Positions 1 through 64,000 of a stretch of DNA of 64,000 nt are shown here, piece by piece. The stretch spans positions 1,331 through 65,330 of the forward strand of contig JAFTEW010000042.1 of NCBI GenBank assembly GCA_017453485.1, written 5' to 3'. Source of the stretch: Alphaproteobacteria bacterium (GTDB lineage: Bacteria; Pseudomonadota; Alphaproteobacteria; CAAHEQ01; UBA3637). Position 1 is the first letter of the stretch, and each line of letters starts with the position of its first letter. The translations under genes and the position numbers were made by a program. A model generated the notes under the pieces. The model searched no databases. It saw only the letters and a list, made by a program, of their open reading frames with translations, and was not told the DNA's origin.

Positions 1-718
1 AAGTGGACTTATGTGATTTTACGTCTTTTCCCAATGTTTTACCGACCAACTGTATATCCCCTTCCACATCCAGGATATCATCGGTAATTTGGAACATCAA
101 TCCCAGAACTTTGGCATAGGCCTTTAATGCCGATAAAACAGTTTCATCCGAACCGGCCGCAATTGCCGGTGCGATACATGAAAATTCCAATAAAGCACCC
201 GTCTTACAGGTCTGCATATATTCAATTTCATCCAGATTCAACGTTTGTGTTTCGCCGATAATATCCAACATTTCGCCACGAATCATTTTTCCGCAACCAT
301 CGGCCAATGCCTGAACTAATTTTGACCGAATTTCGGCATTGTCCGATGTTTCCGGATCGGATAAAACCGCAAAGGATTTCGTCAATAACCCATCCCCTGC
401 CATGATAGCCGTTGCTTCATCAAATTGAACATGATTGGTCGGCTTACCCCGGCGCAATGTATCATTATCAATCGCCGGTAAATCATCATGAATCAATGAA
501 AAGGTATGCAACATTTCAATCGCCACACCGATGCGCAATGCCGTTTTTTGCGAAATTCCCAACAATTCCCCGATTGTCATAACCAAAAACGGACGCAAAG
601 CCTTCCCTGTTCCGATAACGGAATAACGCATGGCCTCCACAACCCGAGAATCACGCGTTTCCGGCACAACTAATATCCGTTCCAGTTCGGCATTGACTTG
701 TTGCCGAACTTCTTTCAT
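1..718 (-). CDS. ispA: farnesyl/geranyl diphosphate synthase (polyprenyl synthetase); N-terminal ~239 aa only, C-terminus lies beyond the left window edge
   Basis: Hand translation from ATG at 718..716 gives MKEVRQQVNAELERIL... It contains the first Asp-rich motif LIHDDLPAIDND and the second, FQITDDILD. The frame stays open to base 1. It lies directly downstream of xseB, the common xseB-ispA arrangement. It is absent from the ORF track because no stop codon lies inside the window. Confidence 0.85.
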   Translation of the reverse strand, partial: MKEVRQQVNAELERILVVPETRDSRVVEAMRYSVIGTGKALRPFLVMTIGELLGISQKTALRIGVAIEMLHTFSLIHDDLPAIDNDTLRRGKPTNHVQFDEATAIMAGDGLLTKSFAVLSDPETSDNAEIRSKLVQALADGCGKMIRGEMLDIIGETQTLNLDEIEYMQTCKTGALLEFSCIAPAIAAGSDETVLSALKAYAKVLGLMFQITDDILDVEGDIQLVGKTLGKDVKSHKST

Positions 719-719
719 T

Positions 720-968
720 CTATCCTGTAATGTCATGAGTAAAATCTTCCTTCCCCGAAATAGTGCCGTCTTTACCGATAACCAATTTATCAATCGTGGA
801 TTGGGCGGCCGCTAATTTATCGGCACAAAACCGCTTTAACCGAACACCGCGATCGTAAACGGCAACGGCTTCATCCAATTTTATTTTACCACTTTCCAGT
901 TGGCGAACAACCGTTTCCAACTCTTCCATAGCTTCCTCAAATGTCATCTGTTCTATTTCTTTTGGCAT
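720..968 (-). CDS. xseB: exodeoxyribonuclease VII small subunit
   Basis: 82-aa ORF. The sequence TFEEAMEELETVVRQLESGKIKLDEAVAVYDRGVRL is a typical XseB helical hairpin. It is followed by ispA. Confidence 0.85.
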   Translation of the reverse strand: MPKEIEQMTFEEAMEELETVVRQLESGKIKLDEAVAVYDRGVRLKRFCADKLAAAQSTIDKLVIGKDGTISGKEDFTHDITG

Positions 969-1384
969 TTTTTATGTCCTTTATGACAGCAATTTTCTGA
1001 ATGAGATTCGCAACATTCCCCCCGTTTATGATGGTGTCCGCAACAACAGTGGTGTTCGTGCACTTCTGCCATCACTTCTTTATGGCGTTTTTCTCGTTCA
1101 TCGGGGGTTTCCTTATGGTGGGTACGAGCTTTAATTTCCTGTTCCCGATCGGTTATACGCCGCATTAAATCCCAAATACCTTCCCGGGCGGAAAAAGCGG
1201 ATTGGACCTTAACAATATCGGTTTCCAAGGCCTCTATTTTATCCAATTCGGCCATGATTTTATCCTGTAATTCAAAAGCCTTTTTTGACAGGATTTGCAT
1301 TTCTTCCCACAGCAACTTTTTATTTTGGCTCTGTTCAACTAATTTCGTTAATTTTTGAATAGACTGATTTAAACTGTCCGACAT
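953..1384 (-). CDS. hypothetical coiled-coil protein with a His/Cys-rich C-terminal tail (putative metal-binding)
   Basis: 143-aa ORF that overlaps the xseB start by 16 nt. The N-terminal ~90 aa are heptad-like and charged. The tail is HEHHCCCGHHHKRGECCESHSENCCHKGHKKC. A GGAG-type RBS lies just upstream (aaaggagaacaag ATG). Confidence 0.6.
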   Translation of the reverse strand: MSDSLNQSIQKLTKLVEQSQNKKLLWEEMQILSKKAFELQDKIMAELDKIEALETDIVKVQSAFSAREGIWDLMRRITDREQEIKARTHHKETPDEREKRHKEVMAEVHEHHCCCGHHHKRGECCESHSENCCHKGHKKCQKK

Positions 1385-1517
1385 CTTGTTCTCCTTTATT
1401 CGGGTATCATACCAACCTTGTTCAAAAAATACAATCTTTTTTTATTTTCCGCCACAAAAAAGTTGATTTTTTGTTTTTTTAAGTTTACGATACCTTCAAA
1501 CAGGTTGAGGATAAAAA

Positions 1518-2852
1518 ATGAGAAAACTACTGATTTTAATTTGTTTGTTGGCAACCCCTGCTCTGGCGGAATTGGATCCATTTTCCGTTTATACCGCCAA
1601 GGCTCCGGACGGATGCATTGACACCCCGACAACCAAGGGAGAGTTGACTTTACCGGAGCTGGTCCAAATCGGTATTTGTAATAACCCGAAACTCAACCGC
1701 AGTTATATGTCTGTTAAGGCTTCCGAAGCCGCACTGGGTCAGGCCAAATCATCCTATCTGCCAACCGTGACGGGGACAGGTGCTATTCGGCAAAATCATG
1801 AAAAAGTCCAAGGAAACGGATCTCGTAATAATTACCCCGTATCCGGCAATATTGCTTTATCTTGGTTGGTTTATGATTTCGGCGGGCGTTCGGCCAAAAC
1901 AGAACAGATGCGTGCCTATTTAGACTCGGCCGAATTCACACACAATGCGAACTTGCACGATACGGTTTTGGAAATTAACCAGGCCTATTTTGATCTTCTG
2001 AGTGCCCAGGAAGTGTTAAAAAGTATGCAGGAAAGCGAAAAAACATTTAAAAAATCGTATGAAGAATCCAGAAAGCGGTTTGAACTGGGTCTTGTTTCTG
2101 CCAGTGATAAATTACTGGCCAAAACCAGTTATGAACAATCCCGTTTAAACGTGGTTCAGGCTGACAATACTTTAAAAAAAGCACAGGGAAATTTGGCGGT
2201 CTTATTAAACCTGTCGCCCGATACGGCCTTAAAGGTCACAACCCCACCGAAGGATCGGGATATCACCAAACTGGAAACGGATGAAACCGTTCAGGAGATG
2301 ATGGAAACGGCTTTGTCTTTACGTCCGGAACTTCAAAGTCAAAAAAGCCAAATGACAGCGGCCGAGCGGGAAATTGCTATTCTTGAAGCCGGTGATTTAC
2401 CTTCTATTTCTGCCAGTGCCAACGCCGGTTGGGGGGACAGTTGGAAAAAACATAATCCCTATACAGTGGATACATCCGTGGGGCTTTCTCTTTCCATCCC
2501 CTTATTTACGGGATTTGAAGATACCTATAATGCGGCTCGTGCCAAATATCAGTATCGCCAGGCGGCTCTGTCCGTTTTGGAGACACAAGATTCAGTTCGT
2601 AAAGATGTTTGGAACAGTTATCAGGATTATATGACGGCAACCGAGGCATATCGAATTAGTAAAACCATGCGGGAAAGTGCCAAGGAAAATGAACGGGTTG
2701 CCTTTGCTTCTTATCAAATCGGGAAAGGCAGTATTTTGGAATTATTGACGGCCGGTTCCCAACTGGCATCGGCTCGGCAACAGGTTATTGTTGCCTTTTA
2801 CAGCGTTTTGACAAGTAAAGCGAATTTATATCGCGCTATCGGGAGGTTTTAA
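1518..2852 (+). CDS. TolC-family outer membrane efflux protein
   Basis: 444 aa with signal peptide MRKLLILICLLATPALA. It shows the two-repeat TolC/OEP pattern (LTLPELVQIGICNNPKL..., ALSLRPELQSQ...). It is the first gene of a 4-5 gene efflux operon. Confidence 0.8.
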   Translation: MRKLLILICLLATPALAELDPFSVYTAKAPDGCIDTPTTKGELTLPELVQIGICNNPKLNRSYMSVKASEAALGQAKSSYLPTVTGTGAIRQNHEKVQGNGSRNNYPVSGNIALSWLVYDFGGRSAKTEQMRAYLDSAEFTHNANLHDTVLEINQAYFDLLSAQEVLKSMQESEKTFKKSYEESRKRFELGLVSASDKLLAKTSYEQSRLNVVQADNTLKKAQGNLAVLLNLSPDTALKVTTPPKDRDITKLETDETVQEMMETALSLRPELQSQKSQMTAAEREIAILEAGDLPSISASANAGWGDSWKKHNPYTVDTSVGLSLSIPLFTGFEDTYNAARAKYQYRQAALSVLETQDSVRKDVWNSYQDYMTATEAYRISKTMRESAKENERVAFASYQIGKGSILELLTAGSQLASARQQVIVAFYSVLTSKANLYRAIGRF

Positions 2853-2853
2853 A

Positions 2854-3978
2854 ATGGGCAAGAAAATTTGGATTACCGCGGGTATTTTAATCGTTTTGGG
2901 CGGATTGGGAACTTATTACTTTCATACTCGTGGCAATGATACATTAAAGTCGGATAATTTTGAAACGGTCGCCGTGGCCAAGGGGAATATTAAGCAAGTC
3001 GTTACGGCCACCGGGAAAATTCAACCCATCAACACCATTTCTGTCGGGACACAGGTTTCCGGCATTGTCGAAACCGTCTTGGCCGATTATAATGATGAGG
3101 TTGTAGAAGGACAATTGCTGGCCCAGTTGGATACTTCGGTTTTGGTGGAGAACAGAAATGATGCCAAAGCACGCTTGGATTTAGCCAATGCCAAACAGAA
3201 AATTGCCAAATTAAATTATGATCGAATTGAAAAATTATACAAGGACAAGTTAATCGCCAAGGCCTCATTAGAGGAAGCCGAAATTGATCTGGCAACGGCA
3301 GATGCCAATGTTTTAACGGCACAGGCCGACTTTAACAAAGCCGAACGAAATTACGGTTATGCCCAAATTACGTCCCCGGTTTCCGGCACTATTATTTCCA
3401 AGGAAATTGAACAGGGGCAGACGGTAGCTGCCAGCCTTCAAACACCGACTCTATTTACAGTAGCTGAAGATCTGTCCAAAATGCAGATTGAGGCCAATAT
3501 TGCCGAAGCCGATATCGGTTCAATCAAACCGGATATGCCGGTCACTTTTACGGTTGATGCTTATCCGGCCGATACTTTCCGGGGTGAAGTTCGCCAAATT
3601 CGTTTATCCCCGACGGAAGAATCAAACGTGGTCATGTATACCGTTGTGATTGAGGTTGACAATGAATCACGCAAATTGTTGCCCGGAATGACGGCATTTG
3701 TCAGCTTGGTAATCGAAGAACGGGATGACGTTTTGCGCATTCCGGCGACGGCGTTACAGTATAAACCGAATGCCTTGGTGCGCCAATTTATTCCCAAAGG
3801 GAAAATTGAATTAAAACCGACCGAAGCCATGGTTTATCGCTTTGATAAAAATCGTGTTGTTCCCGTCGTTTTTGAAAAGGGTCTGGCAGATACGTCTTGG
3901 GTGGAAGTTTTATCCGGTTTAAAAGAAGGGGATCGTGTTATCACGGAATATATCACCCGTGGGGGGCGCAAACGCTGA
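2854..3978 (+). CDS. HlyD/MacA-type periplasmic adaptor (membrane fusion protein)
   Basis: 374 aa with an N-terminal TM segment, a biotinyl-lipoyl-like motif (ISVGTQVSGIV... / ITSPVSGTII) and a coiled-coil hairpin between them. The stop overlaps the ATG of the next gene. Confidence 0.85.
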   Translation: MGKKIWITAGILIVLGGLGTYYFHTRGNDTLKSDNFETVAVAKGNIKQVVTATGKIQPINTISVGTQVSGIVETVLADYNDEVVEGQLLAQLDTSVLVENRNDAKARLDLANAKQKIAKLNYDRIEKLYKDKLIAKASLEEAEIDLATADANVLTAQADFNKAERNYGYAQITSPVSGTIISKEIEQGQTVAASLQTPTLFTVAEDLSKMQIEANIAEADIGSIKPDMPVTFTVDAYPADTFRGEVRQIRLSPTEESNVVMYTVVIEVDNESRKLLPGMTAFVSLVIEERDDVLRIPATALQYKPNALVRQFIPKGKIELKPTEAMVYRFDKNRVVPVVFEKGLADTSWVEVLSGLKEGDRVITEYITRGGRKR

Positions 3979-4709
3979 TGAGCGATTCAAAGACAAAACC
4001 CGTCATTGAAATTGAAGATGTCTGTAAGACCTATTATATGGCCGGCGGGATGAGTCAATCTGTTCTGAAACACGTATCCTTTTCGGTCAATCCCGGCGAA
4101 TTTGTCGCCATTATGGGACATTCCGGCTCCGGTAAATCAACTTTGATGAACATCTTGGGATGTTTGGACCGACCGACCAGCGGCGTTTATAAATTGGACG
4201 GAACAGCCGTTTCCGAAAAAAATGATGCCGAGTTGGCCCACATTCGCGGCCGGGAAATCGGCTTTGTGTTTCAAAATTTTAATTTGCTGATGAAACGAAC
4301 GATTGCGGATAATGTGTCTTTGCCCCTTATCTATCAGGGAGTTAATGAAAAAGACCGCTATGAACGGGCAATTCAAATGCTACATAAGGTCCAATTGGAC
4401 GGCTATCAAGACCGTCTGCCGACCCAAATTTCGGGGGGGATGCAACAACGGGTCGCGATTGCCCGGGCTCTGATCAATAATCCCAAAATCATATTTGCCG
4501 ATGAACCGACGGGTAATTTGGACAGTATTACCTCCGATGAAATTATGAATCTGTTCACCGATTTAAATAAGCAGGGCATTACCATCGTATTGGTCACCCA
4601 TGAAGACGATGTGGCCGATTATGCCAAACGCATGATTAAAATCGGAGACGGAAAAAAGGTGTATGATGGCCTGCGTTCGGCCTATACCGGGGAGGATAAA
4701 GAATGCTAG
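3978..4709 (+). CDS. ABC transporter ATP-binding protein (MacB/LolD-type)
   Basis: Walker [10 protein letters not shown], signature [15 protein letters not shown], Walker [10 protein letters not shown] chose the start at MSDSKTKPV (ATG 3978, overlapping the macA-like TGA) rather than the ORF-track start 3897, which lies inside the upstream gene. Confidence 0.9.
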
Positions 4710-5920
4710 GTCAAATCTTACGCGAAGCCTGGATATCTATTACCGCCTATAAAATGCGGACATTTTTGACAATGCTCGGCATTATGATCGGTGTAGCAGC
4801 CGTTGTTTTGATGGTTGCAGCCGGTCAAACCGTTCAAAATGAAATTACAAAAACTTTTGATTCGATGGGCACAAACCTGATTATTATCGGCCCCGGTGAA
4901 ACCGTCAGTGGTGGTGTTCGCGGTGGGCGGGGACGTCCCAGCGTCAGTTTTGACGATGTGGAATCACTTCGGGAACTTAAAGATGTTGAAACATCCTCTT
5001 ACATCGTTAATACAGCCGTTCAGGCCGTTTACGGTTCCAATAACTATGGTGTCAGCGTTGCCGGCACAACACCGGAATACCTGAATATTGGAAACTGGGA
5101 AATCGATCAGGGTATCATGTTTACAGACCGGGATTTAAGATCCGGCAAACCCTATGCCGTTATCGGTCAGACCATTGTCAATGAATTGTTCGGATTACAG
5201 GATCCCATCGGGAAAACTCTGCGATTAAAAGGCAAGCCCTTTACCGTTATCGGCACTTTAAAAGAAAAAGGGGACGGCCTGATGGGGGATGATCAGGATA
5301 ACATTATTTTAATGCCGGCAACCACTTTACGTCAACGGTTAAAAGGGTCAAATCGTCCGCAATACAGTGATATAGCCTTTGTTAAAGTGACGGAAGAAAA
5401 CAAAATGGAATCCGTGGCCAATCGGATTGAATATCAACTGCGGGCACGGCATCGGCTAAAAGACGGAGTTCAAAATGACTTTACCGTTCGCCTCATGACG
5501 GATATGGTTGAAAAAGTGCGGAGCGTCGGTTTTTACCTGTCACTATTACTGGCTGCCATCGCATCTATTTCATTGGTTGTCGGCAGTATCGGTATCATGA
5601 ATATGATGTTGGTTTCCGTGACCGAGCGCACCCGTGAAATCGGAACCCGAAAAGCCCTGGGAGCGCCTAATCGCTGGATTATGTTTCAATTTTTGGCTGA
5701 ATCCATTCTAATTTCCTTCATCGGCAGTTTTGTAGGCATGATTATCGGGGTTGTTCTATCCCAAATCGGCGGACAGATTTTGGATAAGGAAGTGCCGATT
5801 TCCGTCTGGTCGGTTGTAATTTCCATTTCCGTAGCCGTCGTTGTCGGGGTAGTTTCCGGTTTAATGCCGGCGATTAAAGCCATGAAACTGGATCCCATAG
5901 AAGCATTAAGGTATCAATAA
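4703..5920 (+). CDS. ABC transporter permease, MacB/FtsX family
   Basis: 405 aa with an N-terminal TM, a large periplasmic domain and a C-terminal FtsX-like 3-TM bundle (TERTREIGTRKALGA motif). The ATG overlaps the upstream TAG. Confidence 0.85.
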   Translation: MLGQILREAWISITAYKMRTFLTMLGIMIGVAAVVLMVAAGQTVQNEITKTFDSMGTNLIIIGPGETVSGGVRGGRGRPSVSFDDVESLRELKDVETSSYIVNTAVQAVYGSNNYGVSVAGTTPEYLNIGNWEIDQGIMFTDRDLRSGKPYAVIGQTIVNELFGLQDPIGKTLRLKGKPFTVIGTLKEKGDGLMGDDQDNIILMPATTLRQRLKGSNRPQYSDIAFVKVTEENKMESVANRIEYQLRARHRLKDGVQNDFTVRLMTDMVEKVRSVGFYLSLLLAAIASISLVVGSIGIMNMMLVSVTERTREIGTRKALGAPNRWIMFQFLAESILISFIGSFVGMIIGVVLSQIGGQILDKEVPISVWSVVISISVAVVVGVVSGLMPAIKAMKLDPIEALRYQ

Positions 5921-5933
5921 AAGGAGTGTCATT

Positions 5934-6794
5934 ATGTCACCAAAGATAAACCAATTTTTTCGAACATTAAAGCGTATTTTAAAAATTAAAGAAAAACAGG
6001 TTCCTGAAAATCAGGATGATTTAGGGGCTTATCCGTTGCGAATGCAGATCGGAGCCATTCCGGAAAGACGATATTTACGGACGGCCCGGCTATTGGCTGT
6101 CATGGCTTTTTTAAACTTAGCAGCCCTTATTGGCCTGGCCGGCTGGTTTGCCTACAATGCCGTCCGGATTGACGTATCCATCGCCAACCGCCGCGCCATC
6201 AATCTGTATGCCATTGATCCCGAATATAAAGTCATTCGTTCAGCCGAAGCCAATGAAACCAGTATTCCGGCGCTGTCTTTGGTCATGGAAAAGGCTATCC
6301 GAAATTATATTACGGCCCGATACAGTATCAATCTGGATCCGCAAAAGCAAGAAAAGAACTGGGGGCCTCAAAGTGTGGTTGCCCTTTATACCGAGCCGGA
6401 AAAATTAAAACAGTTTAATGAAAATGAGGTCGGTGGTTTATTGGCATCGGCTCGCCGAAAGGGAGCCAATAAAGAGGTTCACATTTACTCTCTCCGGCAA
6501 ACACCGGCCGGTTTGTGGGAAGCCCTGATTGATGTATTCGACATGTTGCCGCGAGATTCTTTTGATCCGATTTGTGATTGTTTTGATAACTCTCCGGAAT
6601 GTATTACCTGTAAGGAAGAAAACGGTTTGGGTCAGCAACGGTTTCGGGTTTTTGTGCGGGCCGGCTTTTGGGGACAAGTCAGCCTCTTAAATCCGATGGG
6701 CATTCAGGTGGACGGTATTTATCTTATTCCGCAACAGATTCATCCGAATGATCAATTTTGGAATATACCACCTTTGTTGAAACCGACTTTGTAA
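5934..6794 (+). CDS. hypothetical bitopic membrane protein, VirB8/DotI-like (NTF2-like periplasmic domain) with a Cys-rich insertion
   Basis: 286 aa. PERRYLRTARLL is followed by one TM, then VMEKAIRNYITARYSI. This matches the VirB8 pattern (SERRAW-TM...YV..RE.Y). An extra CDCFDNSPECITCKEENG segment is present. It starts 13 nt after the permease stop. The family call is by eye only. Confidence 0.45.
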   Translation: MSPKINQFFRTLKRILKIKEKQVPENQDDLGAYPLRMQIGAIPERRYLRTARLLAVMAFLNLAALIGLAGWFAYNAVRIDVSIANRRAINLYAIDPEYKVIRSAEANETSIPALSLVMEKAIRNYITARYSINLDPQKQEKNWGPQSVVALYTEPEKLKQFNENEVGGLLASARRKGANKEVHIYSLRQTPAGLWEALIDVFDMLPRDSFDPICDCFDNSPECITCKEENGLGQQRFRVFVRAGFWGQVSLLNPMGIQVDGIYLIPQQIHPNDQFWNIPPLLKPTL

Positions 6795-6831
6795 AGACAA
6801 AACAACCCTTCATAAAAGTGCGAAAAAAGAC

Positions 6832-6860
6832 TTGACACCAACACGATTTTACGCTATAAG
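6832..6860 (+). promoter_or_regulatory. sigma70-like promoter for tRNA-Ser
   Basis: TTGACA (6832..6837), 17-nt spacer, TATAAG (6855..6860). It ends 16 nt before the tRNA 5' end. Confidence 0.5.
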
Positions 6861-6876
6861 AGTGATGCTTTATCTT

Positions 6877-6965
6877 GGGGCGTTGGCAGAGTGGTAATGC
6901 AGCGGATTGCTAATCCGTCATCCTGTTAAAGGGATGCAGAGGTTCGAGTCCTCTACGCCCCGCCA
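6877..6965 (+). tRNA. tRNA-Ser (anticodon GCU), CCA encoded
   Basis: Hand-folded. Acceptor GGGGCGT/ACGCCCC, anticodon stem GCGGA/TCCGT with loop TTGCTAA, long variable arm CATCC..GGATG, T-arm AGAGG-TTCGAGT-CCTCT, discriminator G plus CCA. Confidence 0.9.
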
Positions 6966-7045
6966 AGAAAAAACGTTGTCGGAGTGGCCTTTTATAGGCA
7001 GATAAGTGAACAAAATCGATATATAATTGTCAATAATGATTGTGA

Positions 7046-7666
7046 TTAAATTTGCGCAATCATTGCATTTTGCATCTGCATAAAACTGCTGATAACATTT
7101 TCATAATATACCGTGACGGATTTTGGCACTTTTAAAACAGTTGGTGTAAAATTCCAAATAAAACGCACCCCGCATTGAACAGCATAATCCGTCACTTCTT
7201 GGGCAACCTGTGGCGGAACGGTTAAAATAATGTTTTTCACGTTTACCCGAGAAATCAGGTTTGATAATTTATCCAAAGAAATAATTTTTTGACCCCCTAT
7301 TTCCTGCCCTATTTTATGGGAATCATTATCAAACAAGGCCAGGATATCTATGCCATAATCCTTAAAATCGGCATAGTTCACCAAAGCCGTCCCCAAACGA
7401 CCGGCACCGATAATAAAGACCTTTTTCCTTTCAGAAAATCCGAGTTTATTTTCAATGCTTTTTTTTAAATCCAAAACCAGATAGCCTTGTTTTTTATGCC
7501 CAAGGACCCCGCATAATGCGATGTCCTTGCGCACCAAAGAATCATCCAAATCAAGTAAAGCCGCAATTTCAGAACTTGAAATAAAGGGGCGATCCACAAC
7601 TGTATATTTCAACAAACAATGATACAGTGTCAACCTGTTGATCACCTTGTTTGAAACGTCCGGCAT
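7046..7666 (-). CDS. rex: redox-sensing transcriptional repressor Rex
   Basis: 206 aa with an N-terminal winged helix (RLTLYHCLL...SSSEIAALLDLDDSLVRKD) plus a Rossmann motif IIGAGRLGTAL. It starts 3 nt after the adhE stop. Confidence 0.85.
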   Translation of the reverse strand: MPDVSNKVINRLTLYHCLLKYTVVDRPFISSSEIAALLDLDDSLVRKDIALCGVLGHKKQGYLVLDLKKSIENKLGFSERKKVFIIGAGRLGTALVNYADFKDYGIDILALFDNDSHKIGQEIGGQKIISLDKLSNLISRVNVKNIILTVPPQVAQEVTDYAVQCGVRFIWNFTPTVLKVPKSVTVYYENVISSFMQMQNAMIAQI

Positions 7667-7668
7667 TC

Positions 7669-10263
7669 CTAATATTTTCCCTCAAAAGCATCCAGGTAGA
7701 TTTGCTTGATATCACTCATTAACGGGTAAACCGGATTGGCACCGGTGCATTGGTCGTCGTAGGCCAGTCGTACCAATTTATCCAAATTGTCTTTAAAGGT
7801 CTTTTCATCAACACCCCACTCCCGAATAGATTTCGGAATACCGATAGCAGCCTTTAATTCAGCAACAGCTTTAATCAGCAATTCAACCCGCTCATCATCC
7901 GTTGAGTTTTCATTCCCCAAATATAGCGTATGGGCAATTTGGGCATAGCGTTTTTTGGCTTCCGGTGACATATATTGCGGGAAAGCCGCCTGCTTTTTCG
8001 GGCAATCCGTCGCGTTAAAGCGAATAATTTGACAAATCAACAAAGCATTGGCAATTCCATGCGGAATGTTATACATGGCTCCCAATTTATGTGCCATTGA
8101 GTGACACAGTCCCAAAAATGCATTTGCAAAGGCCATCCCCGCAATCGTTGCCGCATTATGCATTTTTTCGCGGGCCAGTGGATCGGCGGCACCGTCTTTA
8201 TATGACCGGGGCAAGTATCGGAAAATTTGTTTAATGGCTTCCAATGCCAATGAATTTGTGTAATTTGTTGCCATACAGGAAACATAGGCTTCCAGCGCAT
8301 GCACGAGTGCATCAATACCACCGGCCGCCGTCAGGCCCTTGGGCATACCATCCACAAAATTAGCATCAATAATGGCCATTTTCGGGGTCAAGGCGTAATC
8401 GGCAATCGCGTATTTCACATGGGTCGCATCATCCGTAATAATGGAAAACGGCGTGACTTCCGAACCGGTTCCCGATGTTGTCGGAATACAGACCAAATCC
8501 GCTTTTTTACCCAATTCCGGGATAGCACAAATCCGCTTTCTGATATCCATAAACCGCATGGAAATATCTTCAAAGTTCGTATCCGGTTGTTCATACATCA
8601 GCCAAATAATCTTACCGACATCCATGGGTGATCCGCCACCCAAAGCCACAATCAAATCCGGTTGATAGGTGTTCACCATTGTCAAAGCCTGTCTGGCCGT
8701 GGATAATGTCGGATCCGGCTTCACATCAAAGAAAATTTGATAGTCAATGTCCATTTCTTCAAACGTGTCCGTAATAGTGCGCACAGCACCACTGTCAAAC
8801 AAAAATCTGTCCGTAATAATGAACGCCCGTTTTTTGCCTTCAAATTCACGTAATGCCAAATCGGTGGAACCACGCTTAAAATAAATTTTCGGGGGAACTC
8901 TGAACCACAACATATTTTCTCTCCTTTCTGCAACCGTTTTATAATTTAATAGATGTTTCACACCAACATTTTCGCTGACGGAATTACCGCCCCAAGACCC
9001 GCATCCTAAGGTCAATGACGGTTCCAAACGGAAATTATATAAATCACCGATACCGCCTTGGGAAGCCGGACTGTTAATTAAGATACGTCCCGTTGGCATT
9101 TTTTGTGCATAAAAATCAATACGGTCCTGAACACGTTCATCCGTATAAAGAACCGAAGTATGACCCAATCCGCCCAATGCAATCAAGGCATAAGCGATAT
9201 CGGTTGCTTCCTCAAAATTCTTGGCATGATACATCGTCAAAATCGGGGACAATTTTTCATGGGCATACGGATTATCATTGCTATATGAAGTCTGCTCCAC
9301 CAATAAAATTTTAGTCTCTTCCGGAACCTTAAAACCGGCCAATTCAGCAATCTTATAAGCCGGCTGACCAACAATGGCGGCATTGACGCCCTTTGGCGTT
9401 AAGATAATCGCAGACAGTTTTTTTATTTCTTGTTTATTAAGCAGGTATGCCCCCCGATAAACAAATTCTTTTTTAACATCCTCATAAACACTGTCCACAA
9501 CAATGACAGATTGTTCGGAAGCACAAATCATCCCGTTATCAAAAGTTTTAGACATTAGGATAGAAGAAACCGCCATCCGAATATTGGCTGTTTCATCAAT
9601 AATAGCCGGAGTATTACCAGATCCGACCCCCAGCGCCGGTTTACCGCTGGAATAAGCAGCCTTAACCATTCCCGGGCCACCGGTTGCCAATATACCCTGA
9701 ATCTTCGGATGTGTCATCAAGGCATTTGACAATTCAATCGTCGGATCCTCAATCCAGCCGATAATGTCTTTCGGTGCACCGGCTTTGACTGCCGCATCCA
9801 ACACAACTTTTGCAGCCGCAATAGTCGATTTTTTTGCCCGCGGATGCGGTGAAAAAACGATACCGTTCCGTGTTTTTAAACAAATCAGCGATTTAAAAAT
9901 GGCCGTTGATGTCGGATTCGTTGTCGGAACAATGCCGGCCAAAACACCCAACGGGGCCGCCACAATTTTAATTCCGTTGGCCTTATCACGCTTAATAATA
10001 CCACAAGTTTTGACACCTTTATGTTTGTTATAAATATATTCCGAAGCAAAATGGTTTTTGATGATTTTATCTTCCAAAACGCCCATACCGGTTTCTTGAA
10101 CCGCCAATTCTGCCAAATCAATTCGCATCTTATTGGCTGCCGTTGCCGCTGCTTTGAAAATAGCATCTACTTTTTCTTCGGAATATGTTGCAAACTGATT
10201 TTGCGCCACATGGACCCGATCCAAAAGTTTATCTAAATCCGCTATTGTTTTCACACCGCTCAT
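7669..10263 (-). CDS. adhE: bifunctional acetaldehyde-CoA/alcohol dehydrogenase
   Basis: 864 aa with an N-terminal aldehyde dehydrogenase domain and a C-terminal Fe-ADH domain (GGGSPMD, histidine-rich HALEAY...HSMAHKLG). Full-length AdhE architecture. Confidence 0.95.
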   Translation of the reverse strand: MSGVKTIADLDKLLDRVHVAQNQFATYSEEKVDAIFKAAATAANKMRIDLAELAVQETGMGVLEDKIIKNHFASEYIYNKHKGVKTCGIIKRDKANGIKIVAAPLGVLAGIVPTTNPTSTAIFKSLICLKTRNGIVFSPHPRAKKSTIAAAKVVLDAAVKAGAPKDIIGWIEDPTIELSNALMTHPKIQGILATGGPGMVKAAYSSGKPALGVGSGNTPAIIDETANIRMAVSSILMSKTFDNGMICASEQSVIVVDSVYEDVKKEFVYRGAYLLNKQEIKKLSAIILTPKGVNAAIVGQPAYKIAELAGFKVPEETKILLVEQTSYSNDNPYAHEKLSPILTMYHAKNFEEATDIAYALIALGGLGHTSVLYTDERVQDRIDFYAQKMPTGRILINSPASQGGIGDLYNFRLEPSLTLGCGSWGGNSVSENVGVKHLLNYKTVAERRENMLWFRVPPKIYFKRGSTDLALREFEGKKRAFIITDRFLFDSGAVRTITDTFEEMDIDYQIFFDVKPDPTLSTARQALTMVNTYQPDLIVALGGGSPMDVGKIIWLMYEQPDTNFEDISMRFMDIRKRICAIPELGKKADLVCIPTTSGTGSEVTPFSIITDDATHVKYAIADYALTPKMAIIDANFVDGMPKGLTAAGGIDALVHALEAYVSCMATNYTNSLALEAIKQIFRYLPRSYKDGAADPLAREKMHNAATIAGMAFANAFLGLCHSMAHKLGAMYNIPHGIANALLICQIIRFNATDCPKKQAAFPQYMSPEAKKRYAQIAHTLYLGNENSTDDERVELLIKAVAELKAAIGIPKSIREWGVDEKTFKDNLDKLVRLAYDDQCTGANPVYPLMSDIKQIYLDAFEGKY

Positions 10264-10498
10264 TCTAAATTTTCCTTTCTGTTTCTGATAATTAACTTTT
10301 ATTTTCGTAACCTGTCTTAAATCACTTTTAAAGCATTTAGGCCAATATCACCGACACCGCAACTATCCGAATATATTGTCCTGATTATTCTTTATTTTAT
10401 GTTGACAACCGTATCCTCCAATACGGGTTTATGATTTTTTTCCACACATCATGCACACTGTCCGTTTCAATATTGATAACTGTCATTTTATTTTCTTA

Positions 10499-10516
10499 TT
10501 GTGATTTTTTTCACAT
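10499..10516. promoter_or_regulatory. candidate Rex operator
   Basis: TTGTGA-TTTTTT-TCACAT differs from the Rex box consensus TTGTGA-N6-TCACAA by one mismatch. It abuts and overlaps the -10 element of the adhE promoter. Confidence 0.6.
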
Positions 10517-10543
10517 AATACTGACAAAAAACGGCATTGTCAA
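10515..10543 (-). promoter_or_regulatory. sigma70-like promoter of the adhE-rex operon
   Basis: On the minus strand: TTGACA (10543..10538), 17 nt, TATTAT (10520..10515). This implies a ~245-nt 5' UTR. Confidence 0.55.
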
Positions 10544-10603
10544 GACAAAAACAGAATAAATTTCAGACATAAAGCAGATAACGGCACATAGACTTAAATC
10601 AGG

Positions 10604-11215
10604 CTATTCAACCGTATTCCGCCGTATCTCTTTCAATTTTTCGATACAGGCCGCCACATTATCAAACGGCAGTTTTGCAATTTCTTCGTCCGGCAAATTC
10701 CACCATTTCAGATCCAATAATTGCTCAATGATTTCCGGGGGAAAACGATATCGAATAACCCGCGCCGGCACACCACCCACGATGGCGTAAGGCGGCACAT
10801 CCTTTGTCACGACAGCATTGGAACCAACAACGGCACCATCTCCAATGGTCACTCCGTCTTGAACAATGACATCCGTTCCTATCCAAACATCATTACCGAT
10901 CAAAACGGGGCGTGCCCGCAAAAAAGGATAGACCCGTTGCTCAGAGGATATTTTTAATTCGGGCTCATACTGAAAAGAATTGGATGAAAGCCAATTTGTC
11001 GGGTGCTGACCGGGCCCCAAATCCACATTCGCCCCGATAGAGCAGAAATGACCGATTTTTGTTTCAACACTTTCACATCGGAAATTCGGACCGATATAGG
11101 AATGACGTCCCAGGGAAATCGATTCTTTTTTTAAACAAAACTTAAATCCACAGATACGGACAATCGTATATCCGACTTTCTGTTTTTTTGAATACAATTC
11201 TCGCAATAATGACAT
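10604..11215 (-). CDS. hexapeptide-repeat (LbH) acetyltransferase, CatB/Vat-like
   Basis: Left-handed beta-helix repeats ([31 protein letters not shown]) and [19 protein letters not shown] chose the start at MSLLRELY (11215) with an upstream GAAGGAAG. The ORF track allows 11275. Confidence 0.7.
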
Positions 11216-11348
11216 ATAACTTCCTTCTTTTCCACACGACATAAGGCAATTCGGATAATTATACACAATGAACACACAAATGCAAATTATCCTTCAAAAG
11301 GATTTTCCGTTTTCCCCAAAAAGCAAACAATTAATATCAGGGATAATT

Positions 11349-11433
11349 TGGTGCGGTTAAGAAGACTCGAACTTCCACGGGTTGCCCCACAAGCACCTCA
11401 AGCTTGAGCGTCTACCAATTCCGCCATAACCGC
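11349..11433 (-). tRNA. tRNA-Leu (anticodon GAG), CCA encoded
   Basis: The reverse complement folds as follows. Acceptor GCGGTTA/TAACCGC, anticodon stem CAAGC/GCTTG with loop TTGAGGT, long variable arm, T-arm GGAAG-TTCGAGT-CTTCT, then A plus CCA. Confidence 0.9.
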
Positions 11434-11445
11434 AAGAGCGGACGG

Positions 11446-11474
11446 ATTATAGCAAATTTTTTTGTATTTTGCAA
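11446..11474 (-). promoter_or_regulatory. sigma70-like promoter for tRNA-Leu
   Basis: Minus strand: TTGCAA, 17 nt, TATAAT. The -10 element ends 12 nt before the tRNA 5' end. Confidence 0.5.
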
Positions 11475-11537
11475 CCCGTTTTTAAATGTTTTATGCTCTG
11501 GTGATTATTATCTGCGACAACTATGCCAAAATTAACG

Positions 11538-11568
11538 CAAAAGAAAACACCGCCGAAATGGCGGTGTT
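11538..11568 (-). terminator. intrinsic terminator after rplS
   Basis: 9-bp stem AACACCGCC/GGCGGTGTT with a 5-nt loop. A T-rich run follows on the minus strand. Confidence 0.55.
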
Positions 11569-11582
11569 CCCCGATAAAAAGC

Positions 11583-11960
11583 TTATTCTTCGGTTTCAGC
11601 CGGCATATTATCTTTATCTTCGGTAATACGGGCTTTTTTGCCGAACAGATTCCGCAGGTAGTACAATTTGCTCCGACGGACTTTACCTTTACGCATCACT
11701 TCAATAGAAGCGACATTCGGAGAATACAGCGGGAATACACGTTCCACACCTTCACCGAAAGAAATTTTACGCACTGTGAAAGACGAATTTACCCCATTGT
11801 TGGAACGGGCAATGCACACACCTTCATAAGCCTGTAAACGTTCGCCTTTATCTTCCACAATTTTATACATGACCTTAACGGTATCACCGGCCTTAAATTC
11901 CGGGATTTTTTTATTCAGTTTGGCCATTTGTTCTTTTTCTAATTCTTGAATAATATCCAT
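11583..11960 (-). CDS. rplS: 50S ribosomal protein L19
   Basis: 125 aa. The motif [12 protein letters not shown]...[11 protein letters not shown] is canonical L19. Confidence 0.95.
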
Positions 11961-11974
11961 TTTGTTTTCCTTTC

Positions 11975-12664
11975 TTATTGTTGATTTGCCAGATATTTAG
12001 TCCACAAGTCTGGTCTTCTTGTTTTGGTTAAAATTCGGGATTGCTCCAAACGCCATTGGCGAATATTGGCATGATGCCCTGATGTCAAGACCTCAGGCAC
12101 CGTCATTCCCTGCCAATCTTGCGGCTTAGTATATTGGGGATATTCCAATAAACCATCCGTAAAACTTTCCTCAGCAGCCGATTCGGCATTTCCCATAACC
12201 GACGGGATCAACCTTATCATTGCATCCAGCATAGTTATCAGGGCCGGTTCCCCACCCGACAAGATAAAGTCACCGATACTGATTTCCTGAATGTGCCATT
12301 TTTCCAATACACGTTCGTCAACGCCTTCAAACCGTCCGCAAAGGAATGTCATCTCTTGATTATCCGTCGCCCAAGTTTTGGCTGTATCCTGATTGAACAC
12401 ATAACCGCGCGGGGACAAATAATACAGGGGACCTTTTGTATATGTAGCCATCAGAGCCGCATCGACAATATCCGGTTTCATAACCATCCCGGCGCCACCC
12501 CCAAAGGGCGTATCATCAACAGATTTATAATGGTCTGTTGCAAAATCACGAATATTGACGATATTCAAAACCACTTTACCGTCAGCCAATGCTTTACCGG
12601 CCAGGGAATATCCCAAAGAACCCGGGAACATTTCCGGATAGAGCGTCAAGATGTTAATCTTCAT
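11975..12664 (-). CDS. trmD: tRNA (guanine37-N1)-methyltransferase
   Basis: [15 protein letters not shown]... and LSPRG / [10 protein letters not shown] motifs. The start at 12664 overlaps the rimM end. The ORF-track extension to 12751 lies inside rimM. Confidence 0.9.
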
Positions 12665-13160
12665 GCGTGACCTCCATCCCATCCGGCACAACGATATCCA
12701 TCTCATGTGCGGATACATCAACCCGGGGGAAAGTTGCCTTTGAAAAATCAAAAGTAAATACCCGCCCCTTTACGGTTTTAATATCCAAGACATCACCGGC
12801 ACCATAGTTTTGAACCGACAACACCGTTCCAAACGGCTTTCCGTTTTCCAAAACCTTCATCCCAACTAAATCACAATAATAAAATCCGTCTTTTTGCGGC
12901 GGCAATTGATCACGATTAATGTAGAGATTCAGGCCTTTTATCTGTTCGGCCGTCGTCCGATCGGTAATTCCCTTAATTGAAGCCAGCACAAAATCACCTT
13001 TCCGGCTTTGAACAGTGACTTCAAATATTTGATGACCATCCTTGTCCGATAACGGGCCAAATCGGCCGATATCCGCCGGATCAGATAAATACGGGCGAAT
13101 TTTAACAGCCCCCTTTATTCCGTGGACATTGACAATTTGACCGATACAGACTTTGGACAT
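12654..13160 (-). CDS. rimM: 16S rRNA processing protein RimM
   Basis: 168 aa. It has IGQIVNVHGIKGAVKIRPY (PRC barrel/RimM N-terminus) and lies in the conserved rpsP-rimM-trmD-rplS order. Confidence 0.85.
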   Translation of the reverse strand: MSKVCIGQIVNVHGIKGAVKIRPYLSDPADIGRFGPLSDKDGHQIFEVTVQSRKGDFVLASIKGITDRTTAEQIKGLNLYINRDQLPPQKDGFYYCDLVGMKVLENGKPFGTVLSVQNYGAGDVLDIKTVKGRVFTFDFSKATFPRVDVSAHEMDIVVPDGMEVTHED

Positions 13161-13176
13161 ATCAGGCTATCCTTTC

Positions 13177-13599
13177 CTATTCGGCAGAAGCCAGCGTTTC
13201 GGCCGGTGCGGCAGCCGCAGCGGCTTCGGCTTCAGCAGCCTTACGAGCTTCCTCGGCAGCGGCAGCTTTTTCGGCAGCTTCTTTCATCCGTTCCTGAGCC
13301 TTAGCTTTCGGAGCAGATTTCTTCGGTGTTTCCCGAATGGCCGGCGCATCACAGATACCGACACGAGCAAATAATTTTTGCACTTTTTCAGTCGGTTGAG
13401 CCCCATTGGATAACCACTTTTTAGCGGCTTCTACATCCACACGCAGTGATTCGGCATGATCCTTCGGAAGCAACGGATTATAAAAGCCGATGGCTTCAAT
13501 AAACCGACCGTCGCGAGAAAACCGTTGGTCTGCGACAACAATTTTGTGAAACGGACGCTTTTTGGCACCGCCACGACTTAAACGAATACGAACTGACAT
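13177..13599 (-). CDS. rpsP: 30S ribosomal protein S16 with an Ala/Lys/Glu-rich C-terminal extension
   Basis: [42 protein letters not shown] is canonical S16. A ~55-aa low-complexity tail follows. Confidence 0.9.
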
Positions 13600-13634
13600 A
13601 TTTTATTTTTTCCTTTCTTTTCTGTTAGTTCAGG

Positions 13635-15023
13635 TTAAAACGGAGGGAACCCTCCGCCATTCATAAACGGGTTATTACCCCCCAAGGCACCACCCATCTT
13701 TTTCATCAAAGACATCATACCCAAGGGCCCCATTTTTTTGAATTTCTTCATGACTTCCGCCATTTGTTCATATTGTTTCAATAATCGATTAACATCGTTT
13801 ACCGAAACACCGGCACCATTGGCAATCCGCTGTTTGCGGGCAGCCTTTAACACATCGGGATTCCGACGTTCATACGGTGTCATCGACAAGATAATGGCCT
13901 CTTGCCGTTTAATAATTTTATTATCAATATTGGCTGAATCTATTTGGGCGGAAAATTTACTGAAACCCGGAATCATTTTCATGACGCCCTTAATATCCCC
14001 CATATTATTGATTTGACGCATTTGGGACAGCAAATCATTCAAATCAAATCGACCGGACATCATCCGTTCGGCCACACGACTGGCTTCTTCTTGATTCACT
14101 TTTTCAATGGCCGTTTCAACCAAACCAACCACATCACCCATCCCCAATATGCGACCGGCGATGCGCTTGGCATCAAACAACTCCAAAGCATCGTTTTTTT
14201 CCCCGACGCCTAAAAATTGGACAGGCACCCCCGTGACAGCCCGCATAGATAAGGCTGCTCCACCCCGAGAATCTCCGTCAATTCGGGTCAAAATCGTTCC
14301 TGTGACCCCGATTTTATCCTTAAAAGCCTGTGCAATTTGAACAGCATCCTGCCCCATCAGCGCATCGGCAACCAATAAAATTTCGACCGGCTTTGTCAAA
14401 TCCCGAATCGTGGCCACTTCTGTCATCATGGTTTCATCAATATGGAGCCGCCCTGCCGTATCCAAAATCAGCACATCCGCCAGAGTCTCTTTTGCTTCTT
14501 TTAACGCCCGTTTGGTAATTTGTATCGGATTTTCATTCATCACAATCGGTAAAACCGTCAATCCGTTAGCCGATCCCAATTCGGATAATTGTTCTTGGGC
14601 CGCCGGCCGATAAGTATCAAGACTGGCCAACAACACTTTTTTACCTTCTTTTTGCAGGCGTTTAGCCAACTTGGCCGAGGATGTCGTTTTACCAGATCCC
14701 TGTAATCCCACCATCAAAATCACATTTTGATGATGCGGGACCAGGGCCAAAGGTTTGGATTCCCCCAACAACTCAACCAAAGCATCATTGACGATTTTGA
14801 CAACCATTTGTGCCGGAGAGACCGATTTGATAATCTGTTCCCCGATGGCTTTTTCACGAACGGAAGAAATAAAATTTTTAATAATGGGGAGTGCTACATC
14901 CGCTTCAATTAAGGCAATTTTGATTTCCCGCATTGTTTCATCAACGGCGGCTTCGGTTAAAATACCCCGACGGGTTAACCTATCAAAAACGGCATTCAAT
15001 TTGTCGGCCAAGCCTGCGAACAT
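13635..15023 (-). CDS. ffh: signal recognition particle protein Ffh
   Basis: 462 aa with the GLQGSGKTT P-loop, DTAGRL, and a Met-rich M domain at the C-terminus. Confidence 0.95.
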   Translation of the reverse strand: MFAGLADKLNAVFDRLTRRGILTEAAVDETMREIKIALIEADVALPIIKNFISSVREKAIGEQIIKSVSPAQMVVKIVNDALVELLGESKPLALVPHHQNVILMVGLQGSGKTTSSAKLAKRLQKEGKKVLLASLDTYRPAAQEQLSELGSANGLTVLPIVMNENPIQITKRALKEAKETLADVLILDTAGRLHIDETMMTEVATIRDLTKPVEILLVADALMGQDAVQIAQAFKDKIGVTGTILTRIDGDSRGGAALSMRAVTGVPVQFLGVGEKNDALELFDAKRIAGRILGMGDVVGLVETAIEKVNQEEASRVAERMMSGRFDLNDLLSQMRQINNMGDIKGVMKMIPGFSKFSAQIDSANIDNKIIKRQEAIILSMTPYERRNPDVLKAARKQRIANGAGVSVNDVNRLLKQYEQMAEVMKKFKKMGPLGMMSLMKKMGGALGGNNPFMNGGGFPPF

Positions 15024-15320
15024 CTTTTTTCCTCATCAAAGCCCAAATAAACTAATTGCACCAATGGATGCACCCGCACCGATTGATGTATCTCCGTAGA
15101 GACTAAAAAAAATTAGTCATATTGGAAACAGCGAGTATTATAATTGATTTAGAATGCTTTGTCAAGCGTTATTTACATTTTTGAAAATATTCTCTAAAAA
15201 AAGAGAATACATCATTAAATAAGTGTTTACAAAAATAAAAAAGTGTGTTTAACTGAAAGTTAGGGAGTATGAAATCGGGGATACCCTGTCACCCATATTA
15301 TTATTCAAGGAGAAAAAAAC

Positions 15321-16610
15321 ATGAAATTCAAATACGCATTATTGGTCGCTACCATGCTGACGCTGCCCACAACCGTCTGGGCCGTCACCGGAAAAACGGA
15401 GACACAATCCTGGGCCGCCTTAACACACGATACAAACGTCAGCGGCGGAGATGATTCCGTTGTCGTTTGTACGGGGGACGGTAATTGCCAGGGATACGCT
15501 AAACTAATCAAAGATGCGTATGGCGATACAAATGAAATCGGGGAAGTGGAAGCAGCAAAAAATAATAGGGCAAATAAAATAGCAAAGGCAAAAGCAGATC
15601 AGAATGCCGCTATTCGTCAGGCTCGGAAAGAACAAAAAGAAACAGAGGCCGCCGCCAAGAAACAACGCCAAGAGGCTGAAAAACAAGCCAAAGCAGAAGC
15701 AGATGCTGCTAAAAAGGTCGCCGCGGAAGAAAAAAATGCCGCTATCAAAGCCGCAAACGAGGAATTACAATCAGCCAAAGATGAAGCTCAGGCTCAAAAA
15801 GCGGCCGCCATCGCCCAAGCCAACGAGAAATATGAACAGGCAAAAGAAGCCGCGCAAGAGAAATTGAATACCCAAATTGATCAGGCAAATAGTGATTATG
15901 CGGCTCGTGCTCAAGAGATTGAAAAAAATAAAGAAAGTGCCTTAGCAGATGCAGAAGCCAAACGAGACATTTCAATGGCAGCCGCCGATGCGTTAGAATT
16001 GGCTGGAAATCCGGAAGCAGCTGCTCAAATGCGGGCCCAGGCAGAACGGGATTATAACAATGACGTAAAAGCGGCAAACCAATTAGCCAAAGCAGAAACA
16101 GCGGCCGCAGCACGGGATGCAAAAGATGCTATCTCAGCCGCCAAAGCAGAAGCCAAGGACACAATTGCTGCTGCATCCAGAGAGGCAAAAAGTGAAATTG
16201 ATGCCGCCCGTGCAACGGCAAATGCCGAAATTGCCGCCGCAAATGATACTGCTGCCGCAAAAATTACGGAAGCGCAGGAAGCTGCAAATAAAAAAATCTT
16301 TGATGCAACTTCTGCGGCGGATACCAAAATCGCAGATGCTAAAAAAGCGGAAGAACAAAGGGCTATGGATGCCGTAGATAAAGCCGATCGGATAGTTGCG
16401 ACCGCCGAAAACAAGAGGGATGAAGATTGGATTAAGGCTGGTAAGGAAGGTGATGATGCTGTCTTTCATGCCACTTTTAATGAATGGTGGAACCAAAAAG
16501 AGGCCGCCAAGAAAAAAGCGACAGCAGACGGCAAAGAATGGACAGAATCTGATGATGTTGCCTGGGAAGCCAAGTTCAAGGAACAACGAAAGAAAAACTT
16601 AGGATACTAA
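15321..16610 (+). CDS. secreted Ala/Lys/Glu-rich coiled-coil protein, function unknown
   Basis: 429 aa with signal peptide MKFKYALLVATMLTLPTTVWA and ~330 aa of A/K/E/Q low-complexity helix. The Trp-rich C-terminal end is WIKAGKEG...EWWNQKE...VAWEAKF. RBS aaggagaaaaaaac ATG. Confidence 0.65.
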   Translation: MKFKYALLVATMLTLPTTVWAVTGKTETQSWAALTHDTNVSGGDDSVVVCTGDGNCQGYAKLIKDAYGDTNEIGEVEAAKNNRANKIAKAKADQNAAIRQARKEQKETEAAAKKQRQEAEKQAKAEADAAKKVAAEEKNAAIKAANEELQSAKDEAQAQKAAAIAQANEKYEQAKEAAQEKLNTQIDQANSDYAARAQEIEKNKESALADAEAKRDISMAAADALELAGNPEAAAQMRAQAERDYNNDVKAANQLAKAETAAAARDAKDAISAAKAEAKDTIAAASREAKSEIDAARATANAEIAAANDTAAAKITEAQEAANKKIFDATSAADTKIADAKKAEEQRAMDAVDKADRIVATAENKRDEDWIKAGKEGDDAVFHATFNEWWNQKEAAKKKATADGKEWTESDDVAWEAKFKEQRKKNLGY

Positions 16611-16663
16611 AACAGAAGCAAAAAAGCAAATGACAACGGAAAATTGAGTAATCCGTTCTCATC

Positions 16664-16699
16664 TCCCCCCTTGTTCGGAACGGGCAAGGGGATCTTTTT
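16664..16699 (+). terminator. intrinsic terminator
   Basis: Stem CCCCTTG/CAAGGGG followed by ATCTTTTTT. Confidence 0.6.
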
Positions 16700-16765
16700 T
16701 ATTAACCATTTTATTATTGCCAACAGCAACATCAAAATCAGAGATGGTTTATGACAAGAAAATAC

Positions 16766-16794
16766 TTGACTTTTGAAATAAAATCGTGTATATA
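16766..16794 (+). promoter_or_regulatory. sigma70-like promoter of rpsB-tsf
   Basis: TTGACT, 17 nt, TATATA. It leaves a ~150-nt leader before rpsB. Confidence 0.55.
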
Positions 16795-16950
16795 GGTTCC
16801 GTCATTCCATCAGGGATGGCGTAGTTCACATGCGGGGAAAGCGCTTATCACGGGGAAAAATCCCGGGAAAACAACGCTTCCGGTGTTGGTGAAGGTTCAT
16901 CAATGCTCTGCCCCGCAGACGTTATAACCGGAAAAAGAAAGGATAAAAAA

Positions 16951-17715
16951 ATGACTCTTCCGACTATTTCTATGCGTCAATTGATTGAGGCCGGTGTTCA
17001 TTTTGGACACAATGCCAGACGTTGGAACCCGAAAATGGGGCAATATATTTATGGCACACGTGAAGGAGTTCACGTTATGGATTTGACTCAAACCGTTCCG
17101 ATGATGTATCGGGCATTAGAAGCCATCCGTGACGTAGCTGCCAAGGGTGGAAAAGTTTTGTTCGTCGGAACAAAACCGCAGGCTCAGGAAGCCGTAGAAG
17201 CTGCTGCCAAACGGTGCGGACAATTTTATGTCAACCATCGTTGGTTGGGTGGTATGCTGACCAACTGGAAAACTATTTCTTCCAGCATTAAACGTTTGAA
17301 AGAAATCGATTCCAAAATCGAAAAAGGCGAATTGAACGGTTTCACCAAGAAAGAAAAACTGAACATGGAACGTGAACGTGAAAAACTGTTTGCCTCTCTG
17401 GGCGGTATCCAAGATATGAACGGTCGCCCGGACATTATCTTTGTGATTGACGTTCCCAAGGAAGAATTAGCCATCGCAGAAGCCAAAAAATTGGGAATCC
17501 CGGTTGTGGCTATTTGCGATTCAAATGCCAATCCGGACGGAATTACCTATCCGATTCCGGGAAATGATGATGCTTTACGGGCAATTAACCTGTATTGCGA
17601 CCTCGTTTCCGGTGCTGTTCTGGATGGCATTCAGGCCGAATTAAAGGCGGCCGGTGTTGATGTCGGTGCTGCAGCGGAAGTTGCTGCCGAAGTCTCAGAG
17701 GTCAAAGCCGAATAA
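16951..17715 (+). CDS. rpsB: 30S ribosomal protein S2
   Basis: [20 protein letters not shown]... is canonical S2. I chose the start at 16951, preceded by AAAGGA; the ORF-track start is 16903. Confidence 0.95.
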
Positions 17716-17774
17716 TGAAAAACGGGGTGGAGAGCGCTTTTTCACCCCGTCAATCATGTTTTAGGGAGGTTGTA

Positions 17775-18272
17775 ATGTCTTCGGATGCGCAGGCCATACT
17801 GACACAAAATGTGGAACAAATCACTAATTTTACAATGACGGAAAATCAGTGGTCAGCTGACTTTTTCCTTGATAAGAAGCAAGTGTTCCACGTTCTATCT
17901 GACCCAAGCGGTTATTTATATCAACCCGATCCGAATGCAAATCAGATACCCGACCTGAAACAGATTCATTGGAAAATACAAAAGAGGGGCTTTGGGGGCT
18001 GTGGGTGCGGTTTTGATACAGAGGTTCAAGTAATTGGCTCATCATCCCAAAAGGAAGCATACGAACAGATCTTAACCCCAACAGTACGGCATTATGACTA
18101 TTGGGTTCCCTATCCGGAATACAACTATGTTCCGATGTTGTTATGGGCATTTCGTGTTAACCATGCCTGGAACCAGTCATTGAAATATACCCGTCTAAAA
18201 AATCAGGCTGACCACAACTTAGCCGATGTATTAACCCTTCAAAAAGCAACTTATCAATTAGAACGAAATTAA
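17775..18272 (+). CDS. hypothetical protein inserted between rpsB and tsf
   Basis: 165 aa from ATG 17775, preceded by GGGAGG. I recognise no motif. It contains GFGGCGCGFD and is rich in aromatic residues. Confidence 0.5.
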   Translation: MSSDAQAILTQNVEQITNFTMTENQWSADFFLDKKQVFHVLSDPSGYLYQPDPNANQIPDLKQIHWKIQKRGFGGCGCGFDTEVQVIGSSSQKEAYEQILTPTVRHYDYWVPYPEYNYVPMLLWAFRVNHAWNQSLKYTRLKNQADHNLADVLTLQKATYQLERN

Positions 18273-18287
18273 AAAGGAGAAAATAAA

Positions 18288-19208
18288 ATGGCAGAAATTA
18301 AAGCAAGTTTAGTTAAAGAGTTACGGGAAAAAACCGGTGCAGGCATGATGGAATGCAAAAAAGCATTGTCCGAAACAAACGGTGATTTGGAAGCCGCTAT
18401 TGACTTCCTGCGTAAAAAAGGTATGTCCGTTGCCGAAAAGAAAGCCGGACGGATTGCCAATCAGGGATTGGTCAGTGTGGTTGTTGACGGCAAACAAGGA
18501 GCCGTTGTAGAACTCAATTCCGAAACGGACTTTGTGGCTAAAAATGCTGACTTCCAAAAATTCCTGGATCAGGTGACGACAGTCGCTTTGGCCAAGAAAG
18601 GCGATTTGGAAGCTGTTAAATCATCCGATTTAAACGGTCAAACCGTTGCTGATGCGCTGACGGCTCTGATTGCCACAATCGGAGAAAATATGAATTTACG
18701 GCGCTGTGCTTATGTGTCCGTTAATAATGGTGTCGTTGTTCCGTATATCCATACTGCTATGGTTCCGGGTATGGGTAAAATCGGTGTATTGGTTGCCTTG
18801 GAAAGCACCGGTGATACGGCTGCTTTAACAGAGGCCGGCAAAAAAATTGCCATGCATGTGGCCGCCGCCAATCCACGCTTTTTGACTGTTGCTGATGTTG
18901 ATGCGGCGACCATTGAGCATGAAAAAGGAATCTATGCTGAACAAGCCAAAAATTCCGGTAAGCCGGAAGCCATTATTGCAAAAATGGTAGAAGGTCGGAT
19001 GCGGAAATTCTATGAAGAAGTTGTTCTGACGGAACAGGCTTTCATCATGGATCCCGATAAAAAGATCAAAGATGTTGTGGCCGATATTGCTAAAACGGTC
19101 GGGGCAGATGTAAAATTATCCGCTTTTGTGCGCTTTGGTTTAGGCGAAGGAATTGAAAAGAAAGAAGAAGACTTTGCTGCCGAAGTGGCCAAACAAATGC
19201 AAGGTTAA
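18288..19208 (+). CDS. tsf: translation elongation factor Ts
   Basis: [27 protein letters not shown] is the canonical EF-Ts UBA-like N-terminus. 306 aa. Confidence 0.95.
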
Positions 19209-19227
19209 TAACACCTGATACAACATT

Positions 19228-19256
19228 CCCCCGTGCGCATTGCACGGGGGTTTATA
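19228..19256 (+). terminator. intrinsic terminator after tsf
   Basis: 9-bp stem CCCCCGTGC/GCACGGGGG with a 5-nt loop, then TTTATATTT. Confidence 0.7.
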
Positions 19257-19301
19257 TTTAGATATAGAATTTTATCAGCCGAAACAGGGGACGTTTTTCC
19301 C

Positions 19302-20186
19302 CTACATAACGCCGCCGGTTGCGGGATTAAACCTCAGGAATAGCGTCTTCCAATCGTTGTAATGATCGGCATATTTTTCGGCCAAAATCTTAAAAGGGGA
19401 TTTTGTTTCATCCCGGTCGCAAATCCAGACGGCCCGTTTGGCGCTTTCGGCAACAGATTTTCGAATAGGGTCTGTCGGTGTATTTAAAATTTTAGCATCC
19501 CGAACCGAACCGTCTTTATTCACCCAAACCCGTATTTCAACAATCATATCATCAATATCTTTCTTGCCGGCATCCAAGTTCCAGCACCCGGATAACCGAC
19601 TGGCAATTAAATCCCGTTCCGAAATTGTCAGAATTTGCGATAAACTGCCGTCTGTCCCGTTTTCAATACCATCTGTGACTTGAAGCGCATCCGGCTCAGG
19701 CGATTGTGTTTGAATCGGTGCTGATTTTTTAATCTTTTCCACCGATGTCAACAGACTTTTTAATCGATCGGTTGTATTGGCTTTTTCTGTCGATTTAGGG
19801 GCAGGCACAGGCATCGGTTTCGGTTTAAGTTTTTCCTTTTTGGATTCAGCAGGCTTTTTAGGGGAAACAACCGGGACGGCATTCTTGGGCTCCGGCTGTG
19901 GGATAGGCTTCGGTGCCGGCGGTTCCGGCTTTTTAGACTGAACCCGTGTTGGCATCACTTTGGTAGATTGAGCCGAAGGTACATTAGCCTGTTTTACCTT
20001 TTTTGTCGGCGTTTTTTTGGGAGGCAGATTGGTTTTATCGGCAACTTGAACTTTACTTAAATCAATCATTAAAACAGCCGGCTGCGGCGGTGTATTATCA
20101 AACTTGGCAAAAGAAAAATCCATAGCCAGCAAGGTCAAAATAGCCCCATGTAAAACCGCCGATGATATAAAAGCCCGCCGTGACAT
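19302..20186 (-). CDS. tolA: TolA-like envelope protein (TonB/TolA C-terminal fold)
   Basis: 294 aa with an N-terminal TM, a Pro/Lys-rich spacer (PKKTPTKKVK...PEPPAPKPIPQPEPK) and a C-terminal globular domain. It follows tolQ-tolR. Confidence 0.65.
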   Translation of the reverse strand: MSRRAFISSAVLHGAILTLLAMDFSFAKFDNTPPQPAVLMIDLSKVQVADKTNLPPKKTPTKKVKQANVPSAQSTKVMPTRVQSKKPEPPAPKPIPQPEPKNAVPVVSPKKPAESKKEKLKPKPMPVPAPKSTEKANTTDRLKSLLTSVEKIKKSAPIQTQSPEPDALQVTDGIENGTDGSLSQILTISERDLIASRLSGCWNLDAGKKDIDDMIVEIRVWVNKDGSVRDAKILNTPTDPIRKSVAESAKRAVWICDRDETKSPFKILAEKYADHYNDWKTLFLRFNPATGGVM

Positions 20187-20612
20187 TTACTTTTTTGAAC
20201 CCGCTTTCATTGTTTGGGCATCCGTCTTTAACCCGACCTGAGTATAACCGGCCGCCCGCAGTAAGGCCATCACTTCAATAACCTGACCATAGGAAGAATC
20301 CCTGTCACCGCTGATAATCATTTGAATTTTCGGATTCTCGGATACAATAGCCGACACCTTTTCGGTCAGGTTTGATAAAGCGATTTCATCGCTACCGATA
20401 TAAATTTTTCCTTTGGCATCCACGCTGATATCCAATGTTTTATCCTGTCCTTCAATTTGTTTTCCATCACCTTTGGGCAAATTCAAAGGAATACCACTGG
20501 TCAAAAGAGGGGCCGTTATCATAAAAATTGCCAACAAAGATGTCATAATATCAATTAAAGGGGTCAAATTGACTTCGGCTTTTATTTTTGTGCGCCGGTG
20601 TGATCGAATCAT
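20187..20612 (-). CDS. tolR: biopolymer transport protein TolR/ExbD
   Basis: 141 aa. EVNLTPLIDIMTSLLAIFM is the ExbD/TolR signature. Confidence 0.85.
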   Translation of the reverse strand: MIRSHRRTKIKAEVNLTPLIDIMTSLLAIFMITAPLLTSGIPLNLPKGDGKQIEGQDKTLDISVDAKGKIYIGSDEIALSNLTEKVSAIVSENPKIQMIISGDRDSSYGQVIEVMALLRAAGYTQVGLKTDAQTMKAGSKK

Positions 20613-21311
20613 CTAGTCCTCCGCCGATTCAGCCTGACGTGATAAAATAGCACTTAACTCACCGGCAAATGTTTCCATTCGTTGTGCCAACCGTTCAATA
20701 TCATTCGTCAATTTATTATAGGCAATCACGGCCGGAATGGCGGCAATTAAACCAACGGCCGTCGTAAATAAAGCTTCGGCTACCCCCGGTGCAACTGCGG
20801 CGATATTCGTGCTTTGTGTGGCACCAATGGCATTAAACGCATCCATAATACCCCAAACGGTTCCAAACAATCCCAGCAAGGGAGCCACCGAACCGGTCGA
20901 TGCCAAAAAGGTCATCCGTGTTTCCATTTTATCAACCTGTTTATCAATGGCAATTTGCATCACTTTATCAATCCGCTCGGACAGTTTAATAGTTGCTTTT
21001 TTACTCTTATGTTCGGACGTGGAACGGCGCCATTCCTGAATAGCTGCCGTAAAGATAACAGCCAATGGATTTTTGGTATTCTTGGCATAGGTTGTATAAA
21101 GACTATCTAACGAACCGCCCGACCAAAATTTTGTTTCAAATTCTTTCATGGCAGAACGAATTTTTTTAAACAGACGAACTTTGTCAAAAATAATGGTCCA
21201 ACACCAAACGGATGTGAACAGCAGTCCCAAAATTAAAACCTTCATAAATAAATCGGAATCCATGAACATACCATACATGGATAATGATTGATGTAAACTT
21301 TGTGGTTCCAT
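20613..21311 (-). CDS. tolQ: Tol-Pal system protein TolQ (MotA/TolQ/ExbB channel)
   Basis: 232 aa with 3 TM segments and the conserved LASTGSVAPLLGLFGTVWGIM motif. Confidence 0.9.
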   Translation of the reverse strand: MEPQSLHQSLSMYGMFMDSDLFMKVLILGLLFTSVWCWTIIFDKVRLFKKIRSAMKEFETKFWSGGSLDSLYTTYAKNTKNPLAVIFTAAIQEWRRSTSEHKSKKATIKLSERIDKVMQIAIDKQVDKMETRMTFLASTGSVAPLLGLFGTVWGIMDAFNAIGATQSTNIAAVAPGVAEALFTTAVGLIAAIPAVIAYNKLTNDIERLAQRMETFAGELSAILSRQAESAED

Positions 21312-21312
21312 T

Positions 21313-21720
21313 TTATTCTCCTTTCATCTCTTGTTCAAAAATTTGTTTCAACATTGCCGGCAAACGAGTCGGTCGTAGCGTATTTTTATCAACAAAAACC
21401 AATTGCAGTTTCAAACGCACGTTTATCTGATTGTCAACGGATATAGTTTGTTCAAGCAAGGTGCTGGCGCTTTTAATTTCAACAACCCGGACATCAATTG
21501 ACAAGATATCATCCAATTTTGCCGGTGCAATAAAGTCCATCTCAATATGGCGTAAAACCATAACCACACCGGAATCCATAATTTCCCGATTGGTGTGTCC
21601 CATGGTGTGCAACCACTCTGTTCTGGCCCGTTCGGCATACTCTAAATAACGGGAGTGATAGACAATTCCTTCGGCATCCACATCCTGAAAACACATTCTT
21701 AATTGCCAGGTAAAGGACAT
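21313..21720 (-). CDS. ybgC: YbgC/FadM-family acyl-CoA thioesterase (hotdog fold)
   Basis: 135 aa. It has DVDAEGIVYHSRYLEYAERARTEWL (4HBT motif) and sits between ruvB and tolQ. Confidence 0.8.
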   Translation of the reverse strand: MSFTWQLRMCFQDVDAEGIVYHSRYLEYAERARTEWLHTMGHTNREIMDSGVVMVLRHIEMDFIAPAKLDDILSIDVRVVEIKSASTLLEQTISVDNQINVRLKLQLVFVDKNTLRPTRLPAMLKQIFEQEMKGE

Positions 21721-21721
21721 C

Positions 21722-22747
21722 TTATACCTCCCCCAATAAATCCGGTTGTTGCGACAAGGCCGGAGCGCTTAATCCCAAGTGTTTAAACCCGGCCGCCGAT
21801 AACATTCGTCCGCGCGGTGTGCGCATCACCAGTCCTAATTGCATCAGATAAGGCTCAATCACTTCCTCTATCGTGTCACGTTCTTCGGACAGGGCTGCCG
21901 AAAGCGTATCTGCCCCGACAGGACCGCCGGCATATTTTTCCGCAATACAACGCAAATAACGCCGGTCCATTGCATCCAAGCCGGACTTATCCACATCCAA
22001 ACGTGTTAAAGCCTTATCCGCCAAAGCAGCATCCACCGCCATATCGCCGGCAAAATCGCGTACCCGACGAAGCAATCGCCCCGCCACCCGCGGTGTTCCC
22101 CGTGACCGTTTGGCAATTTCATGGGCTCCGTCTTCCGTCATGTTCATGTTCAACAGATTTGCCCCCCGCTTCACAATACGCATCAAATCATCCGTCGTAT
22201 AGAATTCTAACCGCATCGGAATACCAAACCTGTCGCGCAGCGGTGTAGATAACAACCCCGATCGTGTTGTTGCCCCCACCAGTGTAAAGGGCGGAATATC
22301 AATACGCACCGATCGTGCTGCCGGCCCTTCCCCGATAATAATATCCAATTGGAAATCCTCCATAGCGGAATAAAGGACCTCTTCCACCGTCGGATTCAAG
22401 CGATGAATTTCATCGATAAACAAAACATCCCGCGGTTCCAAATTAGTCAGAATAGCAGCCAAATCACCGGCCTTGGAAATCATCGGTCCGGCCGTCGGCC
22501 GAAATCCGACACCCAATTCTTTGGAAATAATTTGGGCCAGAGTCGTTTTTCCCAATCCCGGCGGGCCGAATAACAATGTGTGATCCAATGCATCCCCACG
22601 CTTTTTGGCAGCCTCAATAAAAACGCGCAGATTTTCGCATAAACTTTTTTGTCCGACAAAATCATCCAGCGTCTGGGGACGAAGGCCGGTATATAATTCC
22701 TCATCACCGGCAATTTTTTGGGGCGTAATAATTCTATTTTCAACCAT
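21722..22747 (-). CDS. ruvB: Holliday junction branch migration helicase RuvB
   Basis: 341 aa with Walker [10 protein letters not shown], Walker [10 protein letters not shown] and the [13 protein letters not shown] sensor. Confidence 0.95.
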
Positions 22748-23362
22748 CTATACAGCTCCTTTTCCGATTTCACGCAAGGACAAGCGGATAGCATCCGAAA
22801 CAGACGCTTCCGGATTTTGACGCATAACGGCCGAAACGGCAAGCCCCGCCTCTGTCCGTGAATATCCCAGATTCGTCAAAGCCGATACAGCCTCGGCCAT
22901 TACGGAAACATTTTGTCCACCCGTGGTTTCCGAAAGATTCATCGCTTCATTAACACCCAAGTTCCCCAATTTTCCCTTTAATTCCGTCACAATACGAACA
23001 CCGAGTTTCGGACCAACCCCGCTGGCACGGGTAAAAGCCTTGCTGTCACCGGTCATAACGGCCATCTGAATATCCGATGGGGATAAAGCCGATAAAATAG
23101 CCAATGCCACTTTGGCCCCGACCCCCTGAACCGTGCTTAAATATCCAAACATTTGCTGTTCGGTTGCATCGGCAAAACCGATTAAGTGGATGTGATCTTC
23201 CCGCACCTGCGTTTCTATCATCAGGGACATATTCCCCCCGCGCGGCGGTAATTTCCCGATTGTTTTGGCCGAACAAAAGACCCGATAGCCGACACCGTTC
23301 ACATCCAAGATAATAAAGCCTTCTGCCACTGAATCCAACACGCCTGTTAATTTTGCAATCAT
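22748..23362 (-). CDS. ruvA: Holliday junction DNA-binding protein RuvA
   Basis: 204 aa with MIAKLTGVL...VNGVGYRV and HhH motifs (VQGVGAKVALAILS, ASGVGPKLGVRIV). Confidence 0.9.
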   Translation of the reverse strand: MIAKLTGVLDSVAEGFIILDVNGVGYRVFCSAKTIGKLPPRGGNMSLMIETQVREDHIHLIGFADATEQQMFGYLSTVQGVGAKVALAILSALSPSDIQMAVMTGDSKAFTRASGVGPKLGVRIVTELKGKLGNLGVNEAMNLSETTGGQNVSVMAEAVSALTNLGYSRTEAGLAVSAVMRQNPEASVSDAIRLSLREIGKGAV

Positions 23363-23469
23363 TTAGACACCTCTGCCTGGCATCATAACTCAACCGGGCA
23401 CAAAAATCAAATTATTTATTGCTTTTTTTGATGCTTTCTGATACGATATGGAAAACAAAAGGATAAGCC

Positions 23470-24939
23470 ATGTCAAATGAAATAGATACAAACCGCCTCC
23501 CCCCCCAAAATATTGAAGCCGAACAGGCTCTGTTGGGGGCTATTTTATCCAACAATCGGGCGTTGGAAAAGGTGACGGAATTTTTATTACCACAACATTT
23601 TGCCAGCCCCGTTCACGGTAAAATTTATGAGGCTTGCCGCACCTATATTGAACAGGGGCGAATTGCCGATCCGATTACGCTGAAATCTGTTTTCGCAAAT
23701 GATGAAGCCTTGAAAGATGTCGGCGGAGCCGATTACCTGATGAAATTGGCAGCAGCATCAACCACCATTATCAATGCGGGGGATTACGGTCGGCAAATTT
23801 TGGACCGCTATATTCGGCGACGGTTGATTGAGGTCGGGACAGATATGGTCAATGATGCCCACGCCGTTTCCATTGATGAAGAAGCCATTAGCCAAGTTGA
23901 AAAGGCCGAAAAGGAACTTTATGAAATCGCAAATGAAGGTGAAACAACGGGCGGACCAAAGTTACTCAATATCGCCCTGCGGGAATCGCTGGCTTCCACC
24001 GAAACGGCCATGAAAGATCCGACCGGTGTTGCCGGGACAACAACGGGTTTAACTGATCTGGACAAGTTATTGGGCGGTCTGCATGATTCCGATTTGATTA
24101 TTTTGGCGGGTCGTCCGGCGATGGGTAAATCCGCTTTGGCGACAACAATTGCTTTTAATGCTGCCAAATTTTTTGAAGAAGAAAATAAAAAACCGAACGC
24201 CGAGAAGAAGTCGGTGGCCTTTTTCTCGCTGGAAATGTCGGCCGAACAATTGGCAACCCGGATTTTATCGGCCAAGGCCCAAGTGTCCAGTCACTTGATG
24301 CGGACGGGCAAATTAACGAATGATCAGTTTGATGAATTAGCGGCCGGGGTATCAATTTTGTCCAAGATTCCTTTGTATATTGATGAAACACCGGGAATTA
24401 CCGTGACAACCATTAAGAATCGGGCTCGCCGCATGAAACGCGATAAAACCAAAGGTTTAGGCTTGATTGTGATTGACTATTTGCAACTTATCAGTGCCGG
24501 TGGGCGCAGCGAAAACCGGGTTCAGGAATTATCGGAAATGACTCGGGCCCTGAAAATTATGGCCAAAGAATTGAACGTGCCGGTTATTGTTCTCTCACAA
24601 TTATCACGATTGGTGGAACAACGGGATAACAAAAAGCCGATGCTGTCGGATTTACGTGAATCGGGCTCTATCGAGCAGGATGCCGATATTGTCATGTTTG
24701 TTTATCGGGAAATTTACTATTTACAGAATGACGAACCGAAGCGGCACCTGAACGAAACGCCGGAAAAATTTGCTTTGCGCGTAGCGGAATGGGAAAACAA
24801 AAAAATTGAAATTGCCAATCAGGCCGAAGCCATCATTGCCAAACAGCGGCATGGCCCTGTCGGCAGCGTTAAATTGTTCTTTGCCGGCGAATACGGTCGC
24901 TTTACCGACCTGGCTCAGGATCCTGTCCCGGCGAGGTAA
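23470..24939 (+). CDS. dnaB: replicative DNA helicase
   Basis: 489 aa with PPQNIEAEQALLGAIL, Walker A GRPAMGKSA, and IVIDYLQL / SQLSR / RESGSIEQDAD motifs. Confidence 0.95.
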   Translation: MSNEIDTNRLPPQNIEAEQALLGAILSNNRALEKVTEFLLPQHFASPVHGKIYEACRTYIEQGRIADPITLKSVFANDEALKDVGGADYLMKLAAASTTIINAGDYGRQILDRYIRRRLIEVGTDMVNDAHAVSIDEEAISQVEKAEKELYEIANEGETTGGPKLLNIALRESLASTETAMKDPTGVAGTTTGLTDLDKLLGGLHDSDLIILAGRPAMGKSALATTIAFNAAKFFEEENKKPNAEKKSVAFFSLEMSAEQLATRILSAKAQVSSHLMRTGKLTNDQFDELAAGVSILSKIPLYIDETPGITVTTIKNRARRMKRDKTKGLGLIVIDYLQLISAGGRSENRVQELSEMTRALKIMAKELNVPVIVLSQLSRLVEQRDNKKPMLSDLRESGSIEQDADIVMFVYREIYYLQNDEPKRHLNETPEKFALRVAEWENKKIEIANQAEAIIAKQRHGPVGSVKLFFAGEYGRFTDLAQDPVPAR

Positions 24940-24984
24940 AGAAACTCGGATACCCTTATATTTCCAGGCTTGACGTATCATCCA

Positions 24985-25060
24985 CAGGGAACATAGCACT
25001 CTGTGTATCTATGGATTCTTACCTTTGCAAGAATGACGGGTTGATTGGGTATGTTCCCTG
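24985..25060. repeat. 76-nt palindromic element: 11-bp terminal inverted repeats around an inner hairpin, related to the element at 57308..57339
   Basis: CAGGGAACATA (24985..24995) and TATGTTCCCTG (25050..25060) are exact inverted repeats. The inner hairpin is ATTCTTAC-CTTT-GCAAGAAT. The reverse complement aligns with the 57.3-kb copy (GTCATyCTTGC...AGrAT.CATAG). Confidence 0.5.
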
Positions 25061-25224
25061 AACCTCCGCCGGCATGAGAGAAAACTGAAAAAAACACAAG
25101 AGAGATAACAAGAAAAACAAAAATATCCGATATTTTGGTCTGGTCCGATATCTGTATATCACAAAAGTATCTTTAAATATCTAATTGAAAAACAATGATT
25201 TATTTTTTATAAACCATGAAAAAA

Positions 25225-25253
25225 TTGACTTTTTCGGGTATCGGGTGTATAAT
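25225..25253 (+). promoter_or_regulatory. near-consensus sigma70 promoter
   Basis: TTGACT, 17 nt, TATAAT. It lies downstream of the ORF-track ATG at 25216, which supports the 25279 start. Confidence 0.6.
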
Positions 25254-25278
25254 CGGGATTACAAGGAAGGAGAAAAAC

Positions 25279-25626
25279 ATGGAAAAATTACAATCTGTCA
25301 CAACGTATTATGCCAAAGAACATTTTTGGTCTAAGCCCCGGGTCAAATCCCAATATACAATCAATGATAAAGGCGAAAAGCACGGAACATATTTGAAATA
25401 TGATTACGATAATCCGGGGTATATCAAGTATAAAGTGGACTTTAAACATGGCAAACCACAGGTTGAATCCTTTATCTATCCGAACGGCCGGATAGAATCC
25501 ACCATCAATCATATCAAAGGCATTGAGCAAAGTTTTGATGAGCAGGGAAATTTGCGCTATCAACGGTCGGCCAAAAAAGCCGTGCGCTATGATAAAGAAG
25601 GAACGCCGCTGCCGATCTTATACTGA
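25279..25626 (+). CDS. small MORN-variant/YwqK-like repeat protein
   Basis: 115 aa from MEKLQSV, with RBS AAGGAGA. Repeats resemble G-x-K-H-G-x-Y / Y-P-N-G-R-I, as in MORN_2-type repeats (by eye). Confidence 0.5.
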   Translation: MEKLQSVTTYYAKEHFWSKPRVKSQYTINDKGEKHGTYLKYDYDNPGYIKYKVDFKHGKPQVESFIYPNGRIESTINHIKGIEQSFDEQGNLRYQRSAKKAVRYDKEGTPLPILY

Positions 25627-25627
25627 T

Positions 25628-25660
25628 AAAAAGCCCCGATAAAAGGTCGGGGCTTTATTA
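25628..25660. terminator. bidirectional intrinsic terminator between convergent genes
   Basis: Stem AGCCCCGA/TCGGGGCT with a 7-nt loop, A-run upstream and T-run downstream. Confidence 0.6.
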
Positions 25661-27040
25661 TTTCTGAAATAAGGCACTGATAACAATAACCGCCGGGGCC
25701 AGTAAACATAAAACCCATTTCAGATAGGTTTTAAATGTTTTAGACTGATGACCACTCCCCTGTCCCAAATTACCGATAATGACGGGATAAACTTTCCACC
25801 CCATAAACAAACAGCAAACACATATCATCAGAGGCATCATATATGCCCCCGTCACCCGGTTAACAAAATCAAATAAATTCTCCTCGCCGATTTTTAATCC
25901 GATTATGTTTGTGAACGATAACAGAATAACCGTCACACCGATACCGTTAACAGCCGCAACACATAGAGCCGCCTTTGTTCGGGTTGTTTTCAACATATCC
26001 ATTGTCAGGTTGATGCTCGCCTCACAAATCGACAGTAATGATGTCAGAGCCGCTAAAAACAGCAAGACAAAAAAGATAAACATCAAAAACCGACCACCGG
26101 TCATTTGCGCAAATATTAAAGGCAGACTGACAAAGCTGAGAGAAGGTCCCTGTCCGGGATCAAGATCAAATACAAATACGGCCGGTAGGACAATCAATCC
26201 GGATAGAAATGCAACCAATGTATCCAATCCGACCACCCATCGGGCAGAACTTTTAATATCCGTTTGTTGTGGCAGATAAGAACCGTAAACAAACACAACC
26301 CCCATCCCCAGCGATAGCGAATAAATAGCTTGACCAAACACAACTAATAATACGTTAAAAAAGACGGAAGCGTCAAACCCGGTTGCCGTGAAACCTAATC
26401 GGGTCCAATCCGGTTTCAAAAAGAAAGCAACCCCACGACCGGCACCGGGCAAAAAAATCATCCAAATAACTAAAAACAACAGTAAGAAGAATAAAATCGG
26501 CATCAAATAAAGCGACACCCGCTCAATACCTTTTTTAACACCCTTAACCAAAATAAATGTTGTTAAAACGATACATAATAGGCTCCAAAATAACTGATAC
26601 CCGAAAGAAGCAACCAACCGTTCAAAAAGGTGCTCATCAATCGGATGTCGGGAAAGGCCTAAAAACAAAGCTCCGCCCTCTATCACATACGATAATGTCC
26701 AACCGATAACCACAATATAAACAGCCGCAATCAATAATCCGGTTATAAAACCGATCCAACCGCCGAGCCATCCCCATACGGGTGATACTTTTTGTCCGGC
26801 CCGTTCACCGACAACCCGAAAGCCATCAACAAGATTTGTTTGCGCCACCCGGCCGAAAGCCAACTTGGCCGTCAACATAAAATACCCCAGGACAAATACA
26901 CATATCAGATACAGCAATAAAAAGGCTCCGCCACCATACTGCCCGGCCAAATACGGGAAGCGCCAAATGTTTCCCAAACCGATAGCCGACCCGGCTGTTG
27001 CTAAAATAAATCCTAATTTAGAGCCCCATTTTGCTCGCAT
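25658..27040 (-). CDS. neurotransmitter:sodium symporter (NSS/SNF) family transporter
   Basis: 460 aa. The hallmark is GFILATAGSAIGLGNIWRFPYLAGQYGGGAFLL. About 11-12 TM segments. Confidence 0.9.
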   Translation of the reverse strand: MRAKWGSKLGFILATAGSAIGLGNIWRFPYLAGQYGGGAFLLLYLICVFVLGYFMLTAKLAFGRVAQTNLVDGFRVVGERAGQKVSPVWGWLGGWIGFITGLLIAAVYIVVIGWTLSYVIEGGALFLGLSRHPIDEHLFERLVASFGYQLFWSLLCIVLTTFILVKGVKKGIERVSLYLMPILFFLLLFLVIWMIFLPGAGRGVAFFLKPDWTRLGFTATGFDASVFFNVLLVVFGQAIYSLSLGMGVVFVYGSYLPQQTDIKSSARWVVGLDTLVAFLSGLIVLPAVFVFDLDPGQGPSLSFVSLPLIFAQMTGGRFLMFIFFVLLFLAALTSLLSICEASINLTMDMLKTTRTKAALCVAAVNGIGVTVILLSFTNIIGLKIGEENLFDFVNRVTGAYMMPLMICVCCLFMGWKVYPVIIGNLGQGSGHQSKTFKTYLKWVLCLLAPAVIVISALFQK

Positions 27041-27055
27041 GATAATAACCCTTCT

Positions 27056-28015
27056 TTACCAATGACCGCTACTGCCGCCACCACCAAATGATCCGCCGCC
27101 GCCACCGAATGAACTACCTCCGCTGCCGAATGATCCACCACCGCCGGATCTGGATGAACGATATCCGCTTTTACGCCAGGCTTTCATCGGAAAATTTGGA
27201 TTTTTCAAATAAGCCTTGCGGGCAGACAAGAAGAAAAACAAACTGTGCACAATCGTGAAAACCAACCAAAACGCGCCGAAAGATGCGTTTTCAAATAACA
27301 GGAAAATACCGATTGTCCAAAAGATACAGTAAAAAAGAAACAACCCGATTAATTCAGAGAAAAATTGTTTCCGATCCTTATGCGACTTTTCTGTTTCGGA
27401 ATCAGACAACATTGATTTTGTGGCGGCAACCTTTCCTGCCGTTTTTTTCTTTAAATAAATGACAGCAAGTATCCAGAAAACAAAAATCAGTAGCCCAATA
27501 TTGATGCTAAATGAAAATGAATTTGTGCTTTTTGACTGAACAGCCGGAAGGGGTTCGCCGTTTAAGATTTTTACAACAGCCAAACTGCCCTGTTTCAATG
27601 CTTCCCCATACTTCCCCTCACGAGCCAATGGGAGCATCACCCGTTGCACAATCCGATGGCATAAAGCATCAGTCAAAATTCCCTCTAATCCATAACCGAC
27701 TTCAATACGCAAAGACCGATCTCTGGGGGCAATAATGACCAAAACACCGTCATTAATATCTTTCCGGCCAATACCCCAGTGACGTCCCAAAGCTACCCCA
27801 TATTGTTCAATAGTTTGCCCTCGCAATGAATTCAAGGATACGGCAACCACTTGACGCGGTTCGACCGTTGCCAATTGTTGAGCCAACATTCCTTGGTCAT
27901 CCAAAGACAAAATACGGGCTTCATCAACCACCCGCCCCGTCAACGTCGGGAAATCAAGCGCCCATCCCCGAACGGACAGGAACAGGCAGAACAGCAAGGC
28001 TACCCAGCGACGCAT
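27056..28015 (-). CDS. TPM-domain (YgcG-like) membrane protein
   Basis: Signal peptide plus a TPM domain (VVDEARILS...VLVIIAPRDRSLRIEVGYGLEG), TM segments, and a Gly/Ser-rich tail GGGGSFGSGGSSFGGGGGSFGGGGSSGHW. Confidence 0.8.
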   Translation of the reverse strand: MRRWVALLFCLFLSVRGWALDFPTLTGRVVDEARILSLDDQGMLAQQLATVEPRQVVAVSLNSLRGQTIEQYGVALGRHWGIGRKDINDGVLVIIAPRDRSLRIEVGYGLEGILTDALCHRIVQRVMLPLAREGKYGEALKQGSLAVVKILNGEPLPAVQSKSTNSFSFSINIGLLIFVFWILAVIYLKKKTAGKVAATKSMLSDSETEKSHKDRKQFFSELIGLFLFYCIFWTIGIFLLFENASFGAFWLVFTIVHSLFFFLSARKAYLKNPNFPMKAWRKSGYRSSRSGGGGSFGSGGSSFGGGGGSFGGGGSSGHW

Positions 28016-28027
28016 AATGATACCCCT

Positions 28028-28612
28028 TTATTGAAATGACACGGAAGGAACTTTGGCCGTCGCCTCATCAATTGACAGCATTTCCCGCGGTTCAAAATCG
28101 GTGAATAAGGGGATAATCCATCTATTGGGAATAACACGAATATGATTGTTGAATTGACGCACAGCATTATTATAGTCCTGACGAGCAACGGCAATTCGAT
28201 TTTCGGTTCCTTCCAATTGCGATTGCAAAGCTAAAAAGTTCTCATTAGCCTTTAATGCCGGATAGTTTTCAGAAATCGCAATCAAGCGGCCGAGGGCCCC
28301 GGATAATTCTCCTTGGGCGGCCAGGAATTGCTTTACGGATTGGGAATCATTGACATCAACTTGTATTTGGGTAGCCTTACTCCGCGCTTCAACCACTTCA
28401 TTCAACGTATTTTTTTCATGGGCTGCATACCCCTTGACAACCTCAACCAGATTTGGGATTAAATCGCTGCGCCGTTGATATTGATTGGCAATTTCACTCC
28501 ATTGAAAATCCGTATTTTCATTCAGGCGAATACACCGATTAACCAATCCAACACCCCAAAAGCCCATTAAAAAAACGACCAAAACAACACCAAAAATTAC
28601 TAGTTTTTTCAT
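28028..28612 (-). CDS. LemA family protein
   Basis: 194 aa with an N-terminal TM, QYQRRSDLIPNLVEVVKGYAAHE and ENYPALKANENF motifs. It shows the usual LemA-TPM pairing. Confidence 0.85.
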   Translation of the reverse strand: MKKLVIFGVVLVVFLMGFWGVGLVNRCIRLNENTDFQWSEIANQYQRRSDLIPNLVEVVKGYAAHEKNTLNEVVEARSKATQIQVDVNDSQSVKQFLAAQGELSGALGRLIAISENYPALKANENFLALQSQLEGTENRIAVARQDYNNAVRQFNNHIRVIPNRWIIPLFTDFEPREMLSIDEATAKVPSVSFQ

Positions 28613-28682
28613 ATAAAATCTCCTTTTTAAAACAATATACCTCTAACCTATCCGATACAAAAATCAATTGCAAGAGAAAAGA

Positions 28683-29483
28683 TTATATTTCCCGAATATC
28701 TTTTTTAGATGACAACCCACCCAAAAAAGAGCATAAAAATGCAAGAATTGATCCAATCGTCGATAAAACAAAATTGATAAACAAGCCGGATATAAAACCA
28801 AAAATAAATAACTTTTCAGTGTCTTCCCGGCCGGCCTCAATGACTTTTTGAAATCCCGTTTGAACATCGGAGGGAACAAATTGCAGCACCCCCCAATCCG
28901 CACAAGTTCGGTAAATAATATCCGGATAATAAACGACCAAATAAATCCACCCAAAAAATAACAATGAATTACACCAGTTGTATATTTTCAAAAAAATGTT
29001 CTTGTTTTGCCGGACAGCAGACTCTTTTTCACCTTCTTTTGACGGAACGGTGACAAATGTTTCAACCTGTGGGGCATTTTTAACAGGTTCGGTATCAAAA
29101 TAATTTTCTTTAAAATCAAGAATCGGATTTGCTGCCGAATATACTGTTATGCAACCATAGACAATACTCAGTATCAAACACAACAAAATTGGTTGAAAAA
29201 TTTGCCCTGTAAACAAGCCACCCACCAGCGAGAAAAAACAAAAGAAGAGCCCTATTCCGGCCAAAAGATAAAAACTTGCAATTCGATCTCGGATACTATC
29301 CTTTCCTATTTCTTTTTCTTGCCATTTCTTTAAAATAACGGGATTAATTTTTGTGGCAACGGAAACAGCCAATGACCTAAAATGTTGATGAAATTCCTTC
29401 ACATTCGGATGCCGTTCCAAAAAGGCGACACCTGAGGCATATAAGTTTAACAATTCATTATGGTCCTGTTGATTTTGTTTCAT
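28683..29483 (-). CDS. hypothetical multi-pass membrane protein
   Basis: 266-aa ORF with several hydrophobic segments and no recognised motif. It starts 1 nt after the HAD gene stop. Confidence 0.5.
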   Translation of the reverse strand: MKQNQQDHNELLNLYASGVAFLERHPNVKEFHQHFRSLAVSVATKINPVILKKWQEKEIGKDSIRDRIASFYLLAGIGLFFCFFSLVGGLFTGQIFQPILLCLILSIVYGCITVYSAANPILDFKENYFDTEPVKNAPQVETFVTVPSKEGEKESAVRQNKNIFLKIYNWCNSLLFFGWIYLVVYYPDIIYRTCADWGVLQFVPSDVQTGFQKVIEAGREDTEKLFIFGFISGLFINFVLSTIGSILAFLCSFLGGLSSKKDIREI

Positions 29484-29484
29484 T

Positions 29485-30114
29485 CTATCCTTCCATTTTC
29501 TCTTTTAAAAAAGCAAAAACACCGGCCAAATCCGGCACCCGTTTATCATAAGGATAAGGAGCATCCTGCGGCCGGATAAAAAGACTATATGCCCCGATAG
29601 CCCGGGCAAAGGCTACGTCGGATTCCCCATCCCCAATCATCAATATATGCCGGGGACGATCCGTTCCAAAAATTTTATCGGCAAAGGCCGGCTCGGGCTT
29701 GGCCACACCATGATTATGCGTTCCGACAATTTTTTGGAAATAGATGTCAATATGAAAACGTTTGGCTTCTTCAACCAAAATGTCTGTGTTTTTATTGCTG
29801 ACAACATATTGCGGAATACCTTGTTGTTGGGCCAAGTTCAAAACAGCGACCGTTTCCGGAAAAAGAACGGCACGATCATTGTTTTCCTGATAATAAGTTA
29901 AAAATTTTTCGACGGCCGGTATCGGATCAGGGCCATAATGACGAAACCAAAAATCAACCAAATGTCCGCCGATAACCTCTGTGACCTCATCATCCGTAAC
30001 AGAAACACCTGTTTCTTGCCCTAACTGTTTCAAAGCCTGTTCCGCTATCGGACGGCTGTTTAATAATGTATTGTCCCAATCCCACAGAATAGCGTCGGGG
30101 GTATGCCATTTCAT
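29485..30114 (-). CDS. HAD-superfamily hydrolase (phosphoglycolate phosphatase-like)
   Basis: Motif I is WDWDNTLL, motif III/IV is MIGDGESDVAFA. 209 aa. Its ATG overlaps the stop of the upstream gene (ATGA). Confidence 0.75.
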   Translation of the reverse strand: MKWHTPDAILWDWDNTLLNSRPIAEQALKQLGQETGVSVTDDEVTEVIGGHLVDFWFRHYGPDPIPAVEKFLTYYQENNDRAVLFPETVAVLNLAQQQGIPQYVVSNKNTDILVEEAKRFHIDIYFQKIVGTHNHGVAKPEPAFADKIFGTDRPRHILMIGDGESDVAFARAIGAYSLFIRPQDAPYPYDKRVPDLAGVFAFLKEKMEG

Positions 30115-30923
30115 CGGCTGTGCATCCTTTCCTTTTGACGATTACGCAGAGCCTGACGCATCGTTATCTCATTTTGTTTTTGGCGATCCAGCTCCATTTG
30201 ACGCACACGCGTTCTGTTTAAATAGCGCGCCCTTTCCCGTCCCAGTTCCAGTTGCCGTTTGCGATCATAATCATAAATTAAAGCCCGCACATTTTTAAGC
30301 AAATCCTGATCTTGGGGTTGCTTTTGGAAACTATCCAGAAATGACTCTATTTGTTTCGGATTCAGCAAAATATCCTTTATCATTTCTTTTTCGGAATTAT
30401 CCATAACCAAAAATAAATTCATCAGTAATGTCTTGGTCTGCCGTGACATAAGCGGCATACCGTCAGCATCCAAAATCCCTTTAAATTCCTGAGCCTCGGG
30501 CGACCCGTATTTATTTTTCATATCTTGCCGTTTTAAAAGTATTTTATCGCTCAACGCATCCGGATTATCCCCCTCTCCCGGATCCAACACAATTTGAATA
30601 CCTGTTCGTGATACCAAGTCCACAAACATCCGCTGAAAAGAGTGCTCTAACTTTAAAAAAGCACGCTTGGTTTCTTCAACTAAGTAGTGATCCACGGTAT
30701 AAGAATCAATAAATGAAAGCCCCGTTTCAACGATATTGTTCGGCTCACCCCGGCAATCAGAACAGCGCCGGACGGTATGCAGGGGACTGCCCCCCAAAAA
30801 AGTATCATACTGATTGCAATAAAACGGAATCGTATTCGGTACAAAAGAACGCATCCCCAAAAACGGACAATCCCGGGGGCAATCCAAAACATCTGGCGGC
30901 AAAATATGCGGATTTATCGTCAT
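30111..30923 (-). CDS. hypothetical protein with an N-terminal Cys cluster and a basic C-terminal helix
   Basis: 270 aa with CPRDCP...C...CSDC near the N-terminus. The C-terminus is Arg/Gln-rich (RERARYLNRTRVRQMELDRQKQNEITMRQALRNRQKERMHSR). There is no SD, and the promoter -10 ends 6 nt before the ATG. Confidence 0.5.
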   Translation of the reverse strand: MTINPHILPPDVLDCPRDCPFLGMRSFVPNTIPFYCNQYDTFLGGSPLHTVRRCSDCRGEPNNIVETGLSFIDSYTVDHYLVEETKRAFLKLEHSFQRMFVDLVSRTGIQIVLDPGEGDNPDALSDKILLKRQDMKNKYGSPEAQEFKGILDADGMPLMSRQTKTLLMNLFLVMDNSEKEMIKDILLNPKQIESFLDSFQKQPQDQDLLKNVRALIYDYDRKRQLELGRERARYLNRTRVRQMELDRQKQNEITMRQALRNRQKERMHSR

Positions 30924-30929
30924 GCCCGT

Positions 30930-30958
30930 ATCATACGCCTATATCCCGAAAATATCAA
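30930..30958 (-). promoter_or_regulatory. sigma70-like promoter; possible leaderless transcript for the 30923 gene
   Basis: Minus strand: TTGATA, 17 nt, TATGAT, then ACGGGC-ATG. Confidence 0.45.
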
Positions 30959-31009
30959 GTGTAATTTTATTTTTAAACCAATTGTCAATTTATACATAAA
31001 TAAAAAACA

Positions 31010-31038
31010 TTGACAAAATTACCGGACTATGCTATACT
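31010..31038 (+). promoter_or_regulatory. sigma70-like promoter for the ankyrin/MORN gene
   Basis: TTGACA, 17 nt, TATACT. It lies over and downstream of the ORF-track ATG (31029), which supports the 31074 start. Confidence 0.55.
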
Positions 31039-31073
31039 ACAACCCACAATTCGGTCAGGAGGACCAATCATTT

Positions 31074-32051
31074 ATGTCAGAACAAGAAAATGTTATGTCA
31101 AAACAAAATATAATGCGACGCCGGTTATCCGCATTAACACCACAAACAAAATTATTGTTTTTTGCCTGCCGGCACGGATATGTCGGGTTGGCAAAAAAAG
31201 CCTTGAAATTCGGAGCAAATGTAAATGCCCTTCAAAAAATAGCCACTGAATATGACGGTGTTAGAGGTGATTACGAGGCCGTCATTACCGTCTACGGCAC
31301 ACCAATGATGTTAGCTATCAATTGCCGAGATGCTCAAAAATCCGTTCAAAAGCAAGAGGATTACCGAAAAATCGTCGAATTGTTATTGGGTCTAAAATCC
31401 CTGGACAAACAAACGATCTGCTTTACCAAAACCAAATATTATGAGAATGATGGCACCTCGCATCGCGGGTATCAGACTTATTCTTTAACAGATGTAATCA
31501 AGTCCAATTTTAATGAGAAATTCGGTAACAGTTACATTTCGTTTTGGGAAAGAACAAATGAAGACATATTAAGCCTGTTATCCCAAAAAACAGATGTATT
31601 GCGGTATGATACGAAAAAACAGACATATACCGTTTTCGGTGCTTTGGGACACAAAGAGGAGGAAGGTCTTCTTGTTTGGAAGACCTATGAGAATCGACTT
31701 GTCATGCAACCGGTCAATTATTATTATGAAAACGGTTCCTTAAAAGAAAAACACTGGTATCATAGCGGCCATCAAATTGGATTCTATGAACCGACCGGAT
31801 CCATGTATGAACGGGTATGGTATCGCTCGGGCAAAGGTATTTCGGATGATGAAAATTCCATTGTGACGGAACGATTGAACCGGAAAACCGGCTATTACGC
31901 CCGCACAATCCAATATACCGGTCCTGTCAGGATGGCTGTCTGTGCTCAATTAACCCGGATAAAAGAAAGCGCACCGGCCTGTGCCGAACGGCGTCAGTTG
32001 ATGCGAAAAATTGTTGCCGAATATCGGGCCCAAAACAGTCGGGTAGGATAA
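31074..32051 (+). CDS. ankyrin-repeat plus MORN-variant repeat protein (eukaryote-like)
   Basis: 325 aa from MSEQENV, with RBS CAGGAGG. It has an ANK-like LLFFACRHGYVGLAKKALKFGANVNA and a C-terminal YYYENGSLKEKHWYHSGHQIGFYEPTGSMYERVWYRSGKG. Confidence 0.5.
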   Translation: MSEQENVMSKQNIMRRRLSALTPQTKLLFFACRHGYVGLAKKALKFGANVNALQKIATEYDGVRGDYEAVITVYGTPMMLAINCRDAQKSVQKQEDYRKIVELLLGLKSLDKQTICFTKTKYYENDGTSHRGYQTYSLTDVIKSNFNEKFGNSYISFWERTNEDILSLLSQKTDVLRYDTKKQTYTVFGALGHKEEEGLLVWKTYENRLVMQPVNYYYENGSLKEKHWYHSGHQIGFYEPTGSMYERVWYRSGKGISDDENSIVTERLNRKTGYYARTIQYTGPVRMAVCAQLTRIKESAPACAERRQLMRKIVAEYRAQNSRVG

Positions 32052-32057
32052 TCATTT

Positions 32058-32086
32058 AAGTGCTTTGGAAACAAAGCACTTTTTTA
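32058..32086 (+). terminator. intrinsic terminator (usable from both directions)
   Basis: 10-bp stem AAGTGCTTTG/CAAAGCACTT with loop GAAA, then TTTTT. Confidence 0.65.
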
Positions 32087-33166
32087 TTGCTTTTGCATCA
32101 AACACAGGAAAAATCCGTCTGTTCCCGTCCGATAGGGAGAATACCGCTTTTGTTTTAAAATGCGGTAATTCGGATTTTGATTCAGAAAGCATTCAACCTG
32201 GTTTTCATTTTCATCTCGTGTTAATGAACAAGTAATGTAAGATAAATAGTGTCCAGGCTTTACGAATTTTTCGGCTCGATTTAAAATCTCGTTTTGCAAT
32301 TTCGTAATATTCGCCAGTTGCTTTTCCTGTAATTTCCAGCGCATATCCGGCATTCGGCGCCAAGTTCCTGTCCCCGAGCACGGGGCGTCCACCACCACAT
32401 GATCAAATTTTTTAAATGGTTCGGGTAATTTCGTCACGATTTTAATAATACTGACATGACACCGCTGAGCCCGTTTAACCAGTTCAAACAACCGTTTTGG
32501 GGCAGCATCATAGGCCTGAATGAACCCCCGATTTTCCATCATTTGAGCAAAAATCAGGCTTTTGCCGCCGGCACCAGCACAAAAATCAAAAACATCTTGC
32601 TTCGGCTTAACCCCGATGTCCAGGGCAACCAATTGAGCCCCCTCGTCTTGAATTTCCAATAATCCTTTTTTATAGGCCTTTGTATCGGACAGATTAGCAT
32701 ATTCGGCCAAAATAATCCCAAAAGGCGATTGGGAACAGGGACTGACGGATAAACCATCCCCACAAAGCAACTCAATCACCTTATCCCGATCACCGTTCGC
32801 CCGCAGTATAATCGGTGCATTTCCCAACATTTTCGGCAACTCATTTTCCGCATCCGGAACATGTGCCGGAAACCAATCCGGAACCTCCCATTTGACAAAA
32901 TCAGGAGCACCGGATGTATCGGGCATGCCCTGTTCCGCCAACAATCGCACTCGATTCAACCAATCCTGATCCGGCCAGGCATACAACAACCGGGCCCGAG
33001 CCCGAATAACGGTCCAAACCAAATCTAGAACACTTTGCCGTTCATCGGATGTCAGATACCGATGGGTCCTGAGATAATCCGTGATAATTTCATTGGCCGA
33101 TGTCTGTCGTGCCTCCGTCTTTTCCAACAAATAAGCAACCGATTTATAGAGTTCTAACGTATCCAT
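32084..33166 (-). CDS. RsmB/NOP2/Sun-family rRNA cytosine-C5 methyltransferase
   Basis: SAM motif FDFCAGAGGKS and catalytic DAPCSGTGTWRRMPDMRW. I chose the start at MDTLELY; the ORF track allows 33202. Confidence 0.8.
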   Translation of the reverse strand: MDTLELYKSVAYLLEKTEARQTSANEIITDYLRTHRYLTSDERQSVLDLVWTVIRARARLLYAWPDQDWLNRVRLLAEQGMPDTSGAPDFVKWEVPDWFPAHVPDAENELPKMLGNAPIILRANGDRDKVIELLCGDGLSVSPCSQSPFGIILAEYANLSDTKAYKKGLLEIQDEGAQLVALDIGVKPKQDVFDFCAGAGGKSLIFAQMMENRGFIQAYDAAPKRLFELVKRAQRCHVSIIKIVTKLPEPFKKFDHVVVDAPCSGTGTWRRMPDMRWKLQEKQLANITKLQNEILNRAEKFVKPGHYLSYITCSLTRDENENQVECFLNQNPNYRILKQKRYSPYRTGTDGFFLCLMQKQ

Positions 33167-33276
33167 AAAATGGATTTTAACACAAATCCGTTTTATATTC
33201 AACCGATTTATCCGCCTGAATGTTTCAGGATTACTATTTTTATCAACGACGAGACCAAGAATCCGTTAAAAATTCC

Positions 33277-33305
33277 TTGCTTTTTCAAATGATTTTTGAT
33301 ATAAT
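33277..33305 (+). promoter_or_regulatory. sigma70-like promoter of typA
   Basis: TTGCTT, 17 nt, TATAAT. Confidence 0.5.
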
Positions 33306-33338
33306 TCGCGCCAAAATAATTGAACAAAAGGACAAACA

Positions 33339-35171
33339 ATGACCCAAAACATACGAAATATCGCAATTATCGCCCATGTTGACCACGGTAAAACCACTTT
33401 TGTGGATGCTTTTTTAAAACAAAGCGGTGCTTTCCGGGAGAATCAACAAGTCGCCACTTGCGCTATGGATTCCGGCGATTTAGAGCGGGAACGCGGTATT
33501 ACTATTTTTGCTAAATGTACTTCGGTTGAATGGAAGGGCACCCGAATTAACATTGTTGATACACCGGGCCATGCCGATTTTGGCGGTGAAGTAGAACGAA
33601 TTTTATCCATGGTGGATGGTGTTATCGTTTTGGTTGACGCGGCGGAAGGTCCTCTGCCCCAAACAAAATTTGTGGTCAGTAAAGCTCTGAAACTGGGATT
33701 ACGCCCGATTGTTGTCATTAACAAAGTTGATCGGTCCGACGCCCGGCCGATTGAGGTTCAAAATGAAGTCTTTGACCTGTTTGCCAATCTGGGGGCAACG
33801 GATGAACAACTGGATTTTCCGACCTTGTTTGCATCGGGACGGGACGGATGGGCGGCCAATTCTCTGACAGATGAACGCAAAAACATTGAACCTCTGTTCA
33901 ACAAGATTTTGGAACATGTTCCGGCTCCCGTTTGTGATGAAAACGGTCCGTTTAAAATGCTGGTGACAACCTTAGAGGCAGACCCGTTTGTCGGACGGAT
34001 TTTGACCGGCCGAATTACTTCCGGTAAAATTAAAACGAATCAAATGATTAAGGCTATTTCCCGTGAAGGAAAGCAAATTGAAACAGCGCGAGCCTCCAAA
34101 ATCTTGGCTTTTCGCGGATTAAAACGGCAACCGATTGAAGAAGGTTTGGCCGGAGATATCGTCAGCATTGCCGGTTTTTCCGAAGCAACCGTTGCCGATA
34201 CCTTGTGCGACCTGAGCGTCGAAGAACCGATGCATGCTCTGCCGATTGATCCACCAACCTTGGCCATGACCTTTTCAATCAATACGTCGCCTTTGGCCGG
34301 AACGGAAGGTGATAAAGTGACATCGCGCATGATTTGGGACCGCCTGGAAAAAGAGGCCGAAGGCAACATCGCTTTAAAAATTTCGCGCACGGATTCGACC
34401 GATTCTTTTGAAGTGGCCGGTCGTGGTGAATTGCAACTAGGCATTTTAATTGAAACAATGCGCCGAGAAGGATACGAATTATCAGTTTCACGGCCGCGCG
34501 TTGTCTTTCACACGGATGAACAAGGGCATAAATTTGAGCCGATGGAAGAAGTCGTTATTGACGTTGATGATGCCTATACCGGTGTCGTCGTAGAGAAAAT
34601 GTCCGTCCGCAAAGCCGAAATGACAGAAATGGTCCCCAGCGGGGGCGGCAAGACACGATTGACATTCCTGGCACCCTCACGGGGACTTATCGGTTATCAC
34701 AGTGAATTTCTGACCGATACCTGCGGCACAGGGGTTATGAACCGCCTGTTTCACAGTTATGCTCCTTATAAAGGTCCGATTTCCGGCCGGCGGAACGGCG
34801 TTTTGATTTCGACCGAATCCGGTAAATCGGTGGCCTATGCTCTGTGGAATATCCAGGAACGGGGGCCCTTGTTTATCCCCGCTGGCGTTGCCGTTTATCC
34901 GGGGATGATTATCGGAGCCAACGCCAAACCGGGTGATATTGAAGTCAACCCGATTAAGGGGAAAAAATTAACAAATATGCGGGCTGCCGGAAAAGATGAA
35001 GCCGTTGCTTTAATTCCGCCGGTGCAAATGTCTTTGGAAGCCGCCCTATCCTATATTGCCGAAGATGAGTTGGTTGAGGTCACCCCAAAAACCATCCGCT
35101 TGCGGAAAAAGTTATTGGACAGTAATGATCGTCGCAAATTCGAACGCGGGCGATTACCAGAGGCTGAATAA
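33339..35171 (+). CDS. typA: translational GTPase TypA/BipA
   Basis: 610 aa. [16 protein letters not shown] and [12 protein letters not shown] are present, with EF-G-like domain order. Confidence 0.95.
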
Positions 35172-36395
35172 ATGCGTGAAATTTTAAAAAAATACATCGA
35201 TCCGAAAATTTTACCTTTTTTAGGATTAGGGATCGCCGTTCAGGCCCCGATTAACCTAATCGGCGGTTCACTTAAATTATGGACGCGGTCATCCGGTCTT
35301 GAATTAGCAACTGTCGGTGTTTTTGCGGCCGTCACCATGCCATATAGTTTGAAATTTTTATGGGCTCCCATCATTGATCGGTTAAATTTACCGTGGGCAA
35401 AAAAAATGGGGTGCAAACGGGCGTGGTGCCTGCTATTTCAGTTAGGAATACTGGCAGGGCTTTGGTTCATATCATTTTTAAATCCCCTTCAAAATGTTTG
35501 GCCTTTATTCATCGGATGTTTGTTGATTGCTGTTTGCGGGGCCAGTCAGGCATTAACCGTAGATTCTCTTAAAATCGATATTTTAAATGATTCGGAGCTG
35601 ACGGACGGAACCGCCGTTAAGGAATTTGGTGGCAGAATCGGGTATTTAGGGGCAACGGCGGGAATGCTTGCCCTATCGCACTATTTAGGGTGGAATGCCG
35701 CCTATAAAATTTCAACGATTATGACCGTTATCGGGATTATTTCTTTGATGTTCGTGAAAGAACCCATTTCAAAGCCGGAACCTATTAATTTTAATACCGC
35801 CATTAAGATGCCTTTTATGGATTTATGGAACAGGCAAAGTTTCCCGATGTTGTGCCTGTTTATCGTGCTTTATAAACTATGCAACGGGATGCTGGGCAGT
35901 ATGGCATGGCCCTTCTATCATGATAATGGATTTAGCGATTTAGATATTATGCGGGTATCCAGCATATTCGGAACAATTATGACGGCAATGGGTATTTTCT
36001 GTGGAGGGATTGTCCTGCATCGGTTTAAGTTCAAACCCCTGTTGTTCACTTTGGGATGTATTGAAATTTTAACAAGTTTTGCTTTTGCAGGGCTGGCAAT
36101 GGCAGGTCGCAATATTCCCTTGTTTGTCTTGGTTATTATTTTTGACAACATTGTCGGTGGTATTGGCAGTGCGGTTTGGGTCGTCTTTATATCCCGCAAG
36201 TGTTCCAGAGCCTTTTCGGCCACACAATATGGTTTTCTGGACGCTTTAACGATGATACCGCTTACCTTACTTGGTATGCTCAGCGGTTGGTTGGCTCAAA
36301 CACTCGGGTGGATTGAATTTTTCATGTTAACGGGTTTGATGATGGTGCCGGCTCTGATTCTTATTCAAACAACATCTCTTATCAAGGAAAAATAA
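35172..36395 (+). CDS. ampG: AmpG-family muropeptide MFS permease
   Basis: 407 aa, multi-TM. The motif TMPYSLKFLWAPIIDR is characteristic of AmpG. Confidence 0.75.
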   Translation: MREILKKYIDPKILPFLGLGIAVQAPINLIGGSLKLWTRSSGLELATVGVFAAVTMPYSLKFLWAPIIDRLNLPWAKKMGCKRAWCLLFQLGILAGLWFISFLNPLQNVWPLFIGCLLIAVCGASQALTVDSLKIDILNDSELTDGTAVKEFGGRIGYLGATAGMLALSHYLGWNAAYKISTIMTVIGIISLMFVKEPISKPEPINFNTAIKMPFMDLWNRQSFPMLCLFIVLYKLCNGMLGSMAWPFYHDNGFSDLDIMRVSSIFGTIMTAMGIFCGGIVLHRFKFKPLLFTLGCIEILTSFAFAGLAMAGRNIPLFVLVIIFDNIVGGIGSAVWVVFISRKCSRAFSATQYGFLDALTMIPLTLLGMLSGWLAQTLGWIEFFMLTGLMMVPALILIQTTSLIKEK

Positions 36396-36396
36396 A

Positions 36397-36750
36397 ATGA
36401 GGTATATCGTTGTTCGTTCTCCCCTTAAAAAGCCCCTTGTCTTATTCTGGGAAGGAAGAACAACGCATCCGGCCATGGCAAAATCAAAAAAAATTCCGGA
36501 TAACCAAATTTCATCGGTCGGATATATTACTTATCGCCGTGATAAAAGTGATTTTTTTATCACATGGCATACCCCCTACCCGGATAAGCAAAGCCCGGCA
36601 ATCGCCCAGGAAGACATCAACATTATTATGCGACAAGCCCGCGAAAAATACAGGAATGATGAGGCGCTTAAAAACCGGTTAGCCGATGCGTTTGAAAAGA
36701 CGCAACGTGCCAATCAGGCAATAATGAATAAATTTTTTATCAATCGGTAA
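36397..36750 (+). CDS. hypothetical protein
   Basis: 117-aa ORF starting 1 nt after the ampG stop. No recognised motif. Confidence 0.45.
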   Translation: MRYIVVRSPLKKPLVLFWEGRTTHPAMAKSKKIPDNQISSVGYITYRRDKSDFFITWHTPYPDKQSPAIAQEDINIIMRQAREKYRNDEALKNRLADAFEKTQRANQAIMNKFFINR

Positions 36751-36753
36751 ATC

Positions 36754-37053
36754 TTATTTTTCCGGCAGCAAAATCAAATCGTTTCGATGCCCCATATTCA
36801 ACATTTGAAGAGCCGATTCTTCTAACTGATCCATATCCAAAGCATTTAGTGATAAGGCTTTTACTTTCACTTCCAAAGCCATGCGCCGCCGATGGACATC
36901 ATCTGCCACATGCCTGGCCGCGACGATTTCTTGATTGACCTGGCGGATTCTTTTATAACCGCGGGCCCCATAAATACCGTGATAAATGAAATAGGCCGCA
37001 ATAACCAAACAGATCAACGGGAACAATCGGATTGAGGGTAATTCAATTCTCAT
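36754..37053 (-). CDS. ftsB: septum formation initiator FtsB/DivIC-like
   Basis: 99 aa with one TM, then a coiled coil (GYKRIRQVNQEIVAARHVADDV...). Confidence 0.65.
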   Translation of the reverse strand: MRIELPSIRLFPLICLVIAAYFIYHGIYGARGYKRIRQVNQEIVAARHVADDVHRRRMALEVKVKALSLNALDMDQLEESALQMLNMGHRNDLILLPEK

Positions 37054-38657
37054 TTGCGTTTTGATGCGTCCTCCGGCATTTTCGGATAGGTTCTCCGATG
37101 CAAATCCTGATATAACGTTGTCTGATTGCGTCCGTTAGCTTTGGAAGCATACAAGGCCTCGTCTGCTTGCCGGACAAGACCAGCTAAATTCGTTGTTTGA
37201 TCATCCGATAATCCGATGCTGACCGTTATCGGAATAACCTTGCCGTTTACGGTAGTTTCCATATCGGCGATGGCTTCCCGAACATGTTCGGCCGCTGTCC
37301 GTGCATCTGCCGGGGATGTATTTGACAGGAACATCACAAATTCTTCTCCACCATAACGGGCAACCACATCGGCCTTGCGCAAAGTATCTTTTAAAGTTTT
37401 AGCCAAATTTTTCAAAACGGCATCCCCGGCATCATGGCCATATGTATCATTAATTTTTTTAAAGAAATCAATATCTAACATTCCAACCGTATAGGGATGA
37501 TTATATCGACGGGACGATTGAATAGCCTGATAAGCCAAAATTTCAAATTGCCGCCGATTATAAAGCCCGGTCAAAGGATCTGTTGAGGCTTGCTCTTTTA
37601 ATAATTGAGCCGTTCTTTTCTGCTCAGTGATATCCTTAAATGTTGTAAATAAAACGATTTCCTCATCCAAATCAGTTGTTCGGGTAGTCAAATCAATCCA
37701 AAAATCATTATTTTTTTTCGGATGGTGGACCAAGGCTTCAAATGATTTAACCACCGGCGTTTGCCGTAATAATGTCAACAAGGATTCCTTTTGCTCCTTG
37801 TTAACAAAATAATCGGCCAACCGATATTCGGGGAACTCTAATCGATCCAGCAAAAACATCTGTTGTGCGACGGGATTCATATACAAAACCGTATCATCCC
37901 GCAATCTAGAAATCATAATCGGAAACGGCGAAATTTCCCATACATCCCGTTTGCTTTTCTTTTCGGCTTCCAATCGATAGGATAATTGGGTCACTTCAAT
38001 GTTCAATAATTGGGCTTGGGAAGCCAACGTTAACACAATAGAAATCAGATAAGCCAACAAAATTAATTGTTGAATATTACCCACTAAATCAAACAATTGA
38101 TATCCGTAGCAAATAGTCAGCACAATAAAACCGTTCCCAACCGAACGAATAGCCGTATTCCGACGTGTTGTCGGATTGATATAGAAAGAAATCCCCGCCA
38201 CCAGTAATCCAAGTGTCAAATACAAAGACGTCAAATAATTACCGACGGAATACCACTTTTCCGAAAGGGACAAGCCGATACTGACACCGGCGAATAAAAT
38301 GGATAATATAATTGTCAGGGCAACCGATGAAAAATATAACTTCATATTTTTAAAAGCACCGGCGATAAACAAGGCCGCAATCAGGCAGGTAAAGCCCAAA
38401 TGGGTCAAAGCGATTGCCTGATCGGAAATTACGATATTTAACTTCAAAGCTGCGATCAAGGTAAAAGCAACCGCCGTTAAATCCTTAATAAACAGGGTAT
38501 AAAAAGCCGAACTGAACAATCGGAAACTTTCTTTTTGTGTACCTCGGATCGTTGCCATATTTCCCATTGTTGCCATCAAAAACGACCCTACCAACTCGGC
38601 CCAATATGGCTTTAAAGCCCCAAAAAGCATATCCCAATAGAAAAAAAACGTATTCAT
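37050..38657 (-). CDS. membrane-anchored PAS-GGDEF diguanylate cyclase
   Basis: 535 aa with ~7 N-terminal TM segments, a PAS-like middle, and a GGDEF domain with RYGGEEF and the upstream DPLTGLYNRR. Confidence 0.85.
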   Translation of the reverse strand: MNTFFFYWDMLFGALKPYWAELVGSFLMATMGNMATIRGTQKESFRLFSSAFYTLFIKDLTAVAFTLIAALKLNIVISDQAIALTHLGFTCLIAALFIAGAFKNMKLYFSSVALTIILSILFAGVSIGLSLSEKWYSVGNYLTSLYLTLGLLVAGISFYINPTTRRNTAIRSVGNGFIVLTICYGYQLFDLVGNIQQLILLAYLISIVLTLASQAQLLNIEVTQLSYRLEAEKKSKRDVWEISPFPIMISRLRDDTVLYMNPVAQQMFLLDRLEFPEYRLADYFVNKEQKESLLTLLRQTPVVKSFEALVHHPKKNNDFWIDLTTRTTDLDEEIVLFTTFKDITEQKRTAQLLKEQASTDPLTGLYNRRQFEILAYQAIQSSRRYNHPYTVGMLDIDFFKKINDTYGHDAGDAVLKNLAKTLKDTLRKADVVARYGGEEFVMFLSNTSPADARTAAEHVREAIADMETTVNGKVIPITVSIGLSDDQTTNLAGLVRQADEALYASKANGRNQTTLYQDLHRRTYPKMPEDASKRK

Positions 38658-38734
38658 GGCGACCTCTTATAAGTGATTTTTACGATATTTTACCCAATAA
38701 AAACAAAAAAGTAAAGAAAAATTCAAACAGGGTG

Positions 38735-38763
38735 TTGCAAAATACAATGTTATGACCTATATG
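38735..38763 (+). promoter_or_regulatory. candidate dnaK promoter (sigma70-like; the -10 region also resembles the alphaproteobacterial sigma32 CCTATAT)
   Basis: TTGCAA, 17 nt, TATATG, with CCTATAT overlapping the -10 element. Confidence 0.35.
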
Positions 38764-38807
38764 CAGGATATCAGTTTTCAAAAACCATTAAATAAGGAGA
38801 ATAAAAC

Positions 38808-40712
38808 ATGGGAAAAATTTTAGGAATTGACTTGGGCACAACAAACTCTTGTATGTGCATTATGGACGGCAAAGATCCGAAAGTATTGGAAAATCGTGAA
38901 GGTGCCCGCACGACTCCGTCTATGGTGGCCTTTACCAACAAAGGCGAACGCCTGGTCGGCCAACCGGCAAAACGGCAAGCCGTCACTAATCCGGAAGGAA
39001 CTCTCTTTTCCATTAAACGTTTAATCGGTCGTCGTTTTAACGACAAAATGGTTGAAAAAGATAAAGGTATGGTGCCTTATCATATCGTCAGCGGCGATAA
39101 CGGCGATGCCTGGGTGGAAGTCAACGGCAAAAAATATGCCCCCAGTCAAATTTCCGCTTTTGTCCTGCAAAAAATGAAAGAAGATGCCGAAAGTTATTTA
39201 GGCGAAAAAGTGACCGAAGCCATTATCACAGTGCCGGCTTACTTTGATGACAGCCAACGTCAGGCCACAAAAGATGCCGGTAAAATCGCCGGTTTAAACG
39301 TCTTGCGTATTATTAACGAACCGACAGCGGCTGCCTTGGCCTATGGGATGGACCAGAAAAAATCCGGAACAATTGCCGTTTATGACTTAGGCGGCGGAAC
39401 ATTTGATGTATCCATTTTGGAAATTGGTGACGGCGTATTTGAAGTCAAATCTACCAACGGAGATACGTTCCTGGGCGGGGAAGATTTTGATGCTCGGGTG
39501 ATAGATTACCTGGCCGACGAATTTAAAAAAGAAAACGGCATTGACCTGCGCCAAGACCGAATGGCTCTTCAACGGTTAAAAGAAGCCGCCGAAAAAGCCA
39601 AAATTGAACTGTCCAGTGCCTCGCAAACCGACATTAACTTACCGTTTATTACGGCCGATGCCACGGGTCCGAAGCACTTGAATGTATCCTTAACACGGGC
39701 AAAACTGGAATCCCTGTGTGAAGACTTGTTGGAACGCACCAAAGGTCCGATGGAAAAAGCCTTAAAAGATGCAGGCCTCAGCAAAAATCAAATTGATGAG
39801 GTTATCTTGGTCGGCGGTATGACCCGTATGCCTAAGGTTCAGGAAATCGTTAAGGATTTCTTCGGTAAGGATCCACATAAAGGCGTAAACCCGGATGAAG
39901 TGGTGGCGACCGGTGCTGCCATTCAGGGCGGTGTTTTAAAGGGTGACGTGAAAGACGTTCTGTTGTTGGATGTCACGCCGTTGTCGTTAGGTATTGAAAC
40001 ATTGGGCGGTGTGTTCACGCGTCTGATTGATCGGAACACGACTATTCCGACCAAGAAATCTCAGGTCTTTTCAACGGCCGAAGACGGTCAAACAGCCGTA
40101 ACCATCCGCGTGTTCCAAGGTGAACGTGAGATGGCCCGCGATAACAAATTATTAGGTCAGTTCGACCTGGTCGGAATTCCGCCGGCTCCGCGCGGTATGC
40201 CGCAAATTGAGGTCAGTTTTGATATTGATGCCAACGGTATTGTGAATGTATCTGCCAAAGATAAAGCCACCGGTAAAGAACAAAATATCCGGATTCAAGC
40301 TTCCGGCGGATTGAAAGATTCCGATATTGAAAAAATGGTCAAAGATGCCGAAGCGCATGCCGAGGAAGACAAAAAAATGAAAGAAACGATTGAGGCTAAA
40401 AACCACGCCGATGCCCTAATTCATACAACGGAAAAAACGTTGAAAGAAAATGAAGGGAAAATACCGGCTGCTGATAAAGAGGCCATTGAAAGAGCCATCC
40501 AGGATCTGAAAGATGTTTTGGATAGCAACGACGGAGAAAAGATCAAAGAAAAAACAGATGCTTTGATGCAGGCATCAATGAAAATGGGTGAAGCCATGTA
40601 TAAGCAACAAGCCGATGCGGCGGGTGCGGCCGGCGCGGACCAACCGCAAGCCGAACAGCCCAAAGCCGACGACACTGTTGTTGATGCAGACTTTGAAGAA
40701 GTGAAAAAATAA
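38808..40712 (+). CDS. dnaK: molecular chaperone DnaK (Hsp70)
   Basis: 634 aa with [17 protein letters not shown] and the full Hsp70 architecture. Confidence 0.97.
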
Positions 40713-40722
40713 TGGCCAATCG

Positions 40723-40758
40723 GGTGGACAATTGTTGTAATTGTCCACCTGTTTTTTT
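40723..40758 (+). terminator. strong intrinsic terminator/attenuator between dnaK and dnaJ
   Basis: 11-bp perfect stem GGTGGACAATT/AATTGTCCACC with a 5-nt loop, then TGTTTTTTT. Confidence 0.65.
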
Positions 40759-40818
40759 ATAAAATCGGATAAGGGAGAATCCGACCAACAGACGGGGAGA
40801 TGAATTCGGCGGAACAGA

Positions 40819-41946
40819 TTGAGTAAAACATACTATGAAACATTGGGGGTCACCCAAACGGCCTCGTTTGAAGAAATCAAACGGGCTTTTCGTGTTAAGG
40901 CAAAAGCCTGTCATCCGGATTACCATCCCGATGATCCGGATGCTTCCGCCAAATTTAAGGAGATTAACGAGGCCTATGAAGTTTTAAAAGATGAACAAAA
41001 ACGAGCGGCCTATGATCGATACGGACATGATGCTTATGTGAACGGCATGAACGGTCAGGGTGGTTTTGGTCAAGGCTTCGGTGGCTTTGATTTTGGTGGT
41101 ACCGGATTCGAAAATATCTTTGATGAAGTCTTTAATGCTTTTGGCGGTGGCAGACGACGGGGACCGGCCGGTCCGGCCCGCGGATCGGATTTACGCTATA
41201 ATTTGGAAATTGATTTGGCCGAAGCCTATGCCGGTGTAAAGAAAAGCATTCAGGTTGAAACCTATGTCAAATGCGATACTTGCGCCGGGCGCGGCGGTAA
41301 AAATTTAGAAACCTGTGCTACCTGTGGCGGAACTGGTCATGTCCGCACACGTCAGGGTTTCTTTGTCGTTGAAACAGAATGTCCCGTCTGTCACGGAACC
41401 GGAAAAACAGTTAAAGATCCCTGTCCGGATTGTAAAGGAACCGGTCGTCTGCGCAAAAAAAGAAATTTAGAGGTCAATATCCCGGCCGGCGTTGATACCG
41501 GCGTTCGGATGCGCTTGGCCGGCGAAGGCGATGCCCCTTTAAACGGGGGAGAAACCGGTGACTTATATGTTTTTGTTTCGGTAAAAGAACATCCTATTTT
41601 TAAACGGGACGGAGCCGATTTATATTGTGAAATTCCCATTCCGATGGCAACAGCGGCCCTGGGGGGAGAAGTTTTGGTCCCCACCATGGACGGTAAGGGC
41701 GAAACAGTTAAGATCAAACCCGGTCTGCAAACCGGTTCCGATATGAAATTAAAGGGTAAAGGGATGCCGATTTTACGCACAAATTCCTTTGGTGATTTGT
41801 ATGTCATTTTCCGCGTTGAAACCCCCACCAATCTGACCCAAAAGCAAAAAGATCTATTGCGTGAATTTGCCGCCGCCGGCCAAAATAATCAATCGGCCTG
41901 TGATGACTTTTTATCCAAAATCAAAAAGATATGGAAGGAATTGTAA
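40819..41946 (+). CDS. dnaJ: molecular chaperone DnaJ
   Basis: TTG start. It has a J domain (YYETLGV...HPD), a G/F region and four CxxCxGxG zinc motifs. Confidence 0.95.
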   Translation: MSKTYYETLGVTQTASFEEIKRAFRVKAKACHPDYHPDDPDASAKFKEINEAYEVLKDEQKRAAYDRYGHDAYVNGMNGQGGFGQGFGGFDFGGTGFENIFDEVFNAFGGGRRRGPAGPARGSDLRYNLEIDLAEAYAGVKKSIQVETYVKCDTCAGRGGKNLETCATCGGTGHVRTRQGFFVVETECPVCHGTGKTVKDPCPDCKGTGRLRKKRNLEVNIPAGVDTGVRMRLAGEGDAPLNGGETGDLYVFVSVKEHPIFKRDGADLYCEIPIPMATAALGGEVLVPTMDGKGETVKIKPGLQTGSDMKLKGKGMPILRTNSFGDLYVIFRVETPTNLTQKQKDLLREFAAAGQNNQSACDDFLSKIKKIWKEL

Positions 41947-41984
41947 TCGTTTGTATCTAAAACAATCGAGATTCAAATAAAAAA

Positions 41985-42010
41985 GCCGCCTGTTCAGGCG
42001 GCTATATTGC
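41985..42010. terminator. intrinsic terminator between convergent dnaJ and the PEP-utilising gene
   Basis: GCCGCC-TGTTCA-GGCGGC hairpin flanked by an A-run and T-rich sequence. Confidence 0.55.
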
Positions 42011-42026
42011 TCCTTAAATAAAATTC

Positions 42027-42821
42027 TTATTTCTTTAACAAATAAACCTTTCCGGTATGACCATCCACACGAACTTTTTTCCCGTTTTTCAGTATTTTCA
42101 TCACATTTCTGACGGACATAACAGCCGGCAACTTCATCTCACGCGCCGTCACGGCACCGTGTGATAGCGGTCCGCCGCTTTCGGTAATTAAAGCCTTTGC
42201 ATTATAAAACAACGGTGTCCAGGCCGGATTAGTCGTCCGGGCAACCAAAATCGTATTTTTGGGGAACGCAGCAAAGTCTTCCGTTGAATGGATCAGATAG
42301 ACTTTTCCTTCGGCGATACCGGCACTACCGGCCAAACCGGTCAAGACATCCCCGTTACCGGCATTCGTTTGCGATACTTCCGCCTGTTGATTTAAATCCC
42401 AAGCCGGTATCCGTTTAGCATTTTTGCGATAATTTTTCTTTTCCGTTTCAATACTTTTCTTCAAGTCCGACCATCCTTTACCGGTTCGAACACATTTTTC
42501 TAAGGCTTCCAACCGGGCAAAGAAAATATCCATCGGATCAGAAATTATTTTCTTCCGAACCAAGTGTTCCCCCATAGCCCGGGCAGCCTTGCGAATGGGT
42601 AATGTCAGACGGGTCGTCTGATAGTGTTCCACATCATCTAACACCGTATAGGTATCAATCAAAGCCAAAAATTGATACACAAACAACTTTAAGTCTTCTG
42701 GGATAAGGGCAATAACTGATTTGACGGCCTCATATTTTTGAACCAGCAACGCTCGTTCTTTTTCAGTCGGTGCTTTCGTGTTTGGATTTTTTACAATCAA
42801 GATAATGTTATCCAATACCAC
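42027..42821 (-). CDS. PEP-utilising enzyme, C-terminal fragment (swivel phospho-histidine domain)
   Basis: 264 aa (GTG start in the ORF track). The mobile-domain motif is ILVARTTNPAWTPLF...ITESGGPLSHGAVTAREM. It is in the same frame as 42909..44546, and only a TAG at 42909..42911 separates them. Confidence 0.7.
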   Translation of the reverse strand: MVLDNIILIVKNPNTKAPTEKERALLVQKYEAVKSVIALIPEDLKLFVYQFLALIDTYTVLDDVEHYQTTRLTLPIRKAARAMGEHLVRKKIISDPMDIFFARLEALEKCVRTGKGWSDLKKSIETEKKNYRKNAKRIPAWDLNQQAEVSQTNAGNGDVLTGLAGSAGIAEGKVYLIHSTEDFAAFPKNTILVARTTNPAWTPLFYNAKALITESGGPLSHGAVTAREMKLPAVMSVRNVMKILKNGKKVRVDGHTGKVYLLKK

Positions 42822-42908
42822 ATTCGGTTGTTCAATCCACGTCGGGACATAATAATCAAAATCCGTTTCCCGATGACCGTGGTGCGCCAGAAAATCGTTA
42901 AAAGCGGC

Positions 42909-44546
42909 CTAGAATTCGGGATATTTTTTCAAGTATCCACGGGATAAAAAGGCTTTTGATGACATTGACGTTATTTTCTGATGCAATTCTTTGTCTTTTA
43001 AAATCATTTGCGCCAGGCCATACAATTCGTTATTCACCTGGGCCGTGCGCGTTTCGCTTGTCGAAATAAGGGCATCAAACAAACGATTAACCTGATCACT
43101 GTCTTTAATCAGCAATCCCAATACCCCTTTCAAGATTTTATAAAGCAATGCCTGGGTAATGGAAATTGCTATATTCGGCTTGAAATATTCGGTTCCCAAT
43201 GTCACGATTCGTTGAGCATAATCCCATGTTTCAGACAGGGAGTAATGACTGATATCCTCGGCCATCAGAGCACCAATTTGTTGCAAATAATTATCCAGAT
43301 GCCGCATCCATTGTTTGGGTAGCGTGATGGCATAATCAAACCGCTTTTGTAATTGCGGCAATTGATTTATAAGGTTTTCAAACGATTTTACATGGAACGG
43401 CGATTGCTCCATATAAAGCCAAACCGCATTTTGATTCCCATAAATATAGTTATCAAACATGGCAAACCATTTGCCGTTAAACGGTGGTAATCCCATCAAT
43501 TCAAAGGAATGTTTCAAGGATACATGGAATGCCCGCTCTACATAATCCCAGGTAAAAGGTGTCAGCACATTCGGATAACGTTCGGCCGATTCATCCCGAG
43601 TCCAATGCGGAGCAATCGTCGTAATGGGACGGGCCTGTAATAAGAACAATTTTTTCTTTTCAATCGCCCATTCAATATCCTGCGGAAAGCCGTAATATTT
43701 TTCCACATCACGATTCAGTTTGGCAATTTGTTCCACTTCTTTAACCGTCAAGCAACTTTTATCGGCCAATGCCGGCTTGATTTTTTGTTCAATTGTGCCC
43801 GTCGGAGTCGGTAAAATACAAATCTTTTTGTGTGCAATCGATGAACTTTGCGTTTTTAAATCTTTTTTGGAAACGATAAACTGATCAACTTCGGCCTCTC
43901 CGCTGACAACCGATTCACCCAATCCGTAATTGGCGTTAATCATTATTTCCCGCACATTACTGTTAATCGGATTGATTGAGAAACCAACCCCGGCTTTTTC
44001 GGCATGAACCATTTGCTGAACAACAACGGCCATTGTCACTTCATCTTGGGAAAAACCTTGTTGATGGCGATATAAAATCGCCCGATCATGCCACAGTGAA
44101 ATAAAACAATCACGAATTTTTTCAACGATTTCATCGGCTCCGTGACAATTCAAAAAAGTATCGTGCTGACCGGCAAAGGCCGCCCCGGACAAATCTTCCA
44201 TCGTGGAAGAAGACCGAACCGAAAAATACATTTCCTTCGGGAACTTTTTTAATCCTTTTTTGATTGATTTAACCACGGAATCCGGCAATTTAACAGTCTT
44301 TAACTTTTGACGAATTTGAATGGCCTGCTTTTCCAACACATCCGGACGGTTGTAATCCAGTTTCTTCAAAAGAGCGGCTAAAAATTTAGCACCCGAGATA
44401 AAAGCCTGATAAGCCTCAGCCGTTACGATAAAACCAAATGGGACGGGAAAACCGGCTTGGGTCATTTTGGATAAATTTGATCCCTTTCCGCCGGTCAGGC
44501 GAATTTCTTTGGCCAATACCTCATCAAAAAATAATATATCGTTCAT
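42909..44546 (-). CDS. PEP-utilising enzyme, N-terminal fragment (PPDK_N ATP-grasp domain), rifampicin-phosphotransferase/PpsA-like
   Basis: 545 aa. LTGGKGSNLSKMTQAGFPVPFGFIVT is typical of the pyruvate-phosphate-dikinase N-terminal nucleotide-binding domain. It ends at an in-frame TAG. Confidence 0.75.
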   Translation of the reverse strand: MNDILFFDEVLAKEIRLTGGKGSNLSKMTQAGFPVPFGFIVTAEAYQAFISGAKFLAALLKKLDYNRPDVLEKQAIQIRQKLKTVKLPDSVVKSIKKGLKKFPKEMYFSVRSSSTMEDLSGAAFAGQHDTFLNCHGADEIVEKIRDCFISLWHDRAILYRHQQGFSQDEVTMAVVVQQMVHAEKAGVGFSINPINSNVREIMINANYGLGESVVSGEAEVDQFIVSKKDLKTQSSSIAHKKICILPTPTGTIEQKIKPALADKSCLTVKEVEQIAKLNRDVEKYYGFPQDIEWAIEKKKLFLLQARPITTIAPHWTRDESAERYPNVLTPFTWDYVERAFHVSLKHSFELMGLPPFNGKWFAMFDNYIYGNQNAVWLYMEQSPFHVKSFENLINQLPQLQKRFDYAITLPKQWMRHLDNYLQQIGALMAEDISHYSLSETWDYAQRIVTLGTEYFKPNIAISITQALLYKILKGVLGLLIKDSDQVNRLFDALISTSETRTAQVNNELYGLAQMILKDKELHQKITSMSSKAFLSRGYLKKYPEF

Positions 44547-44547
44547 T

Positions 44548-45387
44548 TTAATCTCCTTTCTGATATCTGTAATGCTTCATCAAATATAGACAACCGGCGG
44601 CCAGGGCAAATCCGACCATACAGTCAACCGTATAATGATATCTTAAATAAATTGTTGAAAACCAAAGCAAAAGACAAATCGGTGCAAAAATGATAAACCA
44701 ACGCCGATGATAAAAATAATCTGCCCCCAATATCAACAGAGAAACACCGCAATGTAAACTGGGAAAAACATCAGTATAATTGGTTCCTTTCGGATATGCC
44801 CAATTCAGCAAATCCCGAAAAAACCAAGCGTCCAGCGGATCGGTAAAGGTATCTTTTAAATACAGATACGGACCATAGGCCGGCACCAGGATATATCCGA
44901 TAAAACCAATCGCATACAAGGACATTAACCCTACATAAAAACGTTGACGAACCTCTGCCCCGTCAAACAAATAAAGAGCGGAGCGCAAGAACAGTTGCAC
45001 CATAAACAGCATATAAGCCAGGCTGAGGACCTCAGTCATCAGGGGATGGGCAAACGGTTCCATAGCAACGGATAAATTTTGTCCGAAAACAATGGTATCG
45101 ATTTGATTGAGCAATGCATCCTTATGCCCTGCCGGATTGATAAGCGGAGATATATATTCCACGGCATTAAACATACCGTTCATAATCAAGATATATGCCC
45201 CCAGGCGCACAAACGGCCGGTGACAAAAAACAAGACCGACCACCAAAATCATCATGGCAACGGAAAATACACTCCATCCCGAGAGGCCAACATACCAAAA
45301 CAACAAGCCCGTTTGTAATCCCAAATAGCACAACCACAATGTTTCATGCGGTAAAATTCTATGAACAAAGTTTTTTAATAATTTCAT
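44548..45387 (-). CDS. PAP2-superfamily integral membrane enzyme, sphingomyelin-synthase/Aur1 (inositolphosphotransferase)-like
   Basis: 279 aa, ~6-7 TM segments. The C2-like motif is FPSLHCG and the C3-like motif is YHYTVDCMVGF (compare H-Y-T-x-D-V of SMS/IPC synthases). Its stop abuts the start of the next gene. Confidence 0.6.
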   Translation of the reverse strand: MKLLKNFVHRILPHETLWLCYLGLQTGLLFWYVGLSGWSVFSVAMMILVVGLVFCHRPFVRLGAYILIMNGMFNAVEYISPLINPAGHKDALLNQIDTIVFGQNLSVAMEPFAHPLMTEVLSLAYMLFMVQLFLRSALYLFDGAEVRQRFYVGLMSLYAIGFIGYILVPAYGPYLYLKDTFTDPLDAWFFRDLLNWAYPKGTNYTDVFPSLHCGVSLLILGADYFYHRRWFIIFAPICLLLWFSTIYLRYHYTVDCMVGFALAAGCLYLMKHYRYQKGD

Positions 45388-46507
45388 ATTGACTCTCTTG
45401 AAACAGTGAATACCCTTGACGATATAGCATCCAATTGATTAAGGCATATGTGTGTTTTTTAAACGCTCCATACAGGTGCAATCCCCATAAGCTGAACAAA
45501 AAGGCTCCTCCCATCCATAAAGGGGAACAAAACAATCCTACCACATACATCAAAGCACCGGCCGGATATCCGACCAATCCCCGCCATAACGAAATAGTAT
45601 TCGGGTCGTGCAATCGGGTCCGACCAGCCAAATATCCCATCAAAATCGGTATCAAATTAAAAAGAAGCGTCGGCACGACAATCGGTATCGTAATACCGAC
45701 AACCCATACAGATTGTAAAACCGATTGCGGATAGATTTTAACTCCTTTATAAGACAGCATACCAGCCGGTATTTTCTGATGATATTGCCGGACGATATCT
45801 GAAATATCCGCCCGTTCCCGTATCCGGTTCAGAGCCGTCACATAACTCATTTTTTTGGATAATGCCGCCAAAACAGCCGCCTGGTGTGCCAATTGCTGTG
45901 CTTCAACCGATGAATAAGAAAAAGTAATTTTTTCAAATTCCGACAGTGTCTGTCGCCCGATATCATCCGCTGTCATATCCGCTGAAACCGATATTTTCTG
46001 CCCGCCGATCACCCAAACAGAACCACCCAATTTTGTCGGATCATCATAAATAATCGCCATCGGCAGAATATCGGTCCGATTTCCGGCCGCCGTATTCATT
46101 TGGGCCATTTTGGCATAACCGTTATGGAAGGGCAAATGTGTCGGTCCCAAAGAACTGGTCCCCTCGGGAAAAAGGCACAAAGGCTCTTTATCCCCCCTCA
46201 GAACAGCTAAACAAGCCCGTAAAGACGACGTATTAGATTGCTCTTTGTCGGCTGTATCTTTGGCTCGCGAAACAGCAATTCCGGGGAAAAGAAAACGTAA
46301 AAAAGCATTTTTTTGCAACTGACGTGCCAGCAAAAACACGCCTTTTTTTAAAACCGAATGATATACAAAACCGTCTATGGCACCGTTGCGATGGGATAAA
46401 ATCAGCAGATTTTCCCGAATATCACGCGGTAAATTTTCGGCATAAATATGTCGAAAATAAGTCCAAACATAGAGTTTACATATAAAATTTTGTATCAATC
46501 CCCGCAT
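45359..46507 (-). CDS. PlsC-family (lysophospholipid/glycerolipid) acyltransferase with a C-terminal membrane domain
   Basis: 382 aa with the HX4D box SHRNGAIDG and FPEGTSS. The C-terminal ~120 aa are hydrophobic. It overlaps the next gene by 29 nt. Confidence 0.7.
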   Translation of the reverse strand: MRGLIQNFICKLYVWTYFRHIYAENLPRDIRENLLILSHRNGAIDGFVYHSVLKKGVFLLARQLQKNAFLRFLFPGIAVSRAKDTADKEQSNTSSLRACLAVLRGDKEPLCLFPEGTSSLGPTHLPFHNGYAKMAQMNTAAGNRTDILPMAIIYDDPTKLGGSVWVIGGQKISVSADMTADDIGRQTLSEFEKITFSYSSVEAQQLAHQAAVLAALSKKMSYVTALNRIRERADISDIVRQYHQKIPAGMLSYKGVKIYPQSVLQSVWVVGITIPIVVPTLLFNLIPILMGYLAGRTRLHDPNTISLWRGLVGYPAGALMYVVGLFCSPLWMGGAFLFSLWGLHLYGAFKKHTYALINWMLYRQGYSLFQESQYEIIKKLCS

Positions 46508-46572
46508 CTTTTACCCGTTTCAAAATCTGAGTCGGATTATAAAATATCATTTCCGGATATGCAATAAAAAAC

Positions 46573-46600
46573 TTGCATTTCATCCGTTTTTGATTATGAT
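46573..46600 (+). promoter_or_regulatory. candidate sigma70-like promoter for the LplT-Aas fusion gene
   Basis: TTGCAT, 16 nt, TATGAT. Confidence 0.4.
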
Positions 46601-46626
46601 AGTCATATTCACATAAAAAAAGGGGA

Positions 46627-49600
46627 ATGAGTATGTCTGAAAATATCTTGAAAACAAAACGTTTTTTGCCATTGTTGTTGACTCAGTTTTTTGGGGCTTT
46701 AAACGATAACCTGTTCAAAAATGCCCTGCTGATGCTGGTCACCATCCGATTGGCGGATAAGGCCGATATTCTATCCAATGTCATCGCAGCCCTATTCATC
46801 ATTCCGTTTTTTTTGTTTTCGGCAACAGCCGGTGAAGTATCCGATAAATACGACCGTGGCCGGATTGCCCGTATTCTGAAAGTCACCGAATTGATTTTGA
46901 TGACTTTCGTCGGAATTATCTACCTGACACAATATCTGCCGGGATTGATTTTGCTATTGGCCTTGATGGGGACACAATCGGCTTTTTTCGGACCGGTAAA
47001 GTATGCCTTGTTGCCACAACACCTGAAACCCAGTGAATTGGTAGCTGGTAATGCCTATGTTGAAGCTTCAACCTATATGGCGATTTTAATCGGCCTGATT
47101 GTTGGAACATTGTTGCCGATCGGCGGTGTTATTCTGTTGCTGATAACCCTAGCAATAATGGGAGTTATCTCGGCCTGGCAAATCCCTGTAGCCCCGCCTG
47201 TGCGTCCTGATGCCACTATTCATAAAAATATATTAAAATCAACGGTGACAACTCTGTCCCTGATTTATAAAAATAAAATCGTGTTTCGCAGTATATTGGG
47301 GGCTACCTGGTTTTGGATGATCGGGGCATTTGTTGTCGTTCAAATTTACCCGCTGTCGGGTAATATCTTAAATGCGGGCAATACGGTTATTACCCTCTTT
47401 TTAATCCTGTTTTCGGTCGGTGTTGCCTGCGGTTCGCTGTTGTGCGGTCATCTAATGAAGGGCATGATACACACAACCTATATCCCCATCAGCACCTTAG
47501 GGATGGGGGGGTGTTTTCTTGTCCTATATGCCTTGACAAATCAATACCCGACACCGGATGCAACCGTTGGTTTAGCCAACTTTTGGTTCATGCCACACGC
47601 CGTTGCCATTTGCCTGACATTGTTCCTGATGGCGTTCTTCGGCGGTATTTATATCGTGCCATTGAATGCCTTAATTCAGGCCAAAGCCCCCAAAGCATAT
47701 ACGGCGTCAATCATCGGCGGAAATAATATCGTTAACTCTTTCGGGATGGCCATGATTTCAATACTGGCCGTTGTTTTATTATCTGCCGGTATAACAATTC
47801 CTCAGTTGTTTTTGTTAATTGCGGTTGCCAGTGTCGGCGTTTTCTTCTATGTGTGCCGATTATTGCCGGACGCCTTATTGCGATCAATTTTACAAGGCAT
47901 ATTCGGTCTGTTCTTCCGGGTGCATTTGGATGGCATTCAAAATTTCAAAAAAGCCGGTAAACGTGTATTACTGGTTGCTAATCATACTTCCTTGTTGGAC
48001 GGGTTGCTCATCGCCGTTTTTATGCCGGAAAGAGTGACATTTGCCATCAACACGGAATGGGCCAAAAAATGGTTTATCAAGCCGTTCGGGATGTTGGTTG
48101 ATTTATATCCCCTGGATCCGACTAACCCGATGGCTATTCGGTCTTTGATTAACGAGGTAAAAGCCGATAAAAAAGTCATGATCTTCCCCGAAGGTCGGAT
48201 CAGCGTCACCGGCGGGCTAATGAAGGTTTATGAAGGTGCCGGTGTCATTGCTCAAAAAGCTAATGCAAAAATTTTACCGATTCGGATTAACGGTGCACAA
48301 TTCAGCAAATTTTCTTACCTGAAACATAAGTTAAAAACACGACTTTTCCCAAAAATCAATATGACAATTTTAAAGCCGCAGCAATTCTCCATCCCCGACG
48401 GCATTGTCGGTCGGGACGGACGGCATTATATTTCCATGCAGTTATATGATTTAATGGCTGATATGATGTATGCGACATCAAATATCAATGAACATCTGTT
48501 TCGGTCACTGTTGGAAGCCGCCGATTTACACGGTTGGAATCATAAAATCGCGGAAGATATTTCACGTAAACCGATATCCTATCGCACACTGATTCAAAAA
48601 GCCTACATTTTAGGACGTGCCTACCAAACGGATATGCCGCACGAAGACTATGTGGGATTGATGTTGCCGAACGGATTGGCCAATGTGGTCAGTTTCTTTG
48701 CCCTGCAATCTGTTGATAAAGTGCCGGTTATGCTTAATTTTTCGCAAGGTGTCTCACAAATTATTTCCTGTGTGAATACGGTTCGTTTAAAAACCGTCAT
48801 TACATCCCGTTTGTTTATTCGGGTTGCGCATTTAGAGCATTTAGAACAGGCTTTGACAACCAACGGCACACGCATTATTTACTTAGAACGATTTGCAAAA
48901 AACATTCCCTTTGCAGATAAAATTGTCGGCTATGGCAAATACCTGGCTCAAACAAAACCCATTCATTCAGCCGATCAAACAGCTACCATTCTGTTTACGT
49001 CCGGTTCGGAAGGAATGCCGAAAGCCGTCTTACTGTCACATAAAAACTTACAGGCCAATCGTTATCAAATTACCAGCGTCATGGCCTTTAATTCATCAGA
49101 TGTCTTTTTCAACGCTTTACCGATGTTTCATTCGTTCGGATTATCGGTCGGCACCGTTATTCCGATTTTATCGGGGGTTAAGGCTTTCTTTTACCCGTCA
49201 CCGCTTCATTATCGGATTGTGCCGGAATTGGTCTATGACACCAATGCCACCATTATCTGCGGAACGGATACATTTTTCTTCGGATACGGACGGATGGGAC
49301 ATCCGTATGACTTCTTTAACTTGAAATATGCCGTTGTCGGCGGAGAAAAATTAAAAGAGCAAACTGCCGATTTATGGATGAAAAAATTCGGGGTCCGTAT
49401 TTTGGAAGGCTATGGAGCTACCGAAACAGCACCGGTTTTGGCTCTGAATACGCCCATGAACATCAAAATGGGAACGGTGGGGCGTCTTTTACCCCATATT
49501 CAATACAAGTTGATGACTGTCCCCGGCGTAGAAGACGGCGGCCAACTCTGGGTTCGAGGAGACAATGTCATGCAAGGCTATATGAAAGCCGATAAACCCG

Positions 49601-50001
49601 GACAATTGCAACCGCCGAAAAATCATTGGTATGACACCGGCGATATCGTATCCGTTGATAATGACGGCTTTATTGCCATCCGGGGACGGGCGAAACGGTT
49701 TGCTAAAATCGCCGGAGAAATGGTATCTTTAACTTCTGTGGAACAAATCGTTGATCAACTTTATCCGGGCTTTATTCAGGGAATTTTAACCGAACCCGAC
49801 GTCAAAAAGGGAGAGCAATTGATTCTGGTGACCAATAACGAAAAAGCCACCGTAGCCGAACTGCGACAATTTTTCCGTGATAACGGATTTAGCGAATTAT
49901 GGATTCCCAAACGAGTGGTTTATTTAAAGCATCCTCCCGTTTTGGGAACCGGTAAGTTTGACTATCAAACAGCAAAAAAGCAGTTAAATGATGAAAAATA
50001 A
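46627..50001 (+). CDS. aas: triple fusion: MFS lysophospholipid transporter (LplT-like) + PlsC-type acyltransferase + acyl-ACP synthetase (Aas-like)
   Basis: 1124 aa. The N-terminal ~410 aa are a 12-TM MFS. The middle has NHTSLLDG (HX4D) and FPEGRIS. The C-terminus has the AMP-binding motif FTSGSEGMPKAV and YDTGD...RAKRFAKIAGEMVS. Confidence 0.85.
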   Translation: MSMSENILKTKRFLPLLLTQFFGALNDNLFKNALLMLVTIRLADKADILSNVIAALFIIPFFLFSATAGEVSDKYDRGRIARILKVTELILMTFVGIIYLTQYLPGLILLLALMGTQSAFFGPVKYALLPQHLKPSELVAGNAYVEASTYMAILIGLIVGTLLPIGGVILLLITLAIMGVISAWQIPVAPPVRPDATIHKNILKSTVTTLSLIYKNKIVFRSILGATWFWMIGAFVVVQIYPLSGNILNAGNTVITLFLILFSVGVACGSLLCGHLMKGMIHTTYIPISTLGMGGCFLVLYALTNQYPTPDATVGLANFWFMPHAVAICLTLFLMAFFGGIYIVPLNALIQAKAPKAYTASIIGGNNIVNSFGMAMISILAVVLLSAGITIPQLFLLIAVASVGVFFYVCRLLPDALLRSILQGIFGLFFRVHLDGIQNFKKAGKRVLLVANHTSLLDGLLIAVFMPERVTFAINTEWAKKWFIKPFGMLVDLYPLDPTNPMAIRSLINEVKADKKVMIFPEGRISVTGGLMKVYEGAGVIAQKANAKILPIRINGAQFSKFSYLKHKLKTRLFPKINMTILKPQQFSIPDGIVGRDGRHYISMQLYDLMADMMYATSNINEHLFRSLLEAADLHGWNHKIAEDISRKPISYRTLIQKAYILGRAYQTDMPHEDYVGLMLPNGLANVVSFFALQSVDKVPVMLNFSQGVSQIISCVNTVRLKTVITSRLFIRVAHLEHLEQALTTNGTRIIYLERFAKNIPFADKIVGYGKYLAQTKPIHSADQTATILFTSGSEGMPKAVLLSHKNLQANRYQITSVMAFNSSDVFFNALPMFHSFGLSVGTVIPILSGVKAFFYPSPLHYRIVPELVYDTNATIICGTDTFFFGYGRMGHPYDFFNLKYAVVGGEKLKEQTADLWMKKFGVRILEGYGATETAPVLALNTPMNIKMGTVGRLLPHIQYKLMTVPGVEDGGQLWVRGDNVMQGYMKADKPGQLQPPKNHWYDTGDIVSVDNDGFIAIRGRAKRFAKIAGEMVSLTSVEQIVDQLYPGFIQGILTEPDVKKGEQLILVTNNEKATVAELRQFFRDNGFSELWIPKRVVYLKHPPVLGTGKFDYQTAKKQLNDEK

Positions 50002-50767
50002 ACTTTTACCCTATTCGGCTCAAATAGAGCCGGTCATCGGGACTGATGTAAAATCATTGAATGATTTAGAAACATTTTATCGGAATGTTTATCTGGATTG
50101 CTTTACCAATAAGGATGAACGGGAAAGTTTAAATAATTTGTTTTTTTATTTAAAAAGAAGCACCAAAACCCGTCTATGGAAATACCATATTATTTTAATC
50201 AAGGATAACACGGGGTCTATCTTGGGTGGTGCCATTTTTGATTATTTCAAAAAATCAAATACCGGAATGGTTGAATTTGTTGCCATCCGAAAAGATTACC
50301 AACATTTGGGGCTTGGCTCTTTTTTGTATCGAGCTATTTTAAGGTATCTGATTGCCGATGCCCGACAAAACCATCTGACAAAACCGGCCTATGTTTTTTG
50401 TGAGGTAGAAATTCCGGCAACCCGTGGTCGGTATAAAAAGAATATCCTTTTTTGGAATCACCACCGCTTTCGGCACCTAAATTTTCAATATATCCAACCA
50501 AACTTATCTCCGGGGCAAAAAGCCCTGAATAACCTATGGCTAATGATGCGTGGCACCGATACATCCGTGCCGGGGCAATTGATTTTAAACGTTTTATCAG
50601 ACTACCTAAAATACGGTATGAATATCCCCAAACCGACACAAAACCCCCACTACCGCAAAATGAGGCAAGAAATTACCCGCATGGGAAATGTGTCAACATC
50701 AACGCTGTCAGAATCGACACGACCATCCGGTAAACATCGACTTACTTCAAAAAATACTCAATCGTAG
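49988..50767 (+). CDS. GNAT-family N-acetyltransferase-like protein
   Basis: 259 aa. The motif-A-like segment is VEFVAIRKDYQHLGLGSFLYRAIL. It overlaps the aas-like stop by 14 nt. Confidence 0.55.
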   Translation: MMKNKLLPYSAQIEPVIGTDVKSLNDLETFYRNVYLDCFTNKDERESLNNLFFYLKRSTKTRLWKYHIILIKDNTGSILGGAIFDYFKKSNTGMVEFVAIRKDYQHLGLGSFLYRAILRYLIADARQNHLTKPAYVFCEVEIPATRGRYKKNILFWNHHRFRHLNFQYIQPNLSPGQKALNNLWLMMRGTDTSVPGQLILNVLSDYLKYGMNIPKPTQNPHYRKMRQEITRMGNVSTSTLSESTRPSGKHRLTSKNTQS

Positions 50768-51473
50768 AAACAACGCGCACTTTTTTGTTAATTTGTTCGG
50801 ATTCGTTTTGATCAACTGTTTGTTCACGAGCCGTAATGGAAAACACGCCCTGATTGGCTCGACGAATATTTCCAACCCGTGATCCCGAATTTTTGGCAAA
50901 TTCTTCGGCGGCCATACGGGCATTGAGTGTAGCTTCCTTTAACATGGTCGGTTTGATATCATTCAATTTTGTGTAAGCATAAGCTACATTATTCCCATAA
51001 GGATTAAAGGTGACACCTTGCGAAACCAATTCACCGATATCGGGATATGATTTTTGGACCAAATGCACCTGACTTGTGCGCACCATCATTGTTTGGTTAA
51101 GGGTATATCTAGCCGAAATGGTTGATTTATCCCGATACGAATCGGCATAGGCATCCTGCATGGTCAGTCCCTGGACTAAAATTTCATCAGGTTTAAAACC
51201 GGCTTTCAATAAAAATTGAGTAATCAGATCCTGTTGATTTTCAATTTGTTTTTTTGCCAGAAATAAATCATTATCGGCCGATTGGAAGCGAATGGTCCAC
51301 AGGGCCAAATCCGACACAACGTCTTGTTCGGCCAATCCTTTCACCGTTACGGTCCGATCATCCATTTTTGTATGATAATAATAAAATCCCGGAAAGAAAC
51401 CGGCCAGTAATAAACCTAATCCGATAACACATGATGAAATCACAATATTTTTTTGCATACTTTTTCCTTTCAT
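50742..51473 (-). CDS. SIMPL-domain (DUF541) periplasmic protein
   Basis: I chose the start at MKGKSMQKN (ATGA overlap with the upstream stop). It has an N-terminal TM/signal. The layout VTVKGLAEQDV...WTIRF...VSTIEYFL is SIMPL-like. Confidence 0.7.
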   Translation of the reverse strand: MKGKSMQKNIVISSCVIGLGLLLAGFFPGFYYYHTKMDDRTVTVKGLAEQDVVSDLALWTIRFQSADNDLFLAKKQIENQQDLITQFLLKAGFKPDEILVQGLTMQDAYADSYRDKSTISARYTLNQTMMVRTSQVHLVQKSYPDIGELVSQGVTFNPYGNNVAYAYTKLNDIKPTMLKEATLNARMAAEEFAKNSGSRVGNIRRANQGVFSITAREQTVDQNESEQINKKVRVVSTIEYFLK

Positions 51474-51934
51474 TTCAATTTCGGTTTTTGTGGAATTAAC
51501 GGAAGACCTGCTTCCGATTGATAATCCGGAGTTGGTTTCCAAGTCTGATTGCGCCCAAAGAACGCTATTTTTCCCCGAACAACTAAGTTTTCACCGTCGC
51601 GCCAAATTTCACAACCGTAAACTTTACCCTTTTTCGGATCTAAAATTTCACCGCCCGAGTAATGTTTTCCATCCGGTTCTAAGTCCCAAATAATATCCAA
51701 CCCAATAATGGCTGGAGAATTCGGCAGATTGGCCTTTGCCTCTTTATTTTTGAGCAAATCAACGATTCGGCCATAATATTTTCCTCGATACTCATAGATT
51801 TGGACGATACTTTTTGCTTCATTTGTTTCATCATCAATCGTGGTCCAAAACCCTTCTATGTCGGCTGCCGCCCAAGACGAAGCGGCCCAAAATACAAATG
51901 TCAATATAGCGGTCAATATATTTATTTTTTTCAT
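51470..51934 (-). CDS. DUF2147-domain secreted protein
   Basis: 154 aa with a signal peptide. GFWTTIDDETNEAKSIVQIYEY.GKYYGRIV...DPKKGKVYGCEIW matches the DUF2147 pattern. Confidence 0.7.
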   Translation of the reverse strand: MKKINILTAILTFVFWAASSWAAADIEGFWTTIDDETNEAKSIVQIYEYRGKYYGRIVDLLKNKEAKANLPNSPAIIGLDIIWDLEPDGKHYSGGEILDPKKGKVYGCEIWRDGENLVVRGKIAFFGRNQTWKPTPDYQSEAGLPLIPQKPKLK

Positions 51935-52114
51935 AGCAAACTCCCTTTTGTATTCTTGATATGCTAATCCAAAATCTCTTTAAAATCAAGATATTTTATA
52001 ACAAATTGAAAAACAATACTTTTTCGATAATACGCTTTTTTTTATCACTTTCTTTGTTTTTTTACTTGCTTTTTCCAAAAAAATATGGCATAAATACATC
52101 CACGCAGCAAGATT

Positions 52115-52189
52115 GCGGGTGTAGCTCAGGGGTAGAGCGCGACCTTGCCAAGGTCGATGTCGAGGGTTCAAATCCCTTCGCCCGCTCCA
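52115..52189 (+). tRNA. tRNA-Gly (anticodon GCC), CCA encoded
   Basis: Acceptor GCGGGTG/CGCCCGC, anticodon stem CGACC/GGTCG with loop TTGCCAA, T-arm GAGGG-TTCAAAT-CCCTT, then T plus CCA. Confidence 0.92.
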
Positions 52190-52199
52190 ATTTCAATTT

Positions 52200-52226
52200 A
52201 AGTCCTTGATTTTCAAGGACTTTTTT
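52200..52226 (+). terminator. intrinsic terminator after tRNA-Gly
   Basis: 10-bp stem AAGTCCTTGA/TCAAGGACTT with a 3-nt loop, followed by TTTT. Confidence 0.6.
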
Positions 52227-52397
52227 GCGCTTAAAATGAGGGAGCCCTCTTGTCCAGTGCACCCACCAGTGGTTCATATAGAAACAGGTTTTAATCATCC
52301 TGATGAACAAACACTTTTAACCGAGAGGACACCGTGCACAAGCAGACAAATTATCCATATTTCACCAGAAGACAAAATGGTTTTCATACCCCGATGA

Positions 52398-54572
52398 TTA
52401 TTTTAAAACACACTTTCCGCCAGTTATTTGCCGTGGCGTATTTGTCGAATCACACTTGGCACAATCCGTAGTTGAAGCTTCATATGCCATCGCATCCGAA
52501 CAGGGCAAACATACCCAATCGCCGTAATCATCTTTTCCTTTAAAATAGCCATTGGGACATCCGCCGGACAAAGAGCATTTATTCCCGACCATAGTGCGCT
52601 TATAGGGTGTGCTGTCACATTTGGCACATTCCTCGGCCGATGTTTCTTTGGCCGCCGTATTTGAGCAAATTGTGCAGTTCCCGTTGGCATTTTGGAACCA
52701 GCCCTCCGAACAAATCGGATTACAATAATTACCGGAAACTTTTCGCGGATTATCCGTCAAAGCACATTTGTTACATTGTTCTGCCGTCGCGGCATAGCGC
52801 ATCCGATCCGAACAAGCGTGACACTCCCCGCTTGTATCCTGAAAATAGCCGGTCGGACAAATTTTTAAAACACAATATTTTCCATTCATACCACGCGGAT
52901 AATCGGTTGAATCGCATTTAGCACATTCTGCCTCTGTGACAGGCGTGCGCTTATTCGCATCCGAACAGGTGCGACACTCCCCGCTTGTATCTTGAAAATA
53001 GCCGGTCGGACAAGCGGACGGGAAACACTTGTCTCCAAATATTTTTCGGGAGTTATCCGTATCATCGCAGGCCGAACAGGCGGCGGCCGTTGAAACATAG
53101 CCGTCCTTATCCGAACAACTGCGACAAACCATATAATCCGTTTGGAAAAATTGCCCGTTTGCACAAAGTCCGCAATAAAGAGTTCCTTTATCACTTCCCA
53201 AAATACGGGGTGTATTCGTCTGATCACACTTGGCACATTCGGTTTCATCATAGGGCTCATAGCGGCCGATCTGAGAGCAAGAGATACATGTCCCGTTTTT
53301 GCCCCGGAAAGAGCCCGAGGAGCAGGTATCTAAAACACAACTGTTCCCTTCCATTTTGCGTGACGGATCAGAACATTTGGCACATTCCTCCGCCGTCGTT
53401 TGATATCCCGTCATATCCGAACAAGAGCGGCAATTACCGTCCGCATCATAGAACTGTCCCGACGGACAGGAAGCGGGTTTACAGAATTGGCCGAAAACCT
53501 TGCGAGAGGAACCGGTATCGGCACACTTGGCACATTCGTCGGCCGAGGCACGATAACTATCCTGTGCGGAACATTCCCGACACAAACCTTTTGAATCCTG
53601 AAACCAGCCGCCATGACATCCCCCAAGGGTGCAATAATTCCCGTCCATATACCTGTGATAGGGTGTGCTGTCACATTTGGCACATTCTTCGGCCGATGTT
53701 TCTTTCGCCGCCGTATTTGAACAAATTGTGCAGTTCCCGTTGGCATTTTGGAACCAGCCGTCCGGACAAATTAAATCACAATAAGCCCCGTTCATTTTTC
53801 GAGGATTCCCTGTGGAATCGCATTTTTGGCACTCCTCGGCGGATGCCGTATATCTGTATATATCCGAACAGGAAACACATTGTCCCGCCGCATTCAAAAA
53901 GTATTTTGACGGACAATTGCATGTATTTCCCACACAAACATAACCGTCTGAACATTGGCTGTCCGACAGGCAACAATTTGTCGGCTCCGCACATTCATTT
54001 CCGTTATCCGGACAACATTCTGTCACGGTACCGTTGCAATTATGAATGGGGATGACTTCGCTTCGACAAGAGGGTTCTTTTGTCCCCGAATCAGAGCCAT
54101 GTTTTTCACCAGCCTCGGCCCCACCCGTCGATCCGCCGGAAAAAGCCGAAACATATAACATATCATAAAAACGAAATAAAATATTGTTTTCATCCGAATC
54201 ACAACGACCGTTCACGACACCGTTTACGGTTATTTTCTTGGGTAAGGACCAACTGGCAGACATAACTTTTTCACAAACCCCTTTGGGGACATCAAATACC
54301 GTCAGGGAAAAGGTGCGATCATTATTTTGAACCGCCAAAAACGGATAGTCCATCAGATTATGCGTCCGAAATTCCGTTAAATCCAACTGGCGACCTGATC
54401 CGATTTGAACATGTGCCGTTGTCACCATCATATGCACACTGTGCAACAATTCATTGGCTCTATGCTTATCCAAGGCATAACGATAGCCCAAAACTCCGCC
54501 CAGACTTAATAATCCGACAATGGCCAGCACCCCAAGCATTTCGACCATACTGCGACCCGAATCGTTCCGCAT
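52398..54572 (-). CDS. prepilin-type (class III signal) N-terminus fused to a ~130-aa head domain, a G/S/acidic linker and ten tandem 6-Cys modules
   Basis: 724 aa. MRNDSG|RSMVEMLGVLAIVGLLSLGGVLGY has a short basic leader, a Gly, a Glu at +5 and a ~20-aa hydrophobic helix. Residues ~220-724 are ten ~50-aa repeats of the form CPxG[WYF]F...C..CS...EC.KCD...R..G..C. Confidence 0.75.
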   Translation of the reverse strand: MRNDSGRSMVEMLGVLAIVGLLSLGGVLGYRYALDKHRANELLHSVHMMVTTAHVQIGSGRQLDLTEFRTHNLMDYPFLAVQNNDRTFSLTVFDVPKGVCEKVMSASWSLPKKITVNGVVNGRCDSDENNILFRFYDMLYVSAFSGGSTGGAEAGEKHGSDSGTKEPSCRSEVIPIHNCNGTVTECCPDNGNECAEPTNCCLSDSQCSDGYVCVGNTCNCPSKYFLNAAGQCVSCSDIYRYTASAEECQKCDSTGNPRKMNGAYCDLICPDGWFQNANGNCTICSNTAAKETSAEECAKCDSTPYHRYMDGNYCTLGGCHGGWFQDSKGLCRECSAQDSYRASADECAKCADTGSSRKVFGQFCKPASCPSGQFYDADGNCRSCSDMTGYQTTAEECAKCSDPSRKMEGNSCVLDTCSSGSFRGKNGTCISCSQIGRYEPYDETECAKCDQTNTPRILGSDKGTLYCGLCANGQFFQTDYMVCRSCSDKDGYVSTAAACSACDDTDNSRKIFGDKCFPSACPTGYFQDTSGECRTCSDANKRTPVTEAECAKCDSTDYPRGMNGKYCVLKICPTGYFQDTSGECHACSDRMRYAATAEQCNKCALTDNPRKVSGNYCNPICSEGWFQNANGNCTICSNTAAKETSAEECAKCDSTPYKRTMVGNKCSLSGGCPNGYFKGKDDYGDWVCLPCSDAMAYEASTTDCAKCDSTNTPRQITGGKCVLK
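52401..53915 (-). repeat. ten tandem ~150-nt coding repeats (6-Cys modules) inside the pilin-like gene, with two ~96% identical 114-nt copies
   Basis: 52602..52715 and 53658..53771 differ at 5 of 114 positions (offset 1056 nt). 52821..52860 and 52974..53013 differ at 1 of 40 positions (offset 153 nt). Confidence 0.8.
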
Positions 54573-54607
54573 CGACTAATCCCTTCCGTTTTTGATTGTG
54601 TTCTTTT

Positions 54608-54635
54608 ATTTTAAGCAAATATTTTTGAAAGTCAA
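54608..54635 (-). promoter_or_regulatory. sigma70-like promoter for the pilin-like Cys-repeat gene
   Basis: Minus strand: TTGACT, 16 nt, TAAAAT, placed immediately after the APH stop. The RBS GGAAGGGA precedes the ATG at 54572. Confidence 0.5.
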
Positions 54636-54638
54636 TCT

Positions 54639-55526
54639 TTAAATCGTATATTTTTGTTTTTCGGCGGCAGCCATTTTTAAAACAGCGGGCGGAATAACAA
54701 TTTCAGGATGGGAATGTTGCATATATTCCACATACTTATATTCAACATATTTGAACAAATCAACAATCTGACGAATTTTTTCTCGGTCACATAATTTGTG
54801 ATTTTGTGCTTGATAAGCCTCTATCAGAGCCTCCCCCCATTCCGAATCGGACCGTCCGACAAATCGGCCGATATCAGCATGCGGATCAGAAACAGAAACA
54901 AAGGAAAAATCGATAATACCACTGACCCGATAATCATCCCCAACCAAAATATTTCCCGGATTAAAATCTCCGTGAACGATACACGGCTTTTTCATTTGTT
55001 GTTCCAAAACAACCAAATTATGGTGGTAATCCAAATCATATTGTCCCTGATGGACCGTCGCCAAACCACTTAAAAAGTCATTCAAACTTTCCGTGACGGC
55101 CGTCGGTAATGTTTCGATCGGCAAATGATGCAATTCTGACAGAAACAGCGCCATATCAGCCACAATCTGTTCCCGATCAACATCGGTTGCCGCGTCCATT
55201 ACCTGCGTCAAAGCCCGACCGGGAATTTTATAATGCATGGAAAACGGTCTGTTTTGATGACTCATCAGATGCATATCCGGAATGCGTATCGTTGTTTTTC
55301 CTTGCAAGCATTGACAAATTGTGCAATCTTTAACCATCATTTCGGCAAAGAATAAATTCCTGGGAAACCGAAAAATATAATCATGCAATTCCCCATGAAC
55401 ATCAATGGTAATATTTGTCCATCCCGTTGGAATGATTTGGGCTCCGATAACCGAATCATTCTTCCCGATTGTTTCATAAATAATTTGCTTTAATTCAGTT
55501 TCATTCGGTTCAAAAAATTGGTACAT
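54639..55526 (-). CDS. APH/choline-kinase-fold phosphotransferase
   Basis: 295 aa. The catalytic loop is IVHGDFNPGNILV and the metal-binding segment is GIIDFSFVSVSDPHADIG. Confidence 0.8.
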   Translation of the reverse strand: MYQFFEPNETELKQIIYETIGKNDSVIGAQIIPTGWTNITIDVHGELHDYIFRFPRNLFFAEMMVKDCTICQCLQGKTTIRIPDMHLMSHQNRPFSMHYKIPGRALTQVMDAATDVDREQIVADMALFLSELHHLPIETLPTAVTESLNDFLSGLATVHQGQYDLDYHHNLVVLEQQMKKPCIVHGDFNPGNILVGDDYRVSGIIDFSFVSVSDPHADIGRFVGRSDSEWGEALIEAYQAQNHKLCDREKIRQIVDLFKYVEYKYVEYMQHSHPEIVIPPAVLKMAAAEKQKYTI

Positions 55527-56357
55527 TTAAAAAACTCCAAATTGTTTCATCCAATATTTCTTCGCTTTTAAAATAGGTTTCGGATTCTTCACACGATTAT
55601 TGTGGCGATATTTTTCCAGAAAACGAGGGACACTCCTATTCCGGAAAGATGTTTGCTTTATCGGATGAGTCTGATAATGCGTCCACAACCAAATCCGATC
55701 CGATTTTTCAAAGAAATCAGCCTGCACCAAAGCCTTTAAAGATGGGGCCAAAGCATTAAAAAAGTAATCCGACGACGTCGGTTTAACATATCGTCCCGTT
55801 TGGATTTGCCGACGACGAATAAAAGCATCAGATACTTTTTTAGGAACGCATAAAACATGCATATAAACGCGATAACCGTAGTGTTTAGCCAACATCATCA
55901 GATATAAATCTATTTCGGGCTCCAATAATGTCATATCCAACACCAAATTGATTCGGGAACGAACACAATATTGATAAAATAAAACCAAAGCCCTTAATGC
56001 AAAACCGTTTGTGTTTTCCCGCATTTTATCCGGTTCGGTTTGCTGCCAAAAAGTATATTTCGGATGGAAGGGGGCAAAGGCACCAACATTGATTTTTAAA
56101 TAAGGAATACCCAATAATGCTTCTTGAACAGCCGGTGTTAACTGGGATGATTTCCCGCTACCGGATTGACCCGCCATCCGAAAAAGAAATGGATGTTCCG
56201 ACGATAACTTGTCCGTCCGGAAATACCGAATAATATCATCCATCGGAATACGGTTTAGCAATTCATCTTCACACGGGAAAATCCGCTGGATAGCGGCAAA
56301 GGCCCGCCGTTCAAGTTCTTGAATTCCCGCAACTGACATATCATTCTGTTCCGACAT
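55527..56357 (-). CDS. zeta-toxin-like P-loop kinase
   Basis: 276 aa with P-loop MAGQSGSGKSS. The downstream VGAFAPFHPKY and INLVLDMTLL follow the zeta-toxin (PF06414-like) order of motifs. Its stop directly abuts the APH ATG. Confidence 0.55.
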   Translation of the reverse strand: MSEQNDMSVAGIQELERRAFAAIQRIFPCEDELLNRIPMDDIIRYFRTDKLSSEHPFLFRMAGQSGSGKSSQLTPAVQEALLGIPYLKINVGAFAPFHPKYTFWQQTEPDKMRENTNGFALRALVLFYQYCVRSRINLVLDMTLLEPEIDLYLMMLAKHYGYRVYMHVLCVPKKVSDAFIRRRQIQTGRYVKPTSSDYFFNALAPSLKALVQADFFEKSDRIWLWTHYQTHPIKQTSFRNRSVPRFLEKYRHNNRVKNPKPILKAKKYWMKQFGVF

Positions 56358-56443
56358 AATGTTCCAATTTATAGGAAATAATTGTGAAAGTCAATTGAAT
56401 AAAGCCGAATTTGCTCCTATTTACAAAGTCGGAGGAAAAAAAT

Positions 56444-56566
56444 ATGCGATATTTAATTTATTTTATGATTTTTTTGGCGGTATCAGCCTTCGTCCTGTTG
56501 GGCCCATGGCGTCATGCCATACCGGAAAACAGCGATGGGACCTATGTTTTGGCCGTTCAAAAATAA
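56444..56566 (+). CDS. candidate small hydrophobic peptide (40 aa)
   Basis: It is below the ORF-track size cutoff. ATG at 56444 lies 8 nt after GGAGG. The sequence is MRYLIYFMIFLAVSAFVLLGPWRHAIPENSDGTYVLAVQK, with a TAA stop at 56564..56566. Confidence 0.3.
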   Translation: MRYLIYFMIFLAVSAFVLLGPWRHAIPENSDGTYVLAVQK

Positions 56567-56626
56567 AAGAAAAAAACACACATAAACAAAAAAAGACATT
56601 TTTTTCAAAAAAAAGTAAAAAAACAC

Positions 56627-56654
56627 TTGACCGATTGAAAAAAAGGTGTATTCT
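56627..56654 (+). promoter_or_regulatory. candidate sigma70-like promoter for the VirB2-like gene
   Basis: TTGACC, 16 nt, TATTCT. Confidence 0.4.
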
Positions 56655-56714
56655 GAAAGTAAGGATAGAGGGAACTCTTCTATCTGAAACTAAAAAAAAA
56701 GAAAGGAAAATAAT

Positions 56715-57128
56715 ATGAATAAAATGTTAAAATATGCTATGATGTCATTGGCGGTAGCAGTGACTTTCACAGCGGTCGGCGCGTTTGCTGCCGGTGATGG
56801 TAACGTGTTTAATACAGTGCTTGATCGGATGTTGGTGACATTCCGGAACTCACGTTCTGTGATTTTCGTGGTCGGCGGCTTCGGTTTAATCGGCTTAGGC
56901 TTTGCGGCCATCTTCGGTAAAGTGAACTGGAAATGGTTGGCGGCTTTGGCTTGCGGTTTGGCCATTGTGGCTGTTGCCGGTCAGGTTGTTGACTATGTCA
57001 CACGTCAAGACGTTGGTCAAAACAAGGTCGATGTGGTCGGTTCTTCGTTTGGTGATACGTTGTCGGATAACGAATCTGGTTATTCTACTCACTATTCACC
57101 GGATCAAATCGACTTACACGTCAACTAA
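56715..57128 (+). CDS. TrbC/VirB2-family pilin-like protein (type IV secretion pilin-like) with an extended C-terminal tail
   Basis: 137 aa with signal peptide ...AVGAFA|AGDG and two hydrophobic helices separated by FGKVNWKW (VIFVVGGFGLIGLGFAAIFG / LAALACGLAIVAVAGQVVDYV). This is the VirB2/TrbC layout (by eye). Confidence 0.5.
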   Translation: MNKMLKYAMMSLAVAVTFTAVGAFAAGDGNVFNTVLDRMLVTFRNSRSVIFVVGGFGLIGLGFAAIFGKVNWKWLAALACGLAIVAVAGQVVDYVTRQDVGQNKVDVVGSSFGDTLSDNESGYSTHYSPDQIDLHVN

Positions 57129-57149
57129 GTTAGTGAGTCTTTTTCACGG

Positions 57150-57178
57150 CACCCCGTCATCCGACGGGGTGTTTTTTT
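57150..57178 (+). terminator. intrinsic terminator
   Basis: 9-bp stem CACCCCGTC/GACGGGGTG with a 4-nt loop, then TTTTTTT. Confidence 0.7.
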
Positions 57179-57214
57179 ATCGTTCTGTCATTTTCGGATT
57201 TTTCTTTTTCCCAT

Positions 57215-57339
57215 GTCATCCTGGGCCAAAGGCGACGCCGTCAGACGGCCCCAAGCGTCAGCAAGCGGGTAGCCAAAGGGAACAATTCATTAAACACATA
57301 AAATCCACCTGTCATCCTTGCGCAGGCGAGGATTCATAG
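57215..57339 (+). repeat. two adjacent copies of a GTCATCCT... hairpin repeat, related to the element at 24985..25060
   Basis: Copy A (57215..57297) and copy B (57311..57339) both start with GTCATCCTkG and end with ATTCATwrAACAC. Copy B folds as ATCCTTGC-GCAG-GCGAGGAT. Confidence 0.45.
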
Positions 57340-57357
57340 AACACGCAAATCTTTATA

Positions 57358-58128
57358 TTAAACCGGCTTTTGAAAAACCAGGACACGTTCTATTCCACCG
57401 AAATCCCGAATTGTGTCAATATGCCGGAATACATTTAAAAACAGGCTGCGGACATCATCTGCCTGGCCGATACCGATTTCCAAAAACAAATATGACCCTG
57501 GTTTTAAAAGGGAACCAACACCCGAGGCTAATGCCCGATAGGCATTCAGGCCATCAACCCCTCCATCCAAAGCCATTATCGGGTCATAATTTCGCACATC
57601 CGGGGAAAGGGTTTCAATATCCTTTGTCGGGATATAGGGCGGATTGGATACAACGATATCAAATTGGCCCAAATCCTTACCCCAATCTGGGTTCATAAAA
57701 TCCCGTTTAACCAATTCGGCAGAGCGGGAATGGCGATTCTGTTCAGCCACCGCCAAAGCCTTAGCCGAACAATCAACCCCGATACCTTTGGCCATCTGAT
57801 ATTCATCTAATAAGGAAAACAACAAACAACCGCTCCCGGTTCCGATATCCAATATTCGATAAGGCTGGCTTTGATCAGGATAATACTGTAAAACGGCTTC
57901 AATCACCTTTTCCGAATCGGAACGGGGGTCCAACACATCCTTGTTTACAACAAAATCCGATTTCCAAAAACCGCGAGAACCGATGATTTTAGAAATCGGT
58001 TCATGATTTAAACGCCGTTGAAGAACATCATCTATCCGTTCCGGATGATACTTCATCAACAACCGAGCATCCAATAAAGGCGTATCGGATACCGTTTTTA
58101 ACCGTTCGGCTAATTCTTTTAAATTCAT
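57358..58128 (-). CDS. prmC: release factor glutamine methyltransferase
   Basis: 256 aa with SAM motif ILDIGTGSG and catalytic NPPY. It lies directly downstream of prfA. Confidence 0.9.
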   Translation of the reverse strand: MNLKELAERLKTVSDTPLLDARLLMKYHPERIDDVLQRRLNHEPISKIIGSRGFWKSDFVVNKDVLDPRSDSEKVIEAVLQYYPDQSQPYRILDIGTGSGCLLFSLLDEYQMAKGIGVDCSAKALAVAEQNRHSRSAELVKRDFMNPDWGKDLGQFDIVVSNPPYIPTKDIETLSPDVRNYDPIMALDGGVDGLNAYRALASGVGSLLKPGSYLFLEIGIGQADDVRSLFLNVFRHIDTIRDFGGIERVLVFQKPV

Positions 58129-59196
58129 CTATTCCATTTCCGCCAGACGCGCCATTTGGTCTTCCGTAATCAAGGCATCAATAAATTCATCCAAATCACC
58201 GTCCATAAATTCGTGCAGTTGATAGGATGTTTTATTAATTCGATGGTCCGTCACACGCCCCTGCGGAAAATTATAGGTCCGTATCCGTTCCGATCTGTCA
58301 CCGGAGCCAACCTGATTTTTCCGATTTTGAGACCGTTCTTTATCCAAGGCCTGACGCTGCATATCATAAAGGGCTGTCCGCAGACGCATCATGGCCTTTT
58401 CTTTATTTTTAAATTGGGATCGTTCTTCCTGACATTCCACAGCGATTCCGGTCGGTTTATGCACAATCCGGATAGCACTGTCCGTTTTATTTACGTGCTG
58501 ACCGCCGGCCCCTGATGCCCGACATGTCGTAATTTCCAAATCGGCTTCATTTATTTTCACATCGACTTCTTGGGCTTCAGGCAAAACAGCCACCGTAGCC
58601 GCCGATGTATGAACCCGACCGCCGGCTTCGGTTTCTGGAACCCGTTGCACCCGATGAGCCCCCGATTCAAATTTTAATCGGGCAAAAACAGCATGACCGG
58701 AAATCTGGGCAACGGCTTCTTTATAACCGCCCAGTCCCGTTTCATTTAAGGACAAAACCTCAAACTTCCATCCTTTATTGGCAGCATAGCGTTCATACAT
58801 CCGAAACAATTCAGCCCCGAACAAAGCGGCTTCTTCCCCACCGGTTCCGGCCCGAATTTCTAAAACGACATTACGATCATCTGCCTCATCCCGGGGCAAC
58901 AGCAAAATTTGGATTTGTCGTTCCAACTCCGGTAATTTCTCTGTCAGCTCCCGAATTTCTTCGGCGGCCATCTCTTTCATATCCGCATCCAAAGAAACAT
59001 CCGTCGATAACGTTTTTGCTTCCGACAAATCATGGCAACATTTTTTGTATTCGTTTCCGACCCGGACAATATCTTCCAATGAACTCAATTCTTTGGATAA
59101 TTTCACAAATTCATCACCACTGGCACCAGCCGCCAGCAAAGCGGTAATTTCCTCGTGTCGGGACAAAATTGTCTCTAACTTTTGTTCAAAATTCAT
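58129..59196 (-). CDS. prfA: peptide chain release factor 1
   Basis: 355 aa with the PET tripeptide region (RVQRVPETE), GGQ (SGAGGQHVN) and an RF-1 type N-terminus. Confidence 0.95.
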
Positions 59197-59199
59197 CGG

Positions 59200-60240
59200 T
59201 TATTTTCCCGTTAATCCCGCAGCATCCAAAGTAATACCGGCCTTTGTCTGACCTTTATTCCCCAACGCTTTTTTCTTTTTACCGTCGATATAAACATCCA
59301 ATCCGCCGGCATTCGTTGTTTTCAGAACAAGGCCCTCGGAATCCTCATCCGGGTTATACTTATCACCAACATCCAAAGTCTTTTCCAACAAGACCCGATC
59401 GGCTTCTACATCCCGAACTTCAATCCAAACCTTATCCGTTGCAACCAAAGAAACGCGGGCAGCTTTTTTCAATCCGTAAACGACCGGCGTTCTTTTCGGA
59501 AGCGGCGGCGGCAAAGGTTTAGCCTTTTCATCTTCTTTTTTGACTTGACCATTGACATTCGACAATTCATCTGCCGTCATGGGGGCCGAAACAATTTCGC
59601 CGCCCTGTTCCGTCACCGTTTGACTCACAATCGGCATATCCGGCTCGGGAGCCGGAGTTTCAATCATCGCTTTATAAACGTTCCAAACCAAATACAGCAG
59701 CATCAATGCAATTAACGATTTAATAATTGTTTTGGCAGAGGGCATTAATTTGGGATCCGCATTGTGCGGCATATTCAAAGGCTCATCCGGGATATCAGTT
59801 GTCTCCCGATGAAACCGGGCTACCAATTCTTCGGCATCTAGCCCCAAAAAGACGGCATATGTCCGCAAAAAACCGATTCCATACACCAGGGCTGGAAAAT
59901 CATGGTATCGTCCTTTTTCCAGTGCCTCCAAATAGACTTCTTTAATCCGGAGCTTTTTGGCAATTGAAGATAACTTCATATGTCGGGCCAAACGCGCCTG
60001 TTGCAGTGCCATCCCCAGCGTCAGCGGCAACATTTCTTCACTTGCAGCCGTTTCTGTTTTCGGCGGACGTCCCCGGGGCCGTTTTTGTTCCGATACCGGC
60101 AAATCCGCTGCTTCCGCAACGGGTGCCACCGGAGCAGTCTTACGGGGTCTTCCCCGCGGACGCTTAACAACATCCGGTGCCATTTGTTCCTTTGGGTTCA
60201 TATCCCGAATTACTTCTTTTTTTTGCTCTGTTGTTTCCAT
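59200..60240 (-). CDS. RodZ-like HTH membrane protein (HTH + TM + DUF4115-like C-terminus)
   Basis: 346 aa. It has a basic AT-hook-like N-terminus (RPRGRPRK twice), an XRE-type HTH (LTLGMALQQARLARHMKLSSIAKKLRIKEVYLEALE), one TM and a C-terminal beta domain. Confidence 0.65.
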   Translation of the reverse strand: METTEQKKEVIRDMNPKEQMAPDVVKRPRGRPRKTAPVAPVAEAADLPVSEQKRPRGRPPKTETAASEEMLPLTLGMALQQARLARHMKLSSIAKKLRIKEVYLEALEKGRYHDFPALVYGIGFLRTYAVFLGLDAEELVARFHRETTDIPDEPLNMPHNADPKLMPSAKTIIKSLIALMLLYLVWNVYKAMIETPAPEPDMPIVSQTVTEQGGEIVSAPMTADELSNVNGQVKKEDEKAKPLPPPLPKRTPVVYGLKKAARVSLVATDKVWIEVRDVEADRVLLEKTLDVGDKYNPDEDSEGLVLKTTNAGGLDVYIDGKKKKALGNKGQTKAGITLDAAGLTGK

Positions 60241-60397
60241 AGAAAACCTCGTTAATTTAAAATTAGGAGTATTGTAGCCTTTTTTAATTGATTTGTAAAG
60301 TCTTTTTTACCGGCACGACAAATACGTATTGCATTTTTCAACGCCTTGTGGTATTCTGTTTTCCCATAAAGTAAAGGATATTAAAAGAGGATAACAA

Positions 60398-62161
60398 ATG
60401 AATCTGCTGAATCAAATCAAAGAAAAAGTGACGGCGGCCTATCAGGCTTGCGGTTTTAGTGCCGACAATATATTGGTTCGCCTATCGGATCGGCCGGATA
60501 TCGGGGATTATCAGTCAAACGGGGCTTTACCGCTGGCAAAAAGCCTACATCAAAATCCGCGGATGATTGCCGAACAGATTGCTGAAAAATTAAGGCAAGA
60601 TTCATTTTTTTCAAAGGTGTCCGTTGACGGCCCCGGTTTTATCAATATGACAATATCCGATACAGTTTTGGGAACAATTCTGTTTGATATTTTGGCAAAC
60701 CCAACCTGTGGCTATGAGCGTCCTGATTCGCCAAAAACAATCTTTTTGGATTACGGCGGTCCCAACGTTGCCAAAGCCCTTCATGTCGGACACTTGCGTC
60801 CGGCTGTAATTGGTGAATCCATAAAACGGATTTGCCAATTCGTCGGGGATAAAACCATTTCCGATGTCCATTTGGGAGATTGGGGCAAGCCGATGGGGTT
60901 GCTGATCACGGAATTACAGGACAGACAGCCGGACTTACCCTATTTTGATGCCAGCTATACCGGAGATTATCCGTCGGAAGCCCCCTTTACCGCCAAAGAT
61001 TTGGAAACAATGTATCCGATTGCCAGCAATCATGCCAAAGAGGACCCGACCTTTGCCGAACGCGCCCATGAAAATACCAAATTATTACAGGATGGCCATC
61101 GTGGCTATCGAGCCCTGTGGCATCACTTTATTAACCTGTCCGTTTCGGATATCAAAAAGTTATATGACGAATTAGACGTTTCCTTTGATTTGTGGCGCGG
61201 AGAAAGCCATGTGCATGAGCGCCTGATGAAGATGATTGACCGCTTACGGGCTGATGGAACTTTAATTAAGGACCAAGGGGCCGAAATTATTCCGGTCGGC
61301 AAAGCCAAAGGCGGGAATGACTTACCGCCATTGATCATGGTTAAATCCGATGGGGCGGTTATGTATGCGGCTACCGATTTAGCCACCATTGAAGAACGAG
61401 TGGATGAATTCCACCCGGATGCCATTTTATATGTGGTTGACGCCCGACAAGCCCTTCATTTTGAGCAAGTCTTCGCTGGGGCCAAAAAAATCGGTCTTGC
61501 CGATAACCTCAGTTTGGAACATCTGGGGTTTGGGACAATTAACGGCACGGATAACAAACCGTACAAGACACGTTCCGGCGGTATCCCGACATTGCGCTAC
61601 CTGATTGATACAGCCACAAGCGCAGCACTCGGCAAAATGGAATCGGGGGAAATGGGACGTGATTTAACGCCGGACGAAAAAACAAAAATATCCAAAATTG
61701 TCGGGGTATCAGCCTTAAAGTTTGCCGATTTAATGAATGAACGCATGAAAAACTATGTTTTTGATGAAGATAAATTAACCGGCACCGAAGGAAAAACAGG
61801 CCCGTATTTACTGTATGCCATGGTGCGTATGAAATCCGTATTGGACAAGATGAATGCCGATAGCGACCTATCGGCAACAGACACCGTCACGATAACAACA
61901 CCGGCGGAACGTCAATTATTGTTGCGTCTGTATGCCTTACCCGATTCGGTTCAAACAGCCTATGACAACCGGGCACCACATGTCATTGCCGATTATTTAT
62001 TTAAATTATCTCAGGATTTCAATTTATTTTATCACGATTGCCCGATCAAAGGAACCGATGAGGTCACACAAAAATCTCGTTTAACCTTGACAAAATATAC
62101 ATTGTTCGTTGCAAAGAAAATGGCTTATTTATTGGGATTACAGGTTCCGGACAAAATGTAA
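60398..62161 (+). CDS. argS: arginine--tRNA ligase
   Basis: 587 aa with the class I HIGH motif (PNVAKALHVGHLR) and a C-terminal DALR anticodon-binding domain. Confidence 0.95.
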   Translation: MNLLNQIKEKVTAAYQACGFSADNILVRLSDRPDIGDYQSNGALPLAKSLHQNPRMIAEQIAEKLRQDSFFSKVSVDGPGFINMTISDTVLGTILFDILANPTCGYERPDSPKTIFLDYGGPNVAKALHVGHLRPAVIGESIKRICQFVGDKTISDVHLGDWGKPMGLLITELQDRQPDLPYFDASYTGDYPSEAPFTAKDLETMYPIASNHAKEDPTFAERAHENTKLLQDGHRGYRALWHHFINLSVSDIKKLYDELDVSFDLWRGESHVHERLMKMIDRLRADGTLIKDQGAEIIPVGKAKGGNDLPPLIMVKSDGAVMYAATDLATIEERVDEFHPDAILYVVDARQALHFEQVFAGAKKIGLADNLSLEHLGFGTINGTDNKPYKTRSGGIPTLRYLIDTATSAALGKMESGEMGRDLTPDEKTKISKIVGVSALKFADLMNERMKNYVFDEDKLTGTEGKTGPYLLYAMVRMKSVLDKMNADSDLSATDTVTITTPAERQLLLRLYALPDSVQTAYDNRAPHVIADYLFKLSQDFNLFYHDCPIKGTDEVTQKSRLTLTKYTLFVAKKMAYLLGLQVPDKM

Positions 62162-62162
62162 T

Positions 62163-62729
62163 TCAGGCTTTACCGACCGTTGCCGACAGGCGGAACGAAT
62201 CAACCCCTATGTTTTTCAGGGCCAGATTCCATCGTTCCTCATAGGGCGTGTGGAACAGGATTTGATGTGTTGCCGGGGCTGTCACCCAAACATTTCCCAC
62301 CAATTCATCTTCCAATTGTCCCCGTTGCCAGGTCGCACAGCCCAACGTCATCAGATACTCGCTCGGTCCCTTACCGACAGCGATATCATGCAGAATATCC
62401 TGGGTCGCGGTCAAGGCAATATCATCTGTCACGGCATGAGTGGATAAGGTTTGATAATCCGTTGAATGTAGGATAAAACCGCTGGTTATTTTATCGGGGC
62501 CTCCCAATAATAACGGAGCAAAATCCGAATCCCGACCGGCCAGGTTTAATTGAGCCAAAATATCCCGTAAAAATAATTTTTCCGCCGGTTTATTGATAAC
62601 CAATCCTTTGGCCCCTTCCGTCGGTGAATGGGCAAACACATAAATAACCGACCGGTTAAAACGCACGTCGTCTATTCCGGGAACAGCAATCAAAAACTGT
62701 CCGATTAAAGAGGTATCCTCAACGTTCAT
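62163..62729 (-). CDS. YqgE/AlgH-family protein (UPF0301)
   Basis: GQFLIAVPGIDDVRFNRSVIYVFAHSPTEGAKGLVINKP is the family signature. I chose the start at MNVEDTS; the ORF track allows 62759. Confidence 0.8.
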   Translation of the reverse strand: MNVEDTSLIGQFLIAVPGIDDVRFNRSVIYVFAHSPTEGAKGLVINKPAEKLFLRDILAQLNLAGRDSDFAPLLLGGPDKITSGFILHSTDYQTLSTHAVTDDIALTATQDILHDIAVGKGPSEYLMTLGCATWQRGQLEDELVGNVWVTAPATHQILFHTPYEERWNLALKNIGVDSFRLSATVGKA

Positions 62730-63081
62730 TTTTATCTTCTTCGTCGTAGTCTTCCACAATACCGCTTAAATCCGATCGATTATTTTCATTTGTTTCTTCT
62801 TCCTCTAACATATCCAAATCATCGGATCCGATATCTTCATCGGACAAGGGAACATCCTCGGTCATTTGCAACAGGGCATCCTCATCCAAATTTTCATCAT
62901 CAATTTTCGGAGCGGCTTTTTTGGCCAGTTTCAACAATTGCTTGTTTTTGGCTTCTTCATAGGCCTCTAATGAATACTTTTCCCCGCATTTCGGGCAAGA
63001 AAAAGTCTTCTTTCGCATATCATAAAAAAAGGCCCCGCATTTTAAACATTTTCTTTTTAATCCCCATTCCGGTTTTGTCAT
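62719..63081 (-). CDS. TIGR02300 (FYDLN_acid)-type zinc-ribbon protein with an acidic tail
   Basis: 120 aa with CLKCGAFFYDM...CPKCGEKY, then an Asp/Glu-rich low-complexity C-terminus. Confidence 0.8.
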   Translation of the reverse strand: MTKPEWGLKRKCLKCGAFFYDMRKKTFSCPKCGEKYSLEAYEEAKNKQLLKLAKKAAPKIDDENLDEDALLQMTEDVPLSDEDIGSDDLDMLEEEETNENNRSDLSGIVEDYDEEDKNER

Positions 63082-63214
63082 TTTTATTCTCCTTTACACA
63101 ACTGTTTTTTTTGGGATTTGACACATTCCAAAGGCCTTGTCAATAAAAAAATGCATCGGGAGCAAAAAAATCCCCGTTTCAAAGCAAAACGGGGATTGTT
63201 CAGTAACCCGAATG

Positions 63215-64000
63215 TTATTTACAGATAACGCCGGCAGCACAAGCATACCCGTCCGGACGACCCGACCACACGGTATTATCATCGCGGCAGGCACCACCTT
63301 GAACCCAATAATTTTTCCCACAAACACCACTTGGCAATCCGGGAATTTTATTTTTAACAGCATTCAATTCTGCACAGGATAACAAACTTTTTCCAATAGA
63401 ACTACACCAACTCCGTGCTCCATTATAGGCTAAATATCCCCAGGTGCAATTTTTATCACGGTCTGCGGATCGACACCAAGACCGTAAATCGGACGCTGTA
63501 TTAAAGTAATAGGTGACACCATCAACAGTTGCGGTCTTAACATTTACTTTCTCACATACATCAGGAGTTCCACCACCCTGATAGTCACCGGAATGCCCGC
63601 CGTAATTACAGAAATATCCATCCGGACAGCCATTAATGGAAGAACAAGATTGTCCTTCATTCGGCTTACACCGACCATAGGCATCACAAACCCCTTTCAT
63701 GCCGGCCTGACTACATTCGGTTCCAGCCGGTAAGAAAGCATGCGTTTGATTACCGTTTGCATCTTCTTCACACGTCATACACGGTGAAAAAGCGCATGTT
63801 TCCGGTTCATCCTCACCTTCATCAGAATCCGTCTCTTTCCCCAATGTATTTGTAAAGACAAACGTGATGGTATTGGCTTCGCCCTGGTCACAGGATCCTG
63901 ATTGTCCCGATTCATCCGTATTGATGGCAATATCCTCGGGCACTTTCCAATCCATACCGTCAATACGCTGACAAACTTCGTCATTCATATCGGATACGGT
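63215..64000 (-). CDS. Cys-rich secreted protein, paralog of the 52398..54572 gene; N-terminus lies beyond the right window edge
   Basis: The frame is open to base 64000 (TVSD precedes the first in-window Met). DWKVPEDIAINTDESGQSGSCDQGEANTITFVFTN aligns with SWSLPKKITVNGVVNGRCDSDENNILFRFYD of the pilin-like protein. An acidic linker and a different Cys-rich C-terminal half (including CPDGYFCNYGG) follow. Confidence 0.6.
   Translation of the reverse strand, partial: TVSDMNDEVCQRIDGMDWKVPEDIAINTDESGQSGSCDQGEANTITFVFTNTLGKETDSDEGEDEPETCAFSPCMTCEEDANGNQTHAFLPAGTECSQAGMKGVCDAYGRCKPNEGQSCSSINGCPDGYFCNYGGHSGDYQGGGTPDVCEKVNVKTATVDGVTYYFNTASDLRSWCRSADRDKNCTWGYLAYNGARSWCSSIGKSLLSCAELNAVKNKIPGLPSGVCGKNYWVQGGACRDDNTVWSGRPDGYACAAGVICK

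Follow-up and report, generated by a model that had tools for sequence, protein, structure and literature searches.

A widespread three-gene membrane-lipid cassette of an acyltransferase, an Aur1-like PAP2 enzyme and an Rph-like kinase, with the kinase gene interrupted as assembled

Most of the membrane-lipid metabolism of bacteria counts as mapped, and in most bacteria the re-phosphorylation and re-acylation steps of lipid recycling are the work of DgkA and PlsC. Enzymes of the Aur1 type are known as sphingolipid synthases of eukaryotes (and of Bacteroides), and those of the Rph type are known for phosphorylation of antibiotics and aromatic compounds. The catalytic triad of Aur1 is luminal, and the enzyme releases diacylglycerol via a phospho-His intermediate (PMC13133130). 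Rph is reported to convert a hydroxyl and ATP to a phosphoester, AMP and Pi (PMC4844700), and characterised enzymes of the same architecture are reported to act on rifampicin and on phenolic compounds (PMC4844700 and PMC12167813).

The locus described here brings relatives of these enzymes together on the minus strand of a 64-kb stretch of alphaproteobacterial DNA (the window, meaning the whole stretch analysed). Gene 1 (45359..46507, 382 aa) encodes a membrane-anchored acyltransferase of the PlsC/GPAT type, gene 2 (44548..45387, 279 aa) an Aur1-like integral membrane enzyme of the PAP2_3 family with eight transmembrane segments (TM), and gene 3 (42027..44546, 839 codons) an Rph-like phosphotransferase that is interrupted as assembled. 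Genes 1 and 2 share 29 nt, and a single nucleotide separates gene 2 from the gene 3 ATG at 44546. An intrinsic-terminator-like hairpin with eight pairs (six GC) and a T-run lies on the same strand 24 nt past the gene 3 stop (41984..42003) and is the probable end of the operon. The single transcript proposed in the first-pass annotation is upheld: the genes overlap or abut, a single strong terminator follows them (42003-41984), and relatives share the geometry. Gene 1 and the LplT-Aas gene diverge from a stretch of 119 bp (46508..46626) that is the presumed promoter region; a promoter scan of it gave no specific site and did no better than a shuffled control, and an Rfam search of the window returned three tRNAs only and nothing regulatory near the operon. 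By Pfam the original domain calls (PF01553, PF14378/PF01569, PF01326 and PF00391) all stand, as do the minus-strand gene coordinates, save that 44546-42027 is not a single open reading frame.

That the three genes belong together, as had been suggested from this one locus, is borne out by other genomes. Of 80 genome loci collected with the PAP2 protein as seed, 43 carried an acyltransferase, a PAP2_3 protein and a PPDK_N/His-swivel protein in that order. With the kinase as seed instead, PAP2_3 lay directly upstream of the kinase in most metagenome loci (49 of the 71 evaluable) and an acyltransferase was adjacent in 50 of 60; about nine further loci have the variant order PAP2-acyltransferase-kinase. 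The trio is present at about 100 bacterial loci from about ten phyla, with Campylobacter, Helicobacter, Klebsiella, Aneurinibacillus, Chlamydiae and Verrucomicrobia among its bearers, and its genes usually overlap or abut, recurrently by 29 or 4 nt or across a spacer of 1 nt. Intact copies occur, for example, in Klebsiella spallanzanii and Helicobacter cinaedi. The flanks vary between loci and the cassette is self-contained. Its frequent neighbours are LplT-Aas and a YiiX/C92 permuted papain-like protein (the latter at 9 + 11 loci), and beside the trio loci we found no conserved head-group-synthesis gene (CDP-alcohol transferase, sugar or inositol enzymes) and no conserved efflux or regulator gene. 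The cassette was not found in E. coli genomes (blastn) or on plasmids (tblastn), and PADLOC gave no defence-system match. Apparent fusions of PAP2 to the kinase or of the acyltransferase to PAP2 (L048, L054, L071 and L044) were discarded as artefacts of the ORF caller, the parts lying in different frames and the long kinase ORFs containing no PAP2 domain by Pfam. The window carries this organism's version of a cassette of three membrane-lipid genes that is widespread and self-contained.

The gene 2 protein scored 66.1 bits against PF14378 (cut-off 27), which places it among the Aur1-like PAP2_3 proteins, and 34.8 bits against PF01569 (cut-off 27.2). The C2 and C3 motifs of the PAP2 superfamily, PSLH (H212) and HYTVD (H251, D255), are invariant in 19 homologues, within the invariant stretches DVFPSLHC and YL[RH]YHYxxD. 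The H212/H251/D255 triad aligns with that of Aur1 and is situated at the periplasmic ends of TM6-TM8. The gene 2 profile aligned over its full length (residues 16-271) with AUR1 9vj3 (E=5.4e-8), and the AF2 model (pLDDT 93) had Aur1 9vj4_A as its top Foldseek match (E=4.5e-6, TM 0.61, 281 columns), whereas PgpB matched only the last 58 residues of the profile and phosphatase folds were weaker (E=0.02-0.05). The C1 motif (KX6RP) is missing, the loops contain no conserved K/RP, and position -6 lacks the C3 Arg. Given the absence of C1 and of the C3 arginine, assignment as a plain PA, PGP or undecaprenyl-PP phosphatase (PgpB, LpxE or BcrC type) was rejected, and the profile and Foldseek evidence agrees with the earlier call of a head-group transferase of the Aur1/SMS type. 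The lack of C1 also suggests that the substrate may be a diester.

Aur1, SMS and the Bacteroides PI-DHC synthase move phospho-head groups to ceramide; were the PAP2_3 enzyme to do likewise, the kinase would act on ceramide or on a long-chain base. In Syntrophaceae/Deltaproteobacteria, PAP2_3 homologues that are more distant (30-37% identity) adjoin an SPT-like gene (NF047600, 568 bits) at loci that also have a gene of the SDR epimerase family and one for a conserved protein of 380 aa; moreover, gene 2 weakly matches NF052609, the model of Bacteroides phosphoinositol-dihydroceramide synthase. However, the latter match is 18.4 bits against a cut-off of 480, the SPT-linked PAP2_3 proteins form a separate clade, and no SPT-like, CerS-like, CerR-like, SDR or 380-aa gene was found in the 64-kb window or beside the ~100 trio loci. 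The trio also occurs in Campylobacter, Helicobacter, Klebsiella and Aneurinibacillus, none of which is, to our knowledge, a known sphingolipid producer. We therefore consider a sphingolipid pathway very unlikely. The first-pass annotation had proposed a phospho-head-group lipid, sphingolipid or otherwise; its sphingolipid option is left without support, and an unusual head group is possible.

Gene 3 scored 309 bits against PF01326 and 80 bits against PF00391 and lacked PF02896. In the repaired protein and in the orthologue of locus L004 alike, PF01326 spans 17-312 and PF00391 761-832, and no PEP/pyruvate TIM-barrel domain is present. This arrangement of ATP-grasp, central domain and swivel-His is that of Rph, and the PDB matches include the Listeria RPH entries 5fbs and 5hv1, in accord with the barrel-less architecture originally assigned. 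The protein falls below all NCBIfam cut-offs: as two pieces it gave 272.7 + 118.3 bits (cut-off 999) and 180 + 76 bits (cut-off 1700) with the Rph models NF041857 and NF000283, respectively, about 320 summed bits with the PigC model (cut-off 1300), and 300 and 289 bits with the PEP synthase/PPDK models NF005057 (cut-off 598) and TIGR01418 (cut-off 740).

The Rph-like enzyme might phosphorylate a hydrophobic foreign molecule, as do Rph, the flavonoid kinases and HpeHI, and so inactivate a xenobiotic or antibiotic while the two membrane enzymes merely adapted the envelope. Both the substrates of the characterised relatives given above and the presence of Rph and PigC among the closest models would fit. 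However, the Rph and PigC scores are far under their cut-offs, the kinase gene is translationally coupled to two lipid enzymes throughout the roughly 100 loci and ten phyla, and the cassette has neither conserved efflux and regulator genes nor a place on plasmids or in defence catalogues. We regard such a detoxifying role as improbable.

The first reading of gene 3 as one ORF had missed an in-frame TAG at codon 546 (42909..42911, minus strand), which splits the gene as assembled into pieces of 545 and 264-293 codons. The 545-aa piece has the ATP-grasp domain together with half of the central one. For the downstream piece the earliest possible start is a GTG at 42821, beyond the invariant HGHRE.DFD.Y.PTW motif. 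At 40 of 41 loci the orthologue is one uninterrupted ORF of about 840 aa. Reassignment of the stop codon was rejected because all other long ORFs of the window (e.g., those of 1124 and 864 aa) are uninterrupted, and a naturally split two-subunit kinase, as in HpeHI, was rejected because the central domain itself is broken and translation could restart only beyond the invariant motif. Hence, the cassette is here either crippled, as a recent pseudogene, or mis-assembled at that base, and with the kinase ORF broken the pathway may not run in this organism.

The chances seem to us evenly balanced that what this organism retains is a decaying remnant of the cassette, without intact function and with a true pseudogene for the kinase. 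Besides the TAG and the inability of the downstream piece to restart ahead of the invariant motif, an independent 7-nt frameshifting deletion is present at the same spot in the L001 contig (which has one other difference in 20.8 kb). Against decay, the near-identical L003 contig reads GAG at codon 546, a position that is variable in orthologues and just ahead of the invariant motif, and the L002 contig breaks off 15 nt upstream of the stop, a sign that the site may be strain-variable or hard to assemble. Moreover, gene 3 has no other stops or frameshifts, its remaining sequence is highly conserved, and the acyltransferase and PAP2 genes are intact. Seeming kinase frameshifts in the close relatives L003 and L085 were dropped as evidence of decay upon being found to be scaffold gaps of N. 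Exact look-up found no record of the 545-aa piece, the 264-aa piece on the L001 contig only and no further copies of the TAG allele, and a pattern scan of JGI metagenomes for the TAG site gave no match.

Gene 1 scored 38.9 bits against PF01553 (cut-off 23), as expected of the PlsC/LPLAT superfamily, and its N-terminal catalytic domain, with the motifs HRNGAxDG and FPEGTSxLGP, is followed by a C-terminal four-helix membrane domain. In the sets of 23 and 19 orthologues used to judge motif conservation H39, D45 and P114-E115-G116 were invariant, and T117 was present in at least 90% of the 23. The profile alignment gives a His-Asp spacing of HX5D rather than HX4D. The AF2 model (pLDDT 87.5) had GPAT1 8e4y and PlsC 5kym as its best folds, and the profile also matched PlsC 5kym (E=1.7e-4); the score against the 1-acylglycerol-3-phosphate acyltransferase model TIGR00530 was 26.9 bits (cut-off 102.95). 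Conserved polar residues of the membrane domain (N284, N303, K351 and N358) could have a role in transport or complex formation.

The divergent neighbour of gene 1 (46627..50001, plus strand, 1124 aa) is an LplT (MFS)-acyltransferase-Aas (acyl-ACP synthetase) fusion with all three Pfam domains (PF07690, PF01553 and PF00501) and 1413.4 bits against NF005291 (cut-off 1349). Its link to the lipid theme, first proposed from proximity, is strengthened by homologues located directly upstream of the trio on the same strand in the same operon in L004-L006, by others nearby at further loci, and by a Parachlamydiales genome (L008) in which an LplT-like MFS lysolipid flippase is truly fused to the cassette-type acyltransferase; L046 likewise has MFS-acyltransferase and L035 a separate MFS. 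A GNAT-like gene (49988..50767, plus strand; PF00583, a weak E=4.8e-7) shares its first 14 nt with the end of the Aas gene and had no tblastn match in any other trio locus.

The His-His-Asp site of the PAP2_3 enzyme is in the outer (periplasmic) leaflet, and the acyltransferase and the Rph-like enzyme are on the cytoplasmic side. Hence, any pathway needs a lipid that crosses the membrane. The best explanation we can offer, tentatively and at less than even odds, is that glycerolipid head groups are removed or transferred in the outer leaflet and that the lipid is then phosphorylated and acylated anew on the cytoplasmic side. In the order of reactions that we infer, the PAP2_3 enzyme would attack the phosphodiester of a (lyso)glycerophospholipid to give a phospho-head-group-His intermediate and would pass the head group to water or some acceptor, leaving diacyl- or monoacyl-glycerol. 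The neutral lipid would then flip inward, where the Rph-like enzyme would phosphorylate its free hydroxyl by way of the swivel phospho-His, converting ATP to AMP and Pi. The acyltransferase would re-acylate the lyso-intermediate, which LplT-type flippases could also supply, and the lipid would be back in the phosphatidic-acid/phospholipid pool. We count in favor of this recycling route the conserved coupled trio, the Aur1-like PAP2_3 enzyme, the barrel-less Rph architecture, the GPAT1/PlsC fold, the LplT links and the YiiX/C92 gene. Against it, DgkA and PlsC already serve for these steps in most bacteria and the need for a dedicated 840-aa dikinase is not obvious, and the LplT fusion argues that the acyltransferase takes lysolipids that bear a head group rather than lyso-PA. 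It is also possible that flow is in the opposite direction and that a cytoplasmic product is flipped out to the PAP2_3 enzyme.

An only slightly less likely course, and the idea of the first-pass annotation, would be de novo synthesis of an undescribed class of phospholipid, in which the dikinase would phosphorylate a lipid or polyol precursor, the acyltransferase would acylate it and, after flipping, the Aur1-like enzyme would install or exchange the phospho-head group. A tightly coupled, self-contained cassette with variable flanks is what such a pathway would have, Aur1-type enzymes are biosynthetic head-group transferases, the acceptors of GPAT1/PlsC-like acyltransferases bear phosphate, the polar membrane residues of gene 1 could serve it, and the literature holds no described pathway that we could find. 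However, it requires a flippase step between the cytoplasmic enzymes and the periplasmic PAP2_3 enzyme, has no head-group-synthesis gene conserved nearby, and does not account for the recurrent LplT, Aas and C92 genes, which speak for lipids being recycled or remodelled and not for a new head group.

Our literature searches found no published description of the trio (the Lipocone paper mentions PAP2 in passing only) and, as first supposed, none of a pathway joining a dikinase-type enzyme to lipid acyl- and head-group transferases. It is plausible, though short of an even chance, that the cassette specifies an undescribed bacterial lipid pathway of about ten phyla in which a membrane lipid is phosphorylated by an enzyme of the PEP-utilising family, with ATP-grasp and swivel phospho-His domains, acting in concert with a non-sphingolipid Aur1-type head-group transferase and a dedicated acyltransferase. 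If so, the kinase would be the first lipid-directed member of its family, and the cassette would either make a new class of lipid or salvage foreign or damaged phospholipids by a new route. For the source genome the message is more modest, its third gene being interrupted. A three-enzyme module of about ten phyla, human-associated genera included, is still without an assigned reaction, and the union of Aur1-type, Rph-type and acyltransferase enzymes in one operon tied to lysolipid flippases makes new lipid kinase chemistry, or a new route of head-group transfer or salvage, testable.

Each enzyme of the cassette both resembles and departs from its described relatives. Like Aur1 and the SMS/LPT transferases, the gene 2 protein has eight TM, can be aligned over its full length (TM-score 0.61), lacks C1 and forms from FPSLH and HYxxD a His-His-Asp triad on the exoplasmic side. 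Unlike Aur1 it is bacterial (~18% identity), has no identified Kei1-like partner and no ceramide-synthesis genes nearby, and is always coupled to the acyltransferase and the dikinase-type enzyme. The Bacteroides PI-DHC synthase and the SPT-linked PAP2_3 proteins share its family and catalytic motifs, but the SPT-linked clade is without acyltransferase and kinase partners. Gene 3 has in common with Rph, PigC/RedH, phenylphosphate synthase and HpeHI a PPDK_N domain, a central substrate domain and a swivel phospho-His domain without TIM barrel, the swivel motif GGPLSHGAVTARE with the expected phospho-His being conserved. It differs in its own invariant central-domain motifs (RWTRDESAERFP, YGNQNAV, HGHRE.DFD.Y.PTW and LDD.EHYQTTRLT), in its scores (~390 summed bits against 999 for Rph) and in having membrane-lipid enzymes as operon partners.

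The LplT-Aas system likewise pairs an MFS flippase with a PlsC-type acyltransferase, and it is a divergent neighbour here, a member of the operon in L004-L006 and, as an LplT-like domain, fused to the cassette acyltransferase in L008. Unlike its counterpart in Aas, however, the cassette acyltransferase has no AMP-binding partner domain and brings a four-helix membrane domain of its own. Its HRNGAxDG motif exceeds HX4D by one residue, and BLASTP detected no similarity of the protein to the acyltransferase domain of Aas. The pairs of EptA/MCR with DgkA or PAP2 and of LtaS with DgkB follow the same logic that we propose, in that a head group is stripped in the outer leaflet and a cytoplasmic kinase recycles the diacylglycerol. 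By analogy the cassette may be a further such pairing, although one in which a PAP2_3 enzyme would replace the alkaline-phosphatase-type transferases and a His-swivel dikinase would replace DgkA or DgkB.

The acyltransferase, PAP2 and Rph-like kinase genes lie on the minus strand as ORFs of 382 residues (gene 1, 46507-45359) and 279 residues (gene 2, 45387-44548) followed by the kinase frame (gene 3, 44546-42027). Genes 1 and 2 share 29 nt, a 1-nt spacer precedes the ATG at 44546, and a strong terminator-like hairpin is found on the same strand at 42003-41984. The first-pass annotation gave these coordinates, the overlap and the spacer correctly, but read gene 3 as open and missed a TAG at codon 546 (42909-42911, minus strand). 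The domains it had predicted were all recovered: PF01553 in gene 1, PF14378 (PAP2_3, 66 bits) plus PF01569 in gene 2, and PF01326 and PF00391 in the first and second pieces of gene 3, respectively. With Glu restored at codon 546, the gene 3 protein shows no PEP/pyruvate TIM-barrel, again as annotated. The NCBIfam models nearest to gene 3 are the uncharacterised 'PRK06241' models, Rph and PigC, all far under cut-off. All three proteins belong to known superfamilies but score under the cut-offs of every characterised family.

A PAP2 profile scan of one genome per species gave 581 confirmed relatives, the best 80 of which were analysed. Among these 80 loci the kinase gene is immediately downstream of the PAP2 gene in 43, and an acyltransferase gene lies upstream of PAP2 in 38 of the 43 (clustering recovers it in 34). 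Adjacent genes of the trio usually overlap by 4 nt or are 1 nt apart, the flanks of the trio are otherwise unrelated between these loci, and the closest relative in this set is an Alphaproteobacteria MAG at 59-70% identity. The hosts include many Verrucomicrobiota, Planctomycetota and Acidobacteriota together with Elusimicrobia, Campylobacter taeniopygiae, Helicobacter cinaedi, Parachlamydiales, Cardiobacteriaceae, Burkholderiales, Propionivibrio, Klebsiella spallanzanii, Desulfobulbaceae, Aneurinibacillus danicus and a Roseiflexaceae MAG. One uninterrupted ORF of about 840 residues encodes the kinase in 40 of 41 loci. For the converse search, a kinase profile served as seed in JGI metagenomes; PAP2_3 was directly upstream of the kinase in 49 of 71 evaluable loci and the acyltransferase adjoined in 50 of 60, with the order PAP2-acyltransferase-kinase in about nine further loci. 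Of the findings that the first-pass annotation had named as speaking against its proposal, two are therefore contradicted: that the genes are dispersed in related genomes, and that the kinase gene is a pseudogene in all relatives. A more distant cassette subgroup (L121, L132, L146, L147, L148, L158 and L163) has the order PAP2, acyltransferase, kinase in place of acyltransferase, PAP2, kinase. Apparent PAP2-kinase fusions were artefacts of ORF calling, and the cassette was not found in the E. coli genomes, plasmids or defence catalogues searched.

The TAG codon leaves an N-terminal piece of 545 residues, and the earliest possible start of the downstream piece is a GTG at 42821, 29 codons past the stop. 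Position 546 varies among 38 kinase orthologues and directly precedes the invariant motif HGHRE.DFD.Y.PTW, so neither piece could function alone. Stop-codon reassignment was excluded, as the window holds many long intact ORFs. An identical PAP2 protein is encoded on four contigs of public metagenome assemblies, three of which (L001-L003) were compared. Over 20.8 kb, L001 (sample SAMN15829946) and the window share 99.95% identity, with only four differences; three of these fall within 40 nt at 42911-42949 (L001 12439-12471): the window TAG, the loss of 7 nt in L001 and a Phe/Tyr substitution. The deletion sits exactly at the stop site and also shifts the frame. Codon 546 is GAG (Glu) in L003, L002 terminates 15 nt upstream of the stop codon, and further apparent breaks in L003 and in L085 (a relative with a 93% identical acyltransferase) are stretches of N introduced by scaffolding and carry no information. 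Codon 546 was therefore ancestrally a sense codon. That one spot bears two independent disruptive variants reflects either strain-level inactivation or assembly trouble, and the cluster of differences could stem from a mutational hotspot, from a strain bubble or from faulty assembly; we give even odds that the kinase gene is truly inactive in this strain. In L003 the stop site forms part of an 8-bp palindrome, CGAATTCG, which the window disrupts and L001 lacks. A split kinase gene (463 + 275 residues; L023 11202-13362) was seen in just one other relative, a MAG labelled uncultured Verrucomicrobiae, for which a sequencing indel is one possibility.

Elsewhere in the window, a minus-strand ORF of 724 residues (52398-54572) with no Pfam match on record is made up of diverged repeat units, each about 150 nt (50 residues) long, and includes a 222-nt duplicated segment, the copies being 1056 nt apart and 80% identical. 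Two adjacent minus-strand ORFs occupy 54639-56357; the first was called as an APH-type phosphotransferase (PF01636) on the near-identical contigs L001 and L002, and in the relative L085 the gene next to it was called Zeta-toxin/AAA_33. Adjoining the repeat protein, this pair might represent a resistance or toxin module.

The motifs DVFPSLHC and YL[R/H]YHYxxD are invariant in 19 PAP2 homologues. A profile of these homologues matched yeast Aur1 over the full length (E=5e-8), whereas the match to B. subtilis PgpB was limited to the last 58 residues. The AlphaFold model of the PAP2 protein (pLDDT 93) has eight long helices and, among PDB entries, matches Aur1 cryo-EM structures best (E=4.5e-6, TM 0.61), with PgpB and LpxE far behind. 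H212, H251 and D255 align to H255, H294 and D298, the luminal triad of Aur1, through which a phospho-head-group-His intermediate forms and diacylglycerol is released (PMC13133130). The PAP2 protein lacks the C1 motif and the C3 arginine that phosphomonoesterases have. As the annotation had anticipated, the PAP2 protein is hence not a plain phosphatase and does not group with such enzymes. The short N-terminal, even-numbered and C-terminal loops of the model contain 12 Lys/Arg residues and the triad-carrying loops five; together with the homology to Aur1 this is consistent with a predicted N-in/C-in topology having the active site facing the periplasm.

The annotation had considered a sphingolipid-based product as one option. 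Eight Syntrophaceae/Deltaproteobacteria MAG loci (L068, L070, L073, L074, L076, L078, L079 and L083, at about 10000-14000) have distant PAP2_3 homologues beside a serine palmitoyltransferase (SPT)-like alpha-oxoamine synthase gene, the top NCBIfam match of which is serine palmitoyltransferase (568 bits versus a cut-off of 640). These loci also hold an epimerase-family SDR and a conserved 380-residue protein without a Pfam or NCBIfam match, and look like a candidate bacterial phospho-sphingolipid cluster with an N-acyltransferase-like partner. However, their PAP2_3 proteins form a clade of their own in a neighbour-joining tree, and neither the 64-kb window nor the surroundings of any trio examined yielded an SPT-like, SDR or 380-residue protein gene. 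Members of the PAP2_3 family can take part in sphingolipid synthesis, but this does not seem to hold for the trio, and we consider a sphingolipid pathway very improbable.

The gene 1 catalytic block HRNGAxD (residues 39-45), with five residues from His to Asp, is invariant in all orthologues examined; alignment to PlsC shows this spacing to be one residue longer than the classical HX4D. Besides HRNGAxDG, the orthologues retain GIxVxR and FPEGTSxLGP, and Asn and Lys residues are conserved in their C-terminal region. The modelled protein (pLDDT 87.5) has an alpha/beta catalytic domain resembling human GPAT1 and T. maritima PlsC, then long C-terminal helices (residues 263-381). The divergent LplT-acyltransferase-Aas fusion (46627-50001, plus strand), the end of which is overlapped by a weak GNAT, passes its curated NCBIfam cut-off (1413 versus 1349 bits). 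The association that the annotation drew with this gene extends to relatives: three loci (L004-L006) have a complete LplT-Aas gene directly adjoining the trio in the same orientation, and several others have one nearby. In a Parachlamydiales locus (L008 7767-9995), the gene immediately preceding PAP2_3 and the kinase encodes a 742-residue fusion; its LplT-like MFS part is joined to an acyltransferase that bears the motifs specific to the cassette and shows no similarity to the acyltransferase domain of Aas type. An MFS-acyltransferase gene lies shortly upstream in L046, and L035 carries an MFS gene that stands separately. LplT and Aas are an established lysolipid re-acylation system, in which the flippase feeds the acyltransferase. 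A protein of about 480 residues with a YiiX/YaeF permuted-papain (Peptidase_C92) domain and no NCBIfam name neighbors the trio in nine genome and 11 metagenome loci (e.g., L020 7041-8489, L035 5657-7213 and metagenome L093 2401-3795), most of them from Verrucomicrobiota, Planctomycetota and Betaproteobacteria; it might hydrolyse or transfer lipid acyl groups.

Beyond the enzyme classes, catalytic residues, operon structure, conservation and LplT link established for the cassette, a route may be sketched. An Aur1-type enzyme lacking C1 would most likely cleave an outer-leaflet phosphodiester to give diacyl- or monoacyl-glycerol. These neutral lipids would cross the bilayer unaided, and thus offer the simplest link to two cytoplasmic enzymes. 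The GPAT/PlsC-like acyltransferase, fed by an LplT-type flippase, would re-acylate lysolipids, and the Rph-like enzyme could re-phosphorylate the neutral lipid. Rph-type enzymes convert a hydroxyl and ATP to a phosphoester, AMP and Pi (PMC4844700), and the related HpeHI kinase phosphorylates hydroxyphenylethanones (PMC12167813). Xenobiotic phosphorylation would suit such chemistry, although for a kinase that keeps company with PAP2_3 and acyltransferase genes we think it improbable. The annotation had instead proposed that the cassette makes a new phospholipid, a proposal that we regard as possible but doubtful. Taken together, the three putative steps would form a cycle in which a head group is removed or transferred and the lipid is then re-phosphorylated and re-acylated, a reading that we favor only tentatively. 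No description of the trio combination was found in the full-text literature searched, in agreement with the annotation, and there is a fair chance that the cassette hides new lipid-kinase chemistry. The proposed cycle has a logic like that of the EptA/MCR-DgkA pairs (PMC7559476).

Follow-up and report, generated by a model that had tools for sequence, protein, structure and literature searches.

A putative modular type IVb-like pilin with a Cys-rich repeat extension in gut Alphaproteobacteria

Results

Organization of the locus

The window, by which we mean the whole 64,000-nucleotide stretch of DNA that was analysed, carries a complete gene for a Cys-rich, pilin-like protein of 724 aa, together with part of a related gene at its end. 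The features referred to below are as follows.

52398..54572, minus strand: complete open reading frame of the putative modular type IVb-like pilin, 724 aa plus stop, ATG start
54555..54572, minus strand: leader MRNDSG (aa 1-6), ending in Gly(-1), with predicted prepilin-peptidase cleavage at G6/R7
54132..54554, minus strand: pilin module (aa 7-147), RSMVEMLGVLAIVGLLSLGG with Glu+5, α1 at aa 7-58, a 4-strand β-sheet and C100/C124
54069..54131, minus strand: Gly/Ser/acidic flexible linker SGGSTGGAEAGEKHGSDSGTKE (aa 148-168), read from the sequence, with the pLDDT of the head model down to 57 at the end
53916..54068, minus strand: 10-Cys knot (aa 169-219) leading from the linker to the repeats, Cys at aa 169-218
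52401..53915, minus strand: ten tandem repeats of 48-53 aa with 6 Cys each (aa 220-724), modelled as a disulfide-rich rod
54608..54635, minus strand: σ70-like promoter match TTGACT-16-TAAAAT, about 36 nt 5' of the ATG, a consensus match only
56715-57128: TrbC/VirB2-like gene, 2 kb from the pilin gene
63215..64000, minus strand: paralogue, C-terminal 257 aa within the window, 372 aa on the full contig

Two codons 5' of its ATG, the reading frame of the 724-aa protein is interrupted by a stop. A database protein identical to it at 100%, P0001, is encoded on a contig of 85.5 kb. The position of the promoter match suggests that the gene is monocistronic, with the reservation that σ70-like matches in the region are no more numerous than expected from shuffled sequence. 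A genomic island at tRNA-Gly was considered and rejected, as the 3' end of the tRNA is not duplicated and the GC content has no clear break.

The protein contains 72 Cys (9.9%), close to the about 70 counted by hand in the original prediction, of which two are located in the head (C100 and C124), ten in the knot and 60 in the repeats, with an even number in every part. Several other elements proposed at the outset were also recovered, namely the leader MRNDSG with Gly at -1, the predicted mature N-terminus behind it with Glu at +5 and a hydrophobic stretch of about 20 residues, the Gly/Ser/acidic linker, and the ten tandem repeats with the spacing C-P-x-G-[WYF]-F...C-x2-C-S...E-C-A-K-C...C. 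The knot and the repeats together make up a C-terminal extension of about 550 aa.

The leader and the processing site

All members of the family to which the 724-aa protein belongs have the N-terminal pattern [EQ]-[ST]-G/RSMVEMLGVLA..G.L in common, where the slash marks the predicted cleavage site. The 242 distinct family N-termini were collected with a pattern that prescribed G-1 and E+5; all of them have R+1, and conservation is 94-98% at S+2, M+3 and V+4. In an alignment of 30 sequences (A1), G-1 and E+5 are independently invariant. The information content of the 242 N-termini does not exceed 1.5 bits upstream and rises to about 4 bits from Gly(-1) on, the exception being a conserved E/Q at -3. 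The leader itself is unconstrained in sequence and ranges from 6 to 104 aa with a median of 12, and is 6 aa long in the 724-aa protein. Synonymous codons in the leader region vary freely, with Ser+2 encoded for example by AGT or TCN, and gene conversion or a function at the DNA level is thus ruled out as the source of the invariance. As far as sequence can tell, this is a processing signal under protein-level selection.

The original prediction of a class III signal stands in so far as a Gly(-1)/Glu+5 signal is present on a real pilin fold, but it is not borne out by the established profiles. Pfam N_methyl (PF07963) scores 12.5 bits on the 724-aa protein against a gathering threshold of 21.2 (E 0.12), and a search with TIGR02532 and NCBIfam gave no match, both of which count against a pilin. 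Among the 30 aligned members, N_methyl matches two and TIGR02532, weakly, four, and sub-threshold matches to the NCBIfam model PRK10506 ('prepilin peptidase-dependent protein') occur in 22. The residue at +1 is Arg, not Phe, Met or Leu; we know of no precedent for Arg at this position, which is a further point against the pilin reading. A charged Glu+5 within the transmembrane helix is a hallmark of assembling pilins. Literature searches with the motif strings found nothing, and a search for RF32 and pili returned nothing relevant.

The pilin module

The check by AlphaFold and Foldseek that had been suggested for the head domain returned a pilin fold with type IVb neighbours. The AlphaFold2 model (pLDDT 86.3, pTM 0.73) consists of a 52-residue helix at aa 7-58 and four β-strands, and the top three Foldseek matches are type IVb pilins, including the ETEC T4b pilus 9iuf (probability 0.99, TMq 0.61) and TcpA 8uhf. 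The A1 family profile, searched against the PDB, matches TcpA, BfpA and PilS. By Foldseek and profile together, the best matches of the head are CofA, TcpA, BfpA and PilS. C100 and C124 sit in conserved Cys columns of the family alignment, at the position of the D-region, and may form a disulfide. Pfam Bundlin (PF05307) and PilS (PF08805) are found on many head homologues of about 190 aa with 2 Cys (E about 1e-13) and in 11 of the 30 aligned members (about 1e-14), and the head of the 724-aa protein itself lies below the Pfam thresholds for both. Alignments of the short member P0227 with BfpA and with R64-type PilS genes cover 95% of it at 26-28% identity, and one 'type 4 pilus major pilin' matching it lies in a Burkholderia T4b operon with a 565-aa PilV tip adhesin. 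A weak GspH match was seen in only one of the 30 aligned members.

Type IVb pilins have leaders of about 15-30 aa, a residue other than Phe at +1 and genes clustered in one operon. The Arg at +1 fits this description, whereas the leader is only 6 aa long here and clustering in an operon was not observed. Profiles and model together identify the head as a genuine pilin module of type IVb character.

The Cys-rich repeats

With an HMM built from the repeat, 2-10 copies per protein were detected in about 55 homologues. Within the 724-aa protein, repeats 2 and 9 have 222 nt in common at 80% DNA identity and repeats 7 and 8 have 55 nt in common at 93%; some units are therefore recent intragenic duplications. 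AlphaFold2 folds repeats 2-4 with a pLDDT of 94.5 into β-hairpins and a short helix per repeat.

The likeness to eukaryotic furin or VSP repeats that had been proposed was sustained only in a distant form. None of the furin, GCC2_GCC3, Ephrin_rec_like, VSP or Paramecium-antigen models matches the 724-aa protein at E <= 10, the curated furin, GCC2_GCC3 and VSP models were accordingly set aside, and no Pfam model reaches threshold on the repeat. In 26 three-repeat windows searched against Pfam, weak sub-threshold matches to TNFR_ELAPOR1 (6 windows, best 4.8e-5) and NCD3G appeared, and a three-repeat profile distantly matches the ephrin-receptor-like repeats of Chlamydomonas Mst1 (PDB 8tx1) with an E-value of 3.8e-7. 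Foldseek of the repeat against the PDB gave nothing significant (best E 0.09, TM <= 0.26). The repeat profile also picks up giant proteins, 4,000-6,700 aa long and carrying 15-55 repeats, that are presumably of eukaryotic origin. Mst1, an example of the ephrin-receptor-like, GCC2_GCC3 and TNFR-type Cys-rich repeats, has the C-P-x-G-[YF]-[FW] motif and the CxxC rhythm in common with the bacterial repeat, whereas the 50-aa 6-Cys unit, the short helix and the E-C-A-K-C motif are specific to the bacterial family. Judged by these matches, the repeat appears to be distantly ephrin-receptor/TNFR-like. As a confidently folding 50-aa, 6-Cys repeat that has no Pfam family, it merits a model of its own.

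Distribution of the family

The original prediction had grouped the 724-aa protein with the paralogue at 63215..64000, and the same leader type, LQSG/RSMVEMLGVLAIVGVLTIGG, and a similar head are indeed found there, followed by a different Cys-rich C-terminus. A C-type lectin-like domain, considered as a candidate for that C-terminus, was dropped since Pfam and PDB sequence searches did not support it.

A search with the head only returned 527 clusters, every one of them with the same leader, and at least 579 family loci were found in GTDB species genomes, nearly all of them MAGs of gut Alphaproteobacteria. In the 116-138 kb of DNA sampled, the MAG SIG53 has at least 15 copies and SIG60 at least 13, with mature sizes from about 100 to 1,600 aa and varied C-terminal modules. 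The family as a whole spans bundlin/PilS-like pilins of about 190 aa, which are candidate major subunits, to proteins of more than 1,000 aa. Homology searches thus delineate a paralogous family that is large, diverges fast and resides in uncultured anaerobic Alphaproteobacteria of the gut. This family of fusion pilins has not been described before and is far larger than originally supposed.

Its genes are dispersed singly among housekeeping genes and never occur in pilus operons, which counts against a role in pili. Only housekeeping neighbours surround the short bundlin-like members P0227, P0146 and P0150 as well as P0008, and both contig ends likewise hold only housekeeping genes. Some members have been named 'type II secretion system protein' by NCBI.

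Search for assembly machinery

As the original prediction had stated, the window has no pilus or T2SS assembly genes, and pil, gsp and tad genes are likewise absent from the annotated part of the contig (about 83 of 85.5 kb). Neither an A24 prepilin peptidase (tblastn, phmmer and motif searches) nor a GspF/PilC/PilR platform, a PilN/secretin or a PilB-type ATPase was found in the window, in these 83 kb or in about 1.3 Mb of related loci, and we count this absence from the sampled DNA against the pilus reading. Peptidase, platform and secretin were not detected in the window and related loci with E. coli GspD/E/F/G/L/O as tblastn and phmmer queries, nor by phmmer with the Burkholderia R64-like TcpQ, PilN, PilO2, PilP, PilQ, PilR, PilM and PilV, nor by regular expressions for Walker A and the A24 'GxGDxK' motif. 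At locus L005, three genes lie 5' of a short pilin and appear by eye to be oxidoreductase-like, polytopic membrane and TPR-like, and no A24 motif was found in them.

The sole machinery candidate in the sampled DNA is a conserved PilT/DotB-like ATPase of the T2SSE family, 54-93% identical within the lineage, which is an orphan gene adjoining rimP-nusA-infB. The contigs that carry it are equal in length to those of the family members P0013 and P0029 and are probably the same ones. It is about equally close to DotB and PilT, and might be part of a type IV secretion system.

Discussion

Modular pilins consist of an N-terminal pilin module, a linker and one or more extra non-pilin modules, and are predicted to be tip-exposed. 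Over 1,200 such proteins with 264 different architectures have been described, one of which, from Falkowbacteria, is 860 aa long and has 12 repeats (PMC8179133). The 724-aa protein has the same layout, with a pilin module at aa 7-147, a linker at aa 148-168, and the knot and ten repeats as additional modules. As such, it falls within known pilin biology, and the view that the fusion lies outside any known bacterial pilin design has to be abandoned, given that modular pilins (PMC8179133) and the large type IVb minor pilins PilV, TcpB and CofB are precedents. The pilins of Raynaud et al. 2021, such as S. sanguinis PilB-vWA and PilC-lectin, are built on the same principle, with modules, in some cases multi-repeat ones, grafted through a short linker onto a small pilin module. 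However, that set was gathered through the IPR012902 (N_methyl) signature, which the 724-aa protein fails, its members are T4a/Com-type pilins with a Phe/Met-type residue rather than Arg at +1, and the module grafted here belongs to no curated domain family.

In PilV of R64/IncI and TP114 thin pili, a constant N-terminal pilin part is joined to alternative C-termini that are thought to set the binding specificity (PMC9045228, PMC5430464). A constant pilin N-terminus with alternative C-terminal parts is likewise the theme of our family, whose short members align full-length with PilS and BfpA, and an R64-like operon similarly pairs a PilS of about 180 aa with a 565-aa PilV. While the diversity of PilV arises by DNA inversion at one locus, that of the family resides in dozens of dispersed paralogous genes, which are chromosomal and unlinked to conjugation genes or a pil operon. 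The C-terminal part also differs, being a 10-unit Cys-repeat rod in the 724-aa protein, and the family leader reads G/RSMVEM as opposed to G/ASLLE or G/FALIE in the Burkholderia R64-like example. TcpB of the Vibrio cholerae TCP and CofB of ETEC CFA/III are tip proteins that start pilus assembly and bind ligands (PMC5207764, PMC6048534). In both, as in the 724-aa protein, a type IVb module that has Glu5 is extended by a linker and further domains at the C-terminus, and the best structural neighbours of the head model come from the TCP and CFA/III pili, although the matched chains are major pilins. TcpB and CofB are single-copy, operon-encoded proteins with β-repeat/β-sandwich domains, whereas the 724-aa protein is one of many paralogues, lies outside an operon and has Cys-rich repeats.

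By analogy with PilV, TcpB and CofB, the best reading of the 724-aa protein is that of a modular minor pilin adhesin, and the hypothesis of a pilus-displayed adhesin from the original prediction remains the preferred one for its function. We put the probability at roughly 0.6 that the gene product is a modular type IVb-lineage pilin which, beyond having the modules described, is cleaved by a peptidase, inserted into a filament and placed at its tip with the repeat rod as adhesin or spacer. In such a model, the variable leader would be removed at G6/R7 by a dedicated prepilin peptidase, and the α1 helix would insert the protein into a type IVb-like filament made mostly of a short paralogue. Because of its bulky extension, the protein would be accommodated only at the tip or in low-abundance positions, as in PilV, TcpB and CofB, and the oxidatively folded repeat rod would reach outwards and act as an adhesin or spacer. 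Paralogues with differing C-termini might then represent a hard-wired repertoire of binding specificities and the functional counterpart of the PilV shufflon. The family is probably a set of pilus-displayed adhesins.

The most serious competitor, which we regard as unlikely though worth keeping in mind, is that the pilin module serves as a general export anchor, with peptidase-processed proteins forming cell-bound stubs or periplasm-spanning assemblies similar to the bindosome or a pseudopilus and no long adhesive pili. Such display has precedents in the sugar-binding proteins of Sulfolobus and the expanded PulG-like families of Planctomycetes and Verrucomicrobia. It would agree with the very large expansion of paralogues, whose C-termini are heterogeneous and which reach about 1,600 aa, with genes that are dispersed and unlinked to pilus operons, and with a secretin and PilN that were not found in the sampled DNA, a small part of each genome. 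However, the relationship of the head is specifically with type IVb major pilins that build filaments, and the same family includes short Bundlin/PilS-like paralogues of normal pilin size with the disulfide, both of which speak for a filament.

An uncleaved signal anchor, that is, a Sec/SRP transmembrane tether for a Cys-rich envelope or periplasmic protein with a relic pilin fold and neither peptidase nor filament, seems improbable to us. The sub-threshold N_methyl and TIGR02532 results on the 724-aa protein, the unusual Arg at +1 and the failure to find an A24 peptidase or platform gene in the sampled DNA are in line with such a tether, but it would leave unexplained why G-1, R+1, S+2, M+3, V+4 and E+5 are conserved while synonymous sites are free, and why the sharp conservation boundary falls exactly at the canonical cleavage position. 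Glu+5 in the transmembrane helix, the mark of assembling pilins, and the retention of a globular pilin fold with its Cys pair also argue against it.

Hardly probable at all is a component or substrate of a T2SS- or T4SS-related apparatus, either a pseudopilin-like T2SS tip or a partner of the DotB-like ATPase and the TrbC/VirB2-like pilin, as could be read from the NCBI name on some members, the ATPase being as near to DotB as to PilT and the TrbC gene at 56715-57128, since gsp genes were not found in the window and related loci, the head matches T4b pilins and not GspG-K (with GspH weak and in one of 30), T4SS pilins are unrelated to type IV pilins in fold and signal, and T2SS pseudopilin sets are small and operon-encoded.

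Extending the modular pilin adhesin reading to the whole family, we speculate that one machine may serve many tips. In gut-associated Alphaproteobacteria, an Arg+1 subtype of the class III signal, so far unrecognized and read by a dedicated and possibly divergent peptidase, would direct the dozens of modular pilins encoded at dispersed loci to one and the same type IVb-like filament, with a hard-wired adhesin repertoire replacing shufflon variation and with some modules, such as the eukaryote-like ephrin-receptor/TNFR-type Cys-repeat rod, perhaps acquired from, or mimicking, host or protist surface proteins. We hold this broader scheme as a tentative possibility, and consider it doubtful in its entirety.

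Surveys of modular pilins depend on N_methyl/IPR012902, a signature that the family largely escapes, and such pilins are thus under-counted, with hundreds of type IVb-like modular pilins labelled 'hypothetical' or 'type II secretion system protein'. The G/RSMVEM signal with Arg at +1 predicts a specificity of peptidase and assembly that can be tested. The hosts of the family are common uncultured gut Alphaproteobacteria of human, ruminant and rabbit. If displayed on pili, its members would rank with the larger adhesin repertoires known from any type IV filament, and this in commensals with small genomes, and might provide a handle on how these bacteria attach to mucus, host cells and other microbes.

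A type IVb-like pilin module

The gene at 52398..54572 encodes what is well supported as a modular type IVb-like pilin, in which a pilin head (aa 7-147) is joined by a linker (aa 148-168) and a Cys-rich knot to a long repeat array (aa 220-724). It lies between a tRNA-Gly(GCC) on one side and an APH / Zeta-toxin / TrbC (VirB2-like) group on the other, the latter directly upstream.

Features of the modular pilin locus and its paralogue
52398..54572, minus: modular pilin ORF, 724 aa, ATG start, in-frame stop two codons 5'
~36 nt 5' of that ATG: σ70-like TTGACT-16-TAAAAT, a consensus match
54639-55526, minus: APH-family phosphotransferase, in the group adjoining the TrbC gene
55527-56357, minus: Zeta-toxin-like P-loop kinase, same group
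56715-57128, plus: orphan TrbC/VirB2-like (type IV secretion pilin) gene
L001:240-1358 (family locus): full-length paralogue, window 63215-64000 plus 333 nt past the window end

A search with aa 1-147 returned 527 clusters, every one starting ...G|RSMVEMLGVLA..G.LS. The pilin-type N-terminus of the original prediction is supported by these relatives and by the predicted fold. For the protein itself, Pfam N_methyl remained sub-threshold (12.5 vs 21.2 bits) and NCBIfam gave no match. Precomputed Pfam Bundlin (PF05307) and PilS_N (PF08805) matches occur in many ~190-aa, 2-Cys family members and were confirmed on rescan in 11 of 30 aligned members (~1e-14), the NCBIfam 'prepilin peptidase-dependent protein' was matched, below threshold, by 22 of the 30, and the alignment profile matched TcpA (8uhf), BfpA (1zwt) and PilS (1q5f) in the PDB. 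AlphaFold2 predicted the head (pLDDT 86.3, pTM 0.73) as a helix spanning residues 7-58 and, after it, a four-stranded sheet. Of the top three Foldseek matches to this model in the PDB, one was the type IVb pilus of ETEC (9iuf, probability 0.99, TMq 0.61) and two were TcpA chains; their E-values are weak, yet the matches are coherent. In addition, comparison with annotated plasmids showed P0227, a short family member, to be 26-28% identical over 95% of its length to BfpA and to major pilin genes of the R64 type ('type 4 pilus major pilin'). In a Burkholderia example, the PilS-type gene sits in a TcpQ-PilN-PilO2-PilP-PilQ-PilR-PilS-PilM-PilV operon, whose PilV tip adhesin has 565 aa.

Conservation of the leader

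We aligned 242 distinct family N-termini at the Gly, with G-1 and E+5 fixed by the search pattern; both residues are also invariant, independently of that pattern, in the 30-sequence alignment of head homologues. Residues ahead of the Gly carry 0.4-1.5 bits of information, E/Q at -3 excepted, and those from G-1 through +11 ~4 bits, with R+1 invariant and S+2, M+3 and V+4 94-98% conserved, while the leader itself ranges from 6 to 104 aa. The codons of the motif vary freely (all four Gly codons are in use, and Ser+2 is AGT as well as TCN), which argues for selection at the protein level and rules out gene conversion as the source of the invariance. If the leader is cut off ahead of an assembly helix, conservation should set in sharply at the canonical cleavage site, as it does here; a simple membrane anchor gives no reason to expect this. 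An uncleaved signal anchor is possible. To our knowledge, Arg at +1 of a pilin-type signal is unusual.

The cysteine-rich repeat array

The protein has 72 Cys (9.9%), two in the head (C100, C124), 10 in the knot (aa 169-218) and 60 in the repeats, where the ten tandem units originally predicted were recovered with 48-53 aa, six Cys each and the expected spacing. Units 2 and 9 are 80% identical over 222 nt (52575-52796 vs 53631-53852), units 7 and 8 93% identical over 55 nt (52806-52860 vs 52959-53013), and because this identity is at the DNA level, part of the array was built by recent internal duplication. Such intragenic repeats are possible substrates for repeat-number variation through recombination or slippage.

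An HMM of the ten units matches ~55 homologues, with 2-10 units apiece. The suggested furin, GCC2_GCC3 and VSP models gave zero matches to the repeat, and TNFR_ELAPOR1 and NCD3G (Pfam) only scattered, sub-threshold ones, while the repeat profile matched the ephrin-receptor-like repeats of Chlamydomonas mastigoneme Mst1 (E 3.8e-7). A three-repeat model (aa 269-416, 26 aligned windows) was predicted at pLDDT 94.5 with β-hairpins and a short helix per unit; Foldseek found no significant neighbour for it (best E 0.09), the non-significant matches being WGA, megalin and the insulin-receptor Cys-rich region (TM <= 0.26).

In a search of 1.84 billion representative proteins, matches to the profile numbered 1,832 at E <= 1e-3, of which 602 reached <= 1e-10 and 114 <= 1e-30; they comprise pilin-leader proteins, Sec-signal proteins and giants of 4,000-6,700 aa, the last presumably from eukaryotes. 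Fusion to a pilin is thus just one context of this repeat, which is a mobile module. Many Sec-signal carriers conserve an 'AF/AGG(S)IFGG / AFGGGG...' motif after the signal peptide (AFGGGG-type non-pilin carriers: P0362, P0368, P0373, P0377, P0387, P0391, P0398, P0407, P0408 and P0485), which suggests that this repeat can also be sorted or anchored by a second N-terminal module, distinct from the pilin leader.

A dispersed gut family

The predicted paralogue at 63215..64000 proved genuine, with the same leader and head as the modular pilin, 372 aa on the full contig and a Cys-rich C-terminus unlike that of its relative. A C-type lectin-like domain in its C-terminal ~140 aa was unsupported by Pfam and PDB sequence searches, as was the same look, by eye, of the L063:9971-11095 C-terminus.

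Scanning one genome per GTDB species gave at least 596 pattern matches (579 confirmed by tblastn), nearly all of them in gut MAGs named 'Alphaproteobacteria bacterium' (human, ruminant, rabbit and other hosts). Among 80 loci examined, mature lengths range from ~100 to 1,600 aa and copies reach at least 15 in MAG SIG53 and at least 13 in MAG SIG60; the genes are single and dispersed amid housekeeping genes. Family loci L028, L029, L050 and L068 carry Acidaminococcaceae, Lactobacillales or Gastranaerophilales labels, and P0325, an orthologue of the lineage ATPase described below, a Lactobacillales label; mis-binning or mislabelling of alphaproteobacterial contigs is a more probable cause than true occurrence. 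On a Hadza gut contig, the short pilin P0150 (L096:10001-10573) follows a region flanked by two serine recombinase (Resolvase/invertase) genes (4411-5019 and 8242-8868, both minus) with a 1.1-kb intergenic gap, an arrangement that could be an invertible promoter, i.e. phase variation.

The window itself is ordinary chromosome of an anaerobic alphaproteobacterium (GcrA, FYDLN_acid, prfA-prmC, argS, dnaK/J, ruvAB, AdhE and related housekeeping genes), within an 85.5-kb contig of a ruminant gut metagenome assembly (ERZ28655124, scaffold_283). At the modular pilin locus we saw neither an att-like duplication of the tRNA-Gly end nor a clear GC break. Elsewhere, 15321-16610 (plus) encodes a 429-aa signal-peptide protein without Pfam match, extremely Ala/Lys/Glu/Gln-rich and coiled-coil in look, whose codon bias yields spurious Cys-rich ORFs on the opposite strand.

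Assembly and proposed function

Genes of the pil, gsp and tad types are all absent from the annotated ~83 kb of the contig. An A24 peptidase, platform protein or secretin was likewise not found in ~1.3 Mb of sampled DNA, which covers little of each genome. The sole pilus-machinery-related gene found was a PilT/DotB-like T2SSE-family ATPase, first met 6 kb from a family member (L063:16431-18314, plus; orthologues L089:10001-11464 and L091:10001-11233). It also lies on contigs that equal in length those carrying family members and are probably the same ones. Across the lineage it is a single gene, 54-93% identical and always divergent from rimP-nusA-infB; its closest solved relatives are DotB and PilT, and it is nearer to the PilT-like ATPase than to PilQ of the Burkholderia operon. 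The ATPase begins with a Pro-rich extension that varies greatly and, in the L063 copy, contains several near-identical ~40-aa repeats.

By analogy with PilV (PMC9045228, PMC5430464), TcpB (PMC5207764), CofB (PMC6048534) and the general idea of modular pilins (PMC8179133), we infer that the leader would be cut off at G6|R7, that the modular pilin may join a filament built from a short paralogue of bundlin/PilS type, either at its tip or as a low-abundance subunit, and that the disulfide-bonded repeat rod would project from it as an adhesin. Bindosome-like or pseudopilus display is a possible alternative. Association with a T2SS or T4SS is also possible; database labels for family members include 'type II secretion system protein', besides 'hypothetical protein' and 'PilE', and the contig holds no T4SS gene other than the TrbC/VirB2-like one.

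The architecture class to which this modular type IVb-like pilin belongs, a pilin module plus graft, is already known, with > 1,200 modular pilins in 264 architectures, one with 12 repeats (PMC8179133). The leader motif had no mention in the literature searched. Four features appear to be new: a pilin module in a type IVb context, an invariant Arg+1 subtype of the signal that curated models miss, the uncatalogued 6-Cys repeat, and the scale and dispersal of this paralogue repertoire in gut Alphaproteobacteria.
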